Assembly: GCA_947458265.1 (NCBI GenBank)
Contig: CANGYF010000009.1
Coordinates: forward strand, 66,544 to 130,543
Direction of reading: 5' to 3'
DNA length: 64,000 nt
DNA from: Betaproteobacteria bacterium
Lineage (GTDB): Bacteria > Pseudomonadota > Gammaproteobacteria > Burkholderiales > CAIKXV01
Shown: piece after piece, positions 1 through 64,000 of the stretch
Layout of the letters: every line of letters starts with the position of its first letter
Position numbering within the stretch: position 1 is the stretch's first letter
Position numbers and translations under genes: made by a program
Notes under the pieces: generated by a model
Told to the model about the DNA's origin: nothing
What the model saw: only the letters and a program-made list of their open reading frames with translations
Databases searched by the model: none

Positions 1-950
1 ACTTCCGTATCCCAGTACTGATCGCGCTCCTGGGTGGTGGCGATGAAGTGCTCGCGCCGGTCCTCGATCCACTTCACCGGCCGGCCGCACAGGCGCGCGG
101 CGAGCGTCACGCAGATCTCCTCCGGATAGGTGACCAGCTTCGGTCCGAAGCCGCCGCCGACATCCGGCGTCGCCACGCGGATCTGGTTCTCGTGCAGGCC
201 GAGGATCTCGCAGATCACGCGCATCGCTGCATGCGGCATCTGGGTGGAGCTCCACAGCGTCGTACGGTCTTCCAGCGCATCATGGCGCGCGACGCAGCCC
301 CGGCATTCGATCGAATGGCTGCCGCCGCGGTGCTGCCAGAACGATTCGCTGAACACGTGCTTCGCCTCGGCGAACACGCGCTCGGTCTCGCCGTAGGTCA
401 TGTCGAACTCGGCAAGCAGGTTGTGCGGCGACTCGCGATGCACCAGCGGTGCATCGGCCGCGAGCGCAGCCCGGCAGTCCGACACAGCCGGCAGCGGATC
501 GAAGTCGACATCGACCAGAGTCGCCGCATCCTCGGCGATGTAGCGCGTATCGGCGAGCACGATCGCGACCGGTTCGCCGACATGGACCGCTTCGTCGGCG
601 GCAAGCACCTGCCGGTTGTGGTCCTGCTTGTAGTGCGAGCTCGGCAGGCCGACCACCAGACGGTCGGTGGCGAAATGCGGCTTGAAGTCTTCGTAGGTGT
701 AGACCGCATGCACGCCGGGCAGCGCGAGCGCAGCCGAGGCATCGATGCTGCGGATCGCCGCATGGGCATGCGGGCTGCGCACGAACGCCGCCTGCAGCAG
801 GCCGGGCATGTGGATGTCGTCGACGAAGCGGCCGCGGCCGGTGATCAGTGCATCGTCTTCCAGGCGCGGGATGCTGGCACCGATCAGGCTGTCGCCCGGG
901 CGCGAAGGATCGACGATCGGCGGCATGGCAGTCGTAGCAGTCGTGCTCAT
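1..950 (-). CDS. Molybdopterin-binding large subunit of a xanthine-dehydrogenase/CoxL-family hydroxylase (set 1). Only the N-terminal ~316 aa are present; the 3' end runs off the window.
   Basis: Absent from the ORF track because it has no stop in the window. Manual reverse translation from the ATG at 950-948 gives MSTTATTAMPPIVDPSRPGDSLIGASIPRLEDDALITGRGRFVDDIHMPG..., a typical CoxL/XdhB-family N-terminus. ATGA overlap with the stop of the upstream 2Fe-2S subunit (947). Confidence 0.85.
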   Translation of the reverse strand, partial: MSTTATTAMPPIVDPSRPGDSLIGASIPRLEDDALITGRGRFVDDIHMPGLLQAAFVRSPHAHAAIRSIDASAALALPGVHAVYTYEDFKPHFATDRLVVGLPSSHYKQDHNRQVLAADEAVHVGEPVAIVLADTRYIAEDAATLVDVDFDPLPAVSDCRAALAADAPLVHRESPHNLLAEFDMTYGETERVFAEAKHVFSESFWQHRGGSHSIECRGCVARHDALEDRTTLWSSTQMPHAAMRVICEILGLHENQIRVATPDVGGGFGPKLVTYPEEICVTLAARLCGRPVKWIEDRREHFIATTQERDQYWDTE

Positions 951-1456
951 CGCACACCTCCTGCCGCGGCCGTACCGCGCATCGTCTTCGCAGCGGCCAG
1001 CGTCGCATCGACGATCGCCTGGTAGCCGGTGCAGCGGCACAGGTTGCCCGAGATCGCAACCCGGACCTCGGCCTCGGTCGGGTCCGGGGTGTCGTTCAGC
1101 AGTTCAACCAGCGTGGTCAGCATGCCCGGCGTGCAGAAGCCGCACTGCAGGCCGTGCAGGTCCTTGAACGCCTGCTGCAGCGGATGCAGCGTGCCATCGG
1201 CGGCCGCGATGCCTTCGACTGTCGTCACCTCGCGGCCGTTAGCCTGTACCGCGAGCATCAGGCAGCCGCGGGCGGAGCGCCCGTCCACCAGTACGGTGCA
1301 GGCGCCGCACACGCCGTGTTCGCAGCCCAGGTGGGTACCGGTCAGCTCCAGCTGGTGGCGCAGGAAGTCGGCCAGCGTATGCCGGACATCCACCGTCGCC
1401 TGCACGGCGCGGCCGTTGATCTTCAGCGAGATGCTGCGGGAAAGCGTCGAGTCCAT
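947..1456 (-). CDS. (2Fe-2S)-binding small subunit of Mo-hydroxylase set 1 (CoxS-like)
   Basis: ORF 947..1516 trimmed to the internal MDSTLSRSISLKINGR start. Contains GCEHGVCGACTV and CGFCTPG...CRCTGY, the two 2Fe-2S motifs of CoxS/XdhC-type subunits. Confidence 0.9.
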   Translation of the reverse strand: MDSTLSRSISLKINGRAVQATVDVRHTLADFLRHQLELTGTHLGCEHGVCGACTVLVDGRSARGCLMLAVQANGREVTTVEGIAAADGTLHPLQQAFKDLHGLQCGFCTPGMLTTLVELLNDTPDPTEAEVRVAISGNLCRCTGYQAIVDATLAAAKTMRGTAAAGGVR

Positions 1457-1469
1457 TCGTCTGCCTTGT

Positions 1470-2342
1470 TCAGTGTCCGGCCGGGGCGATGCTGGCCAGC
1501 GCCGCATCGAGCGCACGCCGCGACATCACGACGGCCAACTGCTGCCGGTACGACGCCGGCGCATGGATGTCTTCCATCGCCTCCAGCGCGCGGCAGGCCT
1601 CGGTCACCTGCCGGAACAGTGCCGGCGAGGCAACGTGCCCTACCAGCGCCTGCTCGACCGCAGCCACTCGGACCGGGGCCGGCCCGATGCCACCCAAGGT
1701 CAGCGAGGCCCGCGTGATCGTGCCGGCCGCGTCGGTCACCAGCAGCGCGGCAGCAAGCACCACCGCATAGTCACCATGCCTGCGCGCGAACTCGACGAAG
1801 CCATGTCCGTGGCCACGGGGCCAGTCGGGCAGTTCGATGTGCGTGAGCAGCTCGTCCGGCTCGAGCGACGGCGTCATGTAGCCGGCCGGGAACTCGGCGA
1901 ACGGCATCGTCCGGGTGCCGCGCGCGCTCTGCACGGTGATCGTCGCATCCAGCGCCGCGCACACCGACGGCAATTCCGCCGCCGGGTCGAGCTGGCAGAG
2001 CGAGCCGCCGATCGTGCCGCGATTGCGCGTCTGGCGATGGCCGACCCACTGGATCGCATCGACCAGCAGGGGGCAACGCGCACGCACCACCGCGGAATGC
2101 TCCAGGTCGCGCTGGCGCGTCATCGCGCCGATGCGCAGCGCCCCCGGGCGCTCCTCGATCGTGGACAGCGCGGCGATGCGCCCGAGGTCGACCAGGTGGT
2201 CGGGCATCACGAAGCGCATGTTGAGCATCGGCATCATCGACTGCCCGCCGGCGAGCAGGCGGGCATTGTCGAGGGATGCCATCAGGCTGCAGGCTTCCTC
2301 GACGGTGCCGGGGTCATGGTAGGCGAAGGCGGGCGGTTTCAT
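1470..2342 (-). CDS. FAD-binding medium subunit of Mo-hydroxylase set 1 (CoxM-like)
   Basis: 290 aa. AGGQSMMPMLNMR and RNRGTIGGSL motifs are typical of the FAD_binding_5/CO_deh_flav_C medium subunits. Lies directly upstream of the small and large subunits. Confidence 0.88.
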   Translation of the reverse strand: MKPPAFAYHDPGTVEEACSLMASLDNARLLAGGQSMMPMLNMRFVMPDHLVDLGRIAALSTIEERPGALRIGAMTRQRDLEHSAVVRARCPLLVDAIQWVGHRQTRNRGTIGGSLCQLDPAAELPSVCAALDATITVQSARGTRTMPFAEFPAGYMTPSLEPDELLTHIELPDWPRGHGHGFVEFARRHGDYAVVLAAALLVTDAAGTITRASLTLGGIGPAPVRVAAVEQALVGHVASPALFRQVTEACRALEAMEDIHAPASYRQQLAVVMSRRALDAALASIAPAGH

Positions 2343-2379
2343 CGTGGGTGCTCGGCAGCGCGCCCCGGGGGCGCATCGT

Positions 2380-3369
2380 TCATTGCGGGTCGAGCCGGAT
2401 GTTGGCTTCGCGCGTGAGCTTGACCCAGCGCGCGAAGTCGACCTTGAGGAAGGCGGTGAACGGCTCGAGCGGGGAGAAGTTGGCTTCCGAGCCCAGCTTG
2501 GCGAGCGCTTCCCTGGCTTCGGGCTGGGCGAGCGAGGCCTCGATCTCCCGGCCGTACTGGGCGACGATCTCCTTCGGCGTGCCGGTCGGCGCGAACACGC
2601 CGGTCCACAGCGTCACTTCATAGCCGGGCACACCCGACTCGGACACGGTGGGCACCTCGGGCAGCAGCGGCGAGCGGCGCGGCGTGGTGATCGCCAGCAC
2701 GCGCAGGCGGCCGCTCTTCACGAACGGCAGCGCTGCCGGCATCGTGTTGGTGCCGGCCTGCAGCATGCCGCCGACCAGGTCGGTGGTCGCCTGCACGCTG
2801 CCCTTGTAGGGGACGTGCACCATATTCGTGCCGGTGACGGAATTGAACAGCGCCATCGACAGGTGCGAGGTCGACCCGTTGCCGGCCGACCCGTAGTTGA
2901 TGTCGCCCGGACGCTTGCGCGCGAGTTCGATCAGGTCGCGCGTGCTCTTCACCGGTAGTGCCGGATGGGTCACCAGCAGCAGCGGCACGTCGGCCACGCG
3001 CGCGATCGCGACGAAGTCCTTCAGCGGATCGAAGCTGAGCTTGCTCGCCACCGCGGGCAGCATCACGATCTCGGAGGCCGAGCCGAGCAGGATGGTGTAG
3101 CCGTCGGGCGCAGCCCGGGCGGCGAACTCGGTGCCGATCGCGCCGCCGGCGCCGGTGCGGTTCTCGACGATGATCTGCTGCTTCAACCGGTCCTGCAGCC
3201 GCTGGCTGAGGATGCGCGCGGTGGAGTCGGAACCGCCGCCCACCGGGAACGGCACCACCATGCGGATCGGCTTCGCTGGCCAGGCCTGTGCGACCGCCCC
3301 GCCCGCAGCCATCGCGCCGGCCAGCGCCACCACCCCAAGCATCGACACACGTGCGTTCGACATCTTCAT
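2380..3369 (-). CDS. Bug-family (TctC-like) tripartite tricarboxylate transporter substrate-binding protein
   Basis: 329 aa with a signal peptide, then WPAKPIRMVVPFPVGGGSDSTAR...ENRTGAGG, the characteristic Bug/TctC N-terminal signature. Confidence 0.88.
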   Translation of the reverse strand: MKMSNARVSMLGVVALAGAMAAGGAVAQAWPAKPIRMVVPFPVGGGSDSTARILSQRLQDRLKQQIIVENRTGAGGAIGTEFAARAAPDGYTILLGSASEIVMLPAVASKLSFDPLKDFVAIARVADVPLLLVTHPALPVKSTRDLIELARKRPGDINYGSAGNGSTSHLSMALFNSVTGTNMVHVPYKGSVQATTDLVGGMLQAGTNTMPAALPFVKSGRLRVLAITTPRRSPLLPEVPTVSESGVPGYEVTLWTGVFAPTGTPKEIVAQYGREIEASLAQPEAREALAKLGSEANFSPLEPFTAFLKVDFARWVKLTREANIRLDPQ

Positions 3370-3443
3370 CCTGGATCTCCGTTCAGGGCCGGGCGAATGC
3401 CCGGACAGACAGTGGATTGCGGAGCCGCCCCGCGCGGCAGGTG

Positions 3444-5819
3444 CTACGCAGGGACGGCGCCGCGCTGCTTCAGAAGGGCCTTCAGCCGCTGCGGCGTCAC
3501 CGGCAACCGCGTGATCGCATTCGGGATGCCGATCGCGTCGTCGATCGCCGCTGCGATCGCCGCACCGACGCCGGTGATGCCTGCCTCGCCAGCACCTTTC
3601 ATGCCGAGTGCGTTGTTGGGGCTGGGTGCATCCTCGGTCAGCAGCACATCGACCGGCGGCATTTCGTTGGCGGTCGGCATCAGGTAGTCGGCAAAGGTCA
3701 CCGACAGTGGCTCGCCGCGCTCGTCGTAGACGAACTCCTCGAACAGTGCGCCGCCCAGGCCCTGCGCGACGCCGCCGACGATCTGCCCTTCGACCAGCAT
3801 CGGGTTGATCGCGCAGCCGATGTCGTAGGCGACATGGAATCGCTCGACCTTCGTCTCGCCGGTATCGGGATCGACCTTCACCAGCGCGGTATGGATGCCG
3901 TACGGATGGGTCATGCCGGCGGTCTCGAACCAGCCCTCGGCGGTCAGGCCGGGATTGCCGAACTCGACCGTGGCGGGGCTGGGCGCAAGCGCTGCAGCCA
4001 CCTTGCCGATCGGGATGCCGGGCTCGCCCGGCCGGTCGATGCGCACCACCTGCCCGTCGACGATGTCGAGCATCTCGACCGGTGCCTCGACCAGGTGCCG
4101 CGACGCGAACTCGAGCGCCTTGCGCCGCACGTTCAGTGCCGCCATGCGCGTGGCGCCACCGGTCATCACCGTCGCGCGCGAGGCATGCGAACCGATGCCG
4201 TACTCGAGCACGTCGGTGCGGCCGTGGATCACCTTCACGTCGCGGTACTCGACGCCAAGCGCATCGGCGGCGATCTGCGCCATCACGGTCTCGACGCCCT
4301 GCCCGATCGAGGACGCACCCGTGATCACCTGCACCTTGCCCTTCGTGTCGACCGTGACCTTCGCGCCGTCCACCGGCCCCAGGCCGCCCTTCTCCATGAA
4401 GAAGCCCATGCCGACGCCGACCAGCTCACCCTTTGCACGCCGCGCGGCGACCTGCGCCTGCAATTCGTCCCAGCGGATGTCCACCAGCGTCTTTTCGAGC
4501 AGGCCGGCGAAATCGCCGGAGTCGAGTTCGACCGCATGGTCCAGGATCTCCATCGCCCGCGCGTAGGGGTAGGCTTCCTTCGGGATCAGGTTGCGCCGCC
4601 GGATCTCGATGCGCGACAGCCCGAACTGTTCCGCCGCCGCATCCATCAGTCGTTCGCAGGCGTAGGTGGATTCGAAGCGCCCCGGCGATCGATAGGTGGC
4701 CGCCGGCGTCTTGTTGGTCATGCGCACGTAACCGACCGTACGATAGGACGGCACATGGTAGGCGCCGATCAGCGTACCCATCGCCATGTCGGGCACGCGC
4801 GCACCGTGGGTGCGCACATAGGCACCCTGGTCGTGCCAGAGCTTCGCGTCGATCCCCAGCAACCGGCCGTCCTTGTCGAACGCGCCGCGTACCACGTGGC
4901 GCTGTTCACGCGAGTGGTTGCAGGCGAGCAGGTTCTCGCGCCGGTCCTCGACCCATTTCACGGGACGGTCGAAGCGCTGGGCCGCGAGGCAGGTCAGCAC
5001 GTCCTCCGGGTAGATCTCGCCACGCACGCCGAAGCCGCCGCCGATGTGGCCTTCATAGAAGTGCATGCTGGCCGGGCTGCGCCCGATCAGCGTCGCCACC
5101 GCATCGCGGTGCGCATGCGGCCGCTTGCCCTGGCCGTAGCACTCGAGCACGTCGCGCGAGTGGTCGATGCGCGCGAGCGCGCCGCGGTTCTCCATCGGCA
5201 CGCCGGAATGGCGACCGACCTGCACGTCGACCTCGACGACCTTGAACGCGCTGCTCAGCGCCGACTCGATGTCGCCGAAGTTCTTGCGCAGCACCAGCGC
5301 CTCGGTGGACAGGCCGGGGGCGAATTCACCCGGCGCCGTGTCGGCCGACAGGATCACCGGCAATGCCTCGCCATCCATCGTCACCAGGTCGGCGATGTCC
5401 TCGGCGACATACGGATCATCGGCGAACACCACGGCGATCGGCTCGCCCACATAGCGCACCCGGTCACGCGCGAGGATGTACTGCCGGTAGGGCTCCAGCC
5501 CCTGGATGCTGGTCGGCCGGAAGGTGATCGGCGGGATGTCGGCGACGTCGGCGCCGGTCCACACGCCACGGCAGCCCGGGTGCGCCAGCGCAGCCGAGGT
5601 GTCGATCGAGCGGATGATCGCGTTCGCATACGTCGAGCGCACCACGCGCATGTGCAGCTGGTGCGGGAAGTTCAGGTTGCCGACATAGGTGCCGCGGCCG
5701 GTGACCAGCGGCGGATCCTCGAGCCGGGTGACGCGCTGGCCGACGAACTTGCGGCGCGGGTTGACGTCGCCGTTGTGGCGCTCGCCATGCTTCAGGCTGG
5801 ACGGTCCGTGGTCGCTCAT
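3444..5819 (-). CDS. Molybdopterin-binding large subunit of Mo-hydroxylase set 2 (xanthine dehydrogenase/aldehyde oxidase/CoxL family)
   Basis: 791 aa. N-terminus GQRVTRLEDPPLVTGRGTYVGN. Active-site-loop region reads ATYRSPGRFE, not the VAYRCSFR of true CO dehydrogenase. 4-nt overlap with the upstream small subunit. Confidence 0.9.
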   Translation of the reverse strand: MSDHGPSSLKHGERHNGDVNPRRKFVGQRVTRLEDPPLVTGRGTYVGNLNFPHQLHMRVVRSTYANAIIRSIDTSAALAHPGCRGVWTGADVADIPPITFRPTSIQGLEPYRQYILARDRVRYVGEPIAVVFADDPYVAEDIADLVTMDGEALPVILSADTAPGEFAPGLSTEALVLRKNFGDIESALSSAFKVVEVDVQVGRHSGVPMENRGALARIDHSRDVLECYGQGKRPHAHRDAVATLIGRSPASMHFYEGHIGGGFGVRGEIYPEDVLTCLAAQRFDRPVKWVEDRRENLLACNHSREQRHVVRGAFDKDGRLLGIDAKLWHDQGAYVRTHGARVPDMAMGTLIGAYHVPSYRTVGYVRMTNKTPAATYRSPGRFESTYACERLMDAAAEQFGLSRIEIRRRNLIPKEAYPYARAMEILDHAVELDSGDFAGLLEKTLVDIRWDELQAQVAARRAKGELVGVGMGFFMEKGGLGPVDGAKVTVDTKGKVQVITGASSIGQGVETVMAQIAADALGVEYRDVKVIHGRTDVLEYGIGSHASRATVMTGGATRMAALNVRRKALEFASRHLVEAPVEMLDIVDGQVVRIDRPGEPGIPIGKVAAALAPSPATVEFGNPGLTAEGWFETAGMTHPYGIHTALVKVDPDTGETKVERFHVAYDIGCAINPMLVEGQIVGGVAQGLGGALFEEFVYDERGEPLSVTFADYLMPTANEMPPVDVLLTEDAPSPNNALGMKGAGEAGITGVGAAIAAAIDDAIGIPNAITRLPVTPQRLKALLKQRGAVPA

Positions 5820-6313
5820 CGCGCCCCTCCCTGGCCGGCATCGCGCACCTGGCGTACCGCGCGCAGGATGTTCTGGTAGCCGGTGCAGCGACAGAGGTTG
5901 GAGGACAGCACCTCGCGCAGCGATTCATCGTCGATGTCGGGCTGCTGTTCGAGCGTGCCTGCGGCCAGCATCAGGAAGCCGGAGGTGCAGAAGCCGCACT
6001 GCAGCGCATGGTTGTCGATGAACGCCTGCTGCAACGCATGCAGCTTGCCGCCATCCTTCGACGAGGCTGCCAGGCCCTCGACCGTGCGCAGCTCGCGGCC
6101 CTGCGCCTGCACCGCGAACATCAGGCAGGAGCGCACCGGCGCGCCGTCCATCAGGACGGTGCAGGCACCGCAGACACCGTGCTCGCAGCCCACGTTGGTG
6201 CCGGTGAGCCCGCACTCGCCGCGCAGCGCGTCAGACAGCGTCTTGCGCGGTTCGACGCGGATCTCGTGCTCGGTTCCGTTCACGTTGAGCGTGATCGCCA
6301 TCTTCGATGCCAT
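5816..6313 (-). CDS. (2Fe-2S)-binding small subunit of Mo-hydroxylase set 2
   Basis: ORF 5816..6682 trimmed to the MASKMAITLNVNG start (ATG at 6313-6311). Contains GCEHGVCGACTV and CGFCTSG...CRCTGY motifs. Confidence 0.9.
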   Translation of the reverse strand: MASKMAITLNVNGTEHEIRVEPRKTLSDALRGECGLTGTNVGCEHGVCGACTVLMDGAPVRSCLMFAVQAQGRELRTVEGLAASSKDGGKLHALQQAFIDNHALQCGFCTSGFLMLAAGTLEQQPDIDDESLREVLSSNLCRCTGYQNILRAVRQVRDAGQGGAR

Positions 6314-6317
6314 CGGA

Positions 6318-7175
6318 TCAGTCCCCTGCCTGCGCATACGCGCGCCGCACCGCCGTGCCGACCAGGTCGCGGCGATAGTCGGCGGTGGTATGGATATCCT
6401 CGAGCGGATCGACGTCCGCCGACACCGCTGCCGCTGCGGCGGCGATCGCATCCGGGCTGGCGACGCGTCCCTCGAGCAGGGCTTCGGCCACCGTGATGCG
6501 CCGTGGCTGCACCTCGACGCTGCCGGTGCCGATGCGCACCTCGCGCATCGTGCCGCCGTCGTCGCGCCACGCCACCAGCGCCATCGCCAGCGCGTAGTCG
6601 CCTGCACGCCGGCTGAATTCATAGAACCCGGCGCGGCTACCGGCGGGCAGCAGCGGCAATCGCACTTCGGCAAGCAGTTCATCTTCTTCGAGCGCGGTGG
6701 TCATGATGCCCTGGAACCATTCGGACGCTTCGATCACCCGTTCGCCGCGCACACTGCGCGCGACCATGCGCGCGCCGAGGGTTGCCGCGACCAGGCACCA
6801 CTCCGAGGCCGGATCGGCATTGGCCAAGCTGCCGCAGAAGGTGCCGCGCTGGCGTATCGGATAGTGCGCGATGTTGTGCACGACCTGCGTCAGCAGCCGT
6901 CCGAGCGGGCCGGGTTCGACCGGCGCATGGAAAGCGGCATGGCGCACGCAGGCGCCGATCACCAGGTCGCCACCTTCGACGCGCACGCGCGAGAATTCCT
7001 CGACGCCGTTGATGTCGATCAGGTGCGACGGGAAGGCCAGGCGCAGCGCCATGCTGGGCACCAGGCTCTGCCCGCCGGCGATCACCCGGCCGTCCTGCGG
7101 CGCGTACTCGGCCAGCAGCGCGACCGCTTCATCGGCGCTGCGCGCCGGGTGCCACTCGAACGACCCTGCCTTCAT
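6318..7175 (-). CDS. FAD-binding medium subunit of Mo-hydroxylase set 2
   Basis: 285 aa. AGGQSLVPSMALR and RQRGTFCGSLANADP motifs. Syntenic with the small and large subunits. Confidence 0.88.
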   Translation of the reverse strand: MKAGSFEWHPARSADEAVALLAEYAPQDGRVIAGGQSLVPSMALRLAFPSHLIDINGVEEFSRVRVEGGDLVIGACVRHAAFHAPVEPGPLGRLLTQVVHNIAHYPIRQRGTFCGSLANADPASEWCLVAATLGARMVARSVRGERVIEASEWFQGIMTTALEEDELLAEVRLPLLPAGSRAGFYEFSRRAGDYALAMALVAWRDDGGTMREVRIGTGSVEVQPRRITVAEALLEGRVASPDAIAAAAAAVSADVDPLEDIHTTADYRRDLVGTAVRRAYAQAGD

Positions 7176-7852
7176 GGTTTCTTTCCGCCGAACAGGTTGC
7201 GCAACGACGCGAGCAGTGCGCCGAACAGCAGCGAGAAGCCGGAGATCGGCTTCACCGCCTGGGTCGCTGCCGGTGCCGGCCGGGTTGCCGCTGCTGCAGC
7301 CGTATCGGCCGCCGGAGCAGGGGCGCTCGCTCCCGCAGGGGCATCGGCCGCCATCGCGGCAGCGGGCGAGGTGACGACTTGCGCCGCCGCCCTGCTCTCG
7401 AGGATGCGTGCACGCAGGCAGTCGCCGAACTGGCCGATCAGCTGCGCGGCGACGCTCTGGATCATGCCCGAGCCACGGCCATACTGGGCGACCGATCCGG
7501 TCAGCGTGACGTTGCTGTGGATGTCGACGCGGGTGCTGGATCCATCGCCGATCGGCTGCAGCGAGAAATCGATCAGCGCCGAGGTGCTGCCGCGGCCCTT
7601 GGAATCGGCACCGGTCGCACGCATGCGGGCGCGATGCGCGGCGGCATCGGTTTCCTCCAGCTTGGCCTGGCCGACGAAGGACAGCGCGACCGGACCCAGG
7701 CGTACGCCGACCTTGCCCTTGTACGTCTGCGCATCGACCACTTCGGTGAGCTCGGCGCCCGGCAGGCAGGTGGCGATGCGCTCGATGTCGAGCAGCCAGG
7801 TCCAGGCCTCGGCAGGCGGCAGCGGTACATCGAACGCGTTGTCGAATTCCAT
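7172..7852 (-). CDS. CoxG-like SRPBCC-family protein with an Ala/Pro-rich C-terminal tail
   Basis: 226 aa. MEFDNAFDVPLPPAEAWTWLLDIERIATCLPGAEL... resembles carbon monoxide dehydrogenase subunit G (COXG) family proteins. 4-nt overlap with the FAD subunit. Confidence 0.75.
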   Translation of the reverse strand: MEFDNAFDVPLPPAEAWTWLLDIERIATCLPGAELTEVVDAQTYKGKVGVRLGPVALSFVGQAKLEETDAAAHRARMRATGADSKGRGSTSALIDFSLQPIGDGSSTRVDIHSNVTLTGSVAQYGRGSGMIQSVAAQLIGQFGDCLRARILESRAAAQVVTSPAAAMAADAPAGASAPAPAADTAAAAATRPAPAATQAVKPISGFSLLFGALLASLRNLFGGKKP

Positions 7853-7910
7853 GGATGCTCGTGCGCGGCCAGCGCGCGCTGTTGGGGTTGCTCGGTGGGC
7901 GCCCGCGCGG

Positions 7911-8987
7911 TCAGCTGCCCGTGTCGGTCACCCGCCACTCGATCTGTTCACCGCCACGATAGACCAGCGCACGCCCGTCCGGACCGTCGATCTTTATCTC
8001 TTCCGGCGCGGTCCAGGTGCTGCGCTCGAGGGTGATCGTGCCAGCGTTGACCGGCAGGCCATAGTGCAGCGGCCCGTTCAGCGAGGTGAAGCCTTCCAGC
8101 TTGTCGAGTGCCCCCGCCTGTTCGAACACCTTCGTGTACTGCTCGATCGCCACCGGCGAGTTGAACAGCCCTGCCGACCCGACCACGGCCAGCTTGCGCT
8201 CGACCGGATGCGGTGCAGAGTCGGTGCCGAGGAAGAAGCACTTGTCGCCGGAGGTCGCAGCCTCGACCAGCGCGCGCCGGTCGGCTTCGGTCTTGATCAC
8301 CGGCATGCAGTAGAGGTACGGACGGTTGCCCCAGCCGAGCCAGTCGGTGCGGTTGTGCGTGAGATGGTAGGGCGTGATCGTGGCGCCGACCTGCGGCGCT
8401 GCGCTGCGGATGTAGTCGACCGCGATCTTCGAGCTGATGTGCTCGAGCACGAACTTCAGCCCCGGGAAATCCTTGGTCCAGGGCTGCAGCCGGCGCTCGA
8501 TCCAGACCGCCTCGCGGTCGAACACGTCGACCTCGGGATCGACTTCCTCGCCATGCATCAGCAGCGGGATGCCGATCTTCTCCATGCGCGCCATCACCGG
8601 CCGGATCTTCCGGTAGTCGGTGACGCCCGCCGCCGAGTTCGTGGTGGCATTGGCGGGATACAGCTTGACCGCCGTGAACACGCCATCGCGGAAGCCTGCC
8701 TCGACCTCGTCCGGATCGGTCATGTCGTGCAGGTAGCAGGTCATCATCGGCTGGAACGTCGACCCCTCGGGCAGCGCCTGGTGGATGCGCTCGCGGTAGG
8801 CGATCGCATCCTTCACCGTGGTCACCGGCGGCAACAGGTTGGGCATGATGATCGCCCGTCCGAAGTTGCGCGCGGTGAACGGCAGCGACGCCTTGAGCAT
8901 CGCGCCGTCGCGCACATGCAGGTGCCAGTCGTCCGGCTTGCGGATGGTGATGCGGTCGACGGAAGGAGCAGGAGTGTTCTGTGCCAT
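7911..8987 (-). CDS. pyrC: Dihydroorotase, homodimeric type II (E. coli PyrC-like)
   Basis: 358 aa, collinear with E. coli PyrC. Conserved motifs: DDWHLHVRD, AVKLYPANATTNS (carboxylated Lys plus substrate loop), LLMHGE, LEHIS, FLGTDSAPH. Confidence 0.9.
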   Translation of the reverse strand: MAQNTPAPSVDRITIRKPDDWHLHVRDGAMLKASLPFTARNFGRAIIMPNLLPPVTTVKDAIAYRERIHQALPEGSTFQPMMTCYLHDMTDPDEVEAGFRDGVFTAVKLYPANATTNSAAGVTDYRKIRPVMARMEKIGIPLLMHGEEVDPEVDVFDREAVWIERRLQPWTKDFPGLKFVLEHISSKIAVDYIRSAAPQVGATITPYHLTHNRTDWLGWGNRPYLYCMPVIKTEADRRALVEAATSGDKCFFLGTDSAPHPVERKLAVVGSAGLFNSPVAIEQYTKVFEQAGALDKLEGFTSLNGPLHYGLPVNAGTITLERSTWTAPEEIKIDGPDGRALVYRGGEQIEWRVTDTGS

Positions 8988-9000
8988 CGTGGCCTCGCGT

Positions 9001-9948
9001 TCAGCTGATGCCCATCATACCGGCCTCGTAGGTATCGCGCGGCGGGTGGTCGATCATCGACCCCGTGAGCTCCGACACCTTCGCCACGCCATGCGCCTCG
9101 CACCACTTCTCGATGCCATCGATCATCGCGATCATCGCCGTCGGGTTGCGGAAGCTGGCATAGCCGACCTGTACCGCACTGGCACCGGCCATCATGTACT
9201 CGATCACGTCTTCCGCGCGCGAGATGCCGCCGACGCCGATGATCGGAATCTGCACGCACTTCGAGCACTGGTGGACCATGCGCATGATGATCGGGCGCAC
9301 GCCCGGGCCGGAGATGCCGCCATAGCCGTTGCCGATGTGCGACAACCGGCTCTCGATGTTGATCTTCAACCCGAGGATGGTGTTGGACACGGTGATCGCG
9401 TTCGCACCGCCCTTCTCGGCGGCCTCCGCCACGGCGCCGATCTCGCCGGCGTTGGGTGAGAGCTTGGCCCAGATCGGCAGCTGCGTCGCCTCGCGGCAGA
9501 GCTTCACGACCTTGTAGGTGTGCTCTTCATTCAGTGCGAAGTTGCCGCCGCCGGGGGCACGCGTCGGGCACGAGATGTTGATCTCGATCGCATCGACGCC
9601 CGGCACCGACACGTCGCGCGCCATCGCCGCGAAGTCCTCGATGCTCTCGGCCGAGATCGAGCACACCAGCGGCGGCGTGAAGCGCTTGTACTCGGCGACC
9701 TGCACGTCCTGGAAGTACTTCAGCCCCTTGGTCGGCAGGCCGATGGAGTTGATCATGCCGGAGTCGATCTCCGACACCCGTGGCGGCGGGTTGCCCGCAC
9801 GATAGCCGCGCGAGACGGTCTTGGCCACCAGCGCGCCGAGGCGGTTGAGGTCGATGATCTGCGAGAACTCGACCGAGAAGGTGCCCGAGGCGGGCATCAC
9901 CGGGTTGGCCAGCTTCACGCTGCCGATGTTGACCGAGAGATCTACCAT
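9001..9948 (-). CDS. pyrD: Dihydroorotate dehydrogenase catalytic subunit, class 1B-like (PyrD B type)
   Basis: ORF 9001..10413 trimmed to the MVDLSVNIGSVKLANPVMPASG start (ATG at 9948-9946). Motifs NSIGLPTKG, EINISCPT (class-1 catalytic Cys), GGISGPGVRP and IIGVGGI match L. lactis PyrDb-type enzymes. Confidence 0.85.
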   Translation of the reverse strand: MVDLSVNIGSVKLANPVMPASGTFSVEFSQIIDLNRLGALVAKTVSRGYRAGNPPPRVSEIDSGMINSIGLPTKGLKYFQDVQVAEYKRFTPPLVCSISAESIEDFAAMARDVSVPGVDAIEINISCPTRAPGGGNFALNEEHTYKVVKLCREATQLPIWAKLSPNAGEIGAVAEAAEKGGANAITVSNTILGLKINIESRLSHIGNGYGGISGPGVRPIIMRMVHQCSKCVQIPIIGVGGISRAEDVIEYMMAGASAVQVGYASFRNPTAMIAMIDGIEKWCEAHGVAKVSELTGSMIDHPPRDTYEAGMMGIS

Positions 9949-10808
9949 CCCAGGCACTCCTGCAGGTCGAAAACGGGGCCTTCCACGCACACCCGGCGCA
10001 TCTCCTTCTGGCCGTTGCGTTCGAAGGTACGCACGCAGATGTAGCAGGGGCCCAGGCCGCAGGCCATGATCTGCTCCATCGCCATCTGGCCGGGGATGTC
10101 GAACTCGCGGCCCAGCTTCTTCATCAGCTGCATCAGCCGGTTCGAGCCGCAGGTGAAGAACGCATCGGCGCGCTTCTCGGCGATCAGCTGGCGCAGGATC
10201 TTCTCGACGTTGTCGATGTTGCTGGTGCCGTCGGTGTCGAGCACCTTCACCACGCTGCCCACGCTCTCGAACAGGTCGGCTGCCAGCGCGAGGTCGGGAC
10301 TGCGCGCCGACAGGATGGCGGTGACGCGCACCCCCTTCTCGCCAGCGAACTGCGAGATCGGCGCCATCGTCGCCAGGCCCACGCCGCGGCCAAGCACGAC
10401 GATGTTCTTCCACTCGGGCTTCAGGTGGAAGCCGACGCCCAGCGGGCCGACCATGTTCAGCTCGTCACCGGGCTTGAGCGTCGCCAGACCCTTGGTGCCG
10501 CGGCCGACGACCTTGTAGAGGAACTCGAGGCGGCCGCTGGAGCGCTGGATGCGGTACACCGACTGCGGGCGGCGGAACCACAGCTCACCCTCGTCCGGCG
10601 ACGGGCACAGCAGGTGGAAGAACTGGCCGGGCTGGGCGGCGAGCGCCTTCGGCGTGGCCTTCACCACCAGGTGCTTGTATTCCTCGTTCACCCACTCGTG
10701 CGCGACGACTGGGACGATCGATTCCTCGGCCGGGCACTGCGGCGGCGAATGGCCGGTCCCGGGTTCGCCCACCTTCACGGCGGCGGTGGCAAACATACCT
10801 TGTGACAT
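9942..10808 (-). CDS. pyrK: Dihydroorotate dehydrogenase electron-transfer subunit-like (PyrK-type FAD/NAD plus 2Fe-2S)
   Basis: ORF trimmed to MSQGMFATAAVKV (ATG at 10808, GGAGGA Shine-Dalgarno sequence upstream). C-terminus MACGLGPCYICV...RVCVEGPVF is the PyrK 2Fe-2S motif. 7-nt overlap with pyrD. Confidence 0.8.
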   Translation of the reverse strand: MSQGMFATAAVKVGEPGTGHSPPQCPAEESIVPVVAHEWVNEEYKHLVVKATPKALAAQPGQFFHLLCPSPDEGELWFRRPQSVYRIQRSSGRLEFLYKVVGRGTKGLATLKPGDELNMVGPLGVGFHLKPEWKNIVVLGRGVGLATMAPISQFAGEKGVRVTAILSARSPDLALAADLFESVGSVVKVLDTDGTSNIDNVEKILRQLIAEKRADAFFTCGSNRLMQLMKKLGREFDIPGQMAMEQIMACGLGPCYICVRTFERNGQKEMRRVCVEGPVFDLQECLGW

Positions 10809-10846
10809 CGACTGTCCTCCTGGGGCGCGGTGGGTGAACGCGTGTC

Positions 10847-10904
10847 GAAACTCGTCTCTGACCCGCATTTCTTCGAAAAGAAATTCGGGTCAGAGACGAG
10901 TTTC
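10847..10904 (-). promoter_or_regulatory. 58-nt near-perfect inverted repeat (19 bp, one mismatch, then 7 bp of stem; 4-nt loop) in the leader/promoter region of the pyrK-pyrD-pyrC operon
   Basis: Checked base by base: 10847-10865 pairs with 10886-10904, 10867-10873 pairs with 10878-10884, and the loop is CGAA. No U-tract on either strand. The centre is AT-rich in a GC-rich genome. Confidence 0.7.
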
Positions 10905-10917
10905 TCGCGGACCCCGA

Positions 10918-10946
10918 ATTAGACGAGGCGCATGTCCAAAAAGCAA
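10918..10946 (-). promoter_or_regulatory. Candidate sigma70-type promoter for the pyrK-like operon (TTGCTT-N17-TCTAAT on the minus strand)
   Basis: Hexamers read on the minus strand: -35 at 10946-10941 and -10 at 10923-10918, with 17-nt spacing. The predicted start would place the 58-nt hairpin at the 5' end of the mRNA. Confidence 0.35.
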
Positions 10947-10983
10947 GGCTTTTCCAAAAAAAGAGACGGTTCGTGACGCCCGG

Positions 10984-11865
10984 TCAGCGGTGCTTCGCGA
11001 TCAGCCCGCGCAGGAACTTCGCGGCGGCAGCCCCCTTCAGCGCCCGGCTCCACATTTCCTCGGCCGCCTTCTGGTGCAGGGCCAGGGCCTCGGGCGCGGA
11101 GGTGATCATCGCCACGCCGATGCGCACGTTCGGCTGTTCGCCCAGGCGGAACGGCGACAGCACCAGCACCTGCCGGTCCGGCTGGCGCAGGATCTGGAAG
11201 CTGGCATGCGGCAGCGTGTCGGGCACGATGCCTATCTGGATGCCGATCGGCTGCTCCTCGGTCAGCTTCGCGAAGCGCGTGACCTCTCGCACCGCCTGGG
11301 CGCGGCGCTCGGCACGGACCGCCTCGTCGAGGTCGAGGCGGCCGACCAGGCCGTTGTGCAGGAAGCGTTCGATCTCGCTCGCCGAGATCAGGTTGACCAC
11401 CGCCGGTTGGCGCCGCTGGTACTGAGCCTTGCGCGCATGCAGGATCGCCATGATCTCGCCGACCTCGGCGATCGCCCGCTCCCGGCCGGGCAGGTCGGCC
11501 GGGATGCTCTCGGTCAGCACCTCGGCGAGTGTGGCGTCGAAAGCGTCCGACGCGAGCAGGTAGGAGATCGGCCCGGCCAGCACGATGATCTGCTCGGCGG
11601 TCTCTTCGTTCTGGCGCAGCCGCTCGAAGTAGGCCACGGCCGAGGCAATGTACTCGACGCCGACGCCGAGCAGCGTCGGCACCGACACGCCGAGCAGTTC
11701 CGACAACCGGCCGAGCGTCTCGATCTTTGCCAGTTCGCCCTTCTCGAAGCGATAGAGCGCCGCGCGCGAGATCTCGAGCCGGCGCGCGATCTCGTCGGCC
11801 GACAGCCCGGAGCCGAGGCGGAAGGCACGCAGCCGGTTTCCGATGTCGTCGAATCGAATGGCCAT
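10984..11865 (-). CDS. XRE-family helix-turn-helix transcriptional regulator with a ~220-aa uncharacterised C-terminal domain
   Basis: MAIRFDDIGNRLRAFRLGSGLSADEIARRLEISRAALYRFEKGELAKIETLGRLSELLGVS is a classic HTH_XRE domain. ATG at 11865 is preferred over the GTG at 11877. Confidence 0.8.
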   Translation of the reverse strand: MAIRFDDIGNRLRAFRLGSGLSADEIARRLEISRAALYRFEKGELAKIETLGRLSELLGVSVPTLLGVGVEYIASAVAYFERLRQNEETAEQIIVLAGPISYLLASDAFDATLAEVLTESIPADLPGRERAIAEVGEIMAILHARKAQYQRRQPAVVNLISASEIERFLHNGLVGRLDLDEAVRAERRAQAVREVTRFAKLTEEQPIGIQIGIVPDTLPHASFQILRQPDRQVLVLSPFRLGEQPNVRIGVAMITSAPEALALHQKAAEEMWSRALKGAAAAKFLRGLIAKHR

Positions 11866-12158
11866 CGAGCAGAGCACTGTTGCAGGTCGCGCCGATGGTA
11901 CTCGATTGCATGCGCCGCTCCGGCAGCCTGATCGCGCATCCGCCGGTGCCGGTGAAGACGGTGAAGGTACGGGTCGCCCATGCCAGGGACAACCCGGGGC
12001 GGCCTGGTCATCGCGCTCCCCGGGAGGTGTCGAACCGGTGTCTAATTTCTGATACCGTTCTCACAAAGCAAACAGATCGATCCAGGCGTAGCACTGCGCC
12101 GCCGGGCTCGGCACGGCGCTATCCTCGGCGCTGCACCGCCACGAACGTCACGGGAGAG

Positions 12159-13598
12159 ATGTCGATGGAAAACCAGGACCTCCGGAGCTGGCTCGCACGC
12201 ATGGAAGCCGCGGGCGAACTGCAGCATGTGAGCGGCGCCGAGCGGATGGAAGAGATCGGCGGCATCGTCGACATCTACCAGCGCAAGATGGGTCGCCAGG
12301 CGCTGCTGTTCGACGACGTGCCGGGCTATCCGCGCGGCTACCGCGTGCTGGCCAACGTGCTGACCTCGGTGCGCCGCATCGCGATGACGCTCGGCCTGCC
12401 CGACGATTCCACCGAGATGGACCTGGTGCGCTACTGGCGCAACTACATCGGCGGCGCGAACACGCACAAGCCCGAGGTCGTGAAGACCGGCAAAGTGCTC
12501 GAGAACGTGCTCTACGGCAAGGACATCGACCTGCTGAAGATCCCGACGCCCAAGTGGCACGAGGACGACGGCGGCCCGTACATCGGCACCGGCTGCATGG
12601 TGATCATGAAGGATCCGGACTCGGGCTGGATCAACTACGGCGCATACCGTGGGCAGGTATTCGACAAGGCCATCGCCACCGTGATGTGCTCGAAGGGCAA
12701 GCACGGCGACCTGCTGATGCAGAAGTACTTCGCGCGCGGCGAGCGCTGCCCGATCGCGGTGGTGGTCGGCGTGCATCCGGCACTGTTCATGGTCGCCGGC
12801 CTGGAGATCCCGTACGGCAAGAACGAGTACGAGGCAGCCGGAGCGCTGATCGGTGAACCGGTGCAGGTGATCGAGGGCCCGATCACCGGGTTGCCGATCC
12901 CGGCACATGCCGAGATCGCCTACGAAGGCTTCGTGTCGCCGGATGACCGGATCGACGAAGGCCCGCTCGGCGAATGGACCGGCTACTACTGCAGCGGCAA
13001 GTCGCCGCAGCCGGTGATCCGGGTCGAGTCGATGCTGCATCGAAACGACCCGGTGCTGCTGGGCGTGGTGCCGGCGGTACCGCCGAACGACGACAGCTAC
13101 TACCGCGGCCACTTCCGCGCAGGGGCGGTGTGGCGCCAGCTCGAGGGCGCCGGCATCCCCGGGGTCACCGGGGTCTGGTCGCACGAGGCCGGCGGCGGAC
13201 GCTACTGGCTCACGGTGGCGGTGAAGCAGATGTATCCCGGCCACTCGAAGCAGGTCGGGCTGGTCGCAGGCCAGGTGCATGCCGCCGCCTACTGCAACCG
13301 CTACGTGGTCGTGGTGGACGACGACATCAACCCGGCCAACATGGACGAGGTGGTCTGGGCGATGTGCACCCGGGTCGACCCGCGCGAGGACGTCGAGATC
13401 CTGAAGGGCTGCTGGAGCACGCGCCTGGACCCGATGTCCTATCCGGCGGAAGAGCCGGTGCTCAACTCGCGCATGGTCATCGATGCCTGCCGGCCGTGGA
13501 TCAAGCGCGCGACCTTCCCGGCGGTGGCACGCTCCAGCCCGGGGCTGGACGCACGCATCCGCGAGAAGTTCGGCGACGTGCTGCCCAAGGGGTTCTGA
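12159..13598 (+). CDS. UbiD-family (prFMN-dependent) aromatic/heteroaromatic acid decarboxylase
   Basis: ORF 11727..13598 trimmed to MSMENQDLRSWL (ATG at 12159, GGGAGA Shine-Dalgarno sequence). 479 aa. Shows UbiD hallmarks: LLFDDVPGYP, GGPYIGTG and EGPLGEWTGYY (the E-x-P-x-G-E-x-x-G-Y motif). Confidence 0.85.
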   Translation: MSMENQDLRSWLARMEAAGELQHVSGAERMEEIGGIVDIYQRKMGRQALLFDDVPGYPRGYRVLANVLTSVRRIAMTLGLPDDSTEMDLVRYWRNYIGGANTHKPEVVKTGKVLENVLYGKDIDLLKIPTPKWHEDDGGPYIGTGCMVIMKDPDSGWINYGAYRGQVFDKAIATVMCSKGKHGDLLMQKYFARGERCPIAVVVGVHPALFMVAGLEIPYGKNEYEAAGALIGEPVQVIEGPITGLPIPAHAEIAYEGFVSPDDRIDEGPLGEWTGYYCSGKSPQPVIRVESMLHRNDPVLLGVVPAVPPNDDSYYRGHFRAGAVWRQLEGAGIPGVTGVWSHEAGGGRYWLTVAVKQMYPGHSKQVGLVAGQVHAAAYCNRYVVVVDDDINPANMDEVVWAMCTRVDPREDVEILKGCWSTRLDPMSYPAEEPVLNSRMVIDACRPWIKRATFPAVARSSPGLDARIREKFGDVLPKGF

Positions 13599-13608
13599 CG
13601 GTCGAACG

Positions 13609-14856
13609 ATGCAAACCATGAGCCGATCCTCCCGGGCCACTGCCCCGCTGTCCCGGCCGGCGCTGCTCGTGCTGGCATTGCTGCTGTCGGCTGCGCCGGC
13701 GTCCGCCAACGAATGGCTGTCCTGCGTGAAGGAGCTGCGCACGATCGCCACCAGCAAAGGGGTGAGCGCGCAGGTGTTCGACACCGCCTTCGCCGGCGTC
13801 GAGCCGGACGCGGACATCCTGAAGGCGTTCGACAACCAGCCAGAGTTCACCATCCCGATCTGGGACTACCTCTCGGGGCTGGTCGACGACGAGCGCGTGG
13901 CCGACGGGCGCGCGCTGATGGAGAAATGGGCGGCGGTGCTGGCCCAGGCGGAAGAGAAGTTCGGCGTCGACCGGTTCGTGATCGCCGCCGTCTGGGGCGT
14001 GGAGTCCGACTACGGTCGCATCATGGGCAAGCGCGAACTCGTGCGTTCGCTGGCGACGCTCTCGTGCTCGAGCCGGCGCCAGGCATTCTTCCGGGGCGAG
14101 CTGCTGGCGACGTTGCGCATCCTGCAGAGCGGCGACATCCCCGCAGAGGCGCTGGTCGGCTCCTGGGCGGGCGCGTTCGGGCAGACGCAGTTCATGCCGT
14201 CGACCTACCAGCGGCTGGCGATCGATTTCGACGGCGACGGCCGGCGCGACATCGTCGCCTCGGTGCCCGACGCACTGGGCTCGACCGCGAACTACCTGAA
14301 GCGTGCCGGCTGGATCACCGGACAGCCCTGGGGCTACGAAGTGCGCCTGCCGGCGAACTACGGTGGCCCCTCCGGGCGCCGCACGAAACAGTCGATCGCC
14401 CAGTGGAACGAGCTGGGCATCCGCCAGGTCGATGGCAGCCCGCTCGCCGGCAACGGCCCGGCCGGCCTGCTGCTGCCCTCGGGCGCGAAGGGTCCGGCGT
14501 TCATCGTGTTGCGCAACTTCGATGCGATCTTCGCCTACAACGCAGCGGAATCGTATGCGCTGGCGATCGCCCATCTGGCCGACCGGCTGCGCGGCGCGGG
14601 CACCTTCCAGACGCCCTGGCCGACCGACGATCCCGGCATCGGCCGCGCGCAGCGGCGCGAGGTGCAGCAGCGACTGCTCGACCGGGGCTTCGACGTGGGC
14701 ACGCCAGACGGCATCGTCGGCGCGCGCACGCGAACCGCCATCCGCGCGTTCCAGGCCTCGGCCGGGCTCGCCCAGGACGGACGCGCCGGCCTGCGGGTGC
14801 TGCAGGCGCTGCGCACGTCGACGCCGAATCCACCGATGGCACCAGCGCAGAAATAG
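13609..14856 (+). CDS. Lytic murein transglycosylase (MltB/Slt family 3) with a C-terminal peptidoglycan-binding domain
   Basis: Signal peptide, then AVWGVESDYG and GAFGQTQFMPSTY...DFDGDGRRDI motifs of MltB-like enzymes. C-terminus VQQRLLDRGFDVGTPDGIVGARTRTAIRAFQ is PG_binding_1-like. Confidence 0.85.
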   Translation: MQTMSRSSRATAPLSRPALLVLALLLSAAPASANEWLSCVKELRTIATSKGVSAQVFDTAFAGVEPDADILKAFDNQPEFTIPIWDYLSGLVDDERVADGRALMEKWAAVLAQAEEKFGVDRFVIAAVWGVESDYGRIMGKRELVRSLATLSCSSRRQAFFRGELLATLRILQSGDIPAEALVGSWAGAFGQTQFMPSTYQRLAIDFDGDGRRDIVASVPDALGSTANYLKRAGWITGQPWGYEVRLPANYGGPSGRRTKQSIAQWNELGIRQVDGSPLAGNGPAGLLLPSGAKGPAFIVLRNFDAIFAYNAAESYALAIAHLADRLRGAGTFQTPWPTDDPGIGRAQRREVQQRLLDRGFDVGTPDGIVGARTRTAIRAFQASAGLAQDGRAGLRVLQALRTSTPNPPMAPAQK

Positions 14857-14898
14857 GCGTACGTTGGGTGCCATGACAGGCTCGCCCGCAGACTACCG

Positions 14899-15348
14899 AT
14901 GATCACCGACGGCATCTCGCACGCGATCCAGCTCGCCGTCGCACCGGTGTTCATGCTGACCGCCATCGCCGGACTGATCGGCGCGCTTGCCACGCGCCTC
15001 GGTCGCATCATCGACCGTGCACGCAGCCTGGAAGAACGCGTCCACGAAGGCCGGCTGGTCGACCAGCCGGCGGTGGAGGCGACCTACCTTGAACTGCGCC
15101 GGCTGAAGGTACGCGGCCGGGTCGTCAATGCGTCGGTCGGACTGCTGGCGCTGGCGGCGATGATGATCGGCGCGACCGTGCTGTCGCTGTTCCTCGGCGA
15201 GACGACCACCTCGAGGGTGAGCCCGCTGGTGTCGGTCACCTTCCTGTCCGGCGTCGTCTGCTTCGTGCTCGCGCTGGTCGGCTTCCTGCTGGAGACCCTG
15301 CTCGCCGGCTACACCCTGCAGTTCCGCGACCAGCCGCCGCCCCGCTGA
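14899..15348 (+). CDS. Small membrane protein, DUF2721-like
   Basis: 149 aa with three hydrophobic helices. The N-terminus ISHAIQLAVAPVFMLTAIAGLIGALATRLGRIIDRAR resembles DUF2721 family members. Confidence 0.55.
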   Translation: MITDGISHAIQLAVAPVFMLTAIAGLIGALATRLGRIIDRARSLEERVHEGRLVDQPAVEATYLELRRLKVRGRVVNASVGLLALAAMMIGATVLSLFLGETTTSRVSPLVSVTFLSGVVCFVLALVGFLLETLLAGYTLQFRDQPPPR

Positions 15349-15357
15349 GCCCTGCGC

Positions 15358-16383
15358 TCACCGCCTGGCGCGCGCCAGGTCGTACCAGGTCGGGTCGTAG
15401 TACTTCGACGGTGGCCCCATCTTCTTCTGCGGCACGCCATAGCGCTCGCGCAGCATGATCACGTTGCGAAGGCCCTGCAGATCCATCTCGCCGTTGCGCT
15501 GGAGCGCGGACTGTCCCCGGGTCATGCCTTCGACGGCACCGCGCGCGGCCGCTTCGTCCACCTTGACCCGCGCAGCGAGGATGCGCACCGCTTCGTCCCG
15601 GTTCGCAGGATCGTAGATCCAGTCGATCGCCGAACGCAGCGCGCGGATGTAGCCGACCACCGCCTTCGGATTCTCGTTCGCCCAGGCACGGTTGACGATG
15701 CGCACGTTGGCCTGGTAGCCACCCAGCGCGGACACGCCCTCGCCCAGCAGCGTGAACCCTTCCTGCCGGGCCACGCCGGTGAACGGCTCCGTGATCAGCG
15801 CCGCCGCGAACTTGCCGTCGCGCAGTGACTGCAGCCGGGCGCGCGAGTTGCCCACCGCGACGAAGCGCACGTCATCCGGACCGAGGCCGCCTTTCTCGAG
15901 CAGGTAGCGCAGCACGAACGCATATCCGGTGGTCAGCGAGTCGAGCGCCAGGTCGCGGCCCTTGAGGTCGGCGATCGAGCGCACGCCGGGGACCGCGAAC
16001 ATCGACAGTTCGGCCGAAGAGATGCCCATGATGGCCACCATGTCCGGCTCGCGATCGAGCTTCGCCGTGCCCTGCCCTTCCTGGTAGGCGATCAGGTTGT
16101 CGATGGCGGTGCTGGCGATCTGGAACTTGCCGGACACCAGGCTGCTGATCTGGAAACCGGAGTTGGGCGTCGCCGTGAGGTTCACCGCCAGCCCCTCGCG
16201 CGCGAAGAAGCCCTTGTCCTGGGCCACGTACGACGGCATCGCGTTGGCACCCGCGAAGACGATTGCCTCGATCGGTTGCAACGGCGCCGCCGCCCTCGCC
16301 AGGCTGGCCGGGAATGGCGCCAGTCCCGGCAACAGACCGAGGGCCAGGCTGAACATCCTTCTGCGTCGAATCGGTTCGATCAT
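15358..16383 (-). CDS. ABC-transporter substrate-binding protein, NMT1/THI5-SsuA/TauA-like (orphan)
   Basis: 341 aa with an RRRRMF twin-arginine-like signal. Overall similarity to nitrate/sulfonate/bicarbonate-family binding proteins. No permease or ATPase gene nearby. Confidence 0.7.
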   Translation of the reverse strand: MIEPIRRRRMFSLALGLLPGLAPFPASLARAAAPLQPIEAIVFAGANAMPSYVAQDKGFFAREGLAVNLTATPNSGFQISSLVSGKFQIASTAIDNLIAYQEGQGTAKLDREPDMVAIMGISSAELSMFAVPGVRSIADLKGRDLALDSLTTGYAFVLRYLLEKGGLGPDDVRFVAVGNSRARLQSLRDGKFAAALITEPFTGVARQEGFTLLGEGVSALGGYQANVRIVNRAWANENPKAVVGYIRALRSAIDWIYDPANRDEAVRILAARVKVDEAAARGAVEGMTRGQSALQRNGEMDLQGLRNVIMLRERYGVPQKKMGPPSKYYDPTWYDLARARR

Positions 16384-16418
16384 CGTTCCTCCATCTGGCG
16401 CTGCTGCGCCCTCTCCAC

Positions 16419-17441
16419 TCAGCGGTCGACACGCACCCCGGCAGCCTTGATCACGCGGCCCCAGCGAACGATCTCGTCCTTGATGAACGCGCTGAACTGC
16501 TCCGGCGTCGACGATCGGGCCTCGCCGCCAGCGGCAGTGATCCGTTCACGGACCTCCGGCGACTCGACCGCGGCGATCGTTTCCTTGCTGAGCCTCGCCA
16601 CCACGGCCTTCGGCAGGCCGGCGGGCCCGCCGATGCCGGCCCAGCTGGTGGAGCGGAAACCCTTGTAGCCCGACTCTTCCATCGTCGGCACGTCGGGCAG
16701 TTGCGGCGAACGCTTCTCGCTGCCTACCGCCAGCGCCTGGATGCGCCCGCCCTTGATGTGTCCGAGGCTGGCCGGCATGTTCACGAACATGAAGTCGAGT
16801 CGGCCGCCCAGCATGTCGGCGATCGCCGGACCACTGCCGTTGAACGGCACATGGGTCGGATCGATCTTCGCCACGCTCTTGAACAGCTCGAGGGTCAGGT
16901 GCGGCGTGGAGCCGATGCCGGTCGATGCGGCATTGGTCGCGCCCGGCTTCGAGCGCACCGTCGCCACCAGTTCGGCGACGGTCTTCGCGCCCTTGCTGCC
17001 GGTGACCAGCACATTGGGCGTGGTGCCGATCATGCCGATCGGGATGAAATCGCGATCGGTATCGAAAGGCAGCTTCACCCCCAGGTTCAGGTTCAGCGAG
17101 AACCCGGTGGACAGCGTGACCAGGGTGTGGCCATCCGGCACCGCCTTGGCGGCGATGCTGTAGGCCAGCGCTCCGGCCGCTCCGGGCCGGTTGTCCATCA
17201 CCATCGGCTGGCCGAGCGCCTCGCTCATCTTCGGCGCCACCGCCCGCACCAACTGGTCGGACAGGCCGCCGGCGGAGAAGTCGACGATCATCCGGATCGG
17301 CCGGCTCGGATAACCGTCGCCACTGCGTGGCTGGGCCTGCGCGATCGCCTGGGGTGCAACGACCGCCAGCGCGGCCACCAATGGCAGGCCCGCCGCGGTC
17401 CAGGACCGCCTGCCATGCTTTGCTGCGCGGGTCGGTTGCAT
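16419..17441 (-). CDS. Bug-family (TctC-like) substrate-binding protein
   Basis: 340 aa with a signal peptide, then YPSRPIRMIVDFSAGGLSDQLVR...DNRPGAAG, the Bug/TctC signature. Confidence 0.88.
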   Translation of the reverse strand: MQPTRAAKHGRRSWTAAGLPLVAALAVVAPQAIAQAQPRSGDGYPSRPIRMIVDFSAGGLSDQLVRAVAPKMSEALGQPMVMDNRPGAAGALAYSIAAKAVPDGHTLVTLSTGFSLNLNLGVKLPFDTDRDFIPIGMIGTTPNVLVTGSKGAKTVAELVATVRSKPGATNAASTGIGSTPHLTLELFKSVAKIDPTHVPFNGSGPAIADMLGGRLDFMFVNMPASLGHIKGGRIQALAVGSEKRSPQLPDVPTMEESGYKGFRSTSWAGIGGPAGLPKAVVARLSKETIAAVESPEVRERITAAGGEARSSTPEQFSAFIKDEIVRWGRVIKAAGVRVDR

Positions 17442-17458
17442 TGCGCTGTCCTCCGGGA

Positions 17459-17962
17459 TCAGAACGGAATATCGTCCTCGAAATCGTCGAAACCCGGGCC
17501 GCCGCCCTTGGCGGCTGCCGGCGCCGGCTTGCCGCGGGCTGCGCCGCCGCCGGACGAGCGCGGCGAATCGCCATCGCCCATCGAATCGCCGCCACCCATG
17601 CGGTCAGCGCCGGGTGCGCCGGCACCGCCGCGGCTGCCCAGCAGTTGCATGCTGTCGGCGACGATCTCGGTCGTGTAGCGCTCGATGTTCTCCTTGTCGG
17701 TCCACTTGCGGGTGCGCAGGCGGCCCTCGACGTAGACCGGCGAACCCTTCTTCAGGTATTCGCCCGCAATCTCGGCCAGCCGGTTGCGCAGCGTGACCCG
17801 ATGCCACTCGGTCTCTTCCTTCTTGTCGCCGGACGCCTTGTCCTTCCACGAATAAGTCGTGGCCAGGTTCAGGTTGCACAGCGCATTGCCGTCGGGCATG
17901 TAGCGCACTTCAGGGTCGCGACCGAGGTTGCCGACCAGGATGACCTTGTTCACAGATGCCAT
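17459..17962 (-). CDS. ssb: Single-stranded DNA-binding protein
   Basis: [36 protein letters not shown]... OB-fold domain, a Gly-rich linker and the acidic tail DDFEDDIPF. Confidence 0.97.
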
Positions 17963-17996
17963 TCGATACCTCCGCTACGGGCGTGGTGCTTGGTAC

Positions 17997-19250
17997 TCAA
18001 GCCTTGGATGGATGGGCGTTCCCGGTGTCGCCTGCCGCCGGCGCATCGCCGGGCCGGCCCGGTGAGCGCATGTCGGCCGCGATGGCCAGCCAGGCCACCG
18101 TCAGCAGCACGCAGAACCAGAGCACGGCGGCCAGACCGGCAGTCTGCGCAAGGATGCCGCCGACCGCGCCGCCGAGAAAGATCCCGAGAAACTGGATACT
18201 GCTGTATACCCCGATCGCAGTGCCGCGCAAGTGGCGCGGCGCGAGTCGAGAGACGAGGGAGGGCAGCAGCGCCTCCAGCACGTTGAATGCGATGAAGAAA
18301 GCCGCCAGCGCGGCGCCGGTGCCGACGACCGAATCGAGGGTCAGCAGGAAGGCACCGAACGCACCCAGCGTCAGCACGATGCAGGCCAGGAACACCTGCT
18401 TCAGGCGGTGCCGGCCCTCGGCATAGCCGATCGCCGGCACCAGGACCGCAAAGCTCGCGAGCATCGCCGGCCAGTAGACATGCCAGTGGTCGGCCACCGG
18501 CATCCCGGCGTCGCGCAGGGACACCGGCACCACCAGGAACAGCGCGGTCAGCAGCGCATGCAGCACAAGCACGCCGAAGTTCAGGCGGCGCAGCTCCGGT
18601 TCGGCCAGCACCGCGGCCAGATCGGCACGGAAGCGGCCGCGCACCGGCCGCCGGTCGCCGTCGCCCGCTGCCGCCCGGCCTTCCCCCGGTGCTGGCGGTT
18701 CCGGCACCAGCCAGCGCACCACGCCGATGGCAAGCAGGGCCAGCACGCCGGTCATCGCGAAGATGCCGCCCACGCCGATCGCGGCGTTGAGCGGCGGGCC
18801 CGAGATCAGCGACACCGCGAACGCGATGCCGATGGTGGAGCCGATGATCGCCATGGCCTTCGAGCGCTGGCTGTCGCGGGTGAGGTCGGCGGTGAGGGCG
18901 ATCACCACCGCCGAGATCGCGCCAGCGCCCTGCAGCATTCGCCCGAGGATCACTATCCAGATGTCGCTGGCCGAGGCGGCGACGAAACTGCCCAGCGCGA
19001 ACAGCGCCAGGCCGAAGTAGATGACCGTCTTGCGTCCGAAGCGGTCGGAGGCCCAGCCGAACGGAACCTGCAGCAGGGCCTGGGTCAGCCCGTAGATGCC
19101 GATCGCAATGCCGATCAGGAAACGGTTGTCGCCGCCGGACAGGCGGTCCGCGTACACGGCGAACACCGGCAGGATGATGAACAGCCCGAGCATGCGCAGC
19201 CCGTAGAGGGCGGACAGCGCGAGGCTTGCGCGCCATTCGAGGGCGTTCAT
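17997..19250 (-). CDS. MFS transporter
   Basis: 417 aa with about 12 hydrophobic helices. [13 protein letters not shown] is the MFS loop 2-3 motif. It sits in the uvrA-MFS-ssb arrangement common in Burkholderiales. Confidence 0.85.
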
Positions 19251-19366
19251 CGACGGGGCGCCGCGGCGGCAGGCTGGACGGGAACGGTCACTGGGGACTT
19301 GTGGACAGGTGTCTCGGTTATAGTAACAGGTTGCCTTTTTTACACGGCGTGGCTGGCAGGGCGGGC

Positions 19367-22273
<2,907 letters not shown>

Positions 22274-22317
22274 GTCGCCCGACGGAGCAACGCGGGCGCC
22301 CAGTGCGCGCCGCGAAC

Positions 22318-24723
22318 TCAGCGTCGCGCGTAGTCGAGGAACTTCTCCGGCGTCACCCGGATCGCCGCGCCGGTGGGGCAGGCGCGCACGCAGGCCGGCC
22401 CGCCGCGCAGGTCGGTGCACATGTCGCACTTCACCGCATGCTTGGCCCCATCCTTCGCCGCAGCCAGCGTCTCGCACCCTGGCTCGTCGGTCAGGCCGGT
22501 GAGCAGCCAGGAAAGCAGGCTCGGCCGGCGCCGCTTCTCCACCACCGGCACCAGCTGGATCACGCCGTACGGGCAGTTCTTCTCGCAGTTGCCGCAACCG
22601 ATGCAGGTGTCGAGGATCGTTACCTCGCCTTCGGGGCTGCGCTGGATCGCGTCCGGCGGGCAGTCCTTCATGCAGTGCGGGTTCTCGCAATGGCGGCAGG
22701 ACGTGGGCACGTGAATGCTGGCGAAGGTGGGCCCGGCCTCGCGGTCGAGCCGCGAATTGCCGTCGTGGGTATCCGCGCAGGCCTTCTCGCAGTTGTCGCA
22801 GCGGATGCACAGGCTCTCGTCGATCAGCAGCACGTCGGTGGCCTCGCCGACCCCCTGCTTCATCAGGAAGCTGATCAGGTTGCCCGGGTCCGGCTCGCTC
22901 TCGCGCGCTGCATTGGCGGCGATGCGCTCGAGCACGCGCGCCTCGACGCTCCCACGCAGCGTGTTGTTGCGCATCAGCACTTCGTTGAACGTGCGCGCAT
23001 CCAAGACGATGCTCTCGGTGGACACCGCCGCGCGCACGGTCGCCGATCGCGGCGCGTCGGACAGCAGCGCCATCTCGCCCACGTAGTTCCCGGCAGCGAC
23101 ATACGACAGCACCACCTCGCGCCCGCCCAGGGTGCGCGACACCGTCACCGAGCCGCGGCGGATCAGGTGCAGCCCATCGGCCTTGTCGCCTTCGTGGAAC
23201 AGCACCTCGCCGGCATTGAACACGCTGATGCGCGCATTGGCCACCATCTCGTCGAGGTCGGCCGCGCTGATCCACGGGGCGATATTCGCGCGCACCGCGC
23301 GCTTGAGGAACACCTCGTCGACGCGCCGGCGCACCGACTCCACGCTGCCGATCAGCTTGAGCATCGTGCGCCGCGGCGTCTCGAGCAGCACGCAACCCGG
23401 GCCCGCACGCACCGTGCTCGCGCGCCGGCGGCCCGACACCAGCCCCATCTCGCCGAAGAACTCGCCGGTACGCAGGCGCACGTCGCTGCGCTTGCCTTCC
23501 TTGTCCAGCACCTCGATCAGCACCTCGCCTGCGACGATGACGAAGAACGAATTGGAGTAGTCGCCCTTGGCGAACACCACCGCGCCGGCGGCAGGCTGCT
23601 GCATCTCGCTCTCCAGCAGCACCTCGCGCAGTTGCAGCGTGGACAGCCCGGAGAACACCGGCACGGTGCGCTGGATGCGCGCGAGCGCTCCGGCAACATC
23701 CGTCGCCGCGTGCCAGCCCGCCAGGCGTCGCTTGAGCAGCGGCTCGTCGGCGGGTTCCACCGGAAAGCCCAGGATCGACTCGACCACCTCGTAGCCCTGG
23801 TTCATCGCCTGCTTGATCAGCGGGTAGCCCCCCAGGGCACCGACGATATACAGGCCGGGCACGTTGGACTCGTAGGTCGGAGACAGTTCGGGCACCGCGT
23901 TCGGGTCGTCGTTCGGAAAGGTGACGCCGAAGCTTTCGACGAGGCGGCGCGGAGGCGTTGCGCCCAGCCGGGCGATCACCCGGTCGCAATCGATGCTGTC
24001 CGAGCCGTCGCGCGTCTGCACCCGTACGCGCAGCGCACCGGCATCCACCGCCTCGACCGCCTCGGGCCGGGTGCTGAAGCGACACTCGATCACGCCGTCG
24101 CGGATCGCGCTGGTGACCAGGTCTAGGTTGCCCTGCTTGCAACGCGTGAACTCCTCGTTGCGGTTTAGCAGTACCACCCGGTTGCCATTGGCCAGTGCCA
24201 GCGCGTTCTCGATCGCCGCATCACCGGCGCCGACCACCACGATGGTCTCGCCGACATGGGCGCCGGGATCGTCGAGCTGGTACTGCACGCGCTCGAGGTC
24301 CTCGCCTGGCACGCCCAGCCGCCGCAGGTTGCCCTGCAGGCCGATTGCCAGCACCACATGCTCGGCGTGCACCGGCTCCTGGCCCTCGATGCCGAGCACG
24401 AACGCGCCGCGGCTGCCGGTGATCGAGACCACGGTGGCGCGATGGCGCACCACGACCCCAAGCGTCGCCACCTGCTCATCCCAGGTCTGCAGGATGCGCT
24501 CGCGCTTCCCGGCAGCGAACGACAGGTCGCTGCGCAACGGCAGGATGGCCGGCTCGGCCATCACGTGCTTGCCTTTCTGGTAGCGGAAGATGGTGTGCGA
24601 GAGATGCGACTCGGATTCGAGCAGCACGTGCGACACCCCGCGGTGCGCGGCGCGCGCAGCGCACGACAGGCCGCCCGGGCCAGAGCCGACGACGGCGATC
24701 TTCACCGACACGGGGGGGCTCAC
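22318..24723 (-). CDS. Cytoplasmic fusion protein: FAD/NAD(P)H pyridine-nucleotide-disulfide-type oxidoreductase, two cyclic-nucleotide-binding domains and an NrfC/DmsB-like four-cluster [4Fe-4S] ferredoxin
   Basis: KIAVVGSGPGG and TIVVVGAGDAA are dinucleotide folds. FGEMGLVSGRRRASTVRA and VGEMALLSDAPRSATVRA are cNMP motifs. There are four Cys groups: CIRCDNCEKAC, CRHCENPHCMKDCP, CIGCGNCEKNCP and CDMCTDLRGGPACVRACP. GTG start at 24723 in a GTGA overlap with the upstream stop (alternative GTG at 24711). No signal peptide. Confidence 0.8.
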   Translation of the reverse strand: MSPPVSVKIAVVGSGPGGLSCAARAAHRGVSHVLLESESHLSHTIFRYQKGKHVMAEPAILPLRSDLSFAAGKRERILQTWDEQVATLGVVVRHRATVVSITGSRGAFVLGIEGQEPVHAEHVVLAIGLQGNLRRLGVPGEDLERVQYQLDDPGAHVGETIVVVGAGDAAIENALALANGNRVVLLNRNEEFTRCKQGNLDLVTSAIRDGVIECRFSTRPEAVEAVDAGALRVRVQTRDGSDSIDCDRVIARLGATPPRRLVESFGVTFPNDDPNAVPELSPTYESNVPGLYIVGALGGYPLIKQAMNQGYEVVESILGFPVEPADEPLLKRRLAGWHAATDVAGALARIQRTVPVFSGLSTLQLREVLLESEMQQPAAGAVVFAKGDYSNSFFVIVAGEVLIEVLDKEGKRSDVRLRTGEFFGEMGLVSGRRRASTVRAGPGCVLLETPRRTMLKLIGSVESVRRRVDEVFLKRAVRANIAPWISAADLDEMVANARISVFNAGEVLFHEGDKADGLHLIRRGSVTVSRTLGGREVVLSYVAAGNYVGEMALLSDAPRSATVRAAVSTESIVLDARTFNEVLMRNNTLRGSVEARVLERIAANAARESEPDPGNLISFLMKQGVGEATDVLLIDESLCIRCDNCEKACADTHDGNSRLDREAGPTFASIHVPTSCRHCENPHCMKDCPPDAIQRSPEGEVTILDTCIGCGNCEKNCPYGVIQLVPVVEKRRRPSLLSWLLTGLTDEPGCETLAAAKDGAKHAVKCDMCTDLRGGPACVRACPTGAAIRVTPEKFLDYARR

Positions 24724-26210
24724 TTCGCGCCCCCACGGCGCGCCGCCTGCAGCGTCGCCGCGAACTCGCGCAGCCCGGCCTGGAACGCGACAGGCTGGTA
24801 CTTCTCGTCGTCGGCCACCAGCGCGAGCAGCCGCCTGAGCCCGGGCCCGAGCTGGTCCGGCGCCACCGCCTTCTGCCGCGCAAGGAAGTCGCCAAGACTC
24901 TGCAGCGCGAACACCGCCTGTTCGGCACCGGCGTAGTCGGTGTACTGGCTGGCCAGCCCGTCGGCCACCAGGGCCTCCATCATCGCCTGCAGATCGGCGG
25001 CCGCGAAACGGTGGGCAGCGATGCGCGGCAACAGGCCGTCGATCGCCTCGTACACGGCACGCGCCTGCGCGATCGGGTCGCCGGCGCCGGCGATCGCCTG
25101 GTGCAGGCGGTCGATCTGCTTCGCCAGCGCGGCCCCGGCGTCGGCATCGACGCGACGCGCCACCAGCCGCAGCATCAGCAGGTTCGAGTCGTTCAGTCGC
25201 ACGATCCCGGGGCCGGCCTTGAGCCGGGCCGCGAGGTAGCGGTTGCCGCGCATCGACTGGTGGCACGCATGGCAGTCGAACAGCACCAGTTCCGGGAACA
25301 ACCCGTCGCGACCGCGCTGCGGGTGCAGGAAGATCGCCAGCTGCTCCTGCGAGGCCACCGCCTGGCCGATCGCCCAGGCACGCACGCCGTCCCACGTACC
25401 CTTGCGCTCGCGCCAGTCGGCGTCGATGCGGAAATGCGCCGGTCCGAGCAGGGTGAACGTGTCGAGCTCGAAGCTCATCCTCGGATGCCCGGCCGCCATG
25501 ATCCTGTGGGTGACCAGCTTCTGCGCGTTGCCGAAGTGACAGGACACGCACAGGCGTGCGCGGTCGATGTCGTTGCTGGTCGGGTACAGCCCGTGGGCGA
25601 TGTTGTCGCGGTGGCTCGCGCCGCTCTCGACGTGGCGCCGCAGCCAGCGCTCGGCCGGCCCGTGGCAGGACTCGCAGGTCACGCCCTCGGTGATCGAGAA
25701 CTCCGGTGCGCGGCGCGCCGCCGGCGCGTTGTGCGCGTGGCAGTCCAGGCATACCGCAGCGCGGTGCGCAGGTTCAGTCAGACCCATCCGCTTGACGATC
25801 GCCTGCGACTTGTCGCTGAGCAGCGTGCGATAGGCGCGCGCGTGGCGGTCGCTGCGCTGCCAGACATGGAACTCGGTCTGCAGCACGTTCGAGCCGGGCC
25901 ACGCCTCCGCCGAGCCGTGACACAGGCTGTTCGCGCAACTGGCCACGCCGAGCGTGCGCTCGGCCGCGTACTGGGGGAGCCCGCGGGCCGGGGCGGCGAC
26001 GCCCGGGACGGCTGCCACTGCACGGCCTGGCCCTGGCAGGCCACCCCACAGCGCACCCGCCACGATGCAGCCAACGATAGCCGCGGCGAACGCCAGGGCG
26101 AGCGCTCGGCTGCGGCGCGCGCCGGCAGGCAGCGCCTGTGCGCCGGGCTGTGCCGTGGTAGACGATGGTACGGGGACGGATCGACGCAATATGCGCACGG
26201 GGAACCTCAT
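24720..26210 (-). CDS. Multihaem c-type cytochrome (4 CxxCH plus 1 Cx4CH) with an N-terminal anchor/signal and a helical C-terminal domain
   Basis: Start at 26210 in an ATGA overlap with the upstream stop. Haem motifs: CANSLCH (Cx4CH), CLDCH, CESCH, CVSCH, CHACH. The N-terminal part looks cytochrome c554-like. Confidence 0.8.
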   Translation of the reverse strand: MRFPVRILRRSVPVPSSTTAQPGAQALPAGARRSRALALAFAAAIVGCIVAGALWGGLPGPGRAVAAVPGVAAPARGLPQYAAERTLGVASCANSLCHGSAEAWPGSNVLQTEFHVWQRSDRHARAYRTLLSDKSQAIVKRMGLTEPAHRAAVCLDCHAHNAPAARRAPEFSITEGVTCESCHGPAERWLRRHVESGASHRDNIAHGLYPTSNDIDRARLCVSCHFGNAQKLVTHRIMAAGHPRMSFELDTFTLLGPAHFRIDADWRERKGTWDGVRAWAIGQAVASQEQLAIFLHPQRGRDGLFPELVLFDCHACHQSMRGNRYLAARLKAGPGIVRLNDSNLLMLRLVARRVDADAGAALAKQIDRLHQAIAGAGDPIAQARAVYEAIDGLLPRIAAHRFAAADLQAMMEALVADGLASQYTDYAGAEQAVFALQSLGDFLARQKAVAPDQLGPGLRRLLALVADDEKYQPVAFQAGLREFAATLQAARRGGAK

Positions 26211-29200
26211 CGCCGGAACAGCGTGCGATCGACCTGGTCGCGCACGCGCCACGGATCGCCTTCAGGGCGCAGGTAGAGCCGTCGCTGCTCGGCCAGGTCG
26301 AGCGGGCGCGAGCCGATTCGGCCGAACACCGCCACCTGCCCGCCAGTCTCGTCGACCGCGCGGTCGCGCTCCAGCCCGCGCGACAGGGCAAGCGCAGGAC
26401 TGCGCGTGGGCCGCCAGGCAATCAGCTGCGGCCTGGGCTCCGGGCTGAAGCCGTAGAACTTCGGCTGCGTGTCCGGTGCAGTGAGCTGCACCACCTTCAG
26501 CCCGTTACGCCCGTCCGCGACGTATGCGAACAGCGACGCGTTGGTCGAGCCGACCACCACGTCGCGGGCGTCGTTCAACACACCGCCGGCAGTGAAGCGC
26601 TGGACCACCCGCGGCTGCTCCGGATTCTCGACGTCTACGATCACCAGCCCCTCGCGCCCGGCCGCGACATAGGCGTAGGTGCGCGCGACATACACGCGGT
26701 TGGCCTCTGCCATCGGCACGGTGGCGCCCTCGACGCGCCGCGGGCGCTTCACATCGGTGACATCGAGCACAACCAGCCCATCGCGCGCGGCGACGAACAG
26801 GTAGCGAAACTGCAGCGTCGCCGCGCGTGCGCCTTCGACCGGCACCACGGTGACCAGTTGCGGCTTGAGCGGGTCGTCGAGGTCGACCACCGCGATGCCG
26901 CGCTCGACGGCGACGTAGGCGTAGTGGCCGCCCATCGTGATATGCCGCGCGCCGCGCAGCGCACCGCCCGCGTCCCAGGTAAGTGCCCGGCGCAGGAAGT
27001 TGTTGCGCGGCTCGCCGTCCTGCAGCGTGTCCACGTTGACCACGATCAGGCCCTCGCGCGCATCGGAGATGAACGCGTAGTGGTAGATCGGGTGGAACGG
27101 CTGTTCCTGGTTGACCCGGCGCATCAGGTCGCCCTGGTTCTTGAACGGGGCCACCGGCTGGTTGGTGGGCAGCGCGACGCAGGTCGCCTCCGCCGAGCGC
27201 ACCCGCGTGTCCTGCCCGAGCGGCGAGAACGGCGCGCTGACGATGCGCTGCGAGAAGCCCTTGTTCGCGATCGAGGCGACGTCGTACACCACCATGCCGC
27301 CCGGGCCCTCGGCCGCGTAGAGGTATTCGCCACGCATTTGCAGGCACTCCACCCGGCCGCGGGTGCGCTGGTCGTGCGCCTCGCGCAGGCGCCTGCCTCG
27401 ATTGTCGTGCGCGGCGAACCAGTCCGGGTACGCGTAGCGGTGCAGGTAGCTGCCGATCACCGCCTGCGGCTCCTCCCACTCGGTGACCTGCACCGCCTCG
27501 ACATGGCGCTCGCTGCCGACCCACGCGTTGAAGCCGACGAAGTTCACGAAGCCAGTGCCGTGCAGCAGCAGCTGCGCCATGATGGCGTTGTTGTCGTTGG
27601 CGGCCGACAGGTGGCAATCGGTGCAGGTCTTGGTCTCGGTCTTGCGCTCGGTGTGCGCATAGTGCGGCGCGAACGCCTGGCTGGAGAAGCCGGCGGAGGA
27701 AACGGGCGGCTGCTGGATGTAGATGCGCTCGCGGTTGCTGTTGGTCGAGGACAGCAGCAGCGCCGAGCTGGAGCGGATCGGCACGATCTTGCCCTGCTTG
27801 ACCGGGCCGTGGCGGCCGAGCTGGAACACGTCGTCGCGCACCACCTGCGGGTTATAGGTGGCGTAGTTGCGCGTCGCACCACCCTCGTAGTGGAGGCGAT
27901 CGGTCTTCCAGTTCGCCTCGATCGGCAGGTGGCAGCCCGAGCAACTCGTCGTCCACGAGGTGTGGCAGGTCTGGCAGGCCATCTTGTCGTCGCCGTGCGC
28001 ACGCTCCTGCGCGGGCACGCCCGGCCCCCAGGACTGGCGATAGCTGTCGAAAGCGCCGCGCGCGGTGAGCTTGGACCGCGCCGCCTTCTCGTTGTAATTC
28101 CGGTGCCCGGGGGTGACGGTATCGCGCACCAGCGACATCTCCCACTCCAGCCCGGGGGTGAGGGTGGAGCGCTGGTAGAGCCGGCCGCCACGCCACTCGA
28201 AGCGCGCCCGCCCGTCGGGCACGCGCATCAGCGAGAGGTTGTTGCCGCCCGGGCGCGCCGCCGGGCCCGAGGTGAACAGCGTCGGGTAGCGGTCTGCGGT
28301 GCCGTGGCAGTCGGCGCACTCGATCTCGATCGCCGCCGCGACCTCGCCATAAATGTGGCCGTTGCCGTGGGCGTCCTGGGAGAAGTGGCAGTCCACGCAG
28401 TGCATGCCCACGTCGAGATGGATCGAGGACATGTGTACCGACTTGCTGAACTTCTTGGGGTCGTCGTCGGCGACGATGCGCCCGTCCTTGTCGAGCAGGT
28501 TGCCCCTGCGGTCGCGCTTGAAGACCGCGCGGAAGTTCCAGCCGTGGCCGTGGTAGTCGGCGAACTGGGTGTCCTTCAGCTTCGGGTTGAGGTCCCACAC
28601 CCGCTTCAGGAACTCGAGCGAGCCCCAGTTGCCGAGTACCGCCGCGCCCTCCGGGTTGCGGTCAAGGATGCGGCGGCGTTCGGTGTGCGACGGGTGGCGC
28701 TGCTTCTCGGGCCACATGAACGGCGCATCGGCCTCGTAGTCCCACATCGTGTAGCCGAAGAAACTGTTCACGAACACGTTCGGCTGGTGCATGTGGCACA
28801 CCATGCACTGCGAGGACGGAATCGCGCGGGTGAACTCATGCCGCAGCGGGTGGCCGCTGCGGTCGCGCGGGATCGTCGGATCGGCGCTTACGCTGGTGCC
28901 CGAGTGGCCGTGCTGTGCGTAGGGCCCGGAATGGCGCGGCTCGCGGTCGTTCGCGTAAACGACGTGGCAGCTCGCGCAGCCGGAGGAGCGGTAATCGCCC
29001 GGCTGGTCGTTGCTGCCGAGGAACCAGGTGAACGGGTCGTTCAACCGCGTCTTGGTGATGTTGATCAACGGCACCGCGATGCGCTGGCCGGTACCCGGGC
29101 CGCGCACCGACTGGCGGATATCCGGCCGCCCCGGCTCGTCCAATGTCTGCAGCCGGCCGAGCACGTTGGGCAGTCCGATCTCCGGGAACAGGCTCTGGAT

Positions 29201-29998
29201 CACCCGGCCGCCGCGCTCGAACACCCGGAACACGTCGCCCGGGGGCATCGTCTCCCAGGCCGGCAGCGGAAACAGCTGCGCGAGCACGCCCTTGGCGAGG
29301 AGGAAGGCATCGGGCTTGACCGGGTTGACAATGGTCGCGCCGATGCCGTCGCGGGTATAGGCCTCGCCGAACAAGCCGCGCTTGAACGCGAACTCCGGCG
29401 GCAGGACGCCGTTGTTGTAGGCCGCACCATTCCACAGCATCGCGCCAGTGGCCATCAGGCTGCGCTCGGCCGCCTGGATGATCGGCAGGTGGCAGGCACC
29501 GCAGGCTTCGCGCGCGACCCGGTAGTCCGACGGATTGGTGAAGCGGATGAACTCGGGGCTCTCGCGGTTGAGCAGGGTGTAGCTGCGCTCGGGCGTGGCC
29601 GAGGACGGGTAGTTCCACTCGTTCGCAAAGCGCGGCATCACGTGAGCGCGATCGAGCGCTGCACGGTAGTCGCGCATCCGGTCACCCCGGTAGTCCGAAC
29701 CTGTCGGCCGCTGCACCATCGCATCCCCGCCGTGGCAGTCGGTGCAGCCAAGAGCCACCGCCGGATTGCGATGCATGGTCGCATGGTCGGTGGCGGTGTG
29801 GCAGGACACGCAGCCGGCGGACTTGGAATACGCCTCGGCATGGGACTGCTTCGCCGGCGCGGGCGGCGCGCCGGTGAACATGATGTCCGGAGGGCTCACC
29901 GTCGGACGCGCGGTGAGGCTGCCCGCAGCCTGCGAGGCGGTCACGCCGCCGGCCAGGGCCACCGCGATGCCGACCCACAGCAGCGCCAGGGCAGCCAT
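26207..29998 (-). CDS. Decahaem c-type cytochrome fused to a C-terminal LVIVD-repeat (beta-propeller-like) domain, ~1263 aa, secreted
   Basis: Start MAALALLWVGIAVALAGGVTASQAAG (signal) at 29998. Ten CxxCH motifs: CVSCH, CTDCH, CGACH, CASCH, CMVCH, CVDCH, CADCH, CQTCH, CSGCH, CTDCH. Six LVIVD-like repeats: GMVVYDV, GLIVVNV, GIAVVDL, GLVVLDV, GLVIVDV, GLKVVQL. Confidence 0.85.
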   Translation of the reverse strand: MAALALLWVGIAVALAGGVTASQAAGSLTARPTVSPPDIMFTGAPPAPAKQSHAEAYSKSAGCVSCHTATDHATMHRNPAVALGCTDCHGGDAMVQRPTGSDYRGDRMRDYRAALDRAHVMPRFANEWNYPSSATPERSYTLLNRESPEFIRFTNPSDYRVAREACGACHLPIIQAAERSLMATGAMLWNGAAYNNGVLPPEFAFKRGLFGEAYTRDGIGATIVNPVKPDAFLLAKGVLAQLFPLPAWETMPPGDVFRVFERGGRVIQSLFPEIGLPNVLGRLQTLDEPGRPDIRQSVRGPGTGQRIAVPLINITKTRLNDPFTWFLGSNDQPGDYRSSGCASCHVVYANDREPRHSGPYAQHGHSGTSVSADPTIPRDRSGHPLRHEFTRAIPSSQCMVCHMHQPNVFVNSFFGYTMWDYEADAPFMWPEKQRHPSHTERRRILDRNPEGAAVLGNWGSLEFLKRVWDLNPKLKDTQFADYHGHGWNFRAVFKRDRRGNLLDKDGRIVADDDPKKFSKSVHMSSIHLDVGMHCVDCHFSQDAHGNGHIYGEVAAAIEIECADCHGTADRYPTLFTSGPAARPGGNNLSLMRVPDGRARFEWRGGRLYQRSTLTPGLEWEMSLVRDTVTPGHRNYNEKAARSKLTARGAFDSYRQSWGPGVPAQERAHGDDKMACQTCHTSWTTSCSGCHLPIEANWKTDRLHYEGGATRNYATYNPQVVRDDVFQLGRHGPVKQGKIVPIRSSSALLLSSTNSNRERIYIQQPPVSSAGFSSQAFAPHYAHTERKTETKTCTDCHLSAANDNNAIMAQLLLHGTGFVNFVGFNAWVGSERHVEAVQVTEWEEPQAVIGSYLHRYAYPDWFAAHDNRGRRLREAHDQRTRGRVECLQMRGEYLYAAEGPGGMVVYDVASIANKGFSQRIVSAPFSPLGQDTRVRSAEATCVALPTNQPVAPFKNQGDLMRRVNQEQPFHPIYHYAFISDAREGLIVVNVDTLQDGEPRNNFLRRALTWDAGGALRGARHITMGGHYAYVAVERGIAVVDLDDPLKPQLVTVVPVEGARAATLQFRYLFVAARDGLVVLDVTDVKRPRRVEGATVPMAEANRVYVARTYAYVAAGREGLVIVDVENPEQPRVVQRFTAGGVLNDARDVVVGSTNASLFAYVADGRNGLKVVQLTAPDTQPKFYGFSPEPRPQLIAWRPTRSPALALSRGLERDRAVDETGGQVAVFGRIGSRPLDLAEQRRLYLRPEGDPWRVRDQVDRTLFRR

Positions 29999-30077
29999 AC
30001 GCGATGCAAGCCCGGCAGGCCGGGCACCTGGCCTCTGGTTCACCGCTGCAGGGACGTGATTGGGCACCGTGGCGGCC

Positions 30078-32819
30078 TCAATAGGTGAGGATAAGGTTGG
30101 CGATGGCCGAGTACTGCCGGCTGTCGAGCGCATTGCCGTAGAGCTCGCGCAGGCCAGCCCCAGGGAACAGAACCGCGAGCGAGACGTTGATCACCACGTT
30201 CTGGATGAACAGCGGCCGGTACTGCACCGCCACCGATGCATCGTGGCCGATCATATTCGAATGCAGGCGCTGGTTACGCAGCGTCGCCAGCGACGACAGG
30301 TTGTCGAAAGCGAGCCGGTTGAGGTTGCCGATCAGCCGCACCTGCGGCGTGAGGTCCACGTCGGCACCGATGCCGATCAGGCGCAGCCCGGGGTTGGTGA
30401 AGTTCGCCTGGCCGTGCTCGCGCGAGGTGCGCAACGAAGCAAGCAGGCCGTTGCGCATCGACAGCGTGGTACCGCCCCCGCCCACCAGCGGCACCGCCTG
30501 GCGGATCCAGTAGCTGGTATCGGCGCCGGCGAACAGCGGGTTCTCCAGCACCGCGTCGAAGCCCTGCGCCTTCGCATCGAAAGGGTTGCGGTCGCCGGAG
30601 GCGTAGAGCGCGCTGGTGCGCAGCCGGATCCAGGAGAAGTCGCGCGAGACTTCGGCCGCGCCGAACCGTGCTTCGACCCGCTCGGGCTGGCCTGAGAGCT
30701 GGCCGCGGCTCACGTTACCGCTCGCCAGGTAGCCCGACAGGGACAGGTTCCAGCGGTTGTAGTGGCCGTCAGCGTTGAGGCCCAGCCAGGTAACGTCGTA
30801 GTCGTAGGGCCGACCCGAGCCGAACACCGCCGGCCGCTCGAGGAAGCCGTTGCCGTTGAAGAAGCGCGGGTTCGATCCCTCGCGGTTGCTGTTGCGCAGG
30901 ATGGTCCCCTGGGTGGTCACCCCAAGCACCGGGAAGTCCTGCCGGTAAAGATTGAACACGAACACGTCATCGTCGCGGGGGCGCTGCAGGATGTCGTTCA
31001 ACCCGCTGTTGGTGTCTTTCTCGAAGCGGCGGAACCACGCGAGGTTGTACTGGTACTGGTTATTGTCGCGGGTGCCGAACAGGCGAACCCCGAACGGCTG
31101 GTCGACGAACAGGAAACCGCGGAAATCGGAGGTGAACGGCTGCACGCCGACGCGCAGGCTGTCGAAGTCGTAGCGCTCGGACACGTCGCGCAGGTGCTTG
31201 TCGAAGAACAACTCCTGGAAGCCGACAAAGCCGTCGTTGCGGTTCGGACCGCTCACCGGGTCGATGTTGGTCAGCCGCACCTCTTCGGTCATCGTGCGGT
31301 TGAAGTTGACCACCGGCACGATCCGGTACTCGTAGTCGGGCGGCCGGAACACGGTGTTGCCCTTGATCAGGCCAAAGTTGAGGATGAGGGTCTGCGCGAA
31401 GGTCGCCTGGCGGCCGTTGCCAAACGAGCCCAGCGCACCGGGGCGCAGGGCGGACTGCGACCCGACCGGCACAGGCAGGCTGCGCGACTCGTAGAGCGAG
31501 TCCGAGATCGCGCTCACGTTGACGAACCACTCTGGCCCGAGCAGGTCCTCGAACACCGGCAGGTCGCCGCGCAGAGGGTTCGGGTTGTACGGATCCCATC
31601 GGTTGTACGGCAGCACGCCCAGTGCCTGCACGATGCGCCAGCGATCACGCACCGGGATCGAATCGCGCGGCGCCGACGGCGCGGGGCGGGCAGCCTGCGT
31701 CGGGTCGATCAGTGCGCGCCGCGGTTCGAGCGCACCGGCACCACCAGTCGGGCGACGCCGCTCGAGCGCGAGCGCCACTGGCGGGAGGTCTGGGCCACCC
31801 TGCGCCGGCGCGACACCGGGGCGCAGTGCCTCAGCCAGCCCGGCGGCGGACGCCGCGTCCGGGGCGGCTGGCTCGAGCGGCCCTCCGAGGTCGACCGGCT
31901 CCAGCGCCTGCCCGCTGCGCCGGCGGTCCACCGCCAGAACGTCCGCAGCGCCCTCGCGCCGCTGCCGTACCCAGGCCTGGTCGCCGTTGGCCCGCTGCAC
32001 GCGATACCAGTCGCCGAGGCGGCGGTCAGCCACCAGCAGCACGCCGATCTCCACCTGCGCCACGACCTCGGCGTCATCGGCCGCACGCGCCTGAAGTGCG
32101 AGCAGCGGCACCATCACCTGCAGCAGGAACGGCGCATCCTCGGGCGCTGGCAACGGTGCCGCCGGCACCGGGGCCGCTGCCGCGGCCACCGCCGAGGTCA
32201 CCCCCAGCGCGCGCGCATCCACCCAGCCGCGGCTGCGCGTCGCCGCCTTGCCTTGGCGCTCGACCTGCACCCAACTGCCTTCGCGCTGCGACGCCTGCAG
32301 CGGCTCGCCCACGACCAACCGGTCCAGTACACGGAAGCGCTCGCCGGCACCGGCGCGCAGGAGCGCCGGCTGCATCGCCTGCACCTCGACAGCCACCGCG
32401 CCAGGCAGCTCCGGGGGCAGCGCGACCAGCGCCGCCTCGCCGGTAGCGGGCGGGCCCGCCGCCGGAGCCTTTGCCCGGAGGCTACCGGGCGCAGGCCCTG
32501 AAGGCGTGGCTGCCACCCGCAAGCCGTCGGCAAACACCCAGCCCTGGGTGGCGCGACCGTCCTGCAGCCGTACCTGTGCCCAGCGGCCCTGCCGCTGCAT
32601 CACCACCGCCGGCACACCAGGCGCCCAGCCCGCGGTCTCGGGAGCGTCCTCCGAAGGTCGCTCGCGCAGCGGGGTCGGGCGCTCCACCCGCACCCGCTCG
32701 CTGGTGCCAGCCGGCGGCTGCGGCTGCGGCTGCGTCCAGGCTGGCGGCGCAACGAGCACCGCCCCGGCCAACGCAGCCGCAGCGGCAAGGCGCACGTGCT
32801 CAGAGGCCGTCGCAGACAT
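30078..32819 (-). CDS. Outer-membrane protein: signal peptide, three SH3b-like repeats and a ~560-aa predicted beta-barrel
   Basis: Start MSATASEHVRLAAAAALAGAVLV at 32819 (alternative GTG at 32795). The SH3b-like segments end in GWVFADGLRV, GWVDARALGV and AWVRQRREG. The C-terminal half has alternating amphipathic segments and ends ...AIANLILTY (terminal aromatic residue). Confidence 0.6.
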   Translation of the reverse strand: MSATASEHVRLAAAAALAGAVLVAPPAWTQPQPQPPAGTSERVRVERPTPLRERPSEDAPETAGWAPGVPAVVMQRQGRWAQVRLQDGRATQGWVFADGLRVAATPSGPAPGSLRAKAPAAGPPATGEAALVALPPELPGAVAVEVQAMQPALLRAGAGERFRVLDRLVVGEPLQASQREGSWVQVERQGKAATRSRGWVDARALGVTSAVAAAAAPVPAAPLPAPEDAPFLLQVMVPLLALQARAADDAEVVAQVEIGVLLVADRRLGDWYRVQRANGDQAWVRQRREGAADVLAVDRRRSGQALEPVDLGGPLEPAAPDAASAAGLAEALRPGVAPAQGGPDLPPVALALERRRPTGGAGALEPRRALIDPTQAARPAPSAPRDSIPVRDRWRIVQALGVLPYNRWDPYNPNPLRGDLPVFEDLLGPEWFVNVSAISDSLYESRSLPVPVGSQSALRPGALGSFGNGRQATFAQTLILNFGLIKGNTVFRPPDYEYRIVPVVNFNRTMTEEVRLTNIDPVSGPNRNDGFVGFQELFFDKHLRDVSERYDFDSLRVGVQPFTSDFRGFLFVDQPFGVRLFGTRDNNQYQYNLAWFRRFEKDTNSGLNDILQRPRDDDVFVFNLYRQDFPVLGVTTQGTILRNSNREGSNPRFFNGNGFLERPAVFGSGRPYDYDVTWLGLNADGHYNRWNLSLSGYLASGNVSRGQLSGQPERVEARFGAAEVSRDFSWIRLRTSALYASGDRNPFDAKAQGFDAVLENPLFAGADTSYWIRQAVPLVGGGGTTLSMRNGLLASLRTSREHGQANFTNPGLRLIGIGADVDLTPQVRLIGNLNRLAFDNLSSLATLRNQRLHSNMIGHDASVAVQYRPLFIQNVVINVSLAVLFPGAGLRELYGNALDSRQYSAIANLILTY

Positions 32820-34695
32820 TGGTGGCACTGGTGTCGAGGAACGGGGCGACCGGACACTGCACGTAGCGCAGGCGGGTGCCGGCGGCGCCGGGGACGATGG
32901 TGTCGGCGCGGATGCCCGCTGGCGCATTACCGATGCCGGTGGCGAGCCGAGTGCCGGCATTGGCCACGCCGAGGAAGGCGATCATGTCGTCCTGGTCCAC
33001 GCCGTCGCCGGAAATGCCGATCGCGCCTACCAGCGCCGCGCCACGGTAGATGGGCACGCTGCCGGGGAAGATCTGGATGCCGTTCTGCGCGCGCGGCAGG
33101 CCGGTACAACCGACCACGGCCGAGCCAGTCGCCGCGGCGACGATGTTGTTGAAAGACAGGTCGAGCTGCAGGCCGACGGTGAACGGACTCCACTGCGCGA
33201 ACGGCTTCGACAGCGGGCCGCTGGCCGAGCCGTTGATCCCATCGGGGAAGAACGGGCGAGCCAGGTTGCCGACCGCGCGGTTGCTGTAGGCGACGCCGTC
33301 GGACAGCGCCGCCGGATTGGCAACGAAGGCTCGCAACTGCGTGACATACGCCCCGATCGGCGAGGCCGGGTTGGGCGCGAGATAGGCGGCATCGGGCAGC
33401 GCCGCAAGGTCGGTCGCGGTGTTCGGATGCGAGAACAGCAGCGCGGTGCGCGCCTTCTGCAGCGACACATCGGTGCCGAATACCGGTGCATCGGCGGTGC
33501 GTACCAGCCCGAGCACCTCGCCGGCGGTGTCCACGATCGAGATCGTCACCTGCGCCGGCGAGCCGAGCGGGCGGCGGATCTGTGCGCGGGTGCGGTTGGC
33601 CACCCTTAGCGCCTCGGCAAGCAGCGCGACCACCTCCGCCTGGGCGAGCAGCCCGTCGGTGCCGGCACGCGGCGCGAAGCGATTGGCGTTGGCGCCGTCG
33701 ACCAGCACATAGGCACCCAGCGCCGCCAGCTCGGGCTGCGTGTCGGGCCGGTAGCCAGAGGCCGGCGTGCCGTAGGCCTCGCCGGCCACGAGCGCGGCGG
33801 CGGCGTAGCCGGCCACCGCCACCAGCGTGCCGGCGGTGCCGTTGATGCTGGCGAAGGCAGGCGCGGCGGCGGGGTTGGACAACAGCGCCTCGGAGTCGAC
33901 GAAGCGCAGGGTGCGCCCGTCAGCGGTGATCCGGTCGGCGCGCCGGTCAGCCGGCGCGGCGAAGCCGCTCGACCCAGCCACCGCGATCAGCTCGTCCAGG
34001 GCGGCGTCGACGTCATTGATGTCGAGGTCGATGCCGTAGGTGCCATCGGCGATCACGCCGATGCCACCGACCACCGTACCGTTCTTGTACAGCGGCAGGC
34101 CGCCGGGATCGGCGGCAAGCCCGAGCGGCGAGCGCTTGGGGCCGATGCTGCCGTCGGCCTGCCGGCGCATCAGGTCGGAGCAGGACAGCTGCGAGAACTG
34201 CACGCCGAACAGCGGGCCGCCCGGCTGGCCGGTCTCGCCCGGGTTGAAGTTCTGCTGCACGATCTGGCCGGCGGTGCGGGTGGTGAACGCATTGCCCTCG
34301 GATGACAGGTAGGCGCCGGTGAGTGCCTTGCTGATCGCAGCGAAGGTCGCCGGCAGCACGTTCACGCCTTCCAGCCCGCCGGAGACGCCACGCCCGCCGG
34401 AGATGTTGAACGTGGCGGCCGCGCCGCCCATGCTGAACACTGCCAGCACGTTGCCCACGCGGTCGACCACGGCGATGGTGGCGCTGGCGCCGCGCGCCTG
34501 CGCCTCGGCCACCGCCTGGCTCAGGATGCGCCCGACCTCGGCAGTGCTCAATGCGGTGGGCGTGGCGAAGCAGCCGCCCGTGCAGCCGCCGGAGGCACCC
34601 GGCGTGCCGCCGTCACCACCGCCACCGCCGCCACAGCCGGCGAGCAGGACAAACAGCAGCACAGACAGCATCCGACGTAGACCGGTCGCACTCAT
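32800..34695 (-). CDS. Lipoprotein with two tandem GlcG/HbpS-like (DUF336, haem-binding/'haem-degrading') domains
   Basis: Start MSATGLRRMLSVLLFVLLAGCGGGGGG (lipobox LAGC) at 34695 in an ATGA overlap with the upstream stop. Domain 1: ATIAVVDRVGNVLAVFSM...GGLPLYKNGTVVGGIGV. Domain 2: ISIVDTAGEVLGLVRT...SLQKARTALLFS...VPIYRGAALVGAIGISGDGVDQDD. Confidence 0.7.
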   Translation of the reverse strand: MSATGLRRMLSVLLFVLLAGCGGGGGGDGGTPGASGGCTGGCFATPTALSTAEVGRILSQAVAEAQARGASATIAVVDRVGNVLAVFSMGGAAATFNISGGRGVSGGLEGVNVLPATFAAISKALTGAYLSSEGNAFTTRTAGQIVQQNFNPGETGQPGGPLFGVQFSQLSCSDLMRRQADGSIGPKRSPLGLAADPGGLPLYKNGTVVGGIGVIADGTYGIDLDINDVDAALDELIAVAGSSGFAAPADRRADRITADGRTLRFVDSEALLSNPAAAPAFASINGTAGTLVAVAGYAAAALVAGEAYGTPASGYRPDTQPELAALGAYVLVDGANANRFAPRAGTDGLLAQAEVVALLAEALRVANRTRAQIRRPLGSPAQVTISIVDTAGEVLGLVRTADAPVFGTDVSLQKARTALLFSHPNTATDLAALPDAAYLAPNPASPIGAYVTQLRAFVANPAALSDGVAYSNRAVGNLARPFFPDGINGSASGPLSKPFAQWSPFTVGLQLDLSFNNIVAAATGSAVVGCTGLPRAQNGIQIFPGSVPIYRGAALVGAIGISGDGVDQDDMIAFLGVANAGTRLATGIGNAPAGIRADTIVPGAAGTRLRYVQCPVAPFLDTSATNVCDGL

Positions 34696-36428
34696 CGGTG
34701 AACTCCCTTCGCGCGCAGCGCCGCCAGCACCTCTGCCGCCGCGCTCTCGCGGGTGCCGTGGAAACCGTGGCACAGCGCGCACTCGGACCGTACCTTGCCC
34801 TTCTCCGCACGCGCGCCCACATGGCACTCGCGGCATTCGCGCACGCCAGGCATCGCCACATCGGCGGCACTGCGCGAGCGCTCGACCTGGTGGCAGTCCC
34901 CGCACTTGGCCGTCGCATGGCTCGCATGCGTGAAGCTTGAGTACGGCATCCACGCCTGCGTGACCCGCACAGGCGCGACGTCCCAGCGCGTGGGCCCGCC
35001 AGCCGGATCGCGCGCGCGCAGCACCTCGTGGCATGTGGAACACACCGCGCGCGTCTCGAACAGCTCGCGCAGCGCCAGCTCGGCGCGGCGGTCGGCCGAG
35101 CCAAGCGACGCAGAACGCTCCAGCGGCGTGGAGTCGGCGCCCGGCCGGGCGCGCGCCGTCGCACGTTCCTCGGTCAGCGTGCCGGCGTAGAGGTGGCGCG
35201 CGTAGTAGTCGCGCAGCATCGGCAGCATCGCCTCGACCCTGCCGTGCGGCACCTGCCGCGTCGCCCCCGGCTCGAAGGTGAGGGCGTGGCAGGACTGGCA
35301 GTGTCGCTCCATGGTGACCGGCGCGAAGCGCCGCCCGTCGCGTTCCGGTTCGTGACAGCTCGCGCACTCGAGGACCTCGCGCCGCTGCGGCCCGCGGATG
35401 CCTTTCGCATCAAGGTGGATCTCGTGGTTGAACTTCAGGTTGGAGCGCTCGCGCGGCGGCGGGACGTCATTCAGGCGCACGCGGCGCACCTGCGGCGGCT
35501 CGCCCGGGTCGAGCAGCGACAGCCGGAACTCCGGATGGTCGCGCGCGAAGTCGACCACCTTGCCCGACTGTGCCTGCCCGGCCGTGCGGCGGATATCGCG
35601 ATGGCAGTCGGCACAGAACGCCTGCGAGAACGGCTGCGCCTGCGGGCCCTTGTGGTCGCGATGGCACTCGGCGCAGCGGGTCGCAGCGAAGCGCTCTCCA
35701 TCCGGGCCGGTGAGTTCAGGGTGCGGCACGTGGTCGCGGATGCCCTTGTGGCACTCGAGGCAGGCGCGGTCACGCACCTGTACGAACGGCAACTCGTGGC
35801 AGGCGCGGCACTCGAAGGCCGCGGCCTGGTGCGCGTTCATGAGCGGGCCCGGGTCCCATGACTGCTGCATGCGATCCGCCCCCTCCCGCAAGCGCTGCGC
35901 GTCGGCGGCCGAGGGCGTACCGACCCAGGCCGCCGCGATCCCGCCGGGGCCGAACAGGTCGGGCGCGGCAGGCAGCAGCAGGAACGGCACCAGGATGCCG
36001 AAGAACATCAGGTAGGACAGCGTCCGGCGCCACGATCTCGCCGGCGGCAGCAGCACCTGCTGCGCCTCGCGGCCAGCGTCGGCGGCCAGCCGCGACGAGG
36101 GCTCGATACGCAGCGCGAGCGCGGCGGCGTCGGGCGGCGGATCGACGGTGATGCGAAACGGCCCGATGTCGATACGGTCGCCGGGCACGATACGCTGCGC
36201 ATTGACCACCCGGCCGTTGACCTCGAGCTCGCCGGAGAGGCTGGCGATCGTCGCCTCGTCCCCCGATACCGTGATGCGCGCATGCTCGAGCAGCACGCGC
36301 GGATCGGGCAGGTGCACCTGGCAGCCGGTACCGCGCCCCACCAACAGCACCGCCCCGGCGACACGGCGCGCGACACGCACCGGCTGGCCGTGTCGTCCGG
36401 GGGTGACGTAGGTGAGCTGGGTCTCCAT
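34692..36428 (-). CDS. FHA-like domain, single TM helix and periplasmic decahaem cytochrome c
   Basis: The N-terminus LLVGRGTGCQVHLPDPRVLLEHARITV...LEVNGRVV...GDRIDIGPFRITV is FHA-like. TM helix: LSYLMFFGILVPFLLLPAAP. Ten CxxCH motifs: CRACH, CLECH, CAECH, CADCH, CASCH, CQSCH, CSTCH, CGDCH, CRECH, CALCH. Confidence 0.8.
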   Translation of the reverse strand: METQLTYVTPGRHGQPVRVARRVAGAVLLVGRGTGCQVHLPDPRVLLEHARITVSGDEATIASLSGELEVNGRVVNAQRIVPGDRIDIGPFRITVDPPPDAAALALRIEPSSRLAADAGREAQQVLLPPARSWRRTLSYLMFFGILVPFLLLPAAPDLFGPGGIAAAWVGTPSAADAQRLREGADRMQQSWDPGPLMNAHQAAAFECRACHELPFVQVRDRACLECHKGIRDHVPHPELTGPDGERFAATRCAECHRDHKGPQAQPFSQAFCADCHRDIRRTAGQAQSGKVVDFARDHPEFRLSLLDPGEPPQVRRVRLNDVPPPRERSNLKFNHEIHLDAKGIRGPQRREVLECASCHEPERDGRRFAPVTMERHCQSCHALTFEPGATRQVPHGRVEAMLPMLRDYYARHLYAGTLTEERATARARPGADSTPLERSASLGSADRRAELALRELFETRAVCSTCHEVLRARDPAGGPTRWDVAPVRVTQAWMPYSSFTHASHATAKCGDCHQVERSRSAADVAMPGVRECRECHVGARAEKGKVRSECALCHGFHGTRESAAAEVLAALRAKGVHR

Positions 36429-36434
36429 CGCCGG

Positions 36435-37289
36435 CTACCAGAAGTAGAACACCGACACCACGTGCGCAATCAGCGCAGCGATGGCACCGAAGGACAGCGG
36501 CACGTGCAACAACAGCCATACCCGCATCGCCGCGCGCAGCTGCAGGTCGCGGCGCGCGCGCGCCAGCAGTTCGCGCTTGCGCACCATCGCCGCGAGCAGC
36601 CGCTCGCCCAGTCGTACCTGCTCTGTCGAGAGCTTCGGCGCGAGTGCGGCGGGCAACCGGGTACAGGCCTCGCGCGTGGGGCAGCGCACGCGCTCGCCGC
36701 GCAGCTCGCGCAGCAGCCCGCCGCCCACGCGCGACTGGCGCGCCCGCATCACCAGCGCGTTGACCTCATCGGGCAGGTTCATCGCCAGCGCCTCGCACTC
36801 GCGGTCGATCTCGCCGACCTTCAGGACGAGCGTGTCGATGGTGTCGTCGCCGAGGTTGGCGGTCACCAGCGCCGGGTAACGCAGGTAGACGAGCACCCCG
36901 TACACGCCGCTCGCCGATACCGCCAGAACCAGTACCCAGGCGAGCGTATGTACGTTCCAGCCCAGTTCGAAGCCGGCGTGCAGGGTGGCAACCACCAGGA
37001 CGGCACCGCCGAGGTACACGTGAGCGGAGGTCCAGCCCTGCACGGTGCCGAGTCTGGAGCCGTAGCGACGCTTGCGGATGCCCAGCAGCATCAGCCACAG
37101 CATCAGCAGCGCGGCGATAGTGCCCAGCGTGTAGCCAAGCCAGGTGCCGCCGTAGTGCTTGGGGTAGCGCGGCGTCGGGTCGATCCAGAGATACGCGACC
37201 GTGGCAACCACGACCAGACACAGCGCCAGCTTCAGATAGCGGGCGCGCCGGTACTCGAGCAGCGACTGGTGGTGGCGCGAGGCGAGCAT
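36435..37289 (-). CDS. Integral membrane protein (5 predicted TM helices) with two H-x13-H helices; putative di-haem b-type transmembrane electron carrier
   Basis: TM3 is SAHVYLGGAVLVVATLHAGF and TM5 is LLLHVPLSFGAIAALIAHVV. Each has two His exactly 13 residues apart. ATG at 37289 is preferred; the longest ORF starts at 37361. The stop lies 6 nt before the FHA-cytochrome start. Confidence 0.6.
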   Translation of the reverse strand: MLASRHHQSLLEYRRARYLKLALCLVVVATVAYLWIDPTPRYPKHYGGTWLGYTLGTIAALLMLWLMLLGIRKRRYGSRLGTVQGWTSAHVYLGGAVLVVATLHAGFELGWNVHTLAWVLVLAVSASGVYGVLVYLRYPALVTANLGDDTIDTLVLKVGEIDRECEALAMNLPDEVNALVMRARQSRVGGGLLRELRGERVRCPTREACTRLPAALAPKLSTEQVRLGERLLAAMVRKRELLARARRDLQLRAAMRVWLLLHVPLSFGAIAALIAHVVSVFYFW

Positions 37290-37412
37290 TTTTCGCACGG
37301 GTGACCGCTTCGACGGCGACGCGGCTGCAACCCAGCATGACGACATCAAGCGGACGATCATACTCGATCAATATGACAGGCCAGAAGGCCGCGCGAAGGC
37401 CCCCGAGGGCGC

Positions 37413-38225
37413 TCAGCGCGATGGCCTGGCAGCCGTCGCCGCTTCGAGCGGGGCCACCGGGGTGCATCCGGGGCATCCCGGCAGGGCGAACTCGAACATG
37501 CCAGGCGCGCGCTCGACGCCCGTCTCGCGCAGCAGCGGCAGCAACTGCTCGCGCACCCCCGGCGCCACCGACGCGCGCAGGTACGCCTGCTCCAGCCGCG
37601 CCTCCCGCCACGCAGCCTCCCCCGCCAGTTCGAGGTCCCCTCCGCGCGTGACCAGCCGCGCACGCGCCGAACCACCGTGCGCATCGACCTCGATCCGGTA
37701 ATCGCCGAGGACGATACCCGGCAGGTGGCGCGACCGCGCTTCGGACCAGTCGATACTCGCCTGCACCCGCCAGCCGCCGCGCTCGTGCGCGAGCGCCTGC
37801 ACCTGGAGCCGCGGCCGCCCGGCCAACGCGAGCGCCGCGGTATGCGGCCACAGCGCCACCAGCGCTTCAGCCGGGAGTGCCAGCTCGAACGGTGCTGCGG
37901 TCAGCGTGCCCACGCCCAGTTCGACCGCGACGTCCCGCGCGTCGAGCTGCAGGACGAGCGCCAGCACCGGGCGCAGGCCCGGCAGCGGGCGTACGCGCCA
38001 TTGCACTGGCCAGGAAGCGATCGGGACACCCGCGGGCGAGCGCCACTGCAGTCGGCCCGCGCCGTGCCAGAGGCCACCGCGCGCCTCCAGCAGCCGCAGC
38101 TGACCGGCAGAACGCGTGGCCAGCGCGCGATCGAGCCAGGTGGCCGGCGCGAGCAGGACCAGGGCCAGCGCCAGCACGACGATGGCGCAGCCCGCGCGCA
38201 GCAGCAGGCGATCCACGGTCAGCAA
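37413..38225 (-). CDS. gspN: Type II secretion system protein N
   Basis: 270 aa with an N-terminal TM helix, then LEARGGLWHGAGRLQW, typical of GspN. It is the last gene of the gspG-N string. Confidence 0.75.
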   Translation of the reverse strand: MLTVDRLLLRAGCAIVVLALALVLLAPATWLDRALATRSAGQLRLLEARGGLWHGAGRLQWRSPAGVPIASWPVQWRVRPLPGLRPVLALVLQLDARDVAVELGVGTLTAAPFELALPAEALVALWPHTAALALAGRPRLQVQALAHERGGWRVQASIDWSEARSRHLPGIVLGDYRIEVDAHGGSARARLVTRGGDLELAGEAAWREARLEQAYLRASVAPGVREQLLPLLRETGVERAPGMFEFALPGCPGCTPVAPLEAATAARPSR

Positions 38226-38240
38226 CCCTCGCCCGGCGCT

Positions 38241-38747
38241 TCAGCGGGTTGCAGCGGAGCGCACCAGCACCGCCTCGATGCGCACGGCGCCCCCGGGCAG
38301 GCGCTCGACCCGCGCCTGCAGGAGCGCCACGCGCTGCTCACGCAGCGCCTGCACCAGCATCAGCCAGTCGCGGAAGACGGCCGCGTCGGCAACCAGCCGC
38401 ACGCGATCCGGCGTCGCCCGGTCACCCTGCACCGCAGCCCGCGCGAGTCCAGCCGCCTGCGCCTGCCGCTGCACCAGCGCCGCGAGGTCGTCCGCGCTGG
38501 CGGGCACGACGCGCGCACGCAGGCGCGCGACCTCGTCGGCGTGCGCGTCCACCGTGGTGGCGGCGGCGCGCAGCTCCGGCAGACGGGCCTCCAGCCGCCC
38601 CCGCTCGCGCTCGGCATCCAGGGCCCATGCACCATAGACGATCAGCGCGGCGGCCGCGGCAAGCGCGAGCAGCCACGGTCGCCGCCATCCCGGGCGCCCC
38701 GGTGCGGCCGCCGGCCGTACTGCAGCGGTGCTCGTACGCGCGCTCAC
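38241..38747 (-). CDS. gspM: Type II secretion system protein M
   Basis: GTG start at 38747 in a GTGA overlap with the gspL stop. 168 aa with a single TM helix (WLLALAAAAALIVYGAWAL) and then a coiled region. Position between gspL and gspN supports the call. Confidence 0.7.
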   Translation of the reverse strand: MSARTSTAAVRPAAAPGRPGWRRPWLLALAAAAALIVYGAWALDAERERGRLEARLPELRAAATTVDAHADEVARLRARVVPASADDLAALVQRQAQAAGLARAAVQGDRATPDRVRLVADAAVFRDWLMLVQALREQRVALLQARVERLPGGAVRIEAVLVRSAATR

Positions 38748-39922
38748 CAGCGCCGCTCCGCCACGCGCAGGACGCCTGCGCCAGCCGCGCGCTGTACCTC
38801 CAGGCCAGCCTCGGTCAGGCGTGCGGCCAGCCGCGACAGCATCGCCGCATCGCCGGGCTCGAACGCAACCTCCAGCCGTGAGGCCTCGTACACCAACGCG
38901 CGGATGCGTGCCCGGTCGGCCGGGTCGAGGGCAGCGGCCACCGCCTCGACCAACGAGGGGAAATCGCCCGGATCGGCCACCCCGGCCGCCGCGCGCGTCT
39001 GCGCGAGCTGACGCCGCATCTGCACGGCTGGATCGGCCACCGCCACCGCCTCGGGAAAGGCGTCGCGGAAGCGGGCGGTCATCGCCGACTCCAGCGTACG
39101 CACCTGCGTGCGCAGCCGCCAGCCGTCCCATGCGAGGAACATGCCGTGCGCGGCCAGCGCCACCAGCACCACGGCCAGCGCCCAGCGCACGCCGGAAGCC
39201 CCGACCCTTGCGGCAGCGGTCGCCGGCGTGGCGCGCCAGAGGACCGGGGCGTGATCGACCGGGACGACGGCCGGGTCGAACGCATCTGCGGCGTGCACCG
39301 GCAGTCCGAGCGTGCGTGCCCAGACTTGCAGGTCGGGCAACGCCGCCGCCGCGACCGGGTGTAGCCAAAGCGCCGTCGGCGCGCGGCGCTCGCGCCGGGC
39401 GGCGGCCAGGCGAGCCGCCAGCGCCACCGGGGCGCAGCCGGCGTCGCCGGCGTCGATCCACTGCCCCGCATGGTCGCCAGTGCGAACGCAGCCCTCGTCG
39501 CCGCGCCAACCCAGGTGCCAGCCGTCGACCGGCGGCGGCAGCAGCAACGTCTCGACGTACACCGCCACCTCGTGCAGACCGCAAGCCGCGAGCCTTTCGA
39601 GCCACGCATCGATGCCGGCGCGATCGACGGCGGCAAGGGTGCTGTGTGCGCCGTCGCGGCCCAGTTCGACCACCCGATCGCCATCGGGATCGCCGGCGAG
39701 CCGGTCCTCGATCGCATAGCCGAGCGCGGCGCCGGTATCCCGGCGCGCCGCCGCCGGTAGCTGCGCTGCAACCAGCAGAACGTCGGCAGACCTCAGCACC
39801 AGTTCCACCCGGCTCGCCCCCGACCACGCCGGGGACTGTCCCCGGCCGCGGCGCGCGCCGAGCATCCAGTCGCAGGCCACGACGGGGTCGTGCAGCGCCA
39901 CGACCAGGCGCAACGTGCTCAT
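38744..39922 (-). CDS. gspL: Type II secretion system protein L
   Basis: Start MSTLRLVVAL at 39922 (ATGA overlap with the gspK stop). Cytoplasmic actin-like domain, mid-protein TM helix (WALAVVLVALAAHGMFLAW) and periplasmic domain. Syntenic position supports the call. Confidence 0.78.
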   Translation of the reverse strand: MSTLRLVVALHDPVVACDWMLGARRGRGQSPAWSGASRVELVLRSADVLLVAAQLPAAARRDTGAALGYAIEDRLAGDPDGDRVVELGRDGAHSTLAAVDRAGIDAWLERLAACGLHEVAVYVETLLLPPPVDGWHLGWRGDEGCVRTGDHAGQWIDAGDAGCAPVALAARLAAARRERRAPTALWLHPVAAAALPDLQVWARTLGLPVHAADAFDPAVVPVDHAPVLWRATPATAAARVGASGVRWALAVVLVALAAHGMFLAWDGWRLRTQVRTLESAMTARFRDAFPEAVAVADPAVQMRRQLAQTRAAAGVADPGDFPSLVEAVAAALDPADRARIRALVYEASRLEVAFEPGDAAMLSRLAARLTEAGLEVQRAAGAGVLRVAERRW

Positions 39923-40863
39923 CCGCGCCGGCGCCATACGATGCTGGGCGCGCCCGTCGCGGCGCGCGACAGCAGCGCCTCGGCCGACACGACCACCTCG
40001 CCTGCGCGCACCCGTACCTGCGCGATGAACCACGCCGAGCCCACCGCCAGCCCATCGAGGGAATCCGGTCCACGGTCGCCGGCGCGCGCGGCGAAGTCAG
40101 CGAGGCTGCGGAACGGCCGGCGCTCGCGCTCGAGCACGAGCGCGCGTGCAGCGCCAAGATCGCTGCCGGGCAGCAGCGCGCACAGGACTTCAGGTGTGGC
40201 TGTATTCACGTTCACGGCAGTGGCTACTGGCAGCGCAACGACATGCGGCCGCAGCCGCTCGAGGACCTGCGCATCATAGCCGCGTACGCGCGCGAGTTCG
40301 CCGCGTTCGGCCAGCGGCTGGTTGGCGGCGAGATACGGCGCTGCCAGCGCGAGGTAGAACGCGTCCTCTGCGCCATCGGGCCCGGATGCGCGCGCATCCG
40401 AGTCGAGCCAGTCGGCCAGCGCGTCGGCCAGTCCCGCGGGCAGGCCCAGGACTGCCAGCAGCCGGCGATAGCGGTCGAGCTGCGCCGGCAGCACCCGTCC
40501 CTGCGGCGCGATGCCGTTGAGGTTGAAGGCGCCCTGCGCATCGTCCAGCCAGCCGGAGACGGTGGCACCCTCGACCTCCAACGGGCCGATGTGCGCCGCC
40601 CAGGGCTCCAGCCGGTGGTCGACTCCGGTGGCGCGCGCCTCGCGCGCCAGCGCCGCGCGCGCCCAGTCCAGTGCAGCATCGGCCGCCGCCAGCGCCTGCG
40701 CACGGTCACTGCGCAGCGATTCGACCCGCAACCAGCCCGATTGCGCGTGCAGGATGGCGCTGGCCGCGGCGGCGGCCAGCGCCACCACCGCCAGCGCCAG
40801 CACCAGTGCGACGCCGTGCTGGCGCCCGCGGCAGACCGGCGCGGCGCGCGCGCGCCCGATCAA
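39919..40863 (-). CDS. gspK: Type II secretion system minor pseudopilin K
   Basis: Probable TTG start at 40863 (TTGA overlap with the gspJ stop). QHGVALVLALAVVAL hydrophobic N-terminus. GspK motifs: GAFNLNG, DSDARASGPDGAED and VNVNTA. Confidence 0.75.
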   Translation of the reverse strand: MIGRARAAPVCRGRQHGVALVLALAVVALAAAAASAILHAQSGWLRVESLRSDRAQALAAADAALDWARAALAREARATGVDHRLEPWAAHIGPLEVEGATVSGWLDDAQGAFNLNGIAPQGRVLPAQLDRYRRLLAVLGLPAGLADALADWLDSDARASGPDGAEDAFYLALAAPYLAANQPLAERGELARVRGYDAQVLERLRPHVVALPVATAVNVNTATPEVLCALLPGSDLGAARALVLERERRPFRSLADFAARAGDRGPDSLDGLAVGSAWFIAQVRVRAGEVVVSAEALLSRAATGAPSIVWRRRG

Positions 40864-41501
40864 GGGGCCACCGCCACGATACGCTCGACCAGCCGCGCCG
40901 CCGCCGGCGGTGACGCTGCCGCGCCCGGGCGCTCGCTGTCGGGTACGGACGGCCCGACGAGCGCGAGCCGCAGGCGCACCGCGCGCGGCAGCGCCGCTTC
41001 CCCGTCGACCGGCCAGCTCGGCCACCAGCGCCCGTCGCCGCCGAGATAGTCGATGCCCAGCCAGGCCACGCCAGACAGGGCCAGTTGGTCGACCGCGTCG
41101 CTATCGCGCGCGTCCAGCGCCGGCCAGGCCCGGCGCAGCAGCGTGCCATCGGCCGCCAGCAGGTAGGCGACGCGGGCGGCTGCCCCGCCGGCCGCATCGC
41201 TCGCGCCGCGGCTGAACGAGACACCCGTCGCAGCGTCGCCCTCCCACGCCGGTCTCGGACCGCCAGTGGCGCGCACCGGGCGCTCCAGCGCGCGCCCGGC
41301 CTCGTGAGCGAAGCGGTCGAAGAACGCCGCCACCGCCTGCCAGCGCGCCGCCTCGGCGGCCAGCCGCTCTCGGGCTTCGAGCACCGCGGCGAGGCTGCGC
41401 CAGCCCACCGTCGACAGCAGCGCGAGGATCGCCAGTGCCACCAGAACCTCGACCAGGGTGTAGCCGGCCAGGGTAGCGCGGCAGCAACGATCGCCGCTCA
41501 C
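40860..41501 (-). CDS. gspJ: Type II secretion system minor pseudopilin J
   Basis: GTG start (GTGA overlap with the gspI stop). Prepilin motif AGYTLVEVLVALAILALL. Confidence 0.8.
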   Translation of the reverse strand: MSGDRCCRATLAGYTLVEVLVALAILALLSTVGWRSLAAVLEARERLAAEAARWQAVAAFFDRFAHEAGRALERPVRATGGPRPAWEGDAATGVSFSRGASDAAGGAAARVAYLLAADGTLLRRAWPALDARDSDAVDQLALSGVAWLGIDYLGGDGRWWPSWPVDGEAALPRAVRLRLALVGPSVPDSERPGAAASPPAAARLVERIVAVAP

Positions 41502-41872
41502 GGTCGACGCAGTACGCCAGCGAGCCGTACCTCCCCGCCGCGACCGCCGTCCACCCGCACGGCGATCTCGACGCGCCGGAACGCGGAATCAGGCAATGCG
41601 TCGACCGTCTCGCGCCAGCGCAGCCGTACTCCCGCCTGCTCGGCGATGCCTTCGCTCACGCCGAGGTCAGGCCAGGCGCGCCGGGCGCGCAGTTCGGCCA
41701 GCCGGTTCTCCGCCTCCCAGGTGGCAAACAGCCGCGTGCGCAGCACCTCGGCTGAGACGGTCGACTGCGTGGCGGTCCCGATCGCCGCCAGCAACGCGAC
41801 AGCGACCACCGCCAGCGCCACCAGCACCTCGAGCAGCGTGAAGCCGGCCGCCGGCCGTTCAGCGCGGGACAT
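41498..41872 (-). CDS. gspI: Type II secretion system minor pseudopilin I
   Basis: 124 aa. MSRAERPAAGFTLLEVLVALAVVAVALLA prepilin motif. Size and position fit GspI. Confidence 0.8.
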   Translation of the reverse strand: MSRAERPAAGFTLLEVLVALAVVAVALLAAIGTATQSTVSAEVLRTRLFATWEAENRLAELRARRAWPDLGVSEGIAEQAGVRLRWRETVDALPDSAFRRVEIAVRVDGGRGGEVRLAGVLRRP

Positions 41873-42332
41873 CGTACGGTCCCGCCACGCCGCCGTCGAC
41901 ACCGGTGGACACCCGCCAGCGCGCGGCCGCATCGGCCAGCTCGACCTCGAGCCGCGGCGGCCATGCACCCGCGAACTCGACCGGCGTCGCGACCGCCACC
42001 GGGTGGCCGTCCACGCGCAGCGCCACCACCCGCACGCCCTGCGCCAGACGGCGCGTGCGCAGCGGCTCGGCGGGGCCGATCGCCTTCCAGTGCCCGGTGC
42101 CATCGGTGCGCGCGAAGCCGTAGCCACCGCCATCGCTGCGCCAGCGCAGCCCCACCCCCGACAGGCGCGCCTCGTCGTGGGCGAGCCGCAGCAACTGCGC
42201 AAGACGCACCGCCTCGCCGCGTGCATCGTCGTCGCCCGCACCGCGCCAGACAGGCAGCGCCAGCCCGGCGAACAGTGCCGCGACCAGCAGCACCAGCAGC
42301 AGTTCGACCAGCGTCGCACCGCGCCCGCGCAT
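41859..42332 (-). CDS. gspH: Type II secretion system minor pseudopilin H
   Basis: ORF trimmed to MRGRGATLVELLLVLLVAALFAGLALP (prepilin-like). Position between gspG and gspI. The start is uncertain. Confidence 0.7.
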   Translation of the reverse strand: MRGRGATLVELLLVLLVAALFAGLALPVWRGAGDDDARGEAVRLAQLLRLAHDEARLSGVGLRWRSDGGGYGFARTDGTGHWKAIGPAEPLRTRRLAQGVRVVALRVDGHPVAVATPVEFAGAWPPRLEVELADAAARWRVSTGVDGGVAGPYDVPR

Positions 42333-42396
42333 GCCGCCGCAATCGTGGCCGCAACCGTGGCCGAACTCGTGACCGAACTCGGGGCGCAGGCGCCGC

Positions 42397-42852
42397 TCAG
42401 GATGCCCAGGAACCGATATCCGCATTGCGACCCTCGCCTCCAGGTGCCCCATCGGCGCCGAGACTGAAGACATCGATGTCGCCGCGCAAGCCCGGGTTGA
42501 GGTAGCGGTAGGGCTGGCCCCAGGGGTCGAGCGGCAATCGCTCCAGGTAACCGCCGCTGCGCCAGTTCGACGGCAGCGGGCCGGTCTCGGGCCGGCGCAC
42601 CAGCGCCTCCAGGCCCTGCTCGGTACTCGGATAGTCGCGATTGTCGAGGCGATACATGCGCAGCGCCTGCACCAGCGTGGCGATGTCGTGGCGCGCAGCG
42701 GTGGCGCGTGCCTCGTCCGGCCGGTCGGCCACGCGTGGCACCACCAGTGCGGCGAGCACGCCGATGATCAGCACCACCACCATCAGTTCGAGCAGCGTGA
42801 AGCCGCTCGGGCGCCGCGCAGGACGGCTGGGCATTCGATTGCAGCTTCGCAT
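42397..42852 (-). CDS. gspG: Type II secretion system major pseudopilin G
   Basis: GFTLLELMVVVLIIGVLAALVVP prepilin motif plus the conserved GspG core (DIATLVQALRMYRLDNRDYPSTEQGLEALV...DPWGQPYRY...DIDVFSLGADGAPGGEG). ATG at 42852 has a GGATGGA Shine-Dalgarno sequence; alternative start at 42834. Confidence 0.9.
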   Translation of the reverse strand: MRSCNRMPSRPARRPSGFTLLELMVVVLIIGVLAALVVPRVADRPDEARATAARHDIATLVQALRMYRLDNRDYPSTEQGLEALVRRPETGPLPSNWRSGGYLERLPLDPWGQPYRYLNPGLRGDIDVFSLGADGAPGGEGRNADIGSWAS

Positions 42853-43047
42853 CGGTCCATCCATGATCGACAGAGTGTCCCCCATCCTTCGCACGGCAGT
42901 CAAAGCGGGCAGGCGCGCCACACACGCTCAGCGCGCGCGCCTCGGCGCGCAGGCAAACCGCTATACACTATCCGAGGGCAAAGCATGTGCGTGCGATCGC
43001 CACCGCGTCGCGACGCGCGCAAACGATGCGGGACACGTGGGGGGGAC

Positions 43048-43539
43048 ATGCGCGAGCAGGGCACGCGGCGGGAGCGCTGGCTGGAAGAGGCAGTCTGGCT
43101 CGGCGCGCTGGCGCTGGCAGCGGTCATCCTCGCGGTGTGGGCCCTGCGGATCACCGCCCCGGCATCGGTCGCCGCCGTGCCCGCCGCCGCAGCCGAGCCG
43201 GCGCGACTGGACCGTGCGTTCACCCTGTTCGGGTCCGATGCCACGGCTGCGTCGGGGGATGCCAGCGCCGCGCTGCCACGTCTGCTCGGTACCGTGCAGA
43301 CCGGCACCGGCCGTGGCTATGCCGTGGTCCGCGATACCGGCGGCAGCGTGCGCACTGTCGTCCCGGGCGAACGCTACGCCGCCGACTGGACGCTGGAAAC
43401 GGTGGAGCGCGATCGCGTGCTGCTGCGCGGCACCGACGGGCTGCACGAACTGCCACTGCCGGCGCGTACGCCAGTTGCGCGTGCATCCGAGATATCTGCC
43501 CCGACGGGCGCAATACGCGCCGGAGCGCTCCGGCCATGA
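43048..43539 (+). CDS. gspC: Type II secretion system protein C-like (short form; no recognisable PDZ domain)
   Basis: 163 aa with a TM helix (AVWLGALALAAVILAVWAL), then an HR-like segment (LLGTVQTGTGRGYAVVRDTGGSVRTVVPGERYAADWTLETVERDRVLLRG). ATGA overlap with the gspD start. Confidence 0.6.
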   Translation: MREQGTRRERWLEEAVWLGALALAAVILAVWALRITAPASVAAVPAAAAEPARLDRAFTLFGSDATAASGDASAALPRLLGTVQTGTGRGYAVVRDTGGSVRTVVPGERYAADWTLETVERDRVLLRGTDGLHELPLPARTPVARASEISAPTGAIRAGALRP

Positions 43540-45812
43540 CGCCTGTATCGTCCCTGCAGCCTCGACGAGGACTGCAGATAGCCACCCGCCTGTACGCCAC
43601 CGCCCTGATCGCCCTGGTCGCCCTGGTTGGCGTCGGCGCGCACGCTGCGAGCGCACAGCCGGCCGCATCCCCGCTGCCCGCGGCAGGCCCGGGAACGCCC
43701 CCGGCGGCGCCAGCCGCTATCCCATCCGCCGTGTCGACGGGTACTGCCACTGGCACTGCCGTCATCGCCCCGGTAGCGCCACTCCCGGACCGGCGCGGTC
43801 AGCGCCCTGGCAACGCCCGCCCCGCTGAGCTGGCGGTCGCCGACCTCGTAACGCTCAACTTCTCCAACGCCGACATCGAGGGCGTGCTGAAGGCAGTCAG
43901 CGAGATCACCGGCCGCAACTTCCTCGTCGACCCGCGGGTAAAGGGCACCGTCAACATCGTCTCGGCGCGACCGGTGCCGCGGGCGCAGGTGTACGACCTG
44001 TTGCTGTCGGCGCTGCGCATGCAGGGCTTCGCCACCATCGACGACCGCAACCTGGTCCGGGTAGTACCCGAGGCCGACGCCCGCCTGCTGTCCACGCGCA
44101 CGGTGGACGCCGGCGAGCGCGCGCGCGATCCCGGCGATGCGATCGTCACCCGCGTGTTCTCGCTGTCGCACGAGGCCGCAGCCCAGTTGCTGCCAGTACT
44201 GCGGCCGCTGATCTCGCCCAACAACGCAATCGCCGCCCTGCCCGGAAGCAACGCGCTGGTGGTCACCGATTACGCCTCGAACATGCAGCGCATCGAACGG
44301 ATCATCGAGCGTGTCGACCGCCCGGCCGGCGGCAGCGATCCGGTGGTGATCCCGCTGCGCCACGTCTCCGCAGTCGATCTGGCGCAGACGATCACCCGCC
44401 TGTTCAGCGAGCCTGCGGCGGCGGCCGACCCTCTGCAGCGCCTGGTGGTAGTGCCCGACGTCCGATCGAACACGCTGCTGGTGCGATCGGGCGACCCGGC
44501 GCGCCTGACCCGGGTACGCAATGTCGTTGCGTCGCTGGATGCCCCGGGCCGTGCCGGCGGTAACGCCCATGTGGTCTACCTGCGCAACGCCGATGCGGTG
44601 CGGGTGGCTGAGACGCTGCGCGCGATCTACGCCACCGAGTCCCCGGGCGCGCCGCGCCGCGCGGGGGCGCTCGCCGATGCCGGGCTGCCGCAGGCGACAC
44701 CGGCCGGCCCTCCCGGCGGCAGCGGCACCTCGCCGATGCCCGCCCCACGTCCGGCGACCGCACCGCAGGCTGCCGGCGGCGGCGCCGACGGGGTGAGCAT
44801 CCAGGCCGACCCGGCCACCAACTCGGTGCTGATCGTCGCACCCGACCCGGTGTACAACGACCTGCGCGCGATCCTGGACAAGCTCGACCTGCGTCGTGCC
44901 CAGGTCTACGTCGAGGCGCTGATCGCAGAAGTCACGGCCAGCCGCGCCGCCGAGTTCGGCGTGCAGTGGCAGGATCTGGGCAACGTCGGCAGCTCGGCGG
45001 GCGAGGCGCGCGGTTTCGGCGGCACCAACTTCGGCGGTGCCGGACAGAATATCGTCGGCATCGCGCGCAACGCCGCCAGCGTCGGCCGCGGCCTGAACGT
45101 CGGCGTGCTGCATGGGCAGGTGAGCATCCCGGGACTGGCCGGCCCGACGCTCAGCATCAACGCGCTGGTACGCGCGCTGGAGACGGACGCCAACGCCAAC
45201 ATCCTCTCGACGCCGACGCTGCTCACCCTTGACAACGAGGAGGCACGTATCGTGATCGGCCAGAACGTGCCGTTCATCACCGGCCAGTACGCGCTGTCGG
45301 GGGCGGCCGCCACCCCGACGCCGTTCCAGACGATCGAGCGGCGCGACGTCGGACTGACACTTCGCATCCGCCCGCAGATTTCGGCCGGCGGTGCGGTGCG
45401 CCTGCAGCTCTACCAGGAAGTGTCGAGCGTGCAGGACGCGACCAATGCGGCGGGTGTGATCACCAACAAGCGGGCGGTGGAGTCGAACGTCGTGGTCGAC
45501 GACGGGCGCATCGTGGTGATCGGCGGCCTGATCCAGGACACGCTCACCGACAGTGTCGAGCGGGTGCCGCTGCTCGGCGAACTGCCGGTGATCGGTTCGC
45601 TGTTCCGGTACACCAGCCGTTCGCGGGTGAAGACCAACCTGATGGTGTTCCTGCGGCCGACGCTGGTGCGCGACGAGCGCGGCGCCGAGGCGCTTTCGGG
45701 CGAACGCTACGAGTACATCCTCGGCGAGCAGAGGGCCGCGCAGCCGCCCTCGCGCCCGCTGTTGCCCGACATGACCGGCCCGCAGTTGCCGCCGCGCAAG
45801 CCCGCGCCATGA
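43536..45812 (+). CDS. gspD: Type II secretion system secretin
   Basis: 758 aa with a signal peptide, an Ala/Pro-rich linker and an N0 domain (LNFSNADIEGVLKAVSEITGRNFLVDPRVKG). Secretin core: SIQADPATNSVLI...VPLLGELPVIGSLFR. Confidence 0.93.
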   Translation: MTPVSSLQPRRGLQIATRLYATALIALVALVGVGAHAASAQPAASPLPAAGPGTPPAAPAAIPSAVSTGTATGTAVIAPVAPLPDRRGQRPGNARPAELAVADLVTLNFSNADIEGVLKAVSEITGRNFLVDPRVKGTVNIVSARPVPRAQVYDLLLSALRMQGFATIDDRNLVRVVPEADARLLSTRTVDAGERARDPGDAIVTRVFSLSHEAAAQLLPVLRPLISPNNAIAALPGSNALVVTDYASNMQRIERIIERVDRPAGGSDPVVIPLRHVSAVDLAQTITRLFSEPAAAADPLQRLVVVPDVRSNTLLVRSGDPARLTRVRNVVASLDAPGRAGGNAHVVYLRNADAVRVAETLRAIYATESPGAPRRAGALADAGLPQATPAGPPGGSGTSPMPAPRPATAPQAAGGGADGVSIQADPATNSVLIVAPDPVYNDLRAILDKLDLRRAQVYVEALIAEVTASRAAEFGVQWQDLGNVGSSAGEARGFGGTNFGGAGQNIVGIARNAASVGRGLNVGVLHGQVSIPGLAGPTLSINALVRALETDANANILSTPTLLTLDNEEARIVIGQNVPFITGQYALSGAAATPTPFQTIERRDVGLTLRIRPQISAGGAVRLQLYQEVSSVQDATNAAGVITNKRAVESNVVVDDGRIVVIGGLIQDTLTDSVERVPLLGELPVIGSLFRYTSRSRVKTNLMVFLRPTLVRDERGAEALSGERYEYILGEQRAAQPPSRPLLPDMTGPQLPPRKPAP

Positions 45813-45819
45813 CTGCGCC

Positions 45820-47319
45820 ATGACCGCGCCGCCAGTGCACCTGCCGTGGGCGTTCAGCGCGGCGCACGGGGTCGTCGCCGAGCCGGCGCGCCCCGAGGCG
45901 ATTGCCGCCGGCCCTGCGGCCGCGCTGGCAGTGGCTGTGCGGGCTGGCACCGACCCGCTGGCACTGGCCGAGGCGCGGCGTGCGTTGCGCCGGCCGCTGA
46001 GTGTGCGCGTGGTCGACGGCCCGCGCTTCGAGACGTTGCTGGCGCAGGCGCGCGAGGGCGCGGGAGAGGATGCCCACCACGTCGCCGACGAGATCGCGAT
46101 CGGCGCCGAACTGGCCAGCCTGCCGCTGGAGTTGCCGGCGGCGGCGGAACTGCTTGACGACGAGCACGACGCGCCGGTGATCCGGCTGGTCAACGCGCTG
46201 CTGGCCCGCGCTGCTCGCGACGGCGCCTCCGACATCCATGTCGAGCCGTTCGAGGAACGCTCCGTGGTGCGGCTGCGCCTCGATGGCACGCTGCGCGACC
46301 TGGTGGAGCCGCACCGCGCGCTGCACGCGGCACTGGTGTCGCGGGTGAAGATCATGGCCCGGCTCGACATCGCCGAGCGTCGCCTGCCGCAGGACGGTCG
46401 CATCGCACTGCGGGTGGCGGGCCGGCCCCTCGACGTGCGCGTATCCACCATCCCCACCGCGCACGGCGAACGGGTGGTGCTGCGCCTGCTCGACCGGCAG
46501 GCCGCCCGGCTCGACCTCGCCACGCTGGGCATGGACGCAGCGACCCTCGCACGTCTGGACAGGCTGATCCGCGCACCGCACGGAATCGTGCTCGTGACCG
46601 GTCCTACCGGATCGGGCAAGACCACAACGCTGTACGCTGCGCTGCGCCGGCTCGACGCGCGGTCGCTCAACATCATGACCGTCGAGGATCCGGTCGAATA
46701 CGACCTCGACGGTATCAGCCAGACGCCGGTGCATGGACGCATCGAGATGAGCTTCGCGCGCGCGCTGCGCGGCATCCTGCGCCAGGACCCCGACGTGGTG
46801 ATGGTCGGCGAGATCCGCGACCTGGAGACGGCGCAGGTCGCGGTGCAGGCGGGCCTGACCGGCCACCTCGTGTTCTCCACGCTGCACACGCAGGACAGCA
46901 CCTCGGCGGTGACCCGGCTGGTGGACATGGGAGTGGAACCCTTCCTGCTTGCCTCCGGCCTGACCGGCGTGGTGGCGCAGCGGCTGGTGCGCTGCCTGTG
47001 TACCGAATGCCGGCGCGAAATCGCGCTATCGCCGCAGCAGGCCGCGGAGGCGGGGCTGCCAGCAGGCACGTCCAGAGTCTGGCGCGCCGGCGGCTGCACC
47101 GCCTGCGGCGGCACTGGCTACCGGGGCCGTACCGGCCTGTACGAGCTGATGCCGATGGACGATGCACTGCGCGCGCGTATTCACGACCGCGCGCCCGAGG
47201 CGCGCCTGCGCGAGCAGGCGGTGGCATCGGGCATGGTGACCCTGCGCGAGGACGGCGTGCGCCGCGTGCTCGCCGGCGACACCAGCCTCGAGGAACTGCT
47301 GCGGGTCAGCCGGGAGTAG
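45820..47319 (+). CDS. gspE: Type II secretion system ATPase
   Basis: 499 aa. Walker A VTGPTGSGKTTTLYA, Asp/His boxes (MVGEIRDLETA, GHLVFSTLHT) and a tetra-Cys motif (CTEC...CTACGGTGY). Confidence 0.95.
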   Translation: MTAPPVHLPWAFSAAHGVVAEPARPEAIAAGPAAALAVAVRAGTDPLALAEARRALRRPLSVRVVDGPRFETLLAQAREGAGEDAHHVADEIAIGAELASLPLELPAAAELLDDEHDAPVIRLVNALLARAARDGASDIHVEPFEERSVVRLRLDGTLRDLVEPHRALHAALVSRVKIMARLDIAERRLPQDGRIALRVAGRPLDVRVSTIPTAHGERVVLRLLDRQAARLDLATLGMDAATLARLDRLIRAPHGIVLVTGPTGSGKTTTLYAALRRLDARSLNIMTVEDPVEYDLDGISQTPVHGRIEMSFARALRGILRQDPDVVMVGEIRDLETAQVAVQAGLTGHLVFSTLHTQDSTSAVTRLVDMGVEPFLLASGLTGVVAQRLVRCLCTECRREIALSPQQAAEAGLPAGTSRVWRAGGCTACGGTGYRGRTGLYELMPMDDALRARIHDRAPEARLREQAVASGMVTLREDGVRRVLAGDTSLEELLRVSRE

Positions 47320-47326
47320 CGCGGCC

Positions 47327-48517
47327 ATGTCGGCGTTCCAGTACCGGGCCTTCGCGCCCGACGGCGGCGAGGTGCGCGGCATCGTGCATGCCGACAGCGC
47401 GCGCCAGGCGCGTGCCGCGCTGCGCTCGCGTGGACTGCTGCCTGCAGCGGTGGACCGCCTCGGGCCGCAGGCGCAGGGGCGTCGCATCCCGGACGAGGCC
47501 CTGCCGCTGGTCACGCGCGAACTGGCGACCCTGCTCGACGCCGGCGTCGCGCTCGATCTCGCGCTAGCCGGCATGGAAGCGCAGGCCGCCTCAGCCACCC
47601 TGCGCGAAGTCCTCGGCGGGCTGCGCGAAGCGTTGCGAGGCGGCGCGTCGCTCGCCGCGGCGATGGCGCAGTGGCCGGCGAGCTTCCCGCAGCACTACCG
47701 CGAAGTCGTAGACGGCGGCGAGCGCGCCGGCGCGCTCCCGGCGGTGCTCGAACACCTCGCCGATTACCTCGATGCGCGGCGCGCGCTGCGCCAGCGCGTG
47801 CAACTCGCGCTGCTGTACCCGGCGATCGTCACCACGGTCGCGCTGCTGGTCACTGCCGGCCTGCTGGCGTGGGTGGTGCCACAGGTGGTCGAGGTGTACC
47901 GCGGCACCGGGCAAGCGTTGCCACTGCCTACGCGCGTGCTGATCGGCGCGAGCGATCTGCTGCGCAGCGGCTGGCCGCTGCTGCTGGCCGCACTGGCCGG
48001 CGGCGCGCTGGCGGTGCGCGCTGCCTGGGTACTGCCTTCCTGGCGGCTGCGGCTGGACCGCGCGCTGCTGCGCGTGCCAGCGCTTGCGCCGATGCTGCGC
48101 GCAGCCGATACAGCACGGCTGGCATGGACGCTGTCGGTCCTGCTGCGCGGCGGCGTGCCGCTGCTCGCCGCGCTGGACACCGCTGCGGGCACGCTGGCCA
48201 ACCGCGCACTGGGCGAGGCGGTGCGCGCCGCGGCGGAACGGGTGCGCGATGGCGCCAGCCTGTCAGCCGCGCTCGCCGAAGGACGCGCCTACCCGCCGGC
48301 GCTGGTGCACCTGTGCGCGAGCGGCGAGGCGAGCGGTCGGCTCGACACGATGCTTGCGCGTGCAGCCGGTATCGAGAAGCGCGCGCTGGAGCAGCGGCTG
48401 TCGGCTTGGCTGGCCGCTTTCGAGCCTGCGCTGGTGCTGGCGATGGGCGCGCTGGTGGTGGCCATCCTGCTGGCGGTGATGCTGCCCATCCTCGAACTCA
48501 ATCGCATCGTGCGCTGA
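47327..48517 (+). CDS. gspF: Type II secretion system inner-membrane platform protein
   Basis: 396 aa with duplicated GspF/PilC-type domains and three TM segments. Follows gspE. Confidence 0.92.
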   Translation: MSAFQYRAFAPDGGEVRGIVHADSARQARAALRSRGLLPAAVDRLGPQAQGRRIPDEALPLVTRELATLLDAGVALDLALAGMEAQAASATLREVLGGLREALRGGASLAAAMAQWPASFPQHYREVVDGGERAGALPAVLEHLADYLDARRALRQRVQLALLYPAIVTTVALLVTAGLLAWVVPQVVEVYRGTGQALPLPTRVLIGASDLLRSGWPLLLAALAGGALAVRAAWVLPSWRLRLDRALLRVPALAPMLRAADTARLAWTLSVLLRGGVPLLAALDTAAGTLANRALGEAVRAAAERVRDGASLSAALAEGRAYPPALVHLCASGEASGRLDTMLARAAGIEKRALEQRLSAWLAAFEPALVLAMGALVVAILLAVMLPILELNRIVR

Positions 48518-48596
48518 TCGAACCCCAAGCCACGCACCCCGACCGGACTTCACGGGTCTGCTCGATGCACGATTCGCGTAACCGACCCACGCTGCC

Positions 48597-48623
48597 ATGC
48601 AAAAGGGAGGCTCACGGCCTCCC
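48597..48623 (-). terminator. Rho-independent terminator downstream of rplQ (possibly bidirectional with gspF)
   Basis: GGGAGGC (48605-48611), loop TCACG, GCCTCCC (48617-48623). On the minus strand the stem is followed by TTTTG (48604-48600). Lies about 60 nt after the rplQ stop. Confidence 0.7.
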
Positions 48624-48685
48624 TCTGCTGCTGCAGCCCGCACCGCGACCAGCGCGCGTGCGCGCCGATCCGGACGTAGTGGGAC

Positions 48686-49078
48686 TCAGGCAGTCTCGCT
48701 GCCGGATGCTGCGGCCTGATCAGGCTGGTCCATCAGCATCACGAGGGCCATCGGCGCGTTGTCGCCCTGACGGAACCCTGCCTTCAGGATGCGCAGGTAG
48801 CCGCCATTGCGGGTGGCATAGCGCGGGCCGAGTTCATCAAACAGCTTGACCACCATGTCGCGATCACGCAGGCGGTTGAACGCGAGGCGGCGATTGGCCA
48901 CCGTTGCGGTCTTGGCGAGGGTGATCAGCGGCTCTGCCACCCGGCGCAGTTCCTTCGCCTTCGGCAGGGTCGTCTGGATGGTCTCGTGCTTGAGCAGCGA
49001 GTTGGTCATGTTCCGGAGCATCGCCAGCCGGTGGCTGGTGGTACGGTTCAGTTTTCGCAGGCCTTGACGGTGACGCAT
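48686..49078 (-). CDS. rplQ: 50S ribosomal protein L17
   Basis: [24 protein letters not shown]... is a canonical L17 sequence. Confidence 0.97.
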
Positions 49079-49121
49079 GGCGATACCTCAGTACGGCAAA
49101 TGACGTTGTTTTGAAGCCGGC

Positions 49122-50105
49122 TCAGTGCCCGGCAACCTTCTCGAGCCCGACCGGCGGCCAGTTCTCGAGCTTCATGCCGAGCATCAGGCCACGCGAGGCA
49201 AGGACTTCCTTGATCTCGTTGAGCGACTTGCGACCCAGGTTCGGCGTCTTCAGCAGTTCGGTTTCGGTGCGCTGGATCAGGTCACCGATGTAATAGATGT
49301 TCTCGGCCTTCAGGCAGTTGGCCGAACGCACCGTGAGCTCCAGGTCGTCGACCGGACGCAGCAGGATCGGATCGACTGCCGGCTCCTTGCGATCGTCGCG
49401 AGCACCCGGGGTGCCCTGCAGGTCGGCGAACACAGCCAGTTGGTCGACCAGCACGCGCGCGGCGTAGCGGATCGCTTCTTCCGGCTCGATGACGCCGTTG
49501 GTCTCGATGTCGATGATCAGCTTGTCGAGGTCCGTGCGCTGCTCGACGCGCGCGCTCTCGACCGCATAGCTCACCCGGTGCACCGGGCTGAACGAGGCGT
49601 CCAGGAGGATGCTTCCGATCGCACGACCTTCGCGTGCAGCCGGCCGGGCCGACGCCGGCACGTAGCCGCGGCCCGTCTCGACCTTGATCGTCATCTCGAG
49701 CTTGCCACCCGGCGTCAGGTGGGCAATCACGTGCTGCGGATTGATGATCTCGACATCGTGGCCAGCCTCGATGTCGGCCGCCGTGACGGCGCCAGCGCCG
49801 GTCTTGTTCAGCGTCAGCGTCACTTCATCGCGGTTGTGCAGCTTGAACACGATGCCCTTCAGGTTCAGCAGGATGTCAACCAGGTCTTCCTGCACGCCGT
49901 CGAGGGCCGAGTACTCGTGCAACACGCCGGTGATGTGGACTTCGGTCGCGGCATAGCCAGGCATGCTCGACAGCAGGACGCGACGCAGCGCGTGGCCGAG
50001 CGTATGGCCATAGCCACGCTCGAACGGCTCCATCGTGATCTTCGCCTGCACGGCCGACACCGGTTGTACATCGATGATGCGCGGCTTCAGGAAGCTGCTT
50101 TGCAT
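49122..50105 (-). CDS. rpoA: DNA-directed RNA polymerase subunit alpha
   Basis: 327 aa. [28 protein letters not shown] in the N-terminal domain and a C-terminal domain with [21 protein letters not shown]. Confidence 0.98.
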
Positions 50106-50266
50106 GAATTGACCTCTCGACCGGGAAAGATGGCGACGGAAATGCCTGCGTGATCACGCAGGGTCTTCGCCGCGAACTGGAGCTGTAGGTTCGGTACTTC
50201 GGTGCTGCGGGTACGGCAACGCGCAACAGGCGGGAGTGACCCCTGCCCGCTGCGCGCGCGGGTCGA

Positions 50267-50893
50267 TTACTTGGAGTAGAGCTCGACGATCAGCGATTCG
50301 TTGATCGTGCTGGGCAGGTCAGTACGCGCCGGAACGCTCTTGAACACGCCCTTGCCTTCCTTGGCATCGAGCGACAGCCATTCGGGCACGCCACGCTGCT
50401 CGACCGCTTCCATCGCCGCTTTCACGCGCAGCTGCTCGCGCGCTCCGGCCGACAGGCCAACCACGTCGCCCGGACGAACCTGGAACGAGGGAATGTTCAC
50501 CCGGCGGCCGTTGACGGTGACGCCGTTGTGGCGCACGACCTGGCGCGCTTCGCTGCGCGAAGCACCGAAGCCCATGCGGAAGGCGACGTTGTCGAGGCGG
50601 CACTCGAGCAGGGCGAGCAGGTTCTGGCCGGTGATCCCCTTGCGGCGATCGGCTTCCGCGTAAGTGCGGCGGAACTGGCGCTCGAGGATGCCGTAGATCC
50701 GGCGCACCTTCTGCTTTTCACGCAGCTGGAGCGCATAGTCGGACATGCGGTTCTGCTTCTGCCCATGCTGGCCGGGCGGGTTCGTGCGGCGCTCGATCGA
50801 GCACTTGTCGGTGAAGCACTTTTCGCCCTTGAGGAAGAGCTTTTCGCCTTCGCGACGGCACTGGCGGCATTTCGGATCGGTATTGCGGGCCAC
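50267..50893 (-). CDS. rpsD: 30S ribosomal protein S4
   Basis: 208 aa. [18 protein letters not shown] and an S4 RNA-binding domain. Confidence 0.97.
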
Positions 50894-50909
50894 GGTATGT
50901 GTCTCCTGG

Positions 50910-51299
50910 TCAGACGCGACGGCGCTTGGGCGGGCGGCAACCGTTGTGCGGCACCGGAGTCACGTCCGAGATGCTGAGGATCTTGAAGCCGACGGCGTTG
51001 AGCGCACGCACGGCGGACTCGCGGCCCGGTCCCGGGCCCTTGATGCGGACTTCGAGGTTCTTCACGCCACACTCCTGCGCGGCACGGCCCGCAGCCTCGG
51101 CTGCGATCTGTGCAGCGAACGGCGTGCTCTTGCGCGAGCCCTTGAAGCCCGAGCTGCCGGTGCTTGACCAGGACAGAGCATTGCCCTGCCGGTCGGTGAT
51201 CGTGACGATCGTGTTGTTGAACGACGCGTGGATGTGCGCGATACCCTCGGCGATGTTCTTCTTGACCTTCTTGCGGGTCCGCGTTGCGGTCTTAGCCAT
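50910..51299 (-). CDS. rpsK: 30S ribosomal protein S11
   Basis: 129 aa. [24 protein letters not shown]... is a canonical S11 sequence. Confidence 0.97.
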
Positions 51300-51314
51300 G
51301 TCTATCGAATCCTT

Positions 51315-51689
51315 TTAACCCGGCTTGCCGGACGTCGCCCGGATTGCCTTGCGCGGACCCTTGCGGGTACGGGCGTTGGTGCGGGTACGCTGTCCGCGAA
51401 CCGGCAGGCCGCGGCGATGCCGCAGGCCGCGGTAGCAGCCCAGGTCCATCAGCCGCTTGATGCTCATGTTCACCTCGCGGCGAAGATCGCCCTCGACGGT
51501 GAACTTTCCGACGTGGTCACGGAGCTTGTCCATTTCCGTGTCGGTGAGTTCTTTCATCTTGGTGGTGGGCTTGATCCCCGAAGCTTCGCAGATGGCTTTC
51601 GACCGGGAGGGGCCGATGCCATAAATGGAAGTCAGGGCGATCACCACGTGCTGATGATTGGGGATGTTTACGCCAGCAATACGAGCCAT
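51315..51689 (-). CDS. rpsM: 30S ribosomal protein S13
   Basis: 124 aa. [26 protein letters not shown] is a canonical S13 sequence. Confidence 0.97.
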
Positions 51690-51806
51690 GCGATTGTGCT
51701 CAGAACGAAAAACCGCTGATTATATCCGCCGGAAGCACTGGAGGCAACCTCGAAAGGTCTGGCCTTGTGCCCCGGTCGGGACTGAGGGTGGATCCGATGG
51801 TCCGGA

Positions 51807-51920
51807 TCAGCCCTGGCGCTGCTTGTGCCGCGGATCGGCGCAGATGACACGCACCACTCCGTGGCGGCGAATCACCTTGCACTTGCGGCAAATCTTCTTG
51901 ACTGAAGCCTGTACTTTCAT
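51807..51920 (-). CDS. rpmJ: 50S ribosomal protein L36
   Basis: Too short for the ORF track. Manual reverse translation gives [37 protein letters not shown] (37 aa, zinc-ribbon C-x2-C...C...H). Canonical position between infA and rpsM. Confidence 0.93.
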
Positions 51921-52027
51921 GATGACCCCTGGATAGTGCTGTCTTTACTGCGGGCCGCCGGGGCGGCCACCTGCGGATCTGTCTGCCAGCAACCCGGGAA
52001 ACCCTCACCCGGCGCCGCCAGCCTGTC

Positions 52028-52246
52028 TCAACGTGCGCGGAACGTGATCCGTGCGCGCGAAAGGTCGTAGGGACTGACTTCGACCGTCACCTTGTCGCCC
52101 GGAAGGATCCGGATGTAGTGCATCCGCATCTTTCCGGAGATGTGCGACAGCACCACGTGCCCGTTCTCGAGCTTTACGCGGAACGTCGCATTGGGCAGAG
52201 TCTCAAGGACTTCGCCCTGCATCTGAATTGTTTCTTCCTTCGCCAT
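52028..52246 (-). CDS. infA: Translation initiation factor IF-1
   Basis: 72 aa. [41 protein letters not shown] is a canonical IF-1 sequence. Confidence 0.97.
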
Positions 52247-52292
52247 CCGGTCGGAGCGCCTGTCTGGGAATTACGGTGGTATGCGGCAGCTA

Positions 52293-53618
52293 CTAGCGGG
52301 TCGGGAACATCCCGCCGCCCTTGAGGTTGGCCTTCTTGAGAAGGCTCTCGTACTGATGCGTCATCATGTAGGCCTGGACCTGCTGCATGAAGTCCATCGT
52401 CACCACGACGATGATGAGCAGGCTGGTGCCACCGAAGTAGAACGGCACGTTGAAGCGCACGATCAGGAACTCGGGGATCAGGCAGACGATGGTGATGTAG
52501 ATGGCACCGATCAGCGTGAGCCGGGTGGTGATGTCGCCGATGTACTTCGCAGTCTGGTCACCCGGGCGGATGCCGGGGACGAAGGCGCCGCTCTTCTTCA
52601 GGTTGTCCGCGGTTTCCTTCGGGTTGTACATCAGCGCGGTGTAGAAGAAGCAGAAGAAGATGATCGCCGCGGCGTAGAGCATCACGTACACCGGCTGCCC
52701 GGGATGCAGCATGCCGGAGAGGTCCTTCAGCCAGTTCATCCCTTCGCTTGCCCCGAACCACCCCGAGATCGTCGCCGGGAACAGGATGATCGACGAGGCG
52801 AAGATCGGCGGGATCACCCCTGCCATGTTCAGCTTCAGCGGCAGGTGCGAGCTCTGACCGCCATACACCTTCCGTCCCACCTGGCGCTTCGCGTAGTTGA
52901 CCAGGATCTTGCGCTGACCGCGCTCGACGAATACCACGAAGCAGGTGATGCCGATCGCGAGCACCAGGAGGATCACCACGAAGGCGATCGAGAAGGAACC
53001 CGTTCGCGCCAACTCGAGCGTGCCGCCGATGGCCTGGGGCAGGCCGGCGACGATGCCAGCGAAGATGATCAGCGAGATGCCGTTGCCGATGCCACGCTCG
53101 GTGATTTGCTCGCCGAGCCACATCAGGAACATCGTTCCGGCAACCAGGGTCACCACCGTCACGAACATGAACATCGCGCCAGGGGCGATCACCAGGCCGG
53201 GCTGCGCCTGAAGGGCGACCGAGATGCCGATGGCCTGGAACAGCGCGAGCACCGCGGTGCCGTAGCGGGTGTACTGCGTGATCTTGCGCCGCCCCGCCTC
53301 GCCTTCCTTCTTCAGGGCCTCGAGATGCGGGGAGACCACCGTCATCAGCTGCATGATGATCGAGGCAGAGATGTACGGCATGATGCCGAGGGCGAAGATG
53401 GAGAACCGCGACAGCGCACCGCCCGAGAACATGTTGAACATGTCGAGGATGCCGCCGCGCTGCTGGTTGAACAACTGCGCCAGCTGGTCGGGGTCGATCC
53501 CCGGCACCGGCACATGGGTGCCGATCCGGTACACGACCAATGCGCCCAGCAGGAACAGGAGACGCCGTTTCAGGTCCCCCATCTTGCCGCCGCCGATTGC
53601 CGATGCTGCTGTAGCCAC
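52293..53618 (-). CDS. secY: Preprotein translocase subunit SecY
   Basis: 441 aa with 10 TM helices. [14 protein letters not shown] and the rest of the sequence match SecY. Confidence 0.97.
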
Positions 53619-53674
53619 GCGCTATCCCTTGTAGACCGGCCGCATGCGACCGATATCGCCCAAACTGACCGGGG

Positions 53675-54130
53675 TTACTCCGAAGCCGGCGCTTCCGGCA
53701 TCGTCACCGAACCACCCAGTGCTTCGATCGCACTTTTCGCGCCCTTGGTGACGCCCAATCCGGACACCGACACTTTCTTCTCGAGCTTGCCGCACAGGAA
53801 CACCTTGGCGGTCTTCGCACCCGACGGAACCAGCTTGGCCGCCACCAGCGCTGCGAAGTCGATCACTTCGGCGTCGATCTGTGCCAGGTCACCCAGTCGC
53901 ACCTGCGCAATCGCGTTGGGATGCAGCGGCGTGAAACCGCGCTTCGGCAGGCGACGCTGGAACGGCATCTGGCCGCCCTCGAAACCGACCTTGTGGAAAC
54001 CGCCAGCGCGCGACTTCTGACCCTTGTGGCCACGACCACCGGTCTTGCCCGTGCCGCTGCCGATACCGCGGCCGACGCGCTTGCGTTTGCTCTTCGACCC
54101 GATTCCCGGGCTCAGTTCATTCAGGCGCAT
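53675..54130 (-). CDS. rplO: 50S ribosomal protein L15
   Basis: 151 aa. [24 protein letters not shown] motif. Confidence 0.96.
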
Positions 54131-54134
54131 GGTC

Positions 54135-54323
54135 TCAGCCCTCGCACTTCAGGAGATAGGACACCTTGTTGATCATCCCGCGCACTGCCGGGGTGTCCTC
54201 GACCTCGACCGTGTGTTGCCGGTGCTTCAGGCCGAGCCCGCGCACGCAGGCGCGATGCGACTCGCGCGTGCCGATCACGCTCTTCACCAGCGTGACCTTC
54301 AGTTTCTTTGCTGTCGTCGACAT
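54135..54323 (-). CDS. rpmD: 50S ribosomal protein L30
   Basis: 62 aa. [26 protein letters not shown]. Confidence 0.95.
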
Positions 54324-54392
54324 GGCAGTACTCTCGTTCTATCCGTTTGCAGCGCGACGGGACCCACAGGGCCCGCCGAACCCAGGCAGCCG

Positions 54393-54929
54393 TCAGGCGC
54401 CGGTGACCTCGGCCACCGTCTTGCCACGCTTGGCAGCGATCTCGGCCGGGGTGTTCATCGATGCGAGCCCGTTGAGGGTGGCGCGCACGACGTTGTAGGG
54501 GTTGGTCGACCCGAGGCACTTGGCCAGCACGTTGGTCACGCCCATCACCTCGAAGATCGCGCGCATCGGGCCGCCGGCGATGATGCCGGTACCGTCAGAG
54601 GCCGGGAGCATCAGAACCACCGACGCGCCATGGCGACCGACCACCGAGTGCTGCAGGGTGCCGTTCTTCAGATTGACCTTGACCAGCTTGCGCCGTGCCT
54701 CGTCCATGGCCTTCTGCACGGCCACCGGCACTTCGCGTGCCTTGCCCTTGCCCATGCCGATGCCGCCGTCGCCGTCGCCGACCACCGTGAGTGCAGCAAA
54801 ACCGAGGATCCGACCACCCTTGACCACCTTGGTCACGCGGTTGATCGCGATCATCTTCTCGCGCATGCCCTCGGTGTCGTCCTGCTTTTCCTGCCGGCGG
54901 TTATCGCGCCGGTTGCTGTTTTGCGCCAT
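54393..54929 (-). CDS. rpsE: 30S ribosomal protein S5
   Basis: 178 aa. [27 protein letters not shown]. Confidence 0.97.
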
Positions 54930-54992
54930 TCGAGTCTCTCGCTTGGTCTTGAGTCGGTCAGTGTTTCAGTGACGTTGTTTCAGTACGCCAGG

Positions 54993-55349
54993 TCAGAACT
55001 TCAGGCCGGCTTCGCGCGCGGCCTCGGCCACTGCCTTCACCCGCCCGTGGTAGCGGAAACCGGAACGGTCGAACGCAACCGCCTCGATTCCGAGTCCCTT
55101 GGCCTTCTCGGCGATCGCCTTGCCCACCAGGCTGGCGGCGGCAACGGTCGACGTCTTCGGGTTGGCGGTACGGATCGCCTCGTCGAGCGTCGATGCGGTG
55201 GCCAACACCCGGTCGCCGGTTGCAGCGATGACCTGTGCGTAAATATGGTTGTTGGAGCGGTACACCGCGAGGCGCACGGCACGCGCCAGCGCGACCTTGC
55301 GCCGGGTCTGCTTCGACCTGCGCAGGCGGGAGAGTTTGCGATCGAACAT
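54993..55349 (-). CDS. rplR: 50S ribosomal protein L18
   Basis: 118 aa. [16 protein letters not shown]...[14 protein letters not shown]. Confidence 0.96.
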
Positions 55350-55364
55350 GGTGTCGGCCTCGCC

Positions 55365-55898
55365 TTATTTCTTCTTCGTTTCTTTGATCACGACGACTTC
55401 GTCGGAATAGCGCACGCCCTTGCCCTTGTAGGGCTCCGGCGGACGGTAGCTGCGCACTTCCGCGGCGACCTGTCCGACGACCTGCTTGTCGATACCCTTG
55501 ATCAGGATCTCGGTCTGCGTCGGGGTCGCGACCGTGATGCCCTGGGGCATCTGGTGCACGACCGGGTGCGAGAAGCCGAGGGTCAGGTTGAGCTTGTCAC
55601 CCTGCGCCTGCGCCCGGTAACCGACGCCCACGAGCTGCAGCTTGCGCTCGAAGCCCTTGGTGACGCCCGTGACCATGTTGCTCACCAGCGCACGCAGCGT
55701 GCCGGACATCGCAGCGGCCTGGGAAGAGTCGTCGAGCACCTTGATGCGCAGCTCGTTGCCTTCCTTCTCCACCGCCACGCCGCCAGTCACCGCCTGCTGC
55801 GCGGTGCCCAGCGGGCCCTTGATGCTGATCGAGTCCGGCGCGATGGCGACTTCGACGCCAGCGGGCACCGCGACAGGAGACTTACCGATTCGAGACAT
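55365..55898 (-). CDS. rplF: 50S ribosomal protein L6
   Basis: 177 aa. [17 protein letters not shown]...[11 protein letters not shown]. Confidence 0.97.
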
Positions 55899-55925
55899 TT
55901 GCCGACTCCGTCCGCTCTATCAGGG

Positions 55926-56321
55926 TCAGTGCACTACGCACAGGACTTCGCCGCCGATACCGTGCTGGCGCGCCTGGCGGTCGGTCATCACGCCCTTGGA
56001 CGTGGACACGATCGCAACCCCGAGGTTGTTCATCACGCGAGGCAGGTCCTGCGTGCCGCGATAGACGCGCAGCCCGGGACGGCTCACGCGCTCGATCTTC
56101 TCGATGACCGGCTCGCCTGCGTAGTAACGCAGCGCGATATCCAGCACCGGCTTGCCATCATTCGGGCGCACCGCAAAGTCGTCGACGTAGCCTTCGTCCT
56201 TCAACACCTTGGCAATCGAAACCTTGAGCTTGCTCGACGGCATCTCAACGGACGTCTTCCCCGCCATCTGCGCGTTACGAATACGCGTCAGCATGTCGGC
56301 GATCGGATCACTCATGCTCAT
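55926..56321 (-). CDS. rpsH: 30S ribosomal protein S8
   Basis: 131 aa. [20 protein letters not shown]. Confidence 0.97.
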
Positions 56322-56331
56322 ACGAAAGCTC

Positions 56332-56637
56332 CTACCAGCTTGCCTTGGTCACGCCCGGAACTTCTCCGCGCATGGCGATTTCACGAAGCTTGTTGCGGCC
56401 GAGGCCGAACTTGCTGAACACGCCGCGCGGACGCCCGGTCAGCGCGCACCGGTTACGCACCCGCACCGGCGAGGCATCACGCGGCATGCGCTGCAGCTTC
56501 TCGCGAGCGGCCATGCGCTCTTCGTCAGACAGCTGCGGATCGCGCGCCTGCGCCATCAGTTCCTTGCGCTTGGCGGAAAACTTCTCCACGGTCGCGATAC
56601 GCTTCTGGTTGCGATTGATCAGGGACAGCTTTGCCAT
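56332..56637 (-). CDS. rpsN: 30S ribosomal protein S14
   Basis: 101 aa, long non-zinc form. ...[41 protein letters not shown]. Confidence 0.96.
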
Positions 56638-56647
56638 CTCTTGGTCC

Positions 56648-57187
56648 TCAGTTCCGGAACGGAAATTGGAAGGCGGCCAGCAGCGCGCGACCTTCCTCGT
56701 CGGTACGCGCAGTGGTGGTGATCGTGATGTTCATCCCGCGCACCGCATCGACCTTGTCGTAGTCGATCTCGGGGAAGATGATCTGCTCGCGCACGCCCAT
56801 GTTGTAGTTGCCACGGCCATCGAACGCCTTGCCGGAAATACCGCGGAAATCGCGGATACGCGGCATCGCGATGGTCACCAGGCGATCCAGGAATTCATAC
56901 ATGTGCTCGCCGCGCAGCGTGACCATGCAGCCGATCGGATAGCCTTCGCGGATCTTGAACCCGGCGATCGACTTGCGCGACTTGGTCGCAACCGGCTTCT
57001 GGCCGGCGATCTTCTGCATGTCGCCGATCGCGTTCTCGAGGACTTTCTTGTCCGCGACCGCTTCGCCGACACCCATGTTCAACGTGATCTTGAGGATCCG
57101 CGGGACCTGCATCTGCGTCTTGTAGCCGAACTTGGCAATAAGGTCGGGGACGACTTTCTCGCGGTAGTGTTCTTTGAGCCGAGCCAT
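56648..57187 (-). CDS. rplE: 50S ribosomal protein L5
   Basis: ATG at 57187 gives the canonical [12 protein letters not shown]... N-terminus. The track ORF starts at an upstream TTG (57196). Confidence 0.96.
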
Positions 57188-57249
57188 TTTTCGCAAAACC
57201 TCTTCGGGGGCGGATCACGCCGGGCGCAGGCGCCCGTGGATCCCGTGGA

Positions 57250-57564
57250 TCAGGCGCTTACCAGTTCGCCGTTGGACTTGTAGAACCGGACCTTGCGGCC
57301 GTCTTCCAGCACGCGGAAACCAACCCGGTCAGCCTTCTGGGTGGCCGGATTGAATACCGCCACGTTCGAGGCATTGATCGGCATCTCTTTCTCGACGATG
57401 CCGCCGGTCGTACCCTTCATCGGGTTCGGCTTCTGGTGCTTCTTGACGCGGTTGATGCCTTCGACGACGAGGTGCTCTGCGAGCACCTTGAGCACCGTGC
57501 CACGCTTGCCGCGGTCGCGGCCGGTCAGCACAATGACGTCATCACCCTTCTTGATCTTGTTCAT
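57250..57564 (-). CDS. rplX: 50S ribosomal protein L24
   Basis: 104 aa. [24 protein letters not shown] (KOW motif). Confidence 0.96.
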
Positions 57565-57588
57565 CGCTGGGTCTCCTGACCGAACGTC

Positions 57589-57957
57589 CTAGATGACTTC
57601 CGGCGCAAGCGAGACGATCTTCATGAATCGCTCGGTGCGCAGTTCGCGGGTGACCGGCCCGAAGATACGGGTGCCGATCGGCTCCAGCTTCGCATTCAGC
57701 AGAACGGCAGCGTTCTTGTCGAAGCGCACGCGCGACCCGTCCTGGCGACGCACGCCATGGGCGGTGCGCACGACGACGGCGCTGTAGACCTCGCCCTTCT
57801 TCACGCGCCCGCGCGGTGCCGCATCCTTGATGCTGACCTTGATCACGTCACCGATGCCGGCATAACGCCGCTTCGAGCCACCGAGCACCTTGATGCACAT
57901 GACCGACCGTGCACCGGTGTTGTCGGCCACGTCGAGGACCGACTGCATCTGGATCAT
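57589..57957 (-). CDS. rplN: 50S ribosomal protein L14
   Basis: ORF 57589..58203 trimmed to the canonical [17 protein letters not shown] start (ATG at 57957). 122 aa. Confidence 0.97.
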
Positions 57958-58406
57958 CTCATTCTCCTGTCCGACCGGGCCGCGTCGTGCGGCCGGGGAT
58001 TCGCCAGGCCCGTCCGGACAACGCCCGGGCGGGCACAACCTGACTGCCGAAGCGCCGCCACCCGCGGGCGCCGGCACTTCCGTGCTGCTGTTCGATGCAC
58101 CGGCGTAGCGCCGGTCCTGTCCGTGTATCCAACTTTTACCGCGGGTGCTGCCGGCTCGCGCCGACCAACTCTGCACCGACCGGCTCGCGCCGCGCCCGTG
58201 CAATCCACCTCACGGTCAGTCTTGGACCCCGCCCACGCGGGGAGTGCCGCCCGGCTGCTGGAACGTGTCTTTAACACTGAAGGTTGCGCTGTTGAACTGT
58301 CGCAACCACAGGCCTGCCACGTTCCACCCTGTGCAGCGCCAAACTTCTGGCGCTGCTGCCGGTCCCTGGTTCCGGACCGATAGATCCGAACTCAGGATAG
58401 CCGCAA

Positions 58407-58435
58407 AGTATGCACCTTTATCGCGTCGTTGCCAA
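58407..58435 (-). promoter_or_regulatory. Candidate sigma70 promoter of the spc operon (TTGGCA-N17-CATACT on the minus strand)
   Basis: -35 at 58435-58430 and -10 at 58412-58407, read on the minus strand just after the rpsQ stop. Implies a ~440-nt leader before rplN. Confidence 0.4.
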
Positions 58436-58458
58436 GCGATAAATGAAGCGGCGCAAAC

Positions 58459-58728
58459 TCAGGCCGTACGAGCCTTCTCGACCAGGCGTGCAACCTTCCA
58501 TGCCTTGGTCTTGGAGATCGGCCGGGTCTCGGCGATCTCGACCAGGTCGCCTTCGGCGACTTCGTTGGTCTCGTCGTGCGCGTGATACTTCTTCGAACGG
58601 ACCATCACCTTGCCGTAGAGCGGGTGCTTGACCTTGCGCTCCACCAGCACGGTGACCGTCTTGTCCATCTTGTCGCTGACCACGCGTCCGGTGAGGACGC
58701 GTGCGGTCGACGCTTCGGTTTCGGTCAT
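58459..58728 (-). CDS. rpsQ: 30S ribosomal protein S17
   Basis: 89 aa. [29 protein letters not shown]. Confidence 0.96.
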
Positions 58729-58751
58729 GGGAACTGTCCCTGGGATTGGTT

Positions 58752-58973
58752 TCAGGCCTCGCCGGCCGGCTTGTCGGCCGGCGCAGCGTTGGCGAGTTCG
58801 GTTGCGATGGTCCGCACGCGGGCGATATCACGCTTCACCTTGCGCAGCTCGCTCGTCTTGCCGAGCTGCTGGGTGGCATGCTGCATGCGCAGGTTGAACT
58901 GTGCGCGAAGGAGGCTCTTGACCTCGTCGCCCAGTTCAGCCGGCGTGCGTTGACGCAGTTCCTTGGATTTCAT
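58752..58973 (-). CDS. rpmC: 50S ribosomal protein L29
   Basis: ORF trimmed to [31 protein letters not shown] (ATG at 58973). 73 aa with an Ala/Pro-rich tail. Confidence 0.93.
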
Positions 58974-58974
58974 C

Positions 58975-59391
58975 TCAACCTCCGACCTGGCGCGCGACGA
59001 ACGCCGTGCGCAGCGGCAGCTTGGCCGATGCCAGGCGGAATGCCTCGCGGGCCAGCGTCTCATCGACCCCGTCCATCTCGTACAGCATCTTGCCGGGCTG
59101 AATCTCGGCGACGTAGTACTCGGGGTTGCCCTTGCCGTTACCCATCCGCACCTCGGCAGGCTTCTGCGAGATCGGCTTGTCCGGGAATATACGGATCCAG
59201 ATCCGGCCACCGCGCTTGATGTGACGGGTCATCGCCCGGCGAGCGGCTTCGATCTGGCGGGCAGTCAGGCGGCCGCGGTCCAGTGCCTTCAGGCCGAATT
59301 CGCCGAAGCTCACCTTGTTGCCACGGGTGGCGATGCCGCGATTGCGGCCCTTCTGCTCTTTACGGTATTTTCTTCTAGCTGGCTGCAGCAT
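58975..59391 (-). CDS. rplP: 50S ribosomal protein L16
   Basis: 138 aa. [19 protein letters not shown]. Confidence 0.97.
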
Positions 59392-60100
59392 TTCTCACTC
59401 CGGACTTGCGCGGCTTGCGTTCCGGCTCGATCGCGGGCGACGGTGCAACTTCCGGCGCCACTTCGTTCTTGCCAAGGACATCGCCCTTGTAGACCCAGAC
59501 CTTGATGCCGATGACACCATAGGTCGTCTTGGCTTCCGACACGCCGTACTCGATGTTGGCGCGCAGCGTGTGCAGCGGGACGCGACCCTCGCGATACCAC
59601 TCGCGACGGGCGATCTCGATGCCGTTCAGCCGCCCCGAGCTCATGATCTTGATGCCCTGGGCGCCCAGGCGCATCGCGTTCTGCATCGCGCGCTTCATCG
59701 CGCGGCGGAACATGATGCGCTTCTCGAGCTGGGAGGAGATCGAATCGGCGATCAGTTGCGCGTCGAGTTCCGGCTTGCGGATCTCCTCGATGTTCACGTG
59801 GACGTTCTGCACGCCCATGAACTTGCGCAGGGCGCTGCGCAGCGCCTCGATGTCCTCGCCCTTCTTGCCGATGACCACGCCGGGACGCGCGCTGAAAATG
59901 GTGATCTTCGCGTCGCGCGCCGGGCGCTCGATCAGCACGCGGCCGACCGCTGCATGCGCAAGCTTCTTCTTCAGGAAGTCGCGCACCTTGATGTCTTCCG
60001 CCAGCATCCCGGCGAAATTCTTGTGATTGGCGTACCAGCGCGAGGTCCAGTTGCGCTGGACCGCGAGCCGAAAGCCGATCGGATGGATCTTCTGTCCCAT
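59375..60100 (-). CDS. rpsC: 30S ribosomal protein S3
   Basis: ORF trimmed to [14 protein letters not shown] (ATG at 60100). KH and S3-C domains. The 3' end overlaps the rplP start by 17 nt. Confidence 0.96.
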
Positions 60101-60143
60101 ATGTGCCCTCTTTGCCCCGTCGTTCAGTCCATGGAGGCGGCGG

Positions 60144-60479
60144 CTACTTGCCGTCGCCCACTGCCAGATAGACGTGGCAGGTCGGTTTGGTGATGCTGGA
60201 CGCACGCCCCTTGGCGCGCGGCATGAAACGCTTGAGGCTGGTGCCGCGCTCGACGTGGATGAGCGTGACCTTCAGCTCGTCGATGTCCGCCGCATCGTTG
60301 TGCTCGGCGTTGGCGATCGCCGACTCGAGCACCTTCTTGATGATGACGGCACCCTTCTTCGGGCTGAAGGTGAGCAGGTTGAGCGCACGCTCGACCGGCA
60401 GGCCGCGGATCTGGTCGGCGACCAGGCGGCCCTTCTGCGCCGAGAGGCGTACACCACGCAATGTGGCCTTGGTCTGCAT
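60144..60479 (-). CDS. rplV: 50S ribosomal protein L22
   Basis: 111 aa. [26 protein letters not shown]. Confidence 0.96.
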
Positions 60480-60491
60480 GTGTATGGCTCC

Positions 60492-60779
60492 TTACCTGCC
60501 CGGGCCCTTGGCGGCCTTGCGGTCGCCAGAGTGCCCCTTGAACGTGCGCGTGTGCGCAAACTCACCCAGCTTGTGACCGACCATGTTCTCGGAGACGAAC
60601 ACCGGGATGTGCTGACGCCCGTTGTGCACCGCGATGGTGAGGCCGACGAAATCCGGGAGGATCGTCGAACGACGCGACCAGGTCTTGATCGGACGCTTGT
60701 CGTTGTTGGAACGCGCTTTTTCCACCTTGCCGAACAGGTGATGATCGACGAAGGGGCCTTTCTTAACTGAACGTGCCAT
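60492..60779 (-). CDS. rpsS: 30S ribosomal protein S19
   Basis: 95 aa. [15 protein letters not shown]...[16 protein letters not shown]. Confidence 0.97.
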
Positions 60780-60785
60780 CTCGCT

Positions 60786-61616
60786 TTACCCCTTGGTCGA
60801 GTTGCGGCGCCGCACGATCATGCTGCTCGTGCGCTTGTTCTTGCGGGTCTTGTAGCCCTTGGTCAACTGACCCCACGGGCTCACCGGATGACGGCCAGCG
60901 GCGGTCTTGCCCTCGCCACCACCGTGCGGGTGATCGACCGGGTTCATCGCCACGCCACGTACCGTCGGGCGCACGCCGCGCCAGCGCATCGCACCGGCCT
61001 TGCCGATCGAACGCAGGTTGTGCTCGGAGTTGCCGACTTCGCCGATGGTCGCGCGGCAGTCAACATGCACCTTGCGGATCTCGCCGGAACGCAACCGCAG
61101 CTGTGCGTAGCTGCTCTCGCGGGCCAGCAACTGGACCGATGCACCGGCAGAACGCGCAAGCTGCGCACCCTTCCCAGGCTGCATCTCGATGCAGTGGATC
61201 GTCGTGCCGACCGGGATGTTGCGGATCGGCAGGGTGTTGCCGGCCTTGATCGGGGCCTCCGATCCGCTCATCAGCTTCGCGCCCACCGCCACGCCGTTGG
61301 GCGCAATGATGTAACGGCGCTCGCCGTCGGCATAGCACAGCAGTGCGATGTTTGCGCTGCGGTTCGGGTCGTACTCAAGCCGCTCGACCTTCGCCTCGAT
61401 GCCGTCCTTGTTGCGCTTGAAGTCGACCACGCGGTAGTGATGCTTGTGCCCACCGCCCTTGTGACGGGTGGTGATATGGCCCTTGCTGTTACGGCCCGCG
61501 TTCTGGATCTGCTTCTCGAGCAGGGGCGCGAACGGCGAGCCCTTGTGCAGCTCGGGATTGACGACCTTGACGACGGCGCGTCGGCCGGCGGATGTGGGTT
61601 TTACCTTGACCAGCAT
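60786..61616 (-). CDS. rplB: 50S ribosomal protein L2
   Basis: 276 aa. [14 protein letters not shown]...[10 protein letters not shown]. Confidence 0.97.
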
Positions 61617-61617
61617 T

Positions 61618-61950
61618 TCAGCGCGCCTCCAGACCAGCGAACACGATTTCCTGGCCTTCCTTGATCTGCACGTAGGCCTTCTTCCAGCCCCGGCGACGGC
61701 CGACGAAACGCCCGAAGCGCTTCTCCTTGCCGTCGTAGTTCAACGTACGCACCGACACGACTTCGATCTTCTTGTCCTTGGTGCTGAACATCATCTCGAC
61801 CGCAGCCTTGATTTCCGGCTTGGTCGCGTTCTTCACCACTTCGAACACGATCTGGTTGTGCTTGTCGGCCACCATCGTGCTTTTCTCCGACACCAGCGGC
61901 GCCAGGAGAATCTGCATCAACCGCTCTTCGCGGGTAGCGGGAAGGCTCAC
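61618..61950 (-). CDS. rplW: 50S ribosomal protein L23
   Basis: 110 aa. GTG start in a GTGA overlap with the rplD stop. [24 protein letters not shown]. Confidence 0.93.
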
Positions 61951-62567
61951 TTGAGGATCTCCTCGAGGCGGGCGATTGCGTTCCGGGTGAAGAGCACCTT
62001 GTCGAACTGCAACAGCGAAAGCGGGTCGGTCTGCTCGACGCGCAACACACCCACGTACGACAGGTTGCGCGAGGACAGGAACAGGTTTTCGTCCAGCTGG
62101 TCGGTGACGATCAGCACGTCGTCGAAGCCCATGCCCTTGACCTTGTCGGCCAGCATCTTGGTCTTCGGCGACTCGACGGTGAACGCGTCGACCACGCAGA
62201 GGCGGTCTTCGCGTGCGAGCTGCGAGAGGATCGCAGCCACGCCGGCGCGATACATCTTGCGGTTCACCTTCTGGGTGAAGTTCTCGTCAGTCTGCGACGC
62301 GAACACCTTGCCGCCGCCACGCCACAGCGGGCTCGACGCACGGCCTGCACGTGCACGGCCGGTGCCCTTCTGGCGCCACGGCTTCTTCGTGCTCTTGTTG
62401 ACCTGGCTGCGCTCTTTCTGGGCACGGGTACCCTGGCGTGCGTTGGCCTGGTAGGCCACGACCACCTGGTGCACCAGCGCTTCGTTGAACTCGCGCGCGA
62501 ACAGCTGGTCGCTGGCCGCCATCGTCGAGCTCGACTTGCCCTGCGAATCAATGAGTTTCAGTTCCAT
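61947..62567 (-). CDS. rplD: 50S ribosomal protein L4
   Basis: 206 aa. [26 protein letters not shown]. Confidence 0.97.
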
Positions 62568-63211
62568 CAGGCACCTGCCTTGACCGCAGCGCGGACGATC
62601 AGATGGCCACCCTTGGCGCCGGGAACGGCACCCTTGAGCAGCAGAAGCTTGCGCTCGGCGTCGATGCGCACGATCTCGAGGTTCTGCACCGTGCGGCGCA
62701 CGTCGCCGAGGTGGCCGGCCATGCGCTTGCCGGGGAACACGCGACCCGGATCCTGGTTCTGACCGATCGAACCCGGGCTGTTGTGCGAAACCGAGTTGCC
62801 GTGGCTGGCGCGGTTCGACGAGAAGTGGTGCCGCTTGATCGCGCCGGCGAAACCCTTGCCGTGGGTCGTACCCGACACGTCAACCAGCTGGCCGACCTTG
62901 AACAGGTCGACGTCGATGACCGATCCGGGCTTGATGTCGTCCGCCACCGGCGCTGCGAGCCGGAATTCCTTCAGCGCGGTGCCGGCCTGCACGCCAGCCT
63001 TCGCGAAGTGGCCGGCCGCCGGCTTGATCACGCGGCTGGCACGGCGCGAGCCGAAGACCACCTGCACCGCCGAGTAGCCGTCGTTCTCGACCGACTTCAC
63101 CTGCGCGACGCGGTTGTTCGATACATCGACGACCGTCACGGGAACCGAATCCCCGTCATCGGTGAAGATGCGAGTCATGCCGACCTTGCGGCCGACGAGT
63201 CCGATACTCAT
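62567..63211 (-). CDS. rplC: 50S ribosomal protein L3
   Basis: 214 aa. [16 protein letters not shown]...[11 protein letters not shown]. Confidence 0.97.
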
Positions 63212-63332
63212 CTTGTTTCTCCGTATGCCGGTTACGATTGACCGGCGAGGGTTTGGTGTATCTGCTACGGGTACTACCAGTGCTGCAACTTCGGTGCTGC
63301 TGCTTCCGCCACCAGGGCGGAGCCTGCTGCGA

Positions 63333-63641
63333 TCAGAGCTTGATCTCGACGTCCACGCCCGCCGGAAGGTCCAGCTTCATCAGCGCGTCGACCGTCTTGT
63401 CGGTCGGATCGATGATGTCCATCAGGCGCAGGTGGGTACGGATCTCGAACTGGTCGCGAGAGGTCTTGTTGACGTGCGGCGAACGCAGGAGGTCGAAGCG
63501 CTCGATGCGGGTGGGCAGGGGCACCGGGCCCTTGACCACTGCGCCGGTGCGCTTGGCGGTATCCACGATCTCGATCGCCGACTGATCGATCAGCCGGTAG
63601 TCGAACGCCTTGAGGCGAATCCTGATTTTCTGGTTTGACAT
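63333..63641 (-). CDS. rpsJ: 30S ribosomal protein S10
   Basis: 102 aa. [21 protein letters not shown]. Confidence 0.97.
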
Positions 63642-63660
63642 TTCTCGCCTGCTCGAAGTC

Positions 63661-64000
<340 letters not shown>

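Follow-up and report, generated by a model that had tools for sequence, protein, structure and literature searches.

On the minus strand of the 64,000-nucleotide stretch of betaproteobacterial DNA analysed here (the window), a gene at positions 22318–24723 encodes an 801-aa protein that we name FCF, for flavo-cNMP-FeS protein; the name is coined for this report. We propose, with a probability a little above one-half (about 0.55), that a single operon of seven genes encodes a transmembrane electron-transfer system with FCF as its cytoplasmic entry module; the system would move electrons outward and be switched by cyclic nucleotides (cNMPs). FCF is probably the NAD(P)H-oxidizing, cyclic-nucleotide-sensing end of this widespread operon, which seems to conduct electrons through the inner membrane to large multihaem cytochromes. 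Pfam located flavin, two cNMP-binding and ferredoxin domains in the protein, in agreement with the four-part architecture described in an earlier note on this DNA, and the residues for cofactors and ligands are conserved in all of these domains.

The open reading frame fills exactly 22318–24723 of the minus strand, from a GTG start to a TGA stop at 22318–22320; translation of the plus-strand frame over the same interval gave nonsense. The earlier note had the right coordinates and left the strand unstated. FCF is cytoplasmic: a search of its sequence for a signal peptide or hydrophobic segment found neither, which agrees with the lack of a Tat or Sec signal remarked on before. A frameshift or fusion artefact joining two polypeptides was ruled out, since P0001, an 801-aa protein from elsewhere, is 99% identical to FCF and the whole architecture recurs in over 150 full-length homologues of 760–900 aa; FCF is therefore a genuine single polypeptide, as first read. 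Its AlphaFold2 (AF2) model is confident (mean pLDDT 87.3, pTM 0.80), with defined inter-domain packing.

The N-terminal FAD/NAD(P)H domain (aa 1–340; 23704–24723, minus strand) has the TrxR/YpdA/FNR fold without a redox-active Cys (Pfam Pyr_redox_2, 2.6e-26, aa 8–310). Both Rossmann signatures reported previously are present, GSGPGG at aa 14–19 and GAGDAA at aa 164–169, giving the two-dinucleotide-binding fold with its FAD GxGxxG and NADPH GxGxxA motifs; homologues as distant as 30% identity all keep the FAD GxGxxG and the NAD(P)H GxGD..E motif. The nearest structures were Bdr, TrxR-type FNR and TrxR, with Bdr (7a7b, TM 0.81) the top Foldseek match and TrxR matched at E~1e-20. This kinship of structure and sequence to Bdr/YpdA and TrxR, and the name 'thioredoxin reductase' given to members in some databases, could suggest that FCF is a thioredoxin or bacillithiol-disulfide reductase merely fused to regulatory and FeS domains. 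We put the chance of this close to nil, as the reading is refuted at the level of catalytic residues. No Cys pair equivalent to the CxxC (CATC) of the TrxR NADPH domain occurs in aa 1–340; Cys14 of Bdr aligns with Gly16 of FCF, at a position that is Ala, Ser or Gly in homologues; Cys21 varies; and among 37 homologues there is no invariant Cys before C638. Scores against the family models were likewise far under their cut-offs (TIGR01292, low-Mr thioredoxin reductase, 52.7 bits versus 343.45; TIGR04018, YpdA/Bdr bacillithiol-disulfide reductase, 124.7 versus 339.9). The earlier description as 'TrxR-like' therefore stands for the fold but fails for disulfide reductase chemistry, and an NAD(P)H:FeS flavoprotein would be expected to have no catalytic Cys of this kind.

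Between the flavin and FeS domains lie tandem cNMP-binding domains (aa ~355–600; 22924–23661, minus strand), a PKA-R/PKG-like A/B pair. PF00027 (cNMP_binding) matched two stretches at 1.9e-38, scoring 130.7 bits against a gathering threshold of 27.5, and the pair aligns with the tandem domains of PKA-R and PKG. Like the CNB-A/B tandem of the PKA regulatory subunit and PKG, FCF has two consecutive cNMP domains, each with a canonical phosphate-binding cassette; the two cassettes picked out before are indeed there (FGEMGLVSGRRRASTVRA, aa 422–439, and VGEMALLSDAPRSATVRA, aa 547–564). They are also intact, with Gly-Glu for the ribose 2'-OH and Arg-[ST] for the phosphate in both, kept in 144–157 of 157 homologues (CNB1: G423 in 157, E424 in 156, R433 in 144; CNB2: G548 in 154, E549 in 144, R558 in 147); for the cassette Gly, Glu, Arg and Thr of both domains the range is 127–157 of 157. 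The beta6-helix-beta7 elements of the AF2 model (aa 411–439 and 534–564) had pLDDT values around 90. These features suggest that a cNMP would be the ligand of FCF and would act as its gate. CRP-superfamily domains at times bind other ligands, and no cyclase gene was conserved in the cluster among 83 loci. A precedent for direct allosteric control by cAMP in a bacterial CNB–enzyme fusion is the mycobacterial cAMP-regulated Pat acetyltransferase, and an NCBIfam Pat match was obtained for FCF. Unlike in PKA/PKG and Pat, the module under control in FCF would be a redox chain; we know of no characterized case of such control by cNMP domains, and none was found in the literature searched.

The C-terminal region (aa ~625–801; 22321–22851, minus strand) is a four-cluster [4Fe-4S] ferredoxin domain of the HycB/HydN/AegA type (Pfam Fer4_7, 2.5e-11; Fer4_11, 1.2e-9). 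Its 16 Cys, between C638 and C781, fall into the four groups noticed previously (C638/641/644/648, C675/678/683/687, C706/709/712/716 and C765/768/777/781) and fit the CxxCxxCxxxC, CxxCx4CxxxCP, CxxCxxCxxxCP and CxxCxnCxxxCP patterns of the PF13247 superfamily (HycB/HydN/DmsB/NrfC). All 16 are invariant in 37 homologues, down to 30% identity. The best solved relatives of aa 631–793 were HycB3/4 (7qv7) and HycB (7z0s), and NCBIfam matched AegA, HydN, ArrB and DmsB, each under its own cut-off. The label 'NrfC/DmsB-like' given earlier is thus correct at superfamily level, but the nearest kin are instead of the cytoplasmic HycB/HydN/AegA type: the NrfC and DmsB models scored 42.9 versus 377.6 and 49.3 versus 214.1, and FCF, with its ferredoxin domain internal/C-terminal, does not have the Tat signal of NrfC and DmsB proper. 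AegA/YgfT and HydN/HycB, which matched aa 630–796 best in NCBIfam and the PDB, resemble FCF in wiring a pyridine-nucleotide flavoprotein to a partner through a cytoplasmic 16-Cys ferredoxin. They have no cNMP domains, and FCF scores far under the equivalog cut-offs; AegA/YgfT is a ferredoxin fused to a GltD-like NADPH flavoprotein, whereas FCF has the reverse domain order and a TrxR-type fold.

The fusion had been called unusual, in the sense of rare, and here the frequency of the architecture says otherwise: at least 591 species genomes encode a full-length homologue, and the family forms ~50 clusters at 50% identity. Searches returned 6092 matches for the FCF fusion, single-domain matches included, and 5141 for the membrane protein described below. 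Hosts include Burkholderiales, Lysobacterales, Alphaproteobacteria, Nitrospira and Vicinamibacteria, most being heterotrophic members of the first three groups, and the homologues carry only generic names in databases. Lithoautotrophs are represented by Nitrospira here, with a similar gene triad in Ferrigenium. A keyword search of the literature for a flavin–cNMP–FeS fusion found nothing.

FCF lies in the same co-directional seven-gene cluster in ~77 of 81 informative loci. The c5 cytochrome gene is directly upstream (35 loci) and/or the gene for the membrane protein TM308 directly downstream (43 loci) in 74 of 85 loci, three further loci have cluster genes nearby, and ~4 adequately flanked loci are without them; across 83 loci no other same-strand gene (cyclase, kinase or porin) was conserved beyond the seven. 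Gene order follows two circular permutations, with FCF first in half of the family, which points to selection on co-expression and not inheritance of one arrangement. A Nitrospira-type contig whose FCF is 40% identical keeps the full cluster, a minimal triad of FCF, TM and multihaem cytochrome (MHC) genes was found at 33% identity, and a flavin-less CNB-CNB-FeS variant still has TM and MHC genes. The minimal conserved core is an FeS protein, a b-type membrane protein and a multihaem cytochrome. The flavin-less variant adjoins HD-GYP/GAF-HD genes.

In the window the remaining six genes are all on the minus strand, and the multihaem c cytochromes among them bear 25 haem motifs in total. Next to FCF is c5 (24720–26210), a c554-like cytochrome with four CxxCH motifs, one CX4CH and a signal/anchor helix. 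LVIVD10 (26207–29998; ~1263 aa) is a secreted decahaem cytochrome with ten CxxCH motifs, a signal-like helix and a C-terminal LVIVD beta-propeller (Pfam LVIVD, 2.3e-20), and has homologues in 53 loci at 59–78% identity. It is followed by SH3 (30078–32819; ~913 aa; 51 loci), an exported protein with two bacterial SH3 domains, and by Hbp (32800–34695; 53 loci), a 631-aa lipoprotein with an LLAGC lipobox and HbpS/GlcG-like domains (HbpS-like, 3.3e-22, three stretches; weak likeness to EfgA/GlcG structures). FHA10 (34692–36428; 578 aa; 59 loci) joins a cytoplasmic FHA-like domain (FHA and Yop-YscD_cpl matches) through one TM helix (aa 135–153) to a periplasmic decahaem cytochrome c with cytochrome c3/c7 domains and ten CxxCH motifs. 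Searches of solved structures for LVIVD10, c5 and Hbp returned nothing, or weak c554 or GlcG matches.

Three 4-nt start/stop overlaps occur within the operon: the FCF start (GTG, 24723–24721) shares GTGA with the c5 stop (TGA, 24722–24720), the c5 ATG overlaps the stop upstream of it as ATGA, and the Hbp ATG overlaps the FHA10 stop, again as ATGA. To take the GTGA as a sign of stoichiometric co-translation was an over-reading: it shows that the genes belong to one operon, with FCF–c5 translational coupling possible. Half of the family has FCF as the leading gene and not behind the cytochrome. No terminator or promoter consensus was seen at the 3' end. The cluster adjoins type II secretion system (T2SS) genes at 37413–48517 (minus-strand gspG to gspN, plus-strand gspD, E and F), which also flank it in three other loci (L004, L086 and L088) and not in a fourth (L087). 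The neighbouring T2SS is a possible export route for a surface cytochrome, an association that we regard as tentative.

The seventh gene (36435–37289) encodes TM308, a five-helix membrane protein of 284 aa and a candidate di-haem cytochrome b, which has His-x13-His twice and a ~110-aa cytoplasmic helical insert. H114/H128 and H286/H300 (numbered on the 308-aa long ORF), each pair enclosing 13 residues, are invariant, lie in predicted TM helices and are kept even in the most distant homologues. Ni_hydr_CYTB (PF01292) was matched by 21 of 23 orthologues at E<=1, one of them above the gathering score (P0353, 33.0 bits versus 30.1; P0404, 29.4; P0305, 28.7), and orthologues also matched DUF4405 and Ferric_reduct. 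The window's own copy had no Pfam match. Its AF2 model (pLDDT 73, with the His-bearing helix below 50) found PDB structures by Foldseek only at E>=1, and a profile search of PDB sequences gave no match. It is therefore from the motif and a weak profile match that we infer haem b in TM308, a candidate divergent cytochrome b561-type di-haem protein that would also make contact with FCF. The conserved cluster upholds the functional link to the cytochromes that the earlier note had drawn in suggesting electron transfer between them and the NAD(P)H pool; the membrane component had been missed. Its place between a cytoplasmic FeS domain and periplasmic cytochromes makes such transfer physically possible.

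On the proposed path, NAD(P)H would be oxidized at the TrxR-fold flavin domain and its electrons would pass through the four [4Fe-4S] clusters of the HycB-type domain, which may dock on the cytoplasmic face of the co-conserved TM308. The two His-x13-His pairs could hold two stacked b haems across the membrane, and electrons emerging at the outer face would reach the membrane-anchored FHA10, then c5 and LVIVD10, which may be secreted by the neighbouring T2SS, and finally some periplasmic or extracellular acceptor. The PKA-R-like domains would most likely serve as an allosteric switch, with binding of cAMP or cGMP setting the geometry of the contact between the flavin and the first cluster or between the FeS domain and the membrane; an electron leak that dissipates pmf and NAD(P)H would then open only on a second-messenger signal. 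We infer NAD(P)H as the donor, and an outward direction because both the membrane potential and the fall in redox energy that starts at NAD(P)H favour it.

The quinone-independent logic of outward export proposed here is found in Fre-MsrQ-MsrP and NOX/ferric-reductase (FRD) systems, in which electrons from an NAD(P)H flavoprotein in the cytoplasm enter a bis-His di-haem b membrane protein that delivers them to the outer face. FCF differs in inserting a four-cluster ferredoxin wire and two cNMP domains between flavin and membrane; TM308 would be of the cytochrome b561/Ni_hydr_CYTB type with a cytoplasmic insert, whereas MsrQ/NOX are of the FRD/YedZ type; and the acceptors would be multihaem c cytochromes in place of a molybdoenzyme or O2.

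Proteins of the Ni_hydr_CYTB type usually carry a quinone site and are typically quinone-reactive. Electrons may therefore pass between the system and the quinone pool and not bypass it. FCF and TM308 could then form a regulated NAD(P)H:quinone oxidoreductase, and/or TM308 could be a CbcL-like quinol:cytochrome c oxidoreductase, the cytochromes being fed from the pool and FCF just tuning or priming it. The matches of TM308 orthologues to the cytochrome b561/HydC/FdnI family fit this, as does the single, NapC/CymA-like anchor helix of FHA10. In Geobacter CbcL itself, a di-haem b of the HydC/FdnI type is joined to a nonahaem cytochrome c. We nevertheless judge a quinone-coupled system unlikely, as the triad of FeS protein, TM protein and MHC stays together even in minimal clusters, which a continuous wire fits better than two independent quinone reactions. 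CbcL and FdnGHI/HybABC would share with the FCF system a Ni_hydr_CYTB-family di-haem b, for which TM308 is the candidate, together with a multihaem c and/or a four-cluster ferredoxin (FdnH/HybA-like). In Fdn and Hyb, however, the FeS subunit is Tat-exported to the periplasm and quinone is reduced by the b subunit, whereas FCF has its FeS domain in the cytoplasm, on one chain with an NAD(P)H flavoprotein; compared with CbcL, the candidate b protein and the c cytochromes are separate in the FCF cluster.

Electrons could also flow inward, from a donor such as Fe(II) in the periplasm or outside the cell through the multihaem cytochromes to TM308 and quinone, or on to FCF, which would then be the cytoplasmic acceptor or an NAD(P)+ reductase. 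The quinone reactivity of Ni_hydr_CYTB relatives and the complete cluster in the Nitrospira-type contig would suit this direction, and iron oxidizers supply the literature on FHA cytochromes, which in our search came to two reports. FHA10 matches 'NHC' of Ferrigenium straubiae, part of a triad with an FHA single-anchor multihaem cytochrome, a motif-less five-helix membrane protein and a cytosolic [4Fe-4S] protein (bioRxiv 10.64898/2026.01.22.701106). Its authors propose that the FHA-nonahaem cytochrome joins Fe(II) oxidases to the quinone pool, with inward flow favoured, and report the triad as of unknown function, the His pairs and b561 kinship going unrecognized (bioRxiv 10.64898/2026.01.22.701106). 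A 'forkhead-associated' decahaem cluster (403) is also present in 27 iron-oxidizer genomes of the Gallionellaceae (PMC10734462). The Ferrigenium genes are apparently the same triad as FHA10, TM308 and FCF, with the [4Fe-4S] protein as the putative counterpart of the last; this 2026 preprint, the only report found to note the triad, mentions neither a flavin nor a cNMP domain and does not describe HbpS, SH3 or LVIVD genes. A literature search for LVIVD with multihaem proteins gave only an unrelated Tenderiales paper. Inward flow seems to us decidedly unlikely: the membrane potential would oppose it, the step from c-type haems to NAD(P)+ runs steeply uphill and no pmf-coupling subunit is encoded in the cluster, hosts are mostly heterotrophs, and donor modules are usually built by fusing an NAD(P)H-type flavoprotein to FeS clusters.

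FCF might instead be mainly a sensor, not a bulk carrier, reading the redox state of the cytochrome chain or of NAD(P)H, with the cNMP domains bringing in second-messenger signals, so that the complex could be regulated in its assembly or activity. Two regulatory domains in FCF, an FHA-like docking domain in its partner FHA10 and the HD-GYP/GAF-HD neighbours of the flavin-less variant lend this some appeal. It has only a slim chance in our estimation, as Pfam found no output domain in FCF (HTH, kinase or GGDEF), and its HycB-type four-cluster wire and complete NAD(P)H/FAD site, both invariant throughout, are built as in an electron-transfer enzyme.

A bolder form of the outward, cNMP-switched proposal, which we advance tentatively and at less than even odds, is a so far unrecognized and very widespread class of quinone-independent, second-messenger-gated electron export, which would start from NAD(P)H and reach the cell surface by way of FAD, four FeS clusters, two b haems and ~25 c haems; the T2SS would help to export the surface cytochrome. 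If this is true, ordinary aerobic soil and sediment Proteobacteria, Nitrospira and Acidobacteriota would gain a switchable extracellular reductase, acting on Fe(III), Mn(IV) or humics or deliberately producing superoxide. Direct action of cAMP or cGMP on a respiratory-type electron wire would then be seen for the first time. If the main proposal holds, cyclic nucleotides would steer electron flow directly and post-translationally, beyond CRP-type transcription. Many aerobes not thought of as 'electroactive' would hold an outward multihaem conduit that bypasses the quinone pool, with a bearing on the cycling of iron and manganese, on ROS made outside the cell and on redox balance, and many 'hypothetical protein' and 'cyclic nucleotide-binding protein' annotations would acquire a function. 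Cultured hosts of the family include Pseudomarimonas arenosa, Oceanibacterium hippocampi and Simiduia agarivorans (M5M_18110).

The segment at 22318-24723 holds a minus-strand ORF of 801 residues, here termed FCF (flavo-cNMP-FeS protein); a plus-strand reading was rejected because its translation is meaningless. Its GTG start (24723-24721) and the TGA stop of the preceding gene share bases in the sequence GTGA. The motifs quoted in an earlier note were all found in the translation, and Pfam returned three domain types, namely Pyr_redox_2 (aa 8-310, 2.6e-26), two copies of cNMP_binding (1.9e-38) and a multi-cluster 4Fe-4S region (aa ~630-790), so that the four-part fusion described there was confirmed in its ORF, motifs, domains and position. 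No hydrophobic segment or signal peptide was found along the full protein. The fusion is a single polypeptide and not, as the earlier note had allowed, two proteins joined by a sequencing frameshift, since the same full architecture recurs in another protein of 801 aa, with 99% identity, and in more than 150 homologues 760-900 aa long. An AlphaFold model built from the alignment was rated confident (mean pLDDT 87.3, pTM 0.80) and, as expected, has a beta6-helix-beta7 cassette in each CNB domain.

The fusion had been thought unusual, a view that did not survive a survey of its frequency. A protein database search with FCF gave 6092 matches; among the best 120 of these were many proteins of ~800 aa with 64-73% identity, whose only names are 'cyclic nucleotide-binding domain-containing protein' or strings of COG names. 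With one genome taken per GTDB species, relatives were present in at least 591 species, and about 50 representatives of 50%-identity clusters span the full FCF length, down to ~32% identity; FCF thus belongs to a large, uncharacterised family and is no oddity of one genome. The 80 loci retained from the survey, nearly all full-length matches at 56-70% identity, come from Burkholderiales, Usitatibacter, Lysobacterales, Alphaproteobacteria, Woeseiaceae and Vicinamibacteria, with Pseudomarimonas arenosa and Oceanibacterium hippocampi as cultured hosts. Remoter members, with similarly generic names, occur in Nitrospira and Simiduia agarivorans (M5M_18110), and shortened variants exist that have flavin and CNB domains without FeS, or CNB and FeS domains without flavin. 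No publication about the fusion was found in the literature. Two pairs of FCF and its upstream cytochrome gene stand in convergent orientation on one Burkholderiales contig (locus L016, 10001-12418 and 18391-22152), each FCF copy ~62% identical to that in the window, which indicates paralogous clusters within one genome.

Conservation was assessed in an alignment of 37 FCF sequences reaching down to 30% identity. The FAD motif (G12, G14, P15, G17), the NAD(P)H motif (G166, D167, E171) and all 16 cysteines of the four FeS motifs are invariant, and none of the cysteines in the flavin domain is; Cys21 is Ala in most homologues. The nearest folds to the flavin domain are Bdr/YpdA (TM 0.81), TrxR-type ferredoxin-NADP reductases and TrxRs, but it scores far under the cut-offs of these families, lacks the TrxR-type CxxC and has Gly16 at the position of the catalytic Cys14 of Bdr. 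The TrxR-like assignment of the earlier note therefore stands for the fold but not for the catalytic cysteines: by its sequence this is a TrxR-fold NAD(P)H flavoprotein, and a disulfide reductase reading is refuted at residue level. The cNMP-domain pair aligns with the tandem CNB-A/B of PKA regulatory subunits and PKG, and both phosphate-binding cassettes are intact, with Gly-Glu and Arg-Ser/Thr kept in 144-157 of 157 homologues. Such domains could also make FCF purely a sensor; this is unlikely, as the protein has no output domain. Its C-terminal domain most resembles the cytoplasmic HycB/HydN/AegA-type four-cluster ferredoxins.

FCF is the last of seven co-directional minus-strand genes running from 37289 to 22318. 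It is preceded, in order of transcription, by TM308, a five-helix membrane protein (36435-37289); FHA10, an FHA-anchored decahaem cytochrome (34692-36428); Hbp, an HbpS-like lipoprotein (32800-34695); SH3, an exported SH3-domain protein (30078-32819); LVIVD10, a decahaem LVIVD-propeller cytochrome (26207-29998); and c5, a c554-like cytochrome (24720-26210). Start and stop codons overlap by 4 nt at FHA10/Hbp (ATGA, 34692-34695), LVIVD10/c5 (ATGA, 26207-26210) and c5/FCF (GTGA, 24720-24723). The long ORFs of Hbp, SH3, LVIVD10, c5 and TM308 are over-extended at the 5' end, and the true starts are likely at 34695, 32819, 29998, 26210 and 37289, respectively.

By tblastn with the window proteins, the same gene set was found almost everywhere in 80 related loci, its order occurring as two circular permutations: TM308-FHA10-Hbp-SH3-LVIVD10-c5-FCF in Burkholderiales, and FCF-TM308-FHA10-Hbp-SH3-LVIVD10 in Lysobacterales and Alphaproteobacteria. 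FCF has c5 immediately upstream and/or TM308 immediately downstream in 74 of 85 loci and cluster genes in the vicinity in a further 3, and only ~4 loci with adequate flanks lack them; the putative functional tie to neighbouring cytochromes suggested in the earlier note is largely borne out by this context. No additional conserved same-strand gene, be it a cyclase, kinase or porin, was found in the related loci. Some loci with the FCF-first order, including that of O. hippocampi, have an extra gene between FHA10 and Hbp (15044-15979 in locus L064) that encodes ~311 aa with a biotin-lipoyl/HlyD-like barrel-sandwich domain.

The entire cluster is retained on a Nitrospira-type contig where FCF identity is down to 40%, and a Simiduia-like contig (33% identity) retains only FCF, the TM protein and one multihaem cytochrome. 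Behind a flavin-less CNB-CNB-FeS protein, too, come a TM308 homologue and a multihaem cytochrome. The conserved core thus has three members: FeS protein, TM308 and multihaem cytochrome. The flavin-less variant, 446 aa with two CNB domains and a four-cluster FeS domain, is accompanied by a TM308 homologue of its own and a small multihaem cytochrome (locus L084, 2172-8398). Immediately before it are two genes for HD-GYP-like phosphodiesterases, one of response-regulator-HD_5 and one of GAF-HD type, which hint at a second-messenger connection.

TM308 is the candidate b-type membrane link. Across 40 orthologues, H114/H128 and H286/H300 (numbered on the 308-aa long ORF) are invariant, each pair 14 positions apart within one predicted transmembrane helix, and they are still present in the remotest homologues. 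Bis-His pairs arranged in this way are the classical ligands of two stacked b haems. The window protein has no Pfam match; 21 of 23 orthologues have weak matches to Ni_hydr_CYTB (prokaryotic cytochrome b561), one of them over the curated threshold (33.0 versus 30.1 bits), with DUF4405 matched in 7 and Ferric_reduct in 2 of the 23, and a precomputed PF01292 match is present in ~40% of the database homologues among those listed. The AF2 model is poor at the His helix (pLDDT <50; 73 overall), and neither Foldseek with this model nor a PDB profile search found structural relatives. A helical insert of ~110 aa between TM4 and TM5 (aa ~150-250 of 284) is modelled at pLDDT 86-97, and the juxtamembrane motif YPxLMTxN contains an invariant Thr. 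By the positive-inside rule, the N-terminus and insert would be cytoplasmic, which would place one putative haem near each membrane face; FCF or the FHA domain might dock on this insert.

FHA10 is predicted to have an FHA-like domain in the cytoplasm, a single TM helix and, on the periplasmic side, ten haems. The FHA domain (aa 1-95, 36144-36428) keeps Gly-Arg, His-Ala and (Asn)-Gly, and has a conserved Leu for the canonical phosphothreonine-binding Ser of SxxH. FHA10 and its orthologues also match the YscD cytoplasmic-domain family, which suggests a docking module and not a phosphopeptide reader. In c5, four CxxCH motifs are accompanied by CANSLCH (CX4CH) near the N-terminus, and no haem motif or domain match was found in the C-terminal ~180 aa. 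A complete-looking type II secretion cluster adjoins the operon (37413-48517; gspG to gspN on the minus and gspD, gspE and gspF on the plus strand), and such genes, in differing orientations, also lie beside the cluster in loci L004, L086 and L088, but not L087. This system may export LVIVD10. LVIVD propellers are typical of surface proteins and, together with the adjoining secretion genes, hint at an extracellular site for the terminal acceptor.

From domain content, residue conservation and synteny we infer a path in which NAD(P)H would reduce the FAD of FCF, electrons would pass through its four [4Fe-4S] clusters to the cytoplasmic-side haem of TM308, cross the membrane via the two putative b haems and enter FHA10, c5 and LVIVD10. 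Electrons moving outwards have both redox span and membrane potential in their favour, but the flow would be at the expense of NAD(P)H and pmf. That expense would be a reason to have a switch, and the evident candidate for one is the tandem pair of cNMP-binding domains, set between the flavin module and the FeS module.

A 'forkhead-associated' decahaem is recorded for 27 Gallionellaceae genomes in a pangenome study of 2023 (PMC10734462), and a triad of FHA-nonahaem, five-TM protein and cytosolic [4Fe-4S] protein in Ferrigenium straubiae was called novel, of unknown function and expressed under all conditions in a 2026 preprint, the putative b-type nature of the five-TM protein going unrecognised (bioRxiv 10.64898/2026.01.22.701106). 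The Ferrigenium authors proposed inward uptake for the FHA cytochrome, with which the presence of the cluster in lithotrophs agrees; such flow, towards quinone or NAD(P)+, nevertheless seems to us decidedly unlikely here, given that NAD(P)+ reduction would be energetically unfavourable and that the hosts are mostly heterotrophs.

The nearest functional analogues of the outward path are Fre-MsrQ and NOX/ferric-reductase, in which an NAD(P)H flavoprotein passes electrons through a di-haem b protein to the outside. Its parts resemble HycB/AegA ferredoxins, cytochrome b561/HydC and CbcL-type b-plus-multihaem-c pairs, and TM308 might act like CbcL or HydC in a quinone-coupled version, which we consider rather unlikely. 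None of these systems brings together a flavoprotein of TrxR fold, CNB domains and a four-cluster wire in the cytoplasm. The cNMP-binding insertion in this putative transmembrane redox module has no known precedent, and the system is both widespread and unannotated.

Elsewhere in the window, uvrA is convergent with FCF, and 1-19250 and 48600-64000 together hold two TctC/Bug-family receptors, UbiD, an SLT_2 family (MltB-like) lytic transglycosylase and an MFS transporter, with a xanthine-dehydrogenase/CODH-type molybdoenzyme set at 3444-7175. The Bug receptors and best homologues point to a Burkholderiales-type betaproteobacterium. GC content peaks at 75-76% across the gsp genes (38-42 kb), and a series of small minus-strand ORFs beyond 49 kb (GC ~63% versus ~70%) is by its appearance a putative ribosomal-protein operon.

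Follow-up and report, generated by a model that had tools for sequence, protein, structure and literature searches.

A predicted decahaem cytochrome fused to an LVIVD beta-propeller and its conserved seven-gene operon in Proteobacteria

In the window, the 64,000-nucleotide stretch of betaproteobacterial DNA analysed here, we found a gene whose 1263-aa product is predicted to be an exported fusion of ten haems to a beta-propeller and which, judged from related loci, belongs to a conserved operon of seven genes. We tentatively propose, at somewhat below an even chance, that the operon encodes an NAD(P)H-linked electron-transfer system spanning the envelope, in which this protein would be the multihaem subunit farthest out and act at the outer membrane. 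The family is large and highly conserved, yet in all sources its members are named hypothetical or 'multiheme c-type cytochrome', and the haem region has no sequence or profile match in the PDB at E<=10. Two recent preprints, on the ptd operon and on Ferrigenium, each saw part of the machinery and left its function open.

The fusion gene, its product and its family

The gene and the parts of its product are given below with window coordinates and, in brackets, the basis of each assignment.

26207..29998 including stop, minus strand: gene for the predicted 1263-aa decahaem c-type cytochrome with LVIVD beta-propeller (open reading frame, translation, Pfam)
29927..29998, minus strand: Sec-type signal peptide, residues about 1-24 (MAALALLWVGIAVALAGGVTASQA), no lipobox (sequence, homologues; cleavage site placed by eye)
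27530..29926, minus strand: multihaem region, residues about 25-823, ten CxxCH motifs (motif scan, alignment)
26384..27529, minus strand: beta-propeller, residues about 824-1205, six LVIVD blades and a probable seventh (AlphaFold2, Foldseek, repeat alignment)
26207..26383, minus strand: conserved C-terminal tail, residues about 1206-1263 (alignment)

The open reading frame begins with an ATG at 29998, ends with a stop codon at 26207-26209 and encodes 1263 aa on the minus strand. Its GC3 is 0.90, which in a genome of 69% GC matches the expectation for a real gene. A 1307-aa open reading frame on the plus strand was rejected as its antisense shadow. An identical 1263-aa product was called independently in NCBI, Logan and ENA assemblies. 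A sequence-only reading of this DNA had placed a gene of about this length here and had described a cytochrome-propeller fusion, and both statements hold: a misassembled chimera is contradicted by the identical protein in several assemblies and by retention of the fusion in homologues. The N-terminus is hydrophobic and the homologues carry MRxL...AxA-type signals, and a conserved lipobox cysteine is lacking in the protein as well as in its 120 closest homologues. This agrees with the Sec-type signal without lipobox proposed before, and the protein is predicted to be exported by Sec in soluble form without a lipid anchor.

The ten CxxCH motifs (residues 63, 85, 166, 341, 398, 534, 561, 675, 686 and 792) span about 770 residues. 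Shuffling the protein sequence yielded a mean of 0.013 such motifs with a maximum of 1, and 20 of the 22 cysteines fall inside the motifs observed. In an alignment of 66 homologues all ten are invariant, and the long inter-haem inserts, which had been pointed out in the sequence-only reading, are also very highly conserved. Together with the Sec-type signal, the ten invariant motifs place the protein among the multihaem c-type cytochromes, haem attachment being predicted. In Pfam, the protein gave weak c3/c7 matches besides the LVIVD match, and the AlphaFold2 model of the multihaem half is unreliable (pLDDT mostly <50).

In the propeller region, LVIVD-like motifs were located at residues 901, 983, 1034, 1074, 1117 and 1166, against a mean of 0.12 in shuffled sequences. 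They belong to repeats in tandem, each about 42 residues long, with the common pattern YAYVA..G.GL.VVDV..P..P. The Pfam LVIVD model PF08309 scored 72.3 bits (E=1.9e-20, cut-off 20.2), with three stretches passing individually. AlphaFold2 modelled the region as a propeller (pLDDT about 90) with four-strand runs per repeat, and among solved structures Foldseek matched it to AztD (6cmk, E=1e-8) and also to BamB and WD40 propellers. Six repeats had been proposed from the sequence, with PF08309 and AlphaFold as the checks to be made; the motif scan and both checks support them. The propeller is probably seven-bladed, a count taken from the secondary-structure string and not from coordinates, and its closing blade probably consists of two N-terminal and two C-terminal strands. 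Cys885 and Cys940 are invariant among the aligned homologues and may form a disulfide. In the propeller, the same alignment revealed a single invariant histidine and nothing that would obviously form a metal site, so that a catalytic role of this domain is unsupported. The C-terminal tail has low pLDDT values or lies beyond the modelled range.

More than 7,700 homologue clusters at the 90% identity level keep the fusion, which is present in at least 571 species genomes. Homologues from Beta-, Gamma- and Alphaproteobacteria are 63-77% identical over more than 1200 residues, and one would expect such conservation in an enzyme or a tight complex more than in a simple wire. The hosts are common soil, freshwater and marine Proteobacteria of aerobic habit (Usitatibacter, Limnobacter, Steroidobacter, Halieaceae, Sphingobium). 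By physiology they are mostly aerobic heterotrophs that are not known as metal respirers. In one divergent homologue, 18 additional haems precede the same core on its N-terminal side, which fits electron entry at the N-terminal end.

Operon partners and flanking genes

The remaining operon genes, all on the minus strand, are the following.

22318..24735, minus strand: cytoplasmic oxidoreductase of about 805 aa (Pfam, NCBIfam)
24720..26210, minus strand: c554-like cytochrome with four CxxCH and one CxxxxCH and a helical C-terminal half (Pfam Cytochrome_C554, E=5e-10)
30078..32819, minus strand: 913-aa protein with signal peptide, periplasmic SH3 domains and C-terminal 18-strand outer-membrane beta-barrel (Pfam SH3_3/SH3_4, AlphaFold2)
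32800..34698, minus strand: 632-aa lipoprotein with LLAGC lipobox and four HbpS-like/GlcG (PF03928) stretches (Pfam, E=5.9e-23)
34692..36428, minus strand: 578-aa protein with cytoplasmic FHA domain, one transmembrane helix (135-160) and periplasmic decahaem part (Pfam FHA, E=1.4e-6, and c7/c3)
36435..37361, minus strand: 308-aa membrane protein with four or five hydrophobic helices (transmembrane prediction, orthologue alignment)

We surveyed the neighbourhood in 80 related loci and found the same gene order in nearly all of them. The ATG of the c554-like gene overlaps the stop codon of the fusion gene (ATGA), with the same 4-nt overlap in relatives, and such overlaps imply co-translation. 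The barrel gene, directly upstream of the fusion gene, adjoins it in 78/80 loci; the c554-like and HbpS-like genes are each kept in 68/80, and the oxidoreductase gene stands at one or the other end of the cluster in 58/80.

The barrel part of the 913-aa protein (about 30078-31529) was modelled with 18 long strands (pTM 0.74), and its best Foldseek match is AlgE (3rbh, E=4.5e-18). Its internal loop is highly conserved, as is typical of specific channels. The protein ends in ...NLILTY, and a 100% identical 913-aa copy was found. For the HbpS-like lipoprotein, a crude pattern detected the lipobox in 36/59 orthologues, and RefSeq names the Sphingobium homologue 'heme-binding protein'. The FHA protein carries ten CxxCH motifs and one transmembrane segment; ten motifs recur in 53/54 orthologues, and its FHA region is poorly conserved in the alignment. 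The 308-aa membrane protein gave no match in Pfam or NCBIfam, including the ferric-reductase and cytochrome b profiles. Five of its histidines are invariant in 49 orthologues; within one helix each, His114 pairs with His128 and His286 with His300 at a distance of 14 residues. This is the spacing of cytochrome b and is close to that of NOX/ferric-reductase-type proteins, in which histidine pairs lie about 13-14 residues apart on two helices. On the basis of this spacing, the protein is a candidate two-haem cytochrome b. In the oxidoreductase, a YpdA/thioredoxin-reductase-like FAD/NAD(P)H domain is combined with two domains that bind cyclic nucleotides and with a HydN/DmsB-like ferredoxin domain, whose four cysteine motifs are predicted to hold four [4Fe-4S] clusters (NCBIfam: YpdA with 124.7 bits, CRP-like, HydN/AegA-like); neither a transmembrane segment nor an export signal was predicted for it.

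On a Sphingobium megaplasmid, an inner unit (cyclic-nucleotide-binding protein, transmembrane protein, c3 cytochrome) is transcribed separately from an outer unit (cytochrome, haem-binding protein, barrel, decahaem-propeller protein), and this separation indicates that the system is modular. The inner module also occurs in Ferrigenium without the decahaem-propeller protein and in the ptd operon with a different terminal cytochrome. Some loci add genes for a PP2C phosphatase, a Ser/Thr kinase and FHA proteins, which is consistent with phospho-regulation through the FHA domain.

As the sequence-only reading had observed, genes of a type II secretion system (T2SS) adjoin the operon in the window.

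37413-42925, minus strand: gspN/M/L/J/I
42867-48517, plus strand: gspD/E/F

The end of gspN lies 51 nt from the first operon gene. The export link that had been drawn from this arrangement was not supported: T2SS genes stand beside the cluster in 0/80 related loci, three annotated relatives lack them there as well, and in close relatives the flanks are relA/thrS-infC or ccm genes. By this comparison of loci, the T2SS genes are chance neighbours of the operon; in the relatives, a T2SS whose genes lie at another site might still secrete the protein to the surface. What the analysis supports of the earlier interpretation is the fusion, the lack of a detectable relationship to MtrA/MtrC, Sec export without a lipid anchor and, with a barrel in the operon, the plausibility of a role at the outer end of an electron-transfer chain.

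These genes bear on a reading that we consider rather unlikely, namely that the protein is secreted by the T2SS as an MtrC-like terminal reductase whose propeller contacts minerals or other insoluble acceptors at the cell surface. The gsp genes in the window would fit, as would the co-conserved outer-membrane barrel, the giant multi-LVIVD proteins among the distant matches, the lipoprotein-type signals carried by some distant homologues and the separate propeller genes that accompany extracellular cytochromes in Desulfovibrio ferrophilus. According to PMC2447325, LVIVD repeats were first described in cell-surface proteins. On the other hand, the T2SS adjacency is missing in the related loci, the protein has no lipid anchor and an 18-strand AlgE-like barrel would probably be too narrow to sheath an MtrA-like decahaem. 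The hosts, mostly aerobic heterotrophs and not known to us as metal respirers, also speak against this reading.

MtrCAB-type porin-cytochrome complexes of Shewanella and relatives and the system described here share a ten-haem protein, an outer-membrane barrel and a second decahaem protein in the operon and a possible trans-envelope electron role; MtrC requires T2SS, and in the window a T2SS adjoins the operon. However, the MtrC/OmcA models TIGR03507 and PF22113 were absent among the matches at E<=1, faint precomputed PF22113 matches appearing in only a few homologues. The MtrA/DmsE model TIGR03508, which describes a compact protein of about 300 residues, did not match the protein either, its haems spanning about 770 residues. 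These profile searches detected no relationship to the compact MtrA/MtrC types, as had been suspected. Sheaths of MtrAB-type porin-cytochrome complexes have about 20-28 strands (MtrB 26) and the barrel model here has 18. Further differences are the wide haem spacing with long inserts, the missing lipobox, the lack of a conserved T2SS linkage and the electron source, apparently an NAD(P)H flavoprotein of the cytoplasm and not a quinol dehydrogenase.

Proposed electron route

The domains, the conserved fusion, the operon and the fold of the barrel are results of the analysis. In our preferred chain, which runs as follows, the b-haems, the sequence of carriers, the flow direction, the site of action and the substrate are inferred. 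The cytoplasmic flavo-iron-sulfur protein would draw electrons from NAD(P)H, gated by its two cyclic-nucleotide-binding domains. Its four [4Fe-4S] clusters would pass them to the small membrane protein, in which two b-type haems would carry them across the inner membrane. The FHA-anchored decahaem cytochrome would serve as periplasmic collector, and the c554-like cytochrome would deliver the electrons to the ten-haem chain of the fusion protein. This Sec-exported, soluble protein would sit at the inner face of the 18-strand barrel or in a complex with the barrel and the HbpS-like lipoprotein, and its propeller, placed where the haem chain ends, would serve for docking or for binding the substrate. 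The acceptor would enter via the barrel or be contacted at the barrel mouth. Since the operon also encodes the outer-membrane barrel, a role at the outer end of the chain is plausible.

The chain appears to start at the cytoplasmic NAD(P)H/FAD/Fe-S protein, and this seven-gene context, which the sequence-only reading had missed, changes the picture. It points to an envelope-spanning route that has NAD(P)H, not quinol, as its origin and that carries unusual regulatory domains. According to the model, the narrow barrel would fit a periplasmic or inner-leaflet position of the protein combined with a substrate channel at least as well as a surface site.

A more far-reaching version, which we regard as quite improbable, would see here the logic of NADPH oxidases and ferric reductases extended across a Gram-negative envelope under cyclic-nucleotide and phospho-regulation: electrons from NAD(P)H would be led via two b-haems and about 25 c-haems as far as the decahaem-propeller protein at the outer membrane, which would reduce an acceptor outside the cell, for example O2 (to superoxide), Fe(III), Mn oxides or humics. 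NOX/ferric-reductase proteins and MsrQ, cited by analogy only, likewise lead electrons from NAD(P)H via flavin and two stacked b-haems to an outside acceptor. In contrast to them, the operon gave no ferric-reductase profile match, Fe-S clusters intervene and about 25 c-type haems follow. If true, this would explain at the molecular level extracellular reduction by the many aerobic Proteobacteria of soil and sea in which the cluster is present and Mtr-type systems are absent.

Related clusters and competing readings

Matched by component types and descriptions, the closest described system appears to be ptdABCDEFG, an operon of unknown function from marine Alphaproteobacteria and others, which encodes an FAD/NAD(P)-binding oxidoreductase, a cyclic-nucleotide-binding 4Fe-4S protein, a ferric-reductase-like membrane protein, a decahaem and a tetrahaem cytochrome and a porin, the latter adjoining a further multihaem protein, a pentahaem protein of the NrfA COG (bioRxiv 10.1101/2023.11.21.568154). 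By domain content, all six component types are present here. The four types of the inner module recur, with the FAD and the cyclic-nucleotide-binding/Fe-S proteins fused here and separate in ptd, and the counterparts of porin and tetrahaem cytochrome are the 18-strand barrel and the c554-like protein. Differences are the FHA domain on the decahaem cytochrome, the added HbpS-like lipoprotein and the gene order. Moreover, the porin-adjacent protein is a decahaem with LVIVD propeller here and an NrfA-like pentahaem protein with a beta-sandwich in ptd.

The ptd arrangement favours a reading of the fusion protein as a periplasmic multihaem enzyme for a small soluble substrate (a nitrogen, sulfur, selenium or halogen oxyanion or a reactive species), comparable to NrfA-like PtdA; the dedicated barrel would admit the substrate, one haem would form the active site and the electrons would derive from NAD(P)H. 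The very high conservation of the inter-haem inserts, the AlgE-like barrel with its channel-type loop and the soluble, Sec-exported nature of the protein are in line with this reading, as is the ratio of about 77 residues per haem, which lies in the range of enzyme-type multihaem proteins. We nevertheless consider it unlikely. All haem motifs are standard CxxCH, with no CxxCK or other known active-site signature in the sequence, and 14 invariant non-motif histidines would suffice for bis-His ligation of all ten haems. The protein gave no NrfA (Cytochrom_C552; Pfam, NCBIfam), HAO, OTR or MccA profile match, the cluster holds no NrfA-like gene, and no substrate can be named.

A cluster of Ferrigenium straubiae encodes an FHA-nonahaem cytochrome, a 5-TM protein and a [4Fe-4S] protein (bioRxiv 10.64898/2026.01.22.701106). 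Its three-gene architecture (FHA, one transmembrane segment and a periplasmic multihaem part; a polytopic protein; a cytosolic Fe-S protein) resembles the inner part of our operon, but the decahaem-propeller protein, the barrel, the HbpS-like lipoprotein and the c554-like cytochrome are missing and the FHA cytochrome has nine haems instead of ten. Its authors saw no redox motif in the membrane protein, whereas the 308-aa protein has two invariant histidine pairs.

The same authors suggested Fe(II) oxidation linked to quinone reduction, and the presence of the inner module in this Fe(II) oxidiser raises the option of an inward chain, in which the fusion protein would oxidise an external or periplasmic donor and feed membrane b-haems, the quinone pool or the cytoplasmic Fe-S protein (electron uptake or lithotrophy). 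Limnobacter, a genus that includes thiosulfate oxidisers, also carries the cluster. We hold this direction to be very unlikely: reduction of NAD(P)+ from Fe(II)-type donors would be uphill with no energy-coupling subunit apparent, most hosts are heterotrophs, and the NAD(P)H-type folds of the flavo-Fe-S protein suggest a source of electrons rather than a sink.

The best-scoring named NCBIfam family was ExtM (NF040943), with 72.4 bits over three short stretches, and this identity was rejected because the score is far under the 800-bit equivalog cut-off. ExtM (GSU2935) of the Geobacter extHIJKLMNOPQS cluster also lies beside porin and b-type cytochrome genes, but this uncharacterised protein has 12 haems in about 600 residues and no propeller. 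In Desulfovibrio ferrophilus (DFE_0451, DFE_0452, DFE_0463), six- or seven-bladed propellers recur with multihaem cytochromes in envelope redox clusters. Likened here by description, they are separate genes and several are lipoproteins, whereas our propeller is fused and of the LVIVD type.

Several hosts of the seven-gene cluster are cultured isolates (for example Sphingobium herbicidovorans MH, Limnobacter alexandrii LZ-4, Steroidobacter agaridevorans SA29-B and Parahaliea species), so that the question of the electron route is directly testable.

The decahaem-LVIVD protein and its structure

The gene at 26207-29998 is read on the minus strand from an ATG at 29998 to a stop codon at 26207-26209 and encodes a 1263-aa protein. 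The region has a GC content of 69% and GC3 of this frame is 0.90; a long ORF that covers the gene on the plus strand is its antisense shadow. We found ten CxxCH motifs in the protein (residues 63, 85, 166, 341, 398, 534, 561, 675, 686, 792), compared with a mean of 0.013 in shuffled sequences. These motifs account for twenty of the 22 cysteines, and the other two (885, 940) are invariant and located in the propeller. Six mutually alignable LVIVD motifs (residues 901, 983, 1034, 1074, 1117, 1166; 0.12 after shuffling) follow. Comparison with Pfam yielded LVIVD (PF08309) at 72.3 bits (E=1.9e-20) and weak c3/c7 matches. The protein begins with a hydrophobic Sec-type signal that lacks a lipobox, and MRxL...AxA signals without a conserved lipobox are present across the 120 closest homologues. 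These data confirm the coordinates, the ten haem motifs, the six repeats and the type of signal put forward in the sequence-only reading, and the HMM search proposed there did retrieve PF08309. A misassembled chimera, named there as a possible refutation, is excluded because the identical 1263-aa sequence recurs in NCBI, Logan and ENA assemblies (contigs up to 720 kb), where gene callers on independent assemblies gave the same product.

For structural modeling, residues 31-1230 were submitted to AlphaFold2 together with 66 homologues. Confidence was high for the C-terminal region (pLDDT about 90), which was modelled as six consecutive units of four strands, each with one LVIVD motif, and with two extra strands before and two after them. 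Counted on the secondary-structure string rather than on coordinates, these four flanking strands probably close a seventh propeller blade. When this model was compared with the PDB by Foldseek, only beta-propellers were retrieved (AztD, E=1e-8; BamB, WD40, LRP6). The haem-bearing half mostly had pLDDT values below 50 (mean 56) and we therefore draw no conclusion on haem packing. Searches of the PDB with the haem half, either as single sequence or as 66-sequence profile, did not identify any relative even at E<=10. The best named family was ExtM, a 12-haem protein of Geobacter with uncharacterised function, and the score of 72 bits has to be read against a cut-off of 800. By the membership criteria tested, the protein is placed outside MtrC/OmcA, MtrA/DmsE and ExtM, which agrees with the earlier view that its long inter-haem inserts are unlike the compact MtrA/MtrC types. 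Its haem domain is without characterised relative.

Distribution of the fusion

Homologues were counted by a word-indexed search, by a scan of one genome per species and by an exhaustive search of 50%-identity representatives. The first search gave over 7,700 homologue clusters, of which the 120 best are without exception full length and 69-99% identical to our protein; wherever any name was given it was 'hypothetical protein'. The species scan yielded at least 571 confirmed copies. Beta-, Gamma- and Alphaproteobacteria all have copies, with 63-73% identity across some 1200 residues, and among the cultured hosts are Limnobacter alexandrii (LZ-4), Parahaliea maris, P. mediterranea, Steroidobacter agaridevorans (SA29-B) and a Fontimonas strain. 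Copies on Sphingobium megaplasmids (gene B6S01_RS18425 in the cultured S. herbicidovorans MH) are 59% identical and carry the RefSeq name 'multiheme c-type cytochrome'. Among the 50%-identity representatives, full-length relatives were found down to about 41% identity. These divergent proteins retain 9-10 haem motifs and the LVIVD repeats, and a few of them have lipoprotein-type signals. Because the fusion is kept over this entire range, it is old and fixed.

Among the relatives searched, there was no convincing case in which the two halves are separate genes, the comparison suggested earlier. Three representatives (P0166, P0209, P0220) were considered as cytochrome-only relatives and rejected: CxxCH motifs are few in them, their ends are rich in arginine, and one has a porin-like start. 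They appear to stem from frameshifts or from the merging of gene calls and for this reason were not counted as unfused genes. Another representative (P0132, 1648 aa) carries 28 CxxCH motifs, with an 18-haem c7/c3-type extension preceding the same ten-haem and LVIVD core.

A conserved seven-gene operon

The genomic context, which was not seen in the sequence-only reading, matters most for interpreting the protein. Neighbouring proteins of the window were searched against 80 related loci, and gene order is conserved in nearly all of them. The seven genes of this window are listed below.

Genes of the operon (window coordinates, strand, product)
36435-37361, minus, membrane protein of 308 aa with four or five hydrophobic helices and no Pfam or NCBIfam family match
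34692-36428, minus, FHA-decahaem protein: cytoplasmic FHA domain, one transmembrane helix, ten CxxCH
32800-34698, minus, lipoprotein with four HbpS-like/GlcG stretches
30078-32819, minus, barrel protein: periplasmic SH3 domains and C-terminal 18-strand barrel (modelled)
26207-29998, minus, decahaem-LVIVD protein
24720-26210, minus, c554-like cytochrome with four CxxCH and one CxxxxCH
22318-24735, minus, cytoplasmic oxidoreductase with FAD/NAD(P)H, two cyclic-nucleotide-binding and ferredoxin domains

Start and stop codons overlap within the operon; for instance, the ATG of the c554-like cytochrome overlaps the stop codon of the decahaem-LVIVD gene. A scan of the operon for promoters and terminators gave nothing above chance. 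The oxidoreductase gene, the last one here, sits at the front of the cluster in other lineages, and in Sphingobium the cluster is split into two convergent units, one with the inner three genes (oxidoreductase, membrane protein, FHA-decahaem) and one with the outer four. Some related loci carry additional genes beside the cluster, which code for a PP2C phosphatase, a Ser/Thr kinase, FHA and double-FHA proteins and cytochrome maturation. The two decahaem proteins of the operon were also considered as paralogues, which was rejected since BLASTP gave haem-motif matches only. A 1144-aa ORF in the oxidoreductase frame overextends, and its conserved part begins near 24735.

Export by the adjacent type II secretion system (T2SS) had been proposed for the decahaem-LVIVD protein. 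A full T2SS cluster is indeed present at 37413-48517 (gspN, M, L, J, I and pseudopilin genes on the minus strand; gspD, E, F on the plus strand; unusually high GC of 0.72-0.76), and it directly abuts the operon, with the end of gspN 51 nt upstream. A functional link does not follow: no T2SS gene was within reach at any of the 80 related loci, and in close relatives (70-77% identity) the neighbours of the cluster are relA and thrS-infC-pheST, or else ccm genes. The adjacency thus belongs to this genome and not to the system as such, and it counts for little as evidence of secretion. No tRNA genes were found anywhere in the window. The GC content falls to 0.62-0.67 at 48500-64000; a foreign island was rejected as explanation, since the dip corresponds to ribosomal protein, SecY and RpoA operons (S4, RpoA, SecY, S5, L6, L5, L14, S3, L2, L3).

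Operon partners and a putative electron path

The 308-aa membrane protein has five invariant histidines (114, 128, 138, 286, 300). His114/His128 and His286/His300 are each 14 residues apart inside one hydrophobic helix, and histidine pairs at such spacing classically mark proteins in which two b-haems are stacked across the membrane. This spacing suggests that the protein is an unrecognised two-haem cytochrome b. For the counterpart in Ferrigenium straubiae, no redox motif was reported (bioRxiv 10.64898/2026.01.22.701106). In the same 2026 preprint, the inner module of three genes is presented as new and without known function, and an FHA domain on a multihaem cytochrome as previously unreported.

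Ten CxxCH motifs are present in 53 of 54 FHA-decahaem orthologues, and their N-terminal alignment is too poor for judging the phosphothreonine-binding residues. This domain combination and the kinase and phosphatase genes near some clusters hint at phospho-regulation of the electron-transfer chain. In the oxidoreductase, the FAD/NAD(P)H domain is YpdA/thioredoxin-reductase-like and the ferredoxin domain is HydN/DmsB-like with four cysteine motifs. The c554-like cytochrome was rejected as a lipoprotein, since the IVGC of the window copy has similar counterparts in only 2 of 68 orthologues.

Among described systems, ptdABCDEFG (proteins such as MBT5131319-25) comes closest; a 2024 preprint from marine oxygen-deficient zones named it and calls its function 'completely unknown' (bioRxiv 10.1101/2023.11.21.568154). 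By description, six component types are shared with our operon. However, the porin-adjacent cytochrome of ptd is a different one, and its FAD/NAD(P)H and cNMP/4Fe-4S parts reside in two proteins, whereas they form one polypeptide here. When plasmid-borne Ptd-like clusters were searched with the FHA-decahaem as query, only Sphingomonadaceae copies of the same system were retrieved. The decahaem-LVIVD fusion was found neither in the two preprints nor elsewhere in full-text literature searches; in Desulfovibrio ferrophilus, separate propeller genes adjoin extracellular cytochromes. We file the protein with porin-cytochrome/Ptd-like systems, the likeness to Ptd being one of component types.

Starting from the observed genes, domains, conservation, operon structure and barrel fold, we infer from sequence and context a path in which the b-haems, the order of the carriers, the direction of flow, the location of the decahaem-LVIVD protein and the acceptor are all putative. 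The flavo-Fe-S oxidoreductase would oxidise NAD(P)H in the cytoplasm, and the 308-aa protein would take the electrons over the inner membrane via its two putative b-haems. The membrane-anchored FHA-decahaem and the c554-like cytochrome would act as periplasmic carriers, and the decahaem-LVIVD protein, its ten haems ending at the propeller, would be the outermost redox protein, acting at the outer membrane alongside barrel and lipoprotein. Outward flow from NAD(P)H would run downhill, redox-wise as well as relative to the membrane potential, which may be why cyclic-nucleotide-binding and FHA regulatory domains are present.

The C-terminal domain of the barrel protein was modelled as an 18-strand barrel (pTM 0.74), with the alginate channel AlgE as top structural match (E=4.5e-18). 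MtrB, which sheathes a decahaem, is a 26-strand barrel, and 18 strands are probably too narrow for such a sheath. For this reason, we lean toward a decahaem-LVIVD protein on the periplasmic side, with the modelled barrel as specific channel or contact point, although the protein may be surface-exposed, as proposed earlier. Alternatively, it may be an enzyme for a soluble substrate; the inserts between its haems are strongly conserved, and the place of NrfA-like PtdA in the related ptd operon points the same way. In the barrel protein, a highly conserved stretch (consensus ...PVRDRWRIV..LG.LPY...DPYNPN.LKGDLP...) lies just before the barrel and a loop of ~50 residues (...GADTSYWIRQAVPL.GGGG...SREHGQ.NFTNPG...) is also conserved. 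Both segments, for which model confidence is low, might serve as plug, constriction or partner-binding site. N-terminal SH3 domains differ in number between homologues, and some have none. On Sphingobium herbicidovorans pMSHV (NZ_CP020539.1), a hypothetical protein of more than 2000 aa, cut by the end of the locus (L087, 1-5674), is encoded directly upstream of the outer module, and two metallophosphoesterase genes and a ShlB/FhaC-type secretion gene lie nearby.

Follow-up and report, generated by a model that had tools for sequence, protein, structure and literature searches.

To our knowledge, extracellular electron transfer is at present explained by few outer-membrane solutions, namely MtrCAB/PioAB/MtoAB, the Pcc/Ext complexes of Geobacter, and Cyc2. 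MtrB forms a barrel of 26 strands (PMC8406198), and Cyc2 is a fused cytochrome-porin with a barrel of 16 strands (PMC8406198). The gene described here, which we call the target, lies in the 64,000-nucleotide stretch of betaproteobacterial DNA that was analysed (the window), in an operon of multihaem cytochrome genes (Table 1). As with MtrB, PioB and MtoB, the gene for this predicted outer-membrane barrel has a decahaem cytochrome gene and a lipoprotein gene for neighbours, a similar three-component genetic logic, although this lipoprotein is HbpS-like and lacks CxxCH motifs, whereas MtrC is a decahaem protein. The features that mark the MtrB/PioB family, a match to PF11854 and a decahaem-wide barrel of ~26-28 strands, are both absent from the target. 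Like Cyc2, the target is modelled as a small barrel (18 strands as against 16), too narrow for a multihaem wire (PMC8406198). In Cyc2 a cytochrome lies on the periplasmic side, N-terminal to the barrel (PMC8406198), which is where three relatives of the target have a tetrahaem domain. Unlike Cyc2, however, the target has no CxxCH N-terminal to its barrel (indeed none in the whole protein) and carries SH3b modules there instead, its best fold matches are AlgE and OprD rather than the phosphate porins OprO/OprP, and it would depend on separate partner proteins. For the ExtI/ExtM proteins of the Geobacter ext cluster, NCBIfam gave no match to the target barrel (ExtI is a 380-residue barrel) and only a local match of the neighbouring LVIVD cytochrome to ExtM (72 bits, where the cutoff is 800).

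The locus described most nearly like this one, in the portion of the source available to us, is "PCC4", a cluster that He et al. 2017 defined by bioinformatics only (PMC5566968). As set out there, PCC4 resembles the window in combining a predicted outer-membrane barrel with several multihaem cytochromes, and its five-helix membrane protein of ~300 residues carries two WX3HX13H motifs and one SGxxG; these exact motifs occur in the window's 284-residue protein, at residues 86, 258 and 127 (110, 282 and 151 of the 308-residue ORF 36435-37361(-)). In PCC4 subgroup II a PF13247 Fe-S gene stands directly upstream of the membrane protein gene (PMC5566968), and the same is seen in the gammaproteobacterial barrel loci. 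The hosts listed include Gamma- and Alphaproteobacteria, Planctomycetes and MAGs from drinking-water filters, a trait shared with the present family; the three periplasmic cytochromes of PCC4 have 4, 5 and 10 haems (PMC5566968), as against conserved counts of 4(+1), 10 and 10 here. That portion of the description makes no mention of an HbpS-like lipoprotein, an LVIVD propeller, FHA or SH3b (PMC5566968), and the porins were compared by description only. The inner-membrane sub-module at 34692-37289 and 22318-24723 has the same architecture as an FHA-multihaem cytochrome, 5-TM protein and [4Fe-4S] protein of Ferrigenium straubiae, which the accessible text flags as novel and of unknown function (10.64898/2026.01.22.701106). 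The Ferrigenium cytochrome has nine haems, compared with 10 CxxCH motifs in the FHA-cytochrome of the window, and in that same text an adjacent barrel/lipoprotein/LVIVD-cytochrome trio is not mentioned (10.64898/2026.01.22.701106).

Table 1. Features of the target gene and of the genes around it (positions in the window; aa, residues of the target protein)
Feature	Position	Strand	Description or evidence
Cytoplasmic Fe-S flavoprotein, 801 aa	22318..24723	-	FAD/NAD(P)H oxidoreductase, two cNMP-binding, 4Fe-4S dicluster (incl. PF13247)
Cytochrome c554-like, 496 aa	24720..26210	-	4 CxxCH + 1 CX4CH; N-terminal anchor or signal
LVIVD cytochrome, secreted, 1263 aa	26207..29998	-	10 CxxCH, C-terminal LVIVD beta-propeller; start 79 nt downstream of target
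Target gene, 913 aa + stop	30078..32819	-	Signal peptide, 3 SH3b, long linker, 18-strand barrel
18-strand beta-barrel, aa 431-913, aromatic end ..NLILTY	30081..31529	-	AlphaFold2 pLDDT mostly >90; 18 DSSP strands; Foldseek AlgE, then OprD/Occ
Conserved segment between strands 13/14, aa 741-811, ENPLFAGADTSYWIRQ..GGGG..RNG..LRTSREHGQ.NF.NPGL	30387..30599	-	Conservation; model position
Conserved lead-in, aa 389-430, DRWRI...PY..DPYNPNxLKGDLP	31530..31655	-	Found family-wide
Linker, ~100 aa, Ala/Pro/Gly-rich	31656..31958	-	Composition; pLDDT <50 at aa 301-361; conserved motif RRRPxG..LEPRxxxIDP
SH3b domain 3, aa 232-287	31959..32126	-	SH3_4 33.4 bits vs cutoff 24.1; pLDDT ~95
SH3b domain 2, aa 145-203	32211..32387	-	SH3_3 30.3 bits vs cutoff 27; pLDDT 57-87
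SH3b domain 1, aa 42-98	32526..32696	-	SH3_4 28.6 bits vs cutoff 24.1; HMM domain E 7e-12; low pLDDT
Signal-peptide-like N-terminus, aa 1-29, MSATASEHVRLAAAAALAGAVLVAPPAWT	32733..32819	-	Hydrophobic segment; helix modelled aa 4-23; cleavage site inferred
HbpS-like lipoprotein, 631 aa	32800..34695	-	Lipobox LLAGC, Gly-rich tether, CxGxC motif, four PF03928 stretches
FHA-cytochrome, 578 aa	34692..36428	-	Cytoplasmic FHA, one transmembrane helix, periplasmic part with 10 CxxCH
Inner-membrane protein, 284 aa, dihaem-b type	36435..37289	-	Two WX3HX13H + one SGxxG
Type II secretion gspG-N	37413..42831	-	Co-directional, immediately upstream of cytochrome operon
gspD, gspE, gspF	42987-48517	+	Divergent from gspG-N

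The target gene and its predicted barrel

The ORF at 30078-32819 (-) is a real gene. Its 913-residue translation is identical to protein P0001, the ATG at 32819 was also chosen by gene callers on four public contigs, and homologues align with the target from this ATG onward. With this start the gene overlaps the upstream lipoprotein gene, whose TGA lies at 32800-32802, by exactly the 20 nt given in a sequence-only reading of the locus, and translational coupling of the two genes is supported. That reading had also recognised a signal peptide and a C-terminal ...LILTY. A hydrophobic N-terminal segment that resembles a Sec signal peptide is modelled as a helix in both AlphaFold2 models, and the translation ends in ...NLILTY*.

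The same reading had proposed an outer-membrane beta-barrel, and structure prediction agrees. Two independent AlphaFold2 runs gave 18 long strands, and the signal-like N-terminus, even number of modelled strands and C-terminal aromatic residue are those expected of this class. Foldseek searches of the PDB placed AlgE first (the best 17 matches, E 1e-15 to 5e-13, with a target-normalised TM of 0.6-0.68), followed by OprD/Occ, like the target 18-stranded barrels; the best 50 matches are all monomeric porin-type barrels, and MtrB is not among them. The check proposed with that reading, for a strand number and lumen suited to a threaded cytochrome, gave a barrel-type model of 18 strands, which is not the number of a decahaem sheath such as MtrB. 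The barrel together with its conserved lead-in comes to ~525 residues, not the ~560 first estimated.

At the sequence level the barrel domain stands apart. Searches of Pfam, NCBIfam and PDB sequences gave no match for it; for the target as a whole, Pfam gave no match to MtrB_PioB (PF11854) at E<=1 and none to Alginate_exp (PF13372), and when PDB sequences were searched by profile, MtrB and AlgE were both absent from the result, which held only two chance matches to thymidine kinase. The target is closest in modelled fold to AlgE and OprD/Occ but has no detectable sequence relationship to them, and its genomic context differs, its neighbours being cytochrome genes in place of the polysaccharide-export setting of the AlgE/Alginate_exp family. 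It differs from them further in having an extra conserved lead-in and a 71-residue conserved loop. In the lead-in, R393, P410, N414, K417, D419 and P421 are nearly invariant among 68 diverse members of the family. By its topology in the model the long, highly conserved loop (residues 741-811) is probably extracellular loop 7, and it is possibly folded into the barrel lumen.

SH3b domains and their distribution

Three SH3b repeats had been read after the signal peptide, and a search with SH3_3 and SH3_4 HMMs upheld all three, as each segment, scanned singly, exceeds a Pfam gathering score (Table 1). The whole protein scores 58.8 bits against SH3_3 (PF08239) and 54.8 bits against SH3_4 (PF06347), and a home-built HMM gave domain E-values of 7e-12, 7e-13 and 3e-17 for the three segments. 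The small beta-barrel SH3 fold is seen in domains 2 and 3 of the second AlphaFold2 run, for which SH3-containing homologues were put into the alignment, whereas domain 1 is poorly modelled. Domain 3, which is nearest the barrel, is the best conserved of the three and bears a WYRV motif; its residues E257, G259, W271, Y272, R273, V274 and W283 are invariant in the ten closest homologues of A1. Foldseek against BFVD likened the N-terminal part to SH3b wall-binding domains of phage endolysins (rmsd 1.6-2.7 Å over 59-75 columns). The Ala/Pro-rich linkers noted from the sequence were likewise evident in composition, the share of Ala, Pro and Gly being 61%, 64% and 49% in the successive linkers and 21% in the barrel. 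In the second model (pTM 0.60) the linkers are of low confidence and there is no sign of the SH3b domains being fixed against the barrel itself; a flexible tether fits both the low-confidence SH3-to-barrel linker and this pTM.

The SH3b domains should be periplasmic and, by analogy with their domain class, probably bind peptidoglycan. A barrel joined through a linker to a wall-binding module is also found in OmpM (N-terminal SLH; PMC10628300), OmpA (C-terminal OmpA-like domain) and intimin/invasin (N-terminal LysM), and OmpM1 is itself among the Foldseek matches of the target. Unlike in those proteins, the presumed wall-binding module is here SH3b, present in one to three copies. Our literature search found no description of an SH3b-barrel fusion, which would be a new example of a cell-wall-tethered porin.

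The prominence first given to the SH3b repeats does not extend to the family. They are restricted to one betaproteobacterial subfamily, mostly as a single copy (three copies in just 6 of 119 close relatives, the majority having one), and are missing from 147 of 150 diverse representatives of the barrel family. Other lineages carry CarboxypepD_reg, SPOR, fn3, HEAT or a fused tetrahaem c3 domain at the N-terminus instead. One relative has SPOR, a peptidoglycan-binding domain, where the target has SH3b. Judged by this sequence distribution, the SH3b domains are a lineage-specific add-on, accessory rather than core, and because the N-terminal module of most members is absent or of a kind that does not bind peptidoglycan (CarboxypepD_reg, fn3, HEAT), tethering is not essential to the module.

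Gene neighbourhood and the barrel family

The first reading had the barrel neighboured by cytochromes, and it does lie among multihaem cytochrome genes, with decahaem genes on either side. Adjacent genes overlap by 4, 20, 4 and 4 nt or are spaced by 6 and 79 nt, which points to a single operon. In the HbpS-like protein the lipidated Cys is followed directly by Gly. Sorting of lipoproteins to the outer membrane is governed by the Lol +2 rule, and this Gly gives the pattern for outer-membrane sorting; across the proteobacterial loci that were examined, the protein is predicted to be a lipoprotein of the outer membrane. A Sec signal is present in the LVIVD cytochrome, which lacks a lipobox or anchor and has ~126 residues per haem, and its matches to LVIVD and choice-of-anchor-B models point to a surface protein. 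In the FHA-cytochrome the periplasmic part is haem-dense (~42 residues per haem). Haem number is well kept among relatives: 10 CxxCH motifs were counted in 54 of 55 FHA-cytochromes and in 60 of 61 LVIVD-cytochromes, and the c554-like protein has 4+1. A complete type II secretion system (T2SS) reads into the cytochrome operon in the window, and T2SS genes lie nearby in four other loci, a linkage seen in a minority of loci only.

The barrel defines a large unstudied family without a curated model. A total of 1,586 representatives of 50%-identity clusters matched at E<=1e-3 (483 at E<=1e-30), and each of two word-indexed searches of a 90%-identity collection gave at least 8,000 candidates. Metagenomes from soil, freshwater, sand filters and wastewater contain the family very commonly; all matches are MAGs or metagenomes, with no cultured host among them, and a search from an alphaproteobacterial member returned no Hyphomicrobium entries, a further difference from PCC4. 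Members also occur in Planctomycetes and 'Deltaproteobacteria'.

Synteny was counted in 80 GTDB loci with enough flank, and the order inner-membrane protein, FHA-cytochrome, HbpS-like protein, barrel, LVIVD-cytochrome is present in essentially all of them. Barrels only 31-34% identical keep it too. The proteobacterial operon also holds the FHA-decahaem cytochrome, the 5-TM protein with dihaem-b motifs and the Fe-S flavoprotein. The trio of HbpS-like protein, barrel and LVIVD-cytochrome is found in Acidobacteria as well, where the HbpS-like gene is divergent from the barrel gene and not coupled to it; wherever the flank is readable in Proteobacteria and Acidobacteria, the barrel stands between the HbpS-like protein and the secreted LVIVD propeller cytochrome. 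In three family representatives a tetrahaem c3 domain (4 CxxCH) occupies the SH3b position, and by analogy with Cyc2 (PMC8406198) such fusions would link the periplasmic face of the barrel to electron transfer.

Proposed role and alternatives

As a member of a barrel family encoded beside a lipoprotein and a ten-haem cytochrome, the target is a strong candidate for part of a new trans-envelope electron system. We favour the reading, at a probability of roughly 0.55, that it supplies the outer-membrane part of a conserved trans-envelope redox module that is built on multihaem cytochromes and so far uncharacterised, with an SH3b tether. The barrel, the HbpS-like lipoprotein and the LVIVD cytochrome would form one outer-membrane complex. 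Electrons would start at cytoplasmic NAD(P)H/Fe-S, pass over the b-haem membrane protein and then the decahaem wire anchored in the inner membrane, and reach this complex as the outer end of the path, at the cell surface or at a substrate inside the pore. The barrel would act more like Cyc2, as a narrow conduit with electron hand-over at its periplasmic mouth, where a soluble redox substrate could enter or a slim partner segment be inserted. The periplasmic SH3b domains, on their long tether, would most likely be bound to peptidoglycan, and this would hold the complex in register with the envelope.

The comparison with MtrB, PioB and OmbB in the sequence-only reading implied a sheath, with a multihaem cytochrome running inside the barrel as the carrier of electrons through the outer membrane. 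The position of the barrel gene between multihaem cytochrome genes in one operon would suit this, as would the wire-like haem spacing in the periplasmic part of the FHA-cytochrome, although that protein is anchored in the inner membrane, and ~126 residues per haem together with a beta-propeller make the LVIVD cytochrome too bulky to thread. The barrel has, moreover, its own long conserved candidate for an internal loop (residues 741-811). With only 18 modelled strands against 26 in MtrB (PMC8406198), porin-type fold matches led by AlgE and OprD/Occ, and MtrB missing from the Pfam, PDB profile and best-50 structural matches, the barrel is probably unable to enclose a decahaem in the manner of MtrB, and we regard the sheath as highly improbable. 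The AlgE fold could instead be taken at face value, as that of an anionic polysaccharide exporter found by chance in a cytochrome operon, but no PF13372 match was obtained, neither the operon of the window nor the other loci that were inspected contain genes for polysaccharide synthesis or export, and cytochrome synteny holds in every locus, so that this explanation is close to negligible.

A substrate-specific diffusion channel, through which a solute such as Fe2+, Mn2+ or an anion crosses while the LVIVD decahaem and partner cytochromes carry out the redox chemistry in the periplasm, deserves more weight and is nonetheless unlikely. The class of fold matched (AlgE, OprD/Occ, phosphate and sugar porins) is that of specific channels, the LVIVD cytochrome could be periplasmic, having a Sec signal without lipobox or anchor, T2SS linkage is not universal, and many of the source MAGs come from sand filters and from a Mn-oxidising reactor bin. 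Strict synteny across phyla and translational coupling with a lipoprotein would, however, be unexpected of a plain channel, as would the fusion to a tetrahaem cytochrome in some lineages, and it is surface proteins that typically carry LVIVD and choice-of-anchor domains. The coupling could also reflect a conduit for export or assembly, in which the barrel places the HbpS-like lipoprotein, or else a portion of the LVIVD cytochrome, on the cell surface or anchors it there by plug-and-barrel or lipoprotein-translocating-barrel logic and has no role in electron transfer. The 20-nt gene overlap and the long Gly-rich tether behind the lipid anchor agree with such a function, and in the alginate system the exporter barrel AlgE likewise works with a lipoprotein, AlgK. 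The target nevertheless bears no likeness to known lipoprotein-exposing barrels, its barrel lacks Pfam and NCBIfam matches, the lipoprotein gene is divergent and uncoupled in Acidobacteria, and the fused tetrahaem variants are left unexplained; we consider export improbable.

For the trans-envelope redox module that we prefer, electron crossing is the weakest step, as no path of haems through a membrane of ~3-4 nm is obvious for a barrel of 18 strands. Since a haem wire would not fit into so narrow a barrel, the crossing element would have to be slim. An HbpS-like domain with non-covalently bound haem is one candidate; others are a partner's short haem-bearing stalk lodged in the pore and a redox-active solute there. 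We raise tentatively, as a possibility still open to considerable doubt, that the HbpS-like protein, the 18-strand barrel and the LVIVD decahaem make up a new class of trans-outer-membrane conduit, apart from MtrCAB and Cyc2 and with such a slim crossing element. Its inner side would receive electrons from an FHA-regulated decahaem wire together with a NOX-like split b-haem/Fe-S flavoprotein, and in Burkholderiales SH3b would also pin it to peptidoglycan. Should the trio prove to be a conduit, a widespread route of different structure would be added to those by which electrons pass the outer membrane, and its genes would serve as redox markers for uncultured Burkholderiales, Lysobacterales and Acidobacteria.

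Domain architecture and predicted fold

The 913-residue product of the barrel gene has an identical entry in the public collection (P0001), and gene prediction on four independent public contigs settled on the same ATG. As the TGA of the upstream lipoprotein gene lies at 32800-32802, use of this ATG at 32819 gives an overlap of exactly 20 nt. Hydrophobic, and modelled as a helix in both AlphaFold2 runs, the N-terminus, MSATASEHVRLAAAAALAGAVLVAPPAWT, has the character expected of a Sec signal peptide. The whole protein matches the Pfam families SH3_3 and SH3_4 and, scanned singly, each of three ~70-residue segments scores above a Pfam gathering threshold; Ala, Pro and Gly make up 49-64% of the linkers versus 21% of the barrel. 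The sequence-only reading, which had described a signal peptide, three SH3b segments, Ala/Pro-rich linkers and the 20-nt gene overlap, and had proposed the SH3_3/SH3_4 search that all three segments pass, is thus correct as a description of the sequence.

Two AlphaFold2 runs were made, one with an alignment of 68 diverse family members and one with an alignment of 110 relatives, mostly SH3-bearing. In both, residues ~431-913 form 18 long antiparallel strands with pLDDT mostly >90. Foldseek searches of the PDB placed AlgE, the 18-strand alginate exporter, at the top (E about 1e-15, target-normalised TM 0.6-0.68), followed by 18-strand OprD/Occ channels and other porins; MtrB was absent from the top 50 matches. 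By standard barrel geometry the Cα radius is estimated at ~16-18 Å for 18 strands and about 25 Å for 26, the strand number of MtrB; the Cyc2 barrel has 16 strands (PMC8406198). Strand number, fold matches and radius estimate together indicate a real barrel that is predicted to belong to the small specific-channel class rather than the cytochrome-sheath class. The barrel predicted in the sequence-only reading is therefore upheld by both models, while the cytochrome sheath that it implied is not supported by the 18-strand model. An estimate of lumen charge from strand parity gave a net value of 0 and is not robust.

The domains preceding the barrel were modelled less evenly. In the second run SH3b-3, the copy nearest the barrel, reached a pLDDT of about 95, SH3b-2 ranged from 57 to 87, and SH3b-1, which is present in few homologues, was poor. 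The ~100-residue linker ahead of the barrel was of low confidence and the pTM was 0.60 (0.62 in the first run), so that nothing in this model points to rigid docking of the SH3b domains on the barrel. In a Foldseek comparison with predicted viral structures (BFVD) the N-terminal part resembles the SH3b wall-binding domains of endolysins. Within the linker, otherwise modelled at low confidence, the motif RRRPxG..LEPR(L)PxIDPxQ(V)PPP is common to all close homologues and may serve in partner binding or assembly.

A large barrel family with variable N-terminal modules

Neither Pfam nor NCBIfam gives a match to the barrel domain, and a family profile run against PDB sequences returned only two chance matches to thymidine kinases. 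With the whole protein as query, low-complexity and SH3 words dominated the search and left 10 matches, and the barrel domain alone was therefore used instead. An exhaustive profile search of cluster representatives (50% identity) then found 1,586 of them, with 483 at E<=1e-30, and word-indexed searches gave at least 8,000 candidates from the target barrel and at least 8,000 from an alphaproteobacterial barrel seed. Source annotations are nearly all "hypothetical protein" or "SH3 domain-containing protein"; when Hyphomicrobium or cultured hosts were sought with the alphaproteobacterial seed, the matches listed were just "hypothetical proteins" from MAGs and metagenomes. The family is large and uncharacterised. 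Kinship with ExtI/ExtM of Geobacter was considered and rejected, the haem-motif match of the LVIVD-cytochrome to ExtM being local and far under the cutoff and the ExtI barrel much smaller. Two regions are conserved family-wide: a lead-in, DRWRI..PY..DPYNPNxLKGDLP (aa 389-430), that lies outside the strands, and a 71-residue segment (aa 741-811) linking strand 13 to strand 14, in which many family-invariant residues lie. By the modelled topology the latter would be an extracellular loop, which may fold into the lumen.

The SH3b domains are far less constant. In the 119 close relatives, whose barrels are at least 65% identical, the number of SH3b domains is zero in 11, one in 75, two in 27 and three in only six, SH3b-3 being the conserved copy; in diverse family representatives SH3b is absent from 147 of 150, and in most gammaproteobacterial loci the space before the barrel is only ~80-130 residues. 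In other lineages the same position is taken by CarboxypepD_reg (7/68 diverse members), SPOR, fn3 or HEAT, or else by a cytochrome c3 domain of the tetrahaem type. The target is an extreme case of a variable periplasmic adaptor position and its SH3b domains are an add-on that the core function can do without, as they are missing from most of the family. The tetrahaem domain (4 CxxCH) takes the N-terminal place in homologues P0066, P0080 and P0155 and at 10001-12304 of locus L090, a Blastocatellia-type contig; the LVIVD-cytochrome gene still adjoins the fused gene, and the HbpS-like gene is divergent. These fusions recall Cyc2, itself a fused cytochrome-barrel.

The operon and its conservation

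The target lies in a tight minus-strand operon (overlaps of 4, 20, 4 and 4 nt; gaps of 6 and 79 nt) that runs from gspG-N through the genes for a membrane protein, FHA-cytochrome, HbpS-like lipoprotein, barrel, LVIVD-cytochrome and c554-like cytochrome to that for an Fe-S flavoprotein. A promoter and terminator scan found 0 promoters, and terminator-like sites were no commoner than in shuffles.

Features of the operon and other features of the window
Feature	Position	Strand	Description
Molybdenum hydroxylase large subunit	3444-5819	-	aerobic CO-dehydrogenase/xanthine dehydrogenase family; NCBIfam 608 bits, under equivalog cutoff
Fe-S flavoprotein	22318-24723	-	801 aa, cytoplasmic; pyridine-nucleotide-disulphide oxidoreductase (FAD/NAD(P)H), two cNMP-binding and 4Fe-4S dicluster domains
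c554-like cytochrome	24720-26210	-	4 CxxCH, one CX4CH
LVIVD-cytochrome			1263 aa, secreted; 10 CxxCH, LVIVD beta-propeller; after barrel
Barrel	30078-32819	-	913 aa
Linker motif	31656-31958	-	aa ~354-380 of barrel protein
HbpS-like lipoprotein	32800-34695	-	LLAGC lipobox, Gly at +2, Gly-rich tether, four PF03928 stretches
FHA-cytochrome	34692-36428	-	cytoplasmic FHA, one transmembrane helix, periplasmic part with 10 CxxCH
Membrane protein	36435-37289	-	284 aa, multi-pass; two WX3HX13H, one SGxxG
T2SS gspG-N	37413-42831	-	complete T2SS with gspDEF; reads straight into cytochrome operon
T2SS gspDEF	42987-48517	+	divergent

The window proteins were mapped onto 80 loci from GTDB species genomes, found with family alignment A2, the diverse alignment A3 being too divergent. 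The order membrane protein, FHA-cytochrome, HbpS-like protein, barrel, LVIVD-cytochrome recurs at essentially every locus with enough flank, and the neighbours are unchanged at barrels of only 31-34% identity. Haem counts are nearly invariant: the 10 CxxCH of the FHA-cytochrome occur at 54/55 loci, and the 4 CxxCH and CX4CH of the c554-like cytochrome are kept in 38-39 of 41. The flavoprotein gene stands at the operon's 3' end in Betaproteobacteria, whereas in Gammaproteobacteria it directly precedes the membrane-protein gene on its upstream side. Acidobacteria retain the trio of HbpS-like protein, barrel and LVIVD-cytochrome, and there the barrel bears a fused CarboxypepD_reg or tetrahaem domain. 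Only four other loci (L009, L011, L018 and L020) have T2SS genes close to the module; most have none nearby. The record titles of four loci (L010, L028, L034 and L076) name Streptomycetaceae, Streptomyces, Pedobacter or Patescibacteria MAGs, and the module is of diderm outer-membrane type; these labels are probably binning or labelling errors, as the barrels are 57-68% identical to proteobacterial ones.

The HbpS-like protein carries a lipobox-like motif at 54/66 loci and a conserved CxGxC motif (GCTGGC, GCSGGC or GCDGSC) directly past its Gly-rich tether, and is a conserved lipoprotein of outer-membrane type. The presence of FHA on its cytochrome suggests an electron wire under phospho-threonine-dependent control. 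The membrane protein, which has no Pfam or NCBIfam match, bears a dihaem-b (ferric-reductase-like) signature: WX3HX13H twice and SGxxG once, precisely the motif set reported for the inner-membrane component of the candidate PCC3 and PCC4 clusters (He et al. 2017, PMC5566968). In gammaproteobacterial loci a PF13247 Fe-S gene lies upstream of the gene for this protein, an arrangement that matches PCC4 subgroup II. However, the PCC4 cytochromes have 4, 5 and 10 haems and those here 4(+1), 10 and 10, and the available part of the PCC4 account mentions no lipoprotein, propeller, FHA or SH3b. On this comparison of motifs, gene content and haem counts, identity of the module with PCC4 is plausible. 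A 2026 preprint on Ferrigenium straubiae (10.64898/2026.01.22.701106) presents the sub-module of FHA-multihaem cytochrome, 5-TM protein and Fe-S protein as without precedent and gives its function as unknown; its FHA-cytochrome has nine haems, whereas that of the window has 10 CxxCH. Literature on LVIVD or HbpS with multihaem or porin yielded no account of the outer-membrane trio, and no description of an SH3b-barrel fusion was found.

A proposed role in trans-envelope electron transfer

The analysis shows how the domains are arranged, an 18-strand fold class, how large the family is and how rigidly it is linked to the lipoprotein and LVIVD decahaem; from this we infer that the trio would form an outer-membrane complex ending a trans-envelope electron path. 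Electrons would pass from the NAD(P)H/Fe-S flavoprotein to the b-haem membrane protein, on to the inner-membrane-anchored decahaem wire, and thence to the c554-like cytochrome and the trio. An MtrB-like sheath would also account for a barrel among multihaem cytochromes, but 18 strands are too few to enclose a decahaem, and we consider it highly improbable. Given this small size and the fused periplasmic tetrahaem of some relatives, Cyc2 is the closest working analogy: the periplasmic mouth of the narrow barrel would be the electron hand-over point, and the pore would be occupied either by a solute or by a slim segment of a partner. The SH3b domains, on a wall-reaching tether, most likely bind peptidoglycan, a reading supported by the relative that has a SPOR domain and by the match to endolysin folds.

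The specific-channel size class and the OprD/Occ matches would suit a plain substrate channel supplying periplasmic redox enzymes; with tetrahaem domains fused to the barrel in some relatives, we regard this as unlikely, though deserving of some weight. A device that exposes or anchors the lipoprotein would fit the overlap of the two genes but leaves the fused tetrahaem variants unexplained, and seems quite improbable. AlgE, the best fold match, is an exporter, yet we give hardly any credence to polysaccharide export by a barrel set among cytochromes. An outer-membrane subunit of a trans-envelope redox module, with a Cyc2-like narrow barrel and the SH3b wall tether as accessory, is the reading we favour, at a probability of roughly 0.55. 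The observation behind the sequence-only reading is confirmed, and its interpretation is supported in part. The target joins two known themes, porin-cytochrome modules and wall-tethered barrels, and the module as a whole is of more interest than its SH3b decoration.
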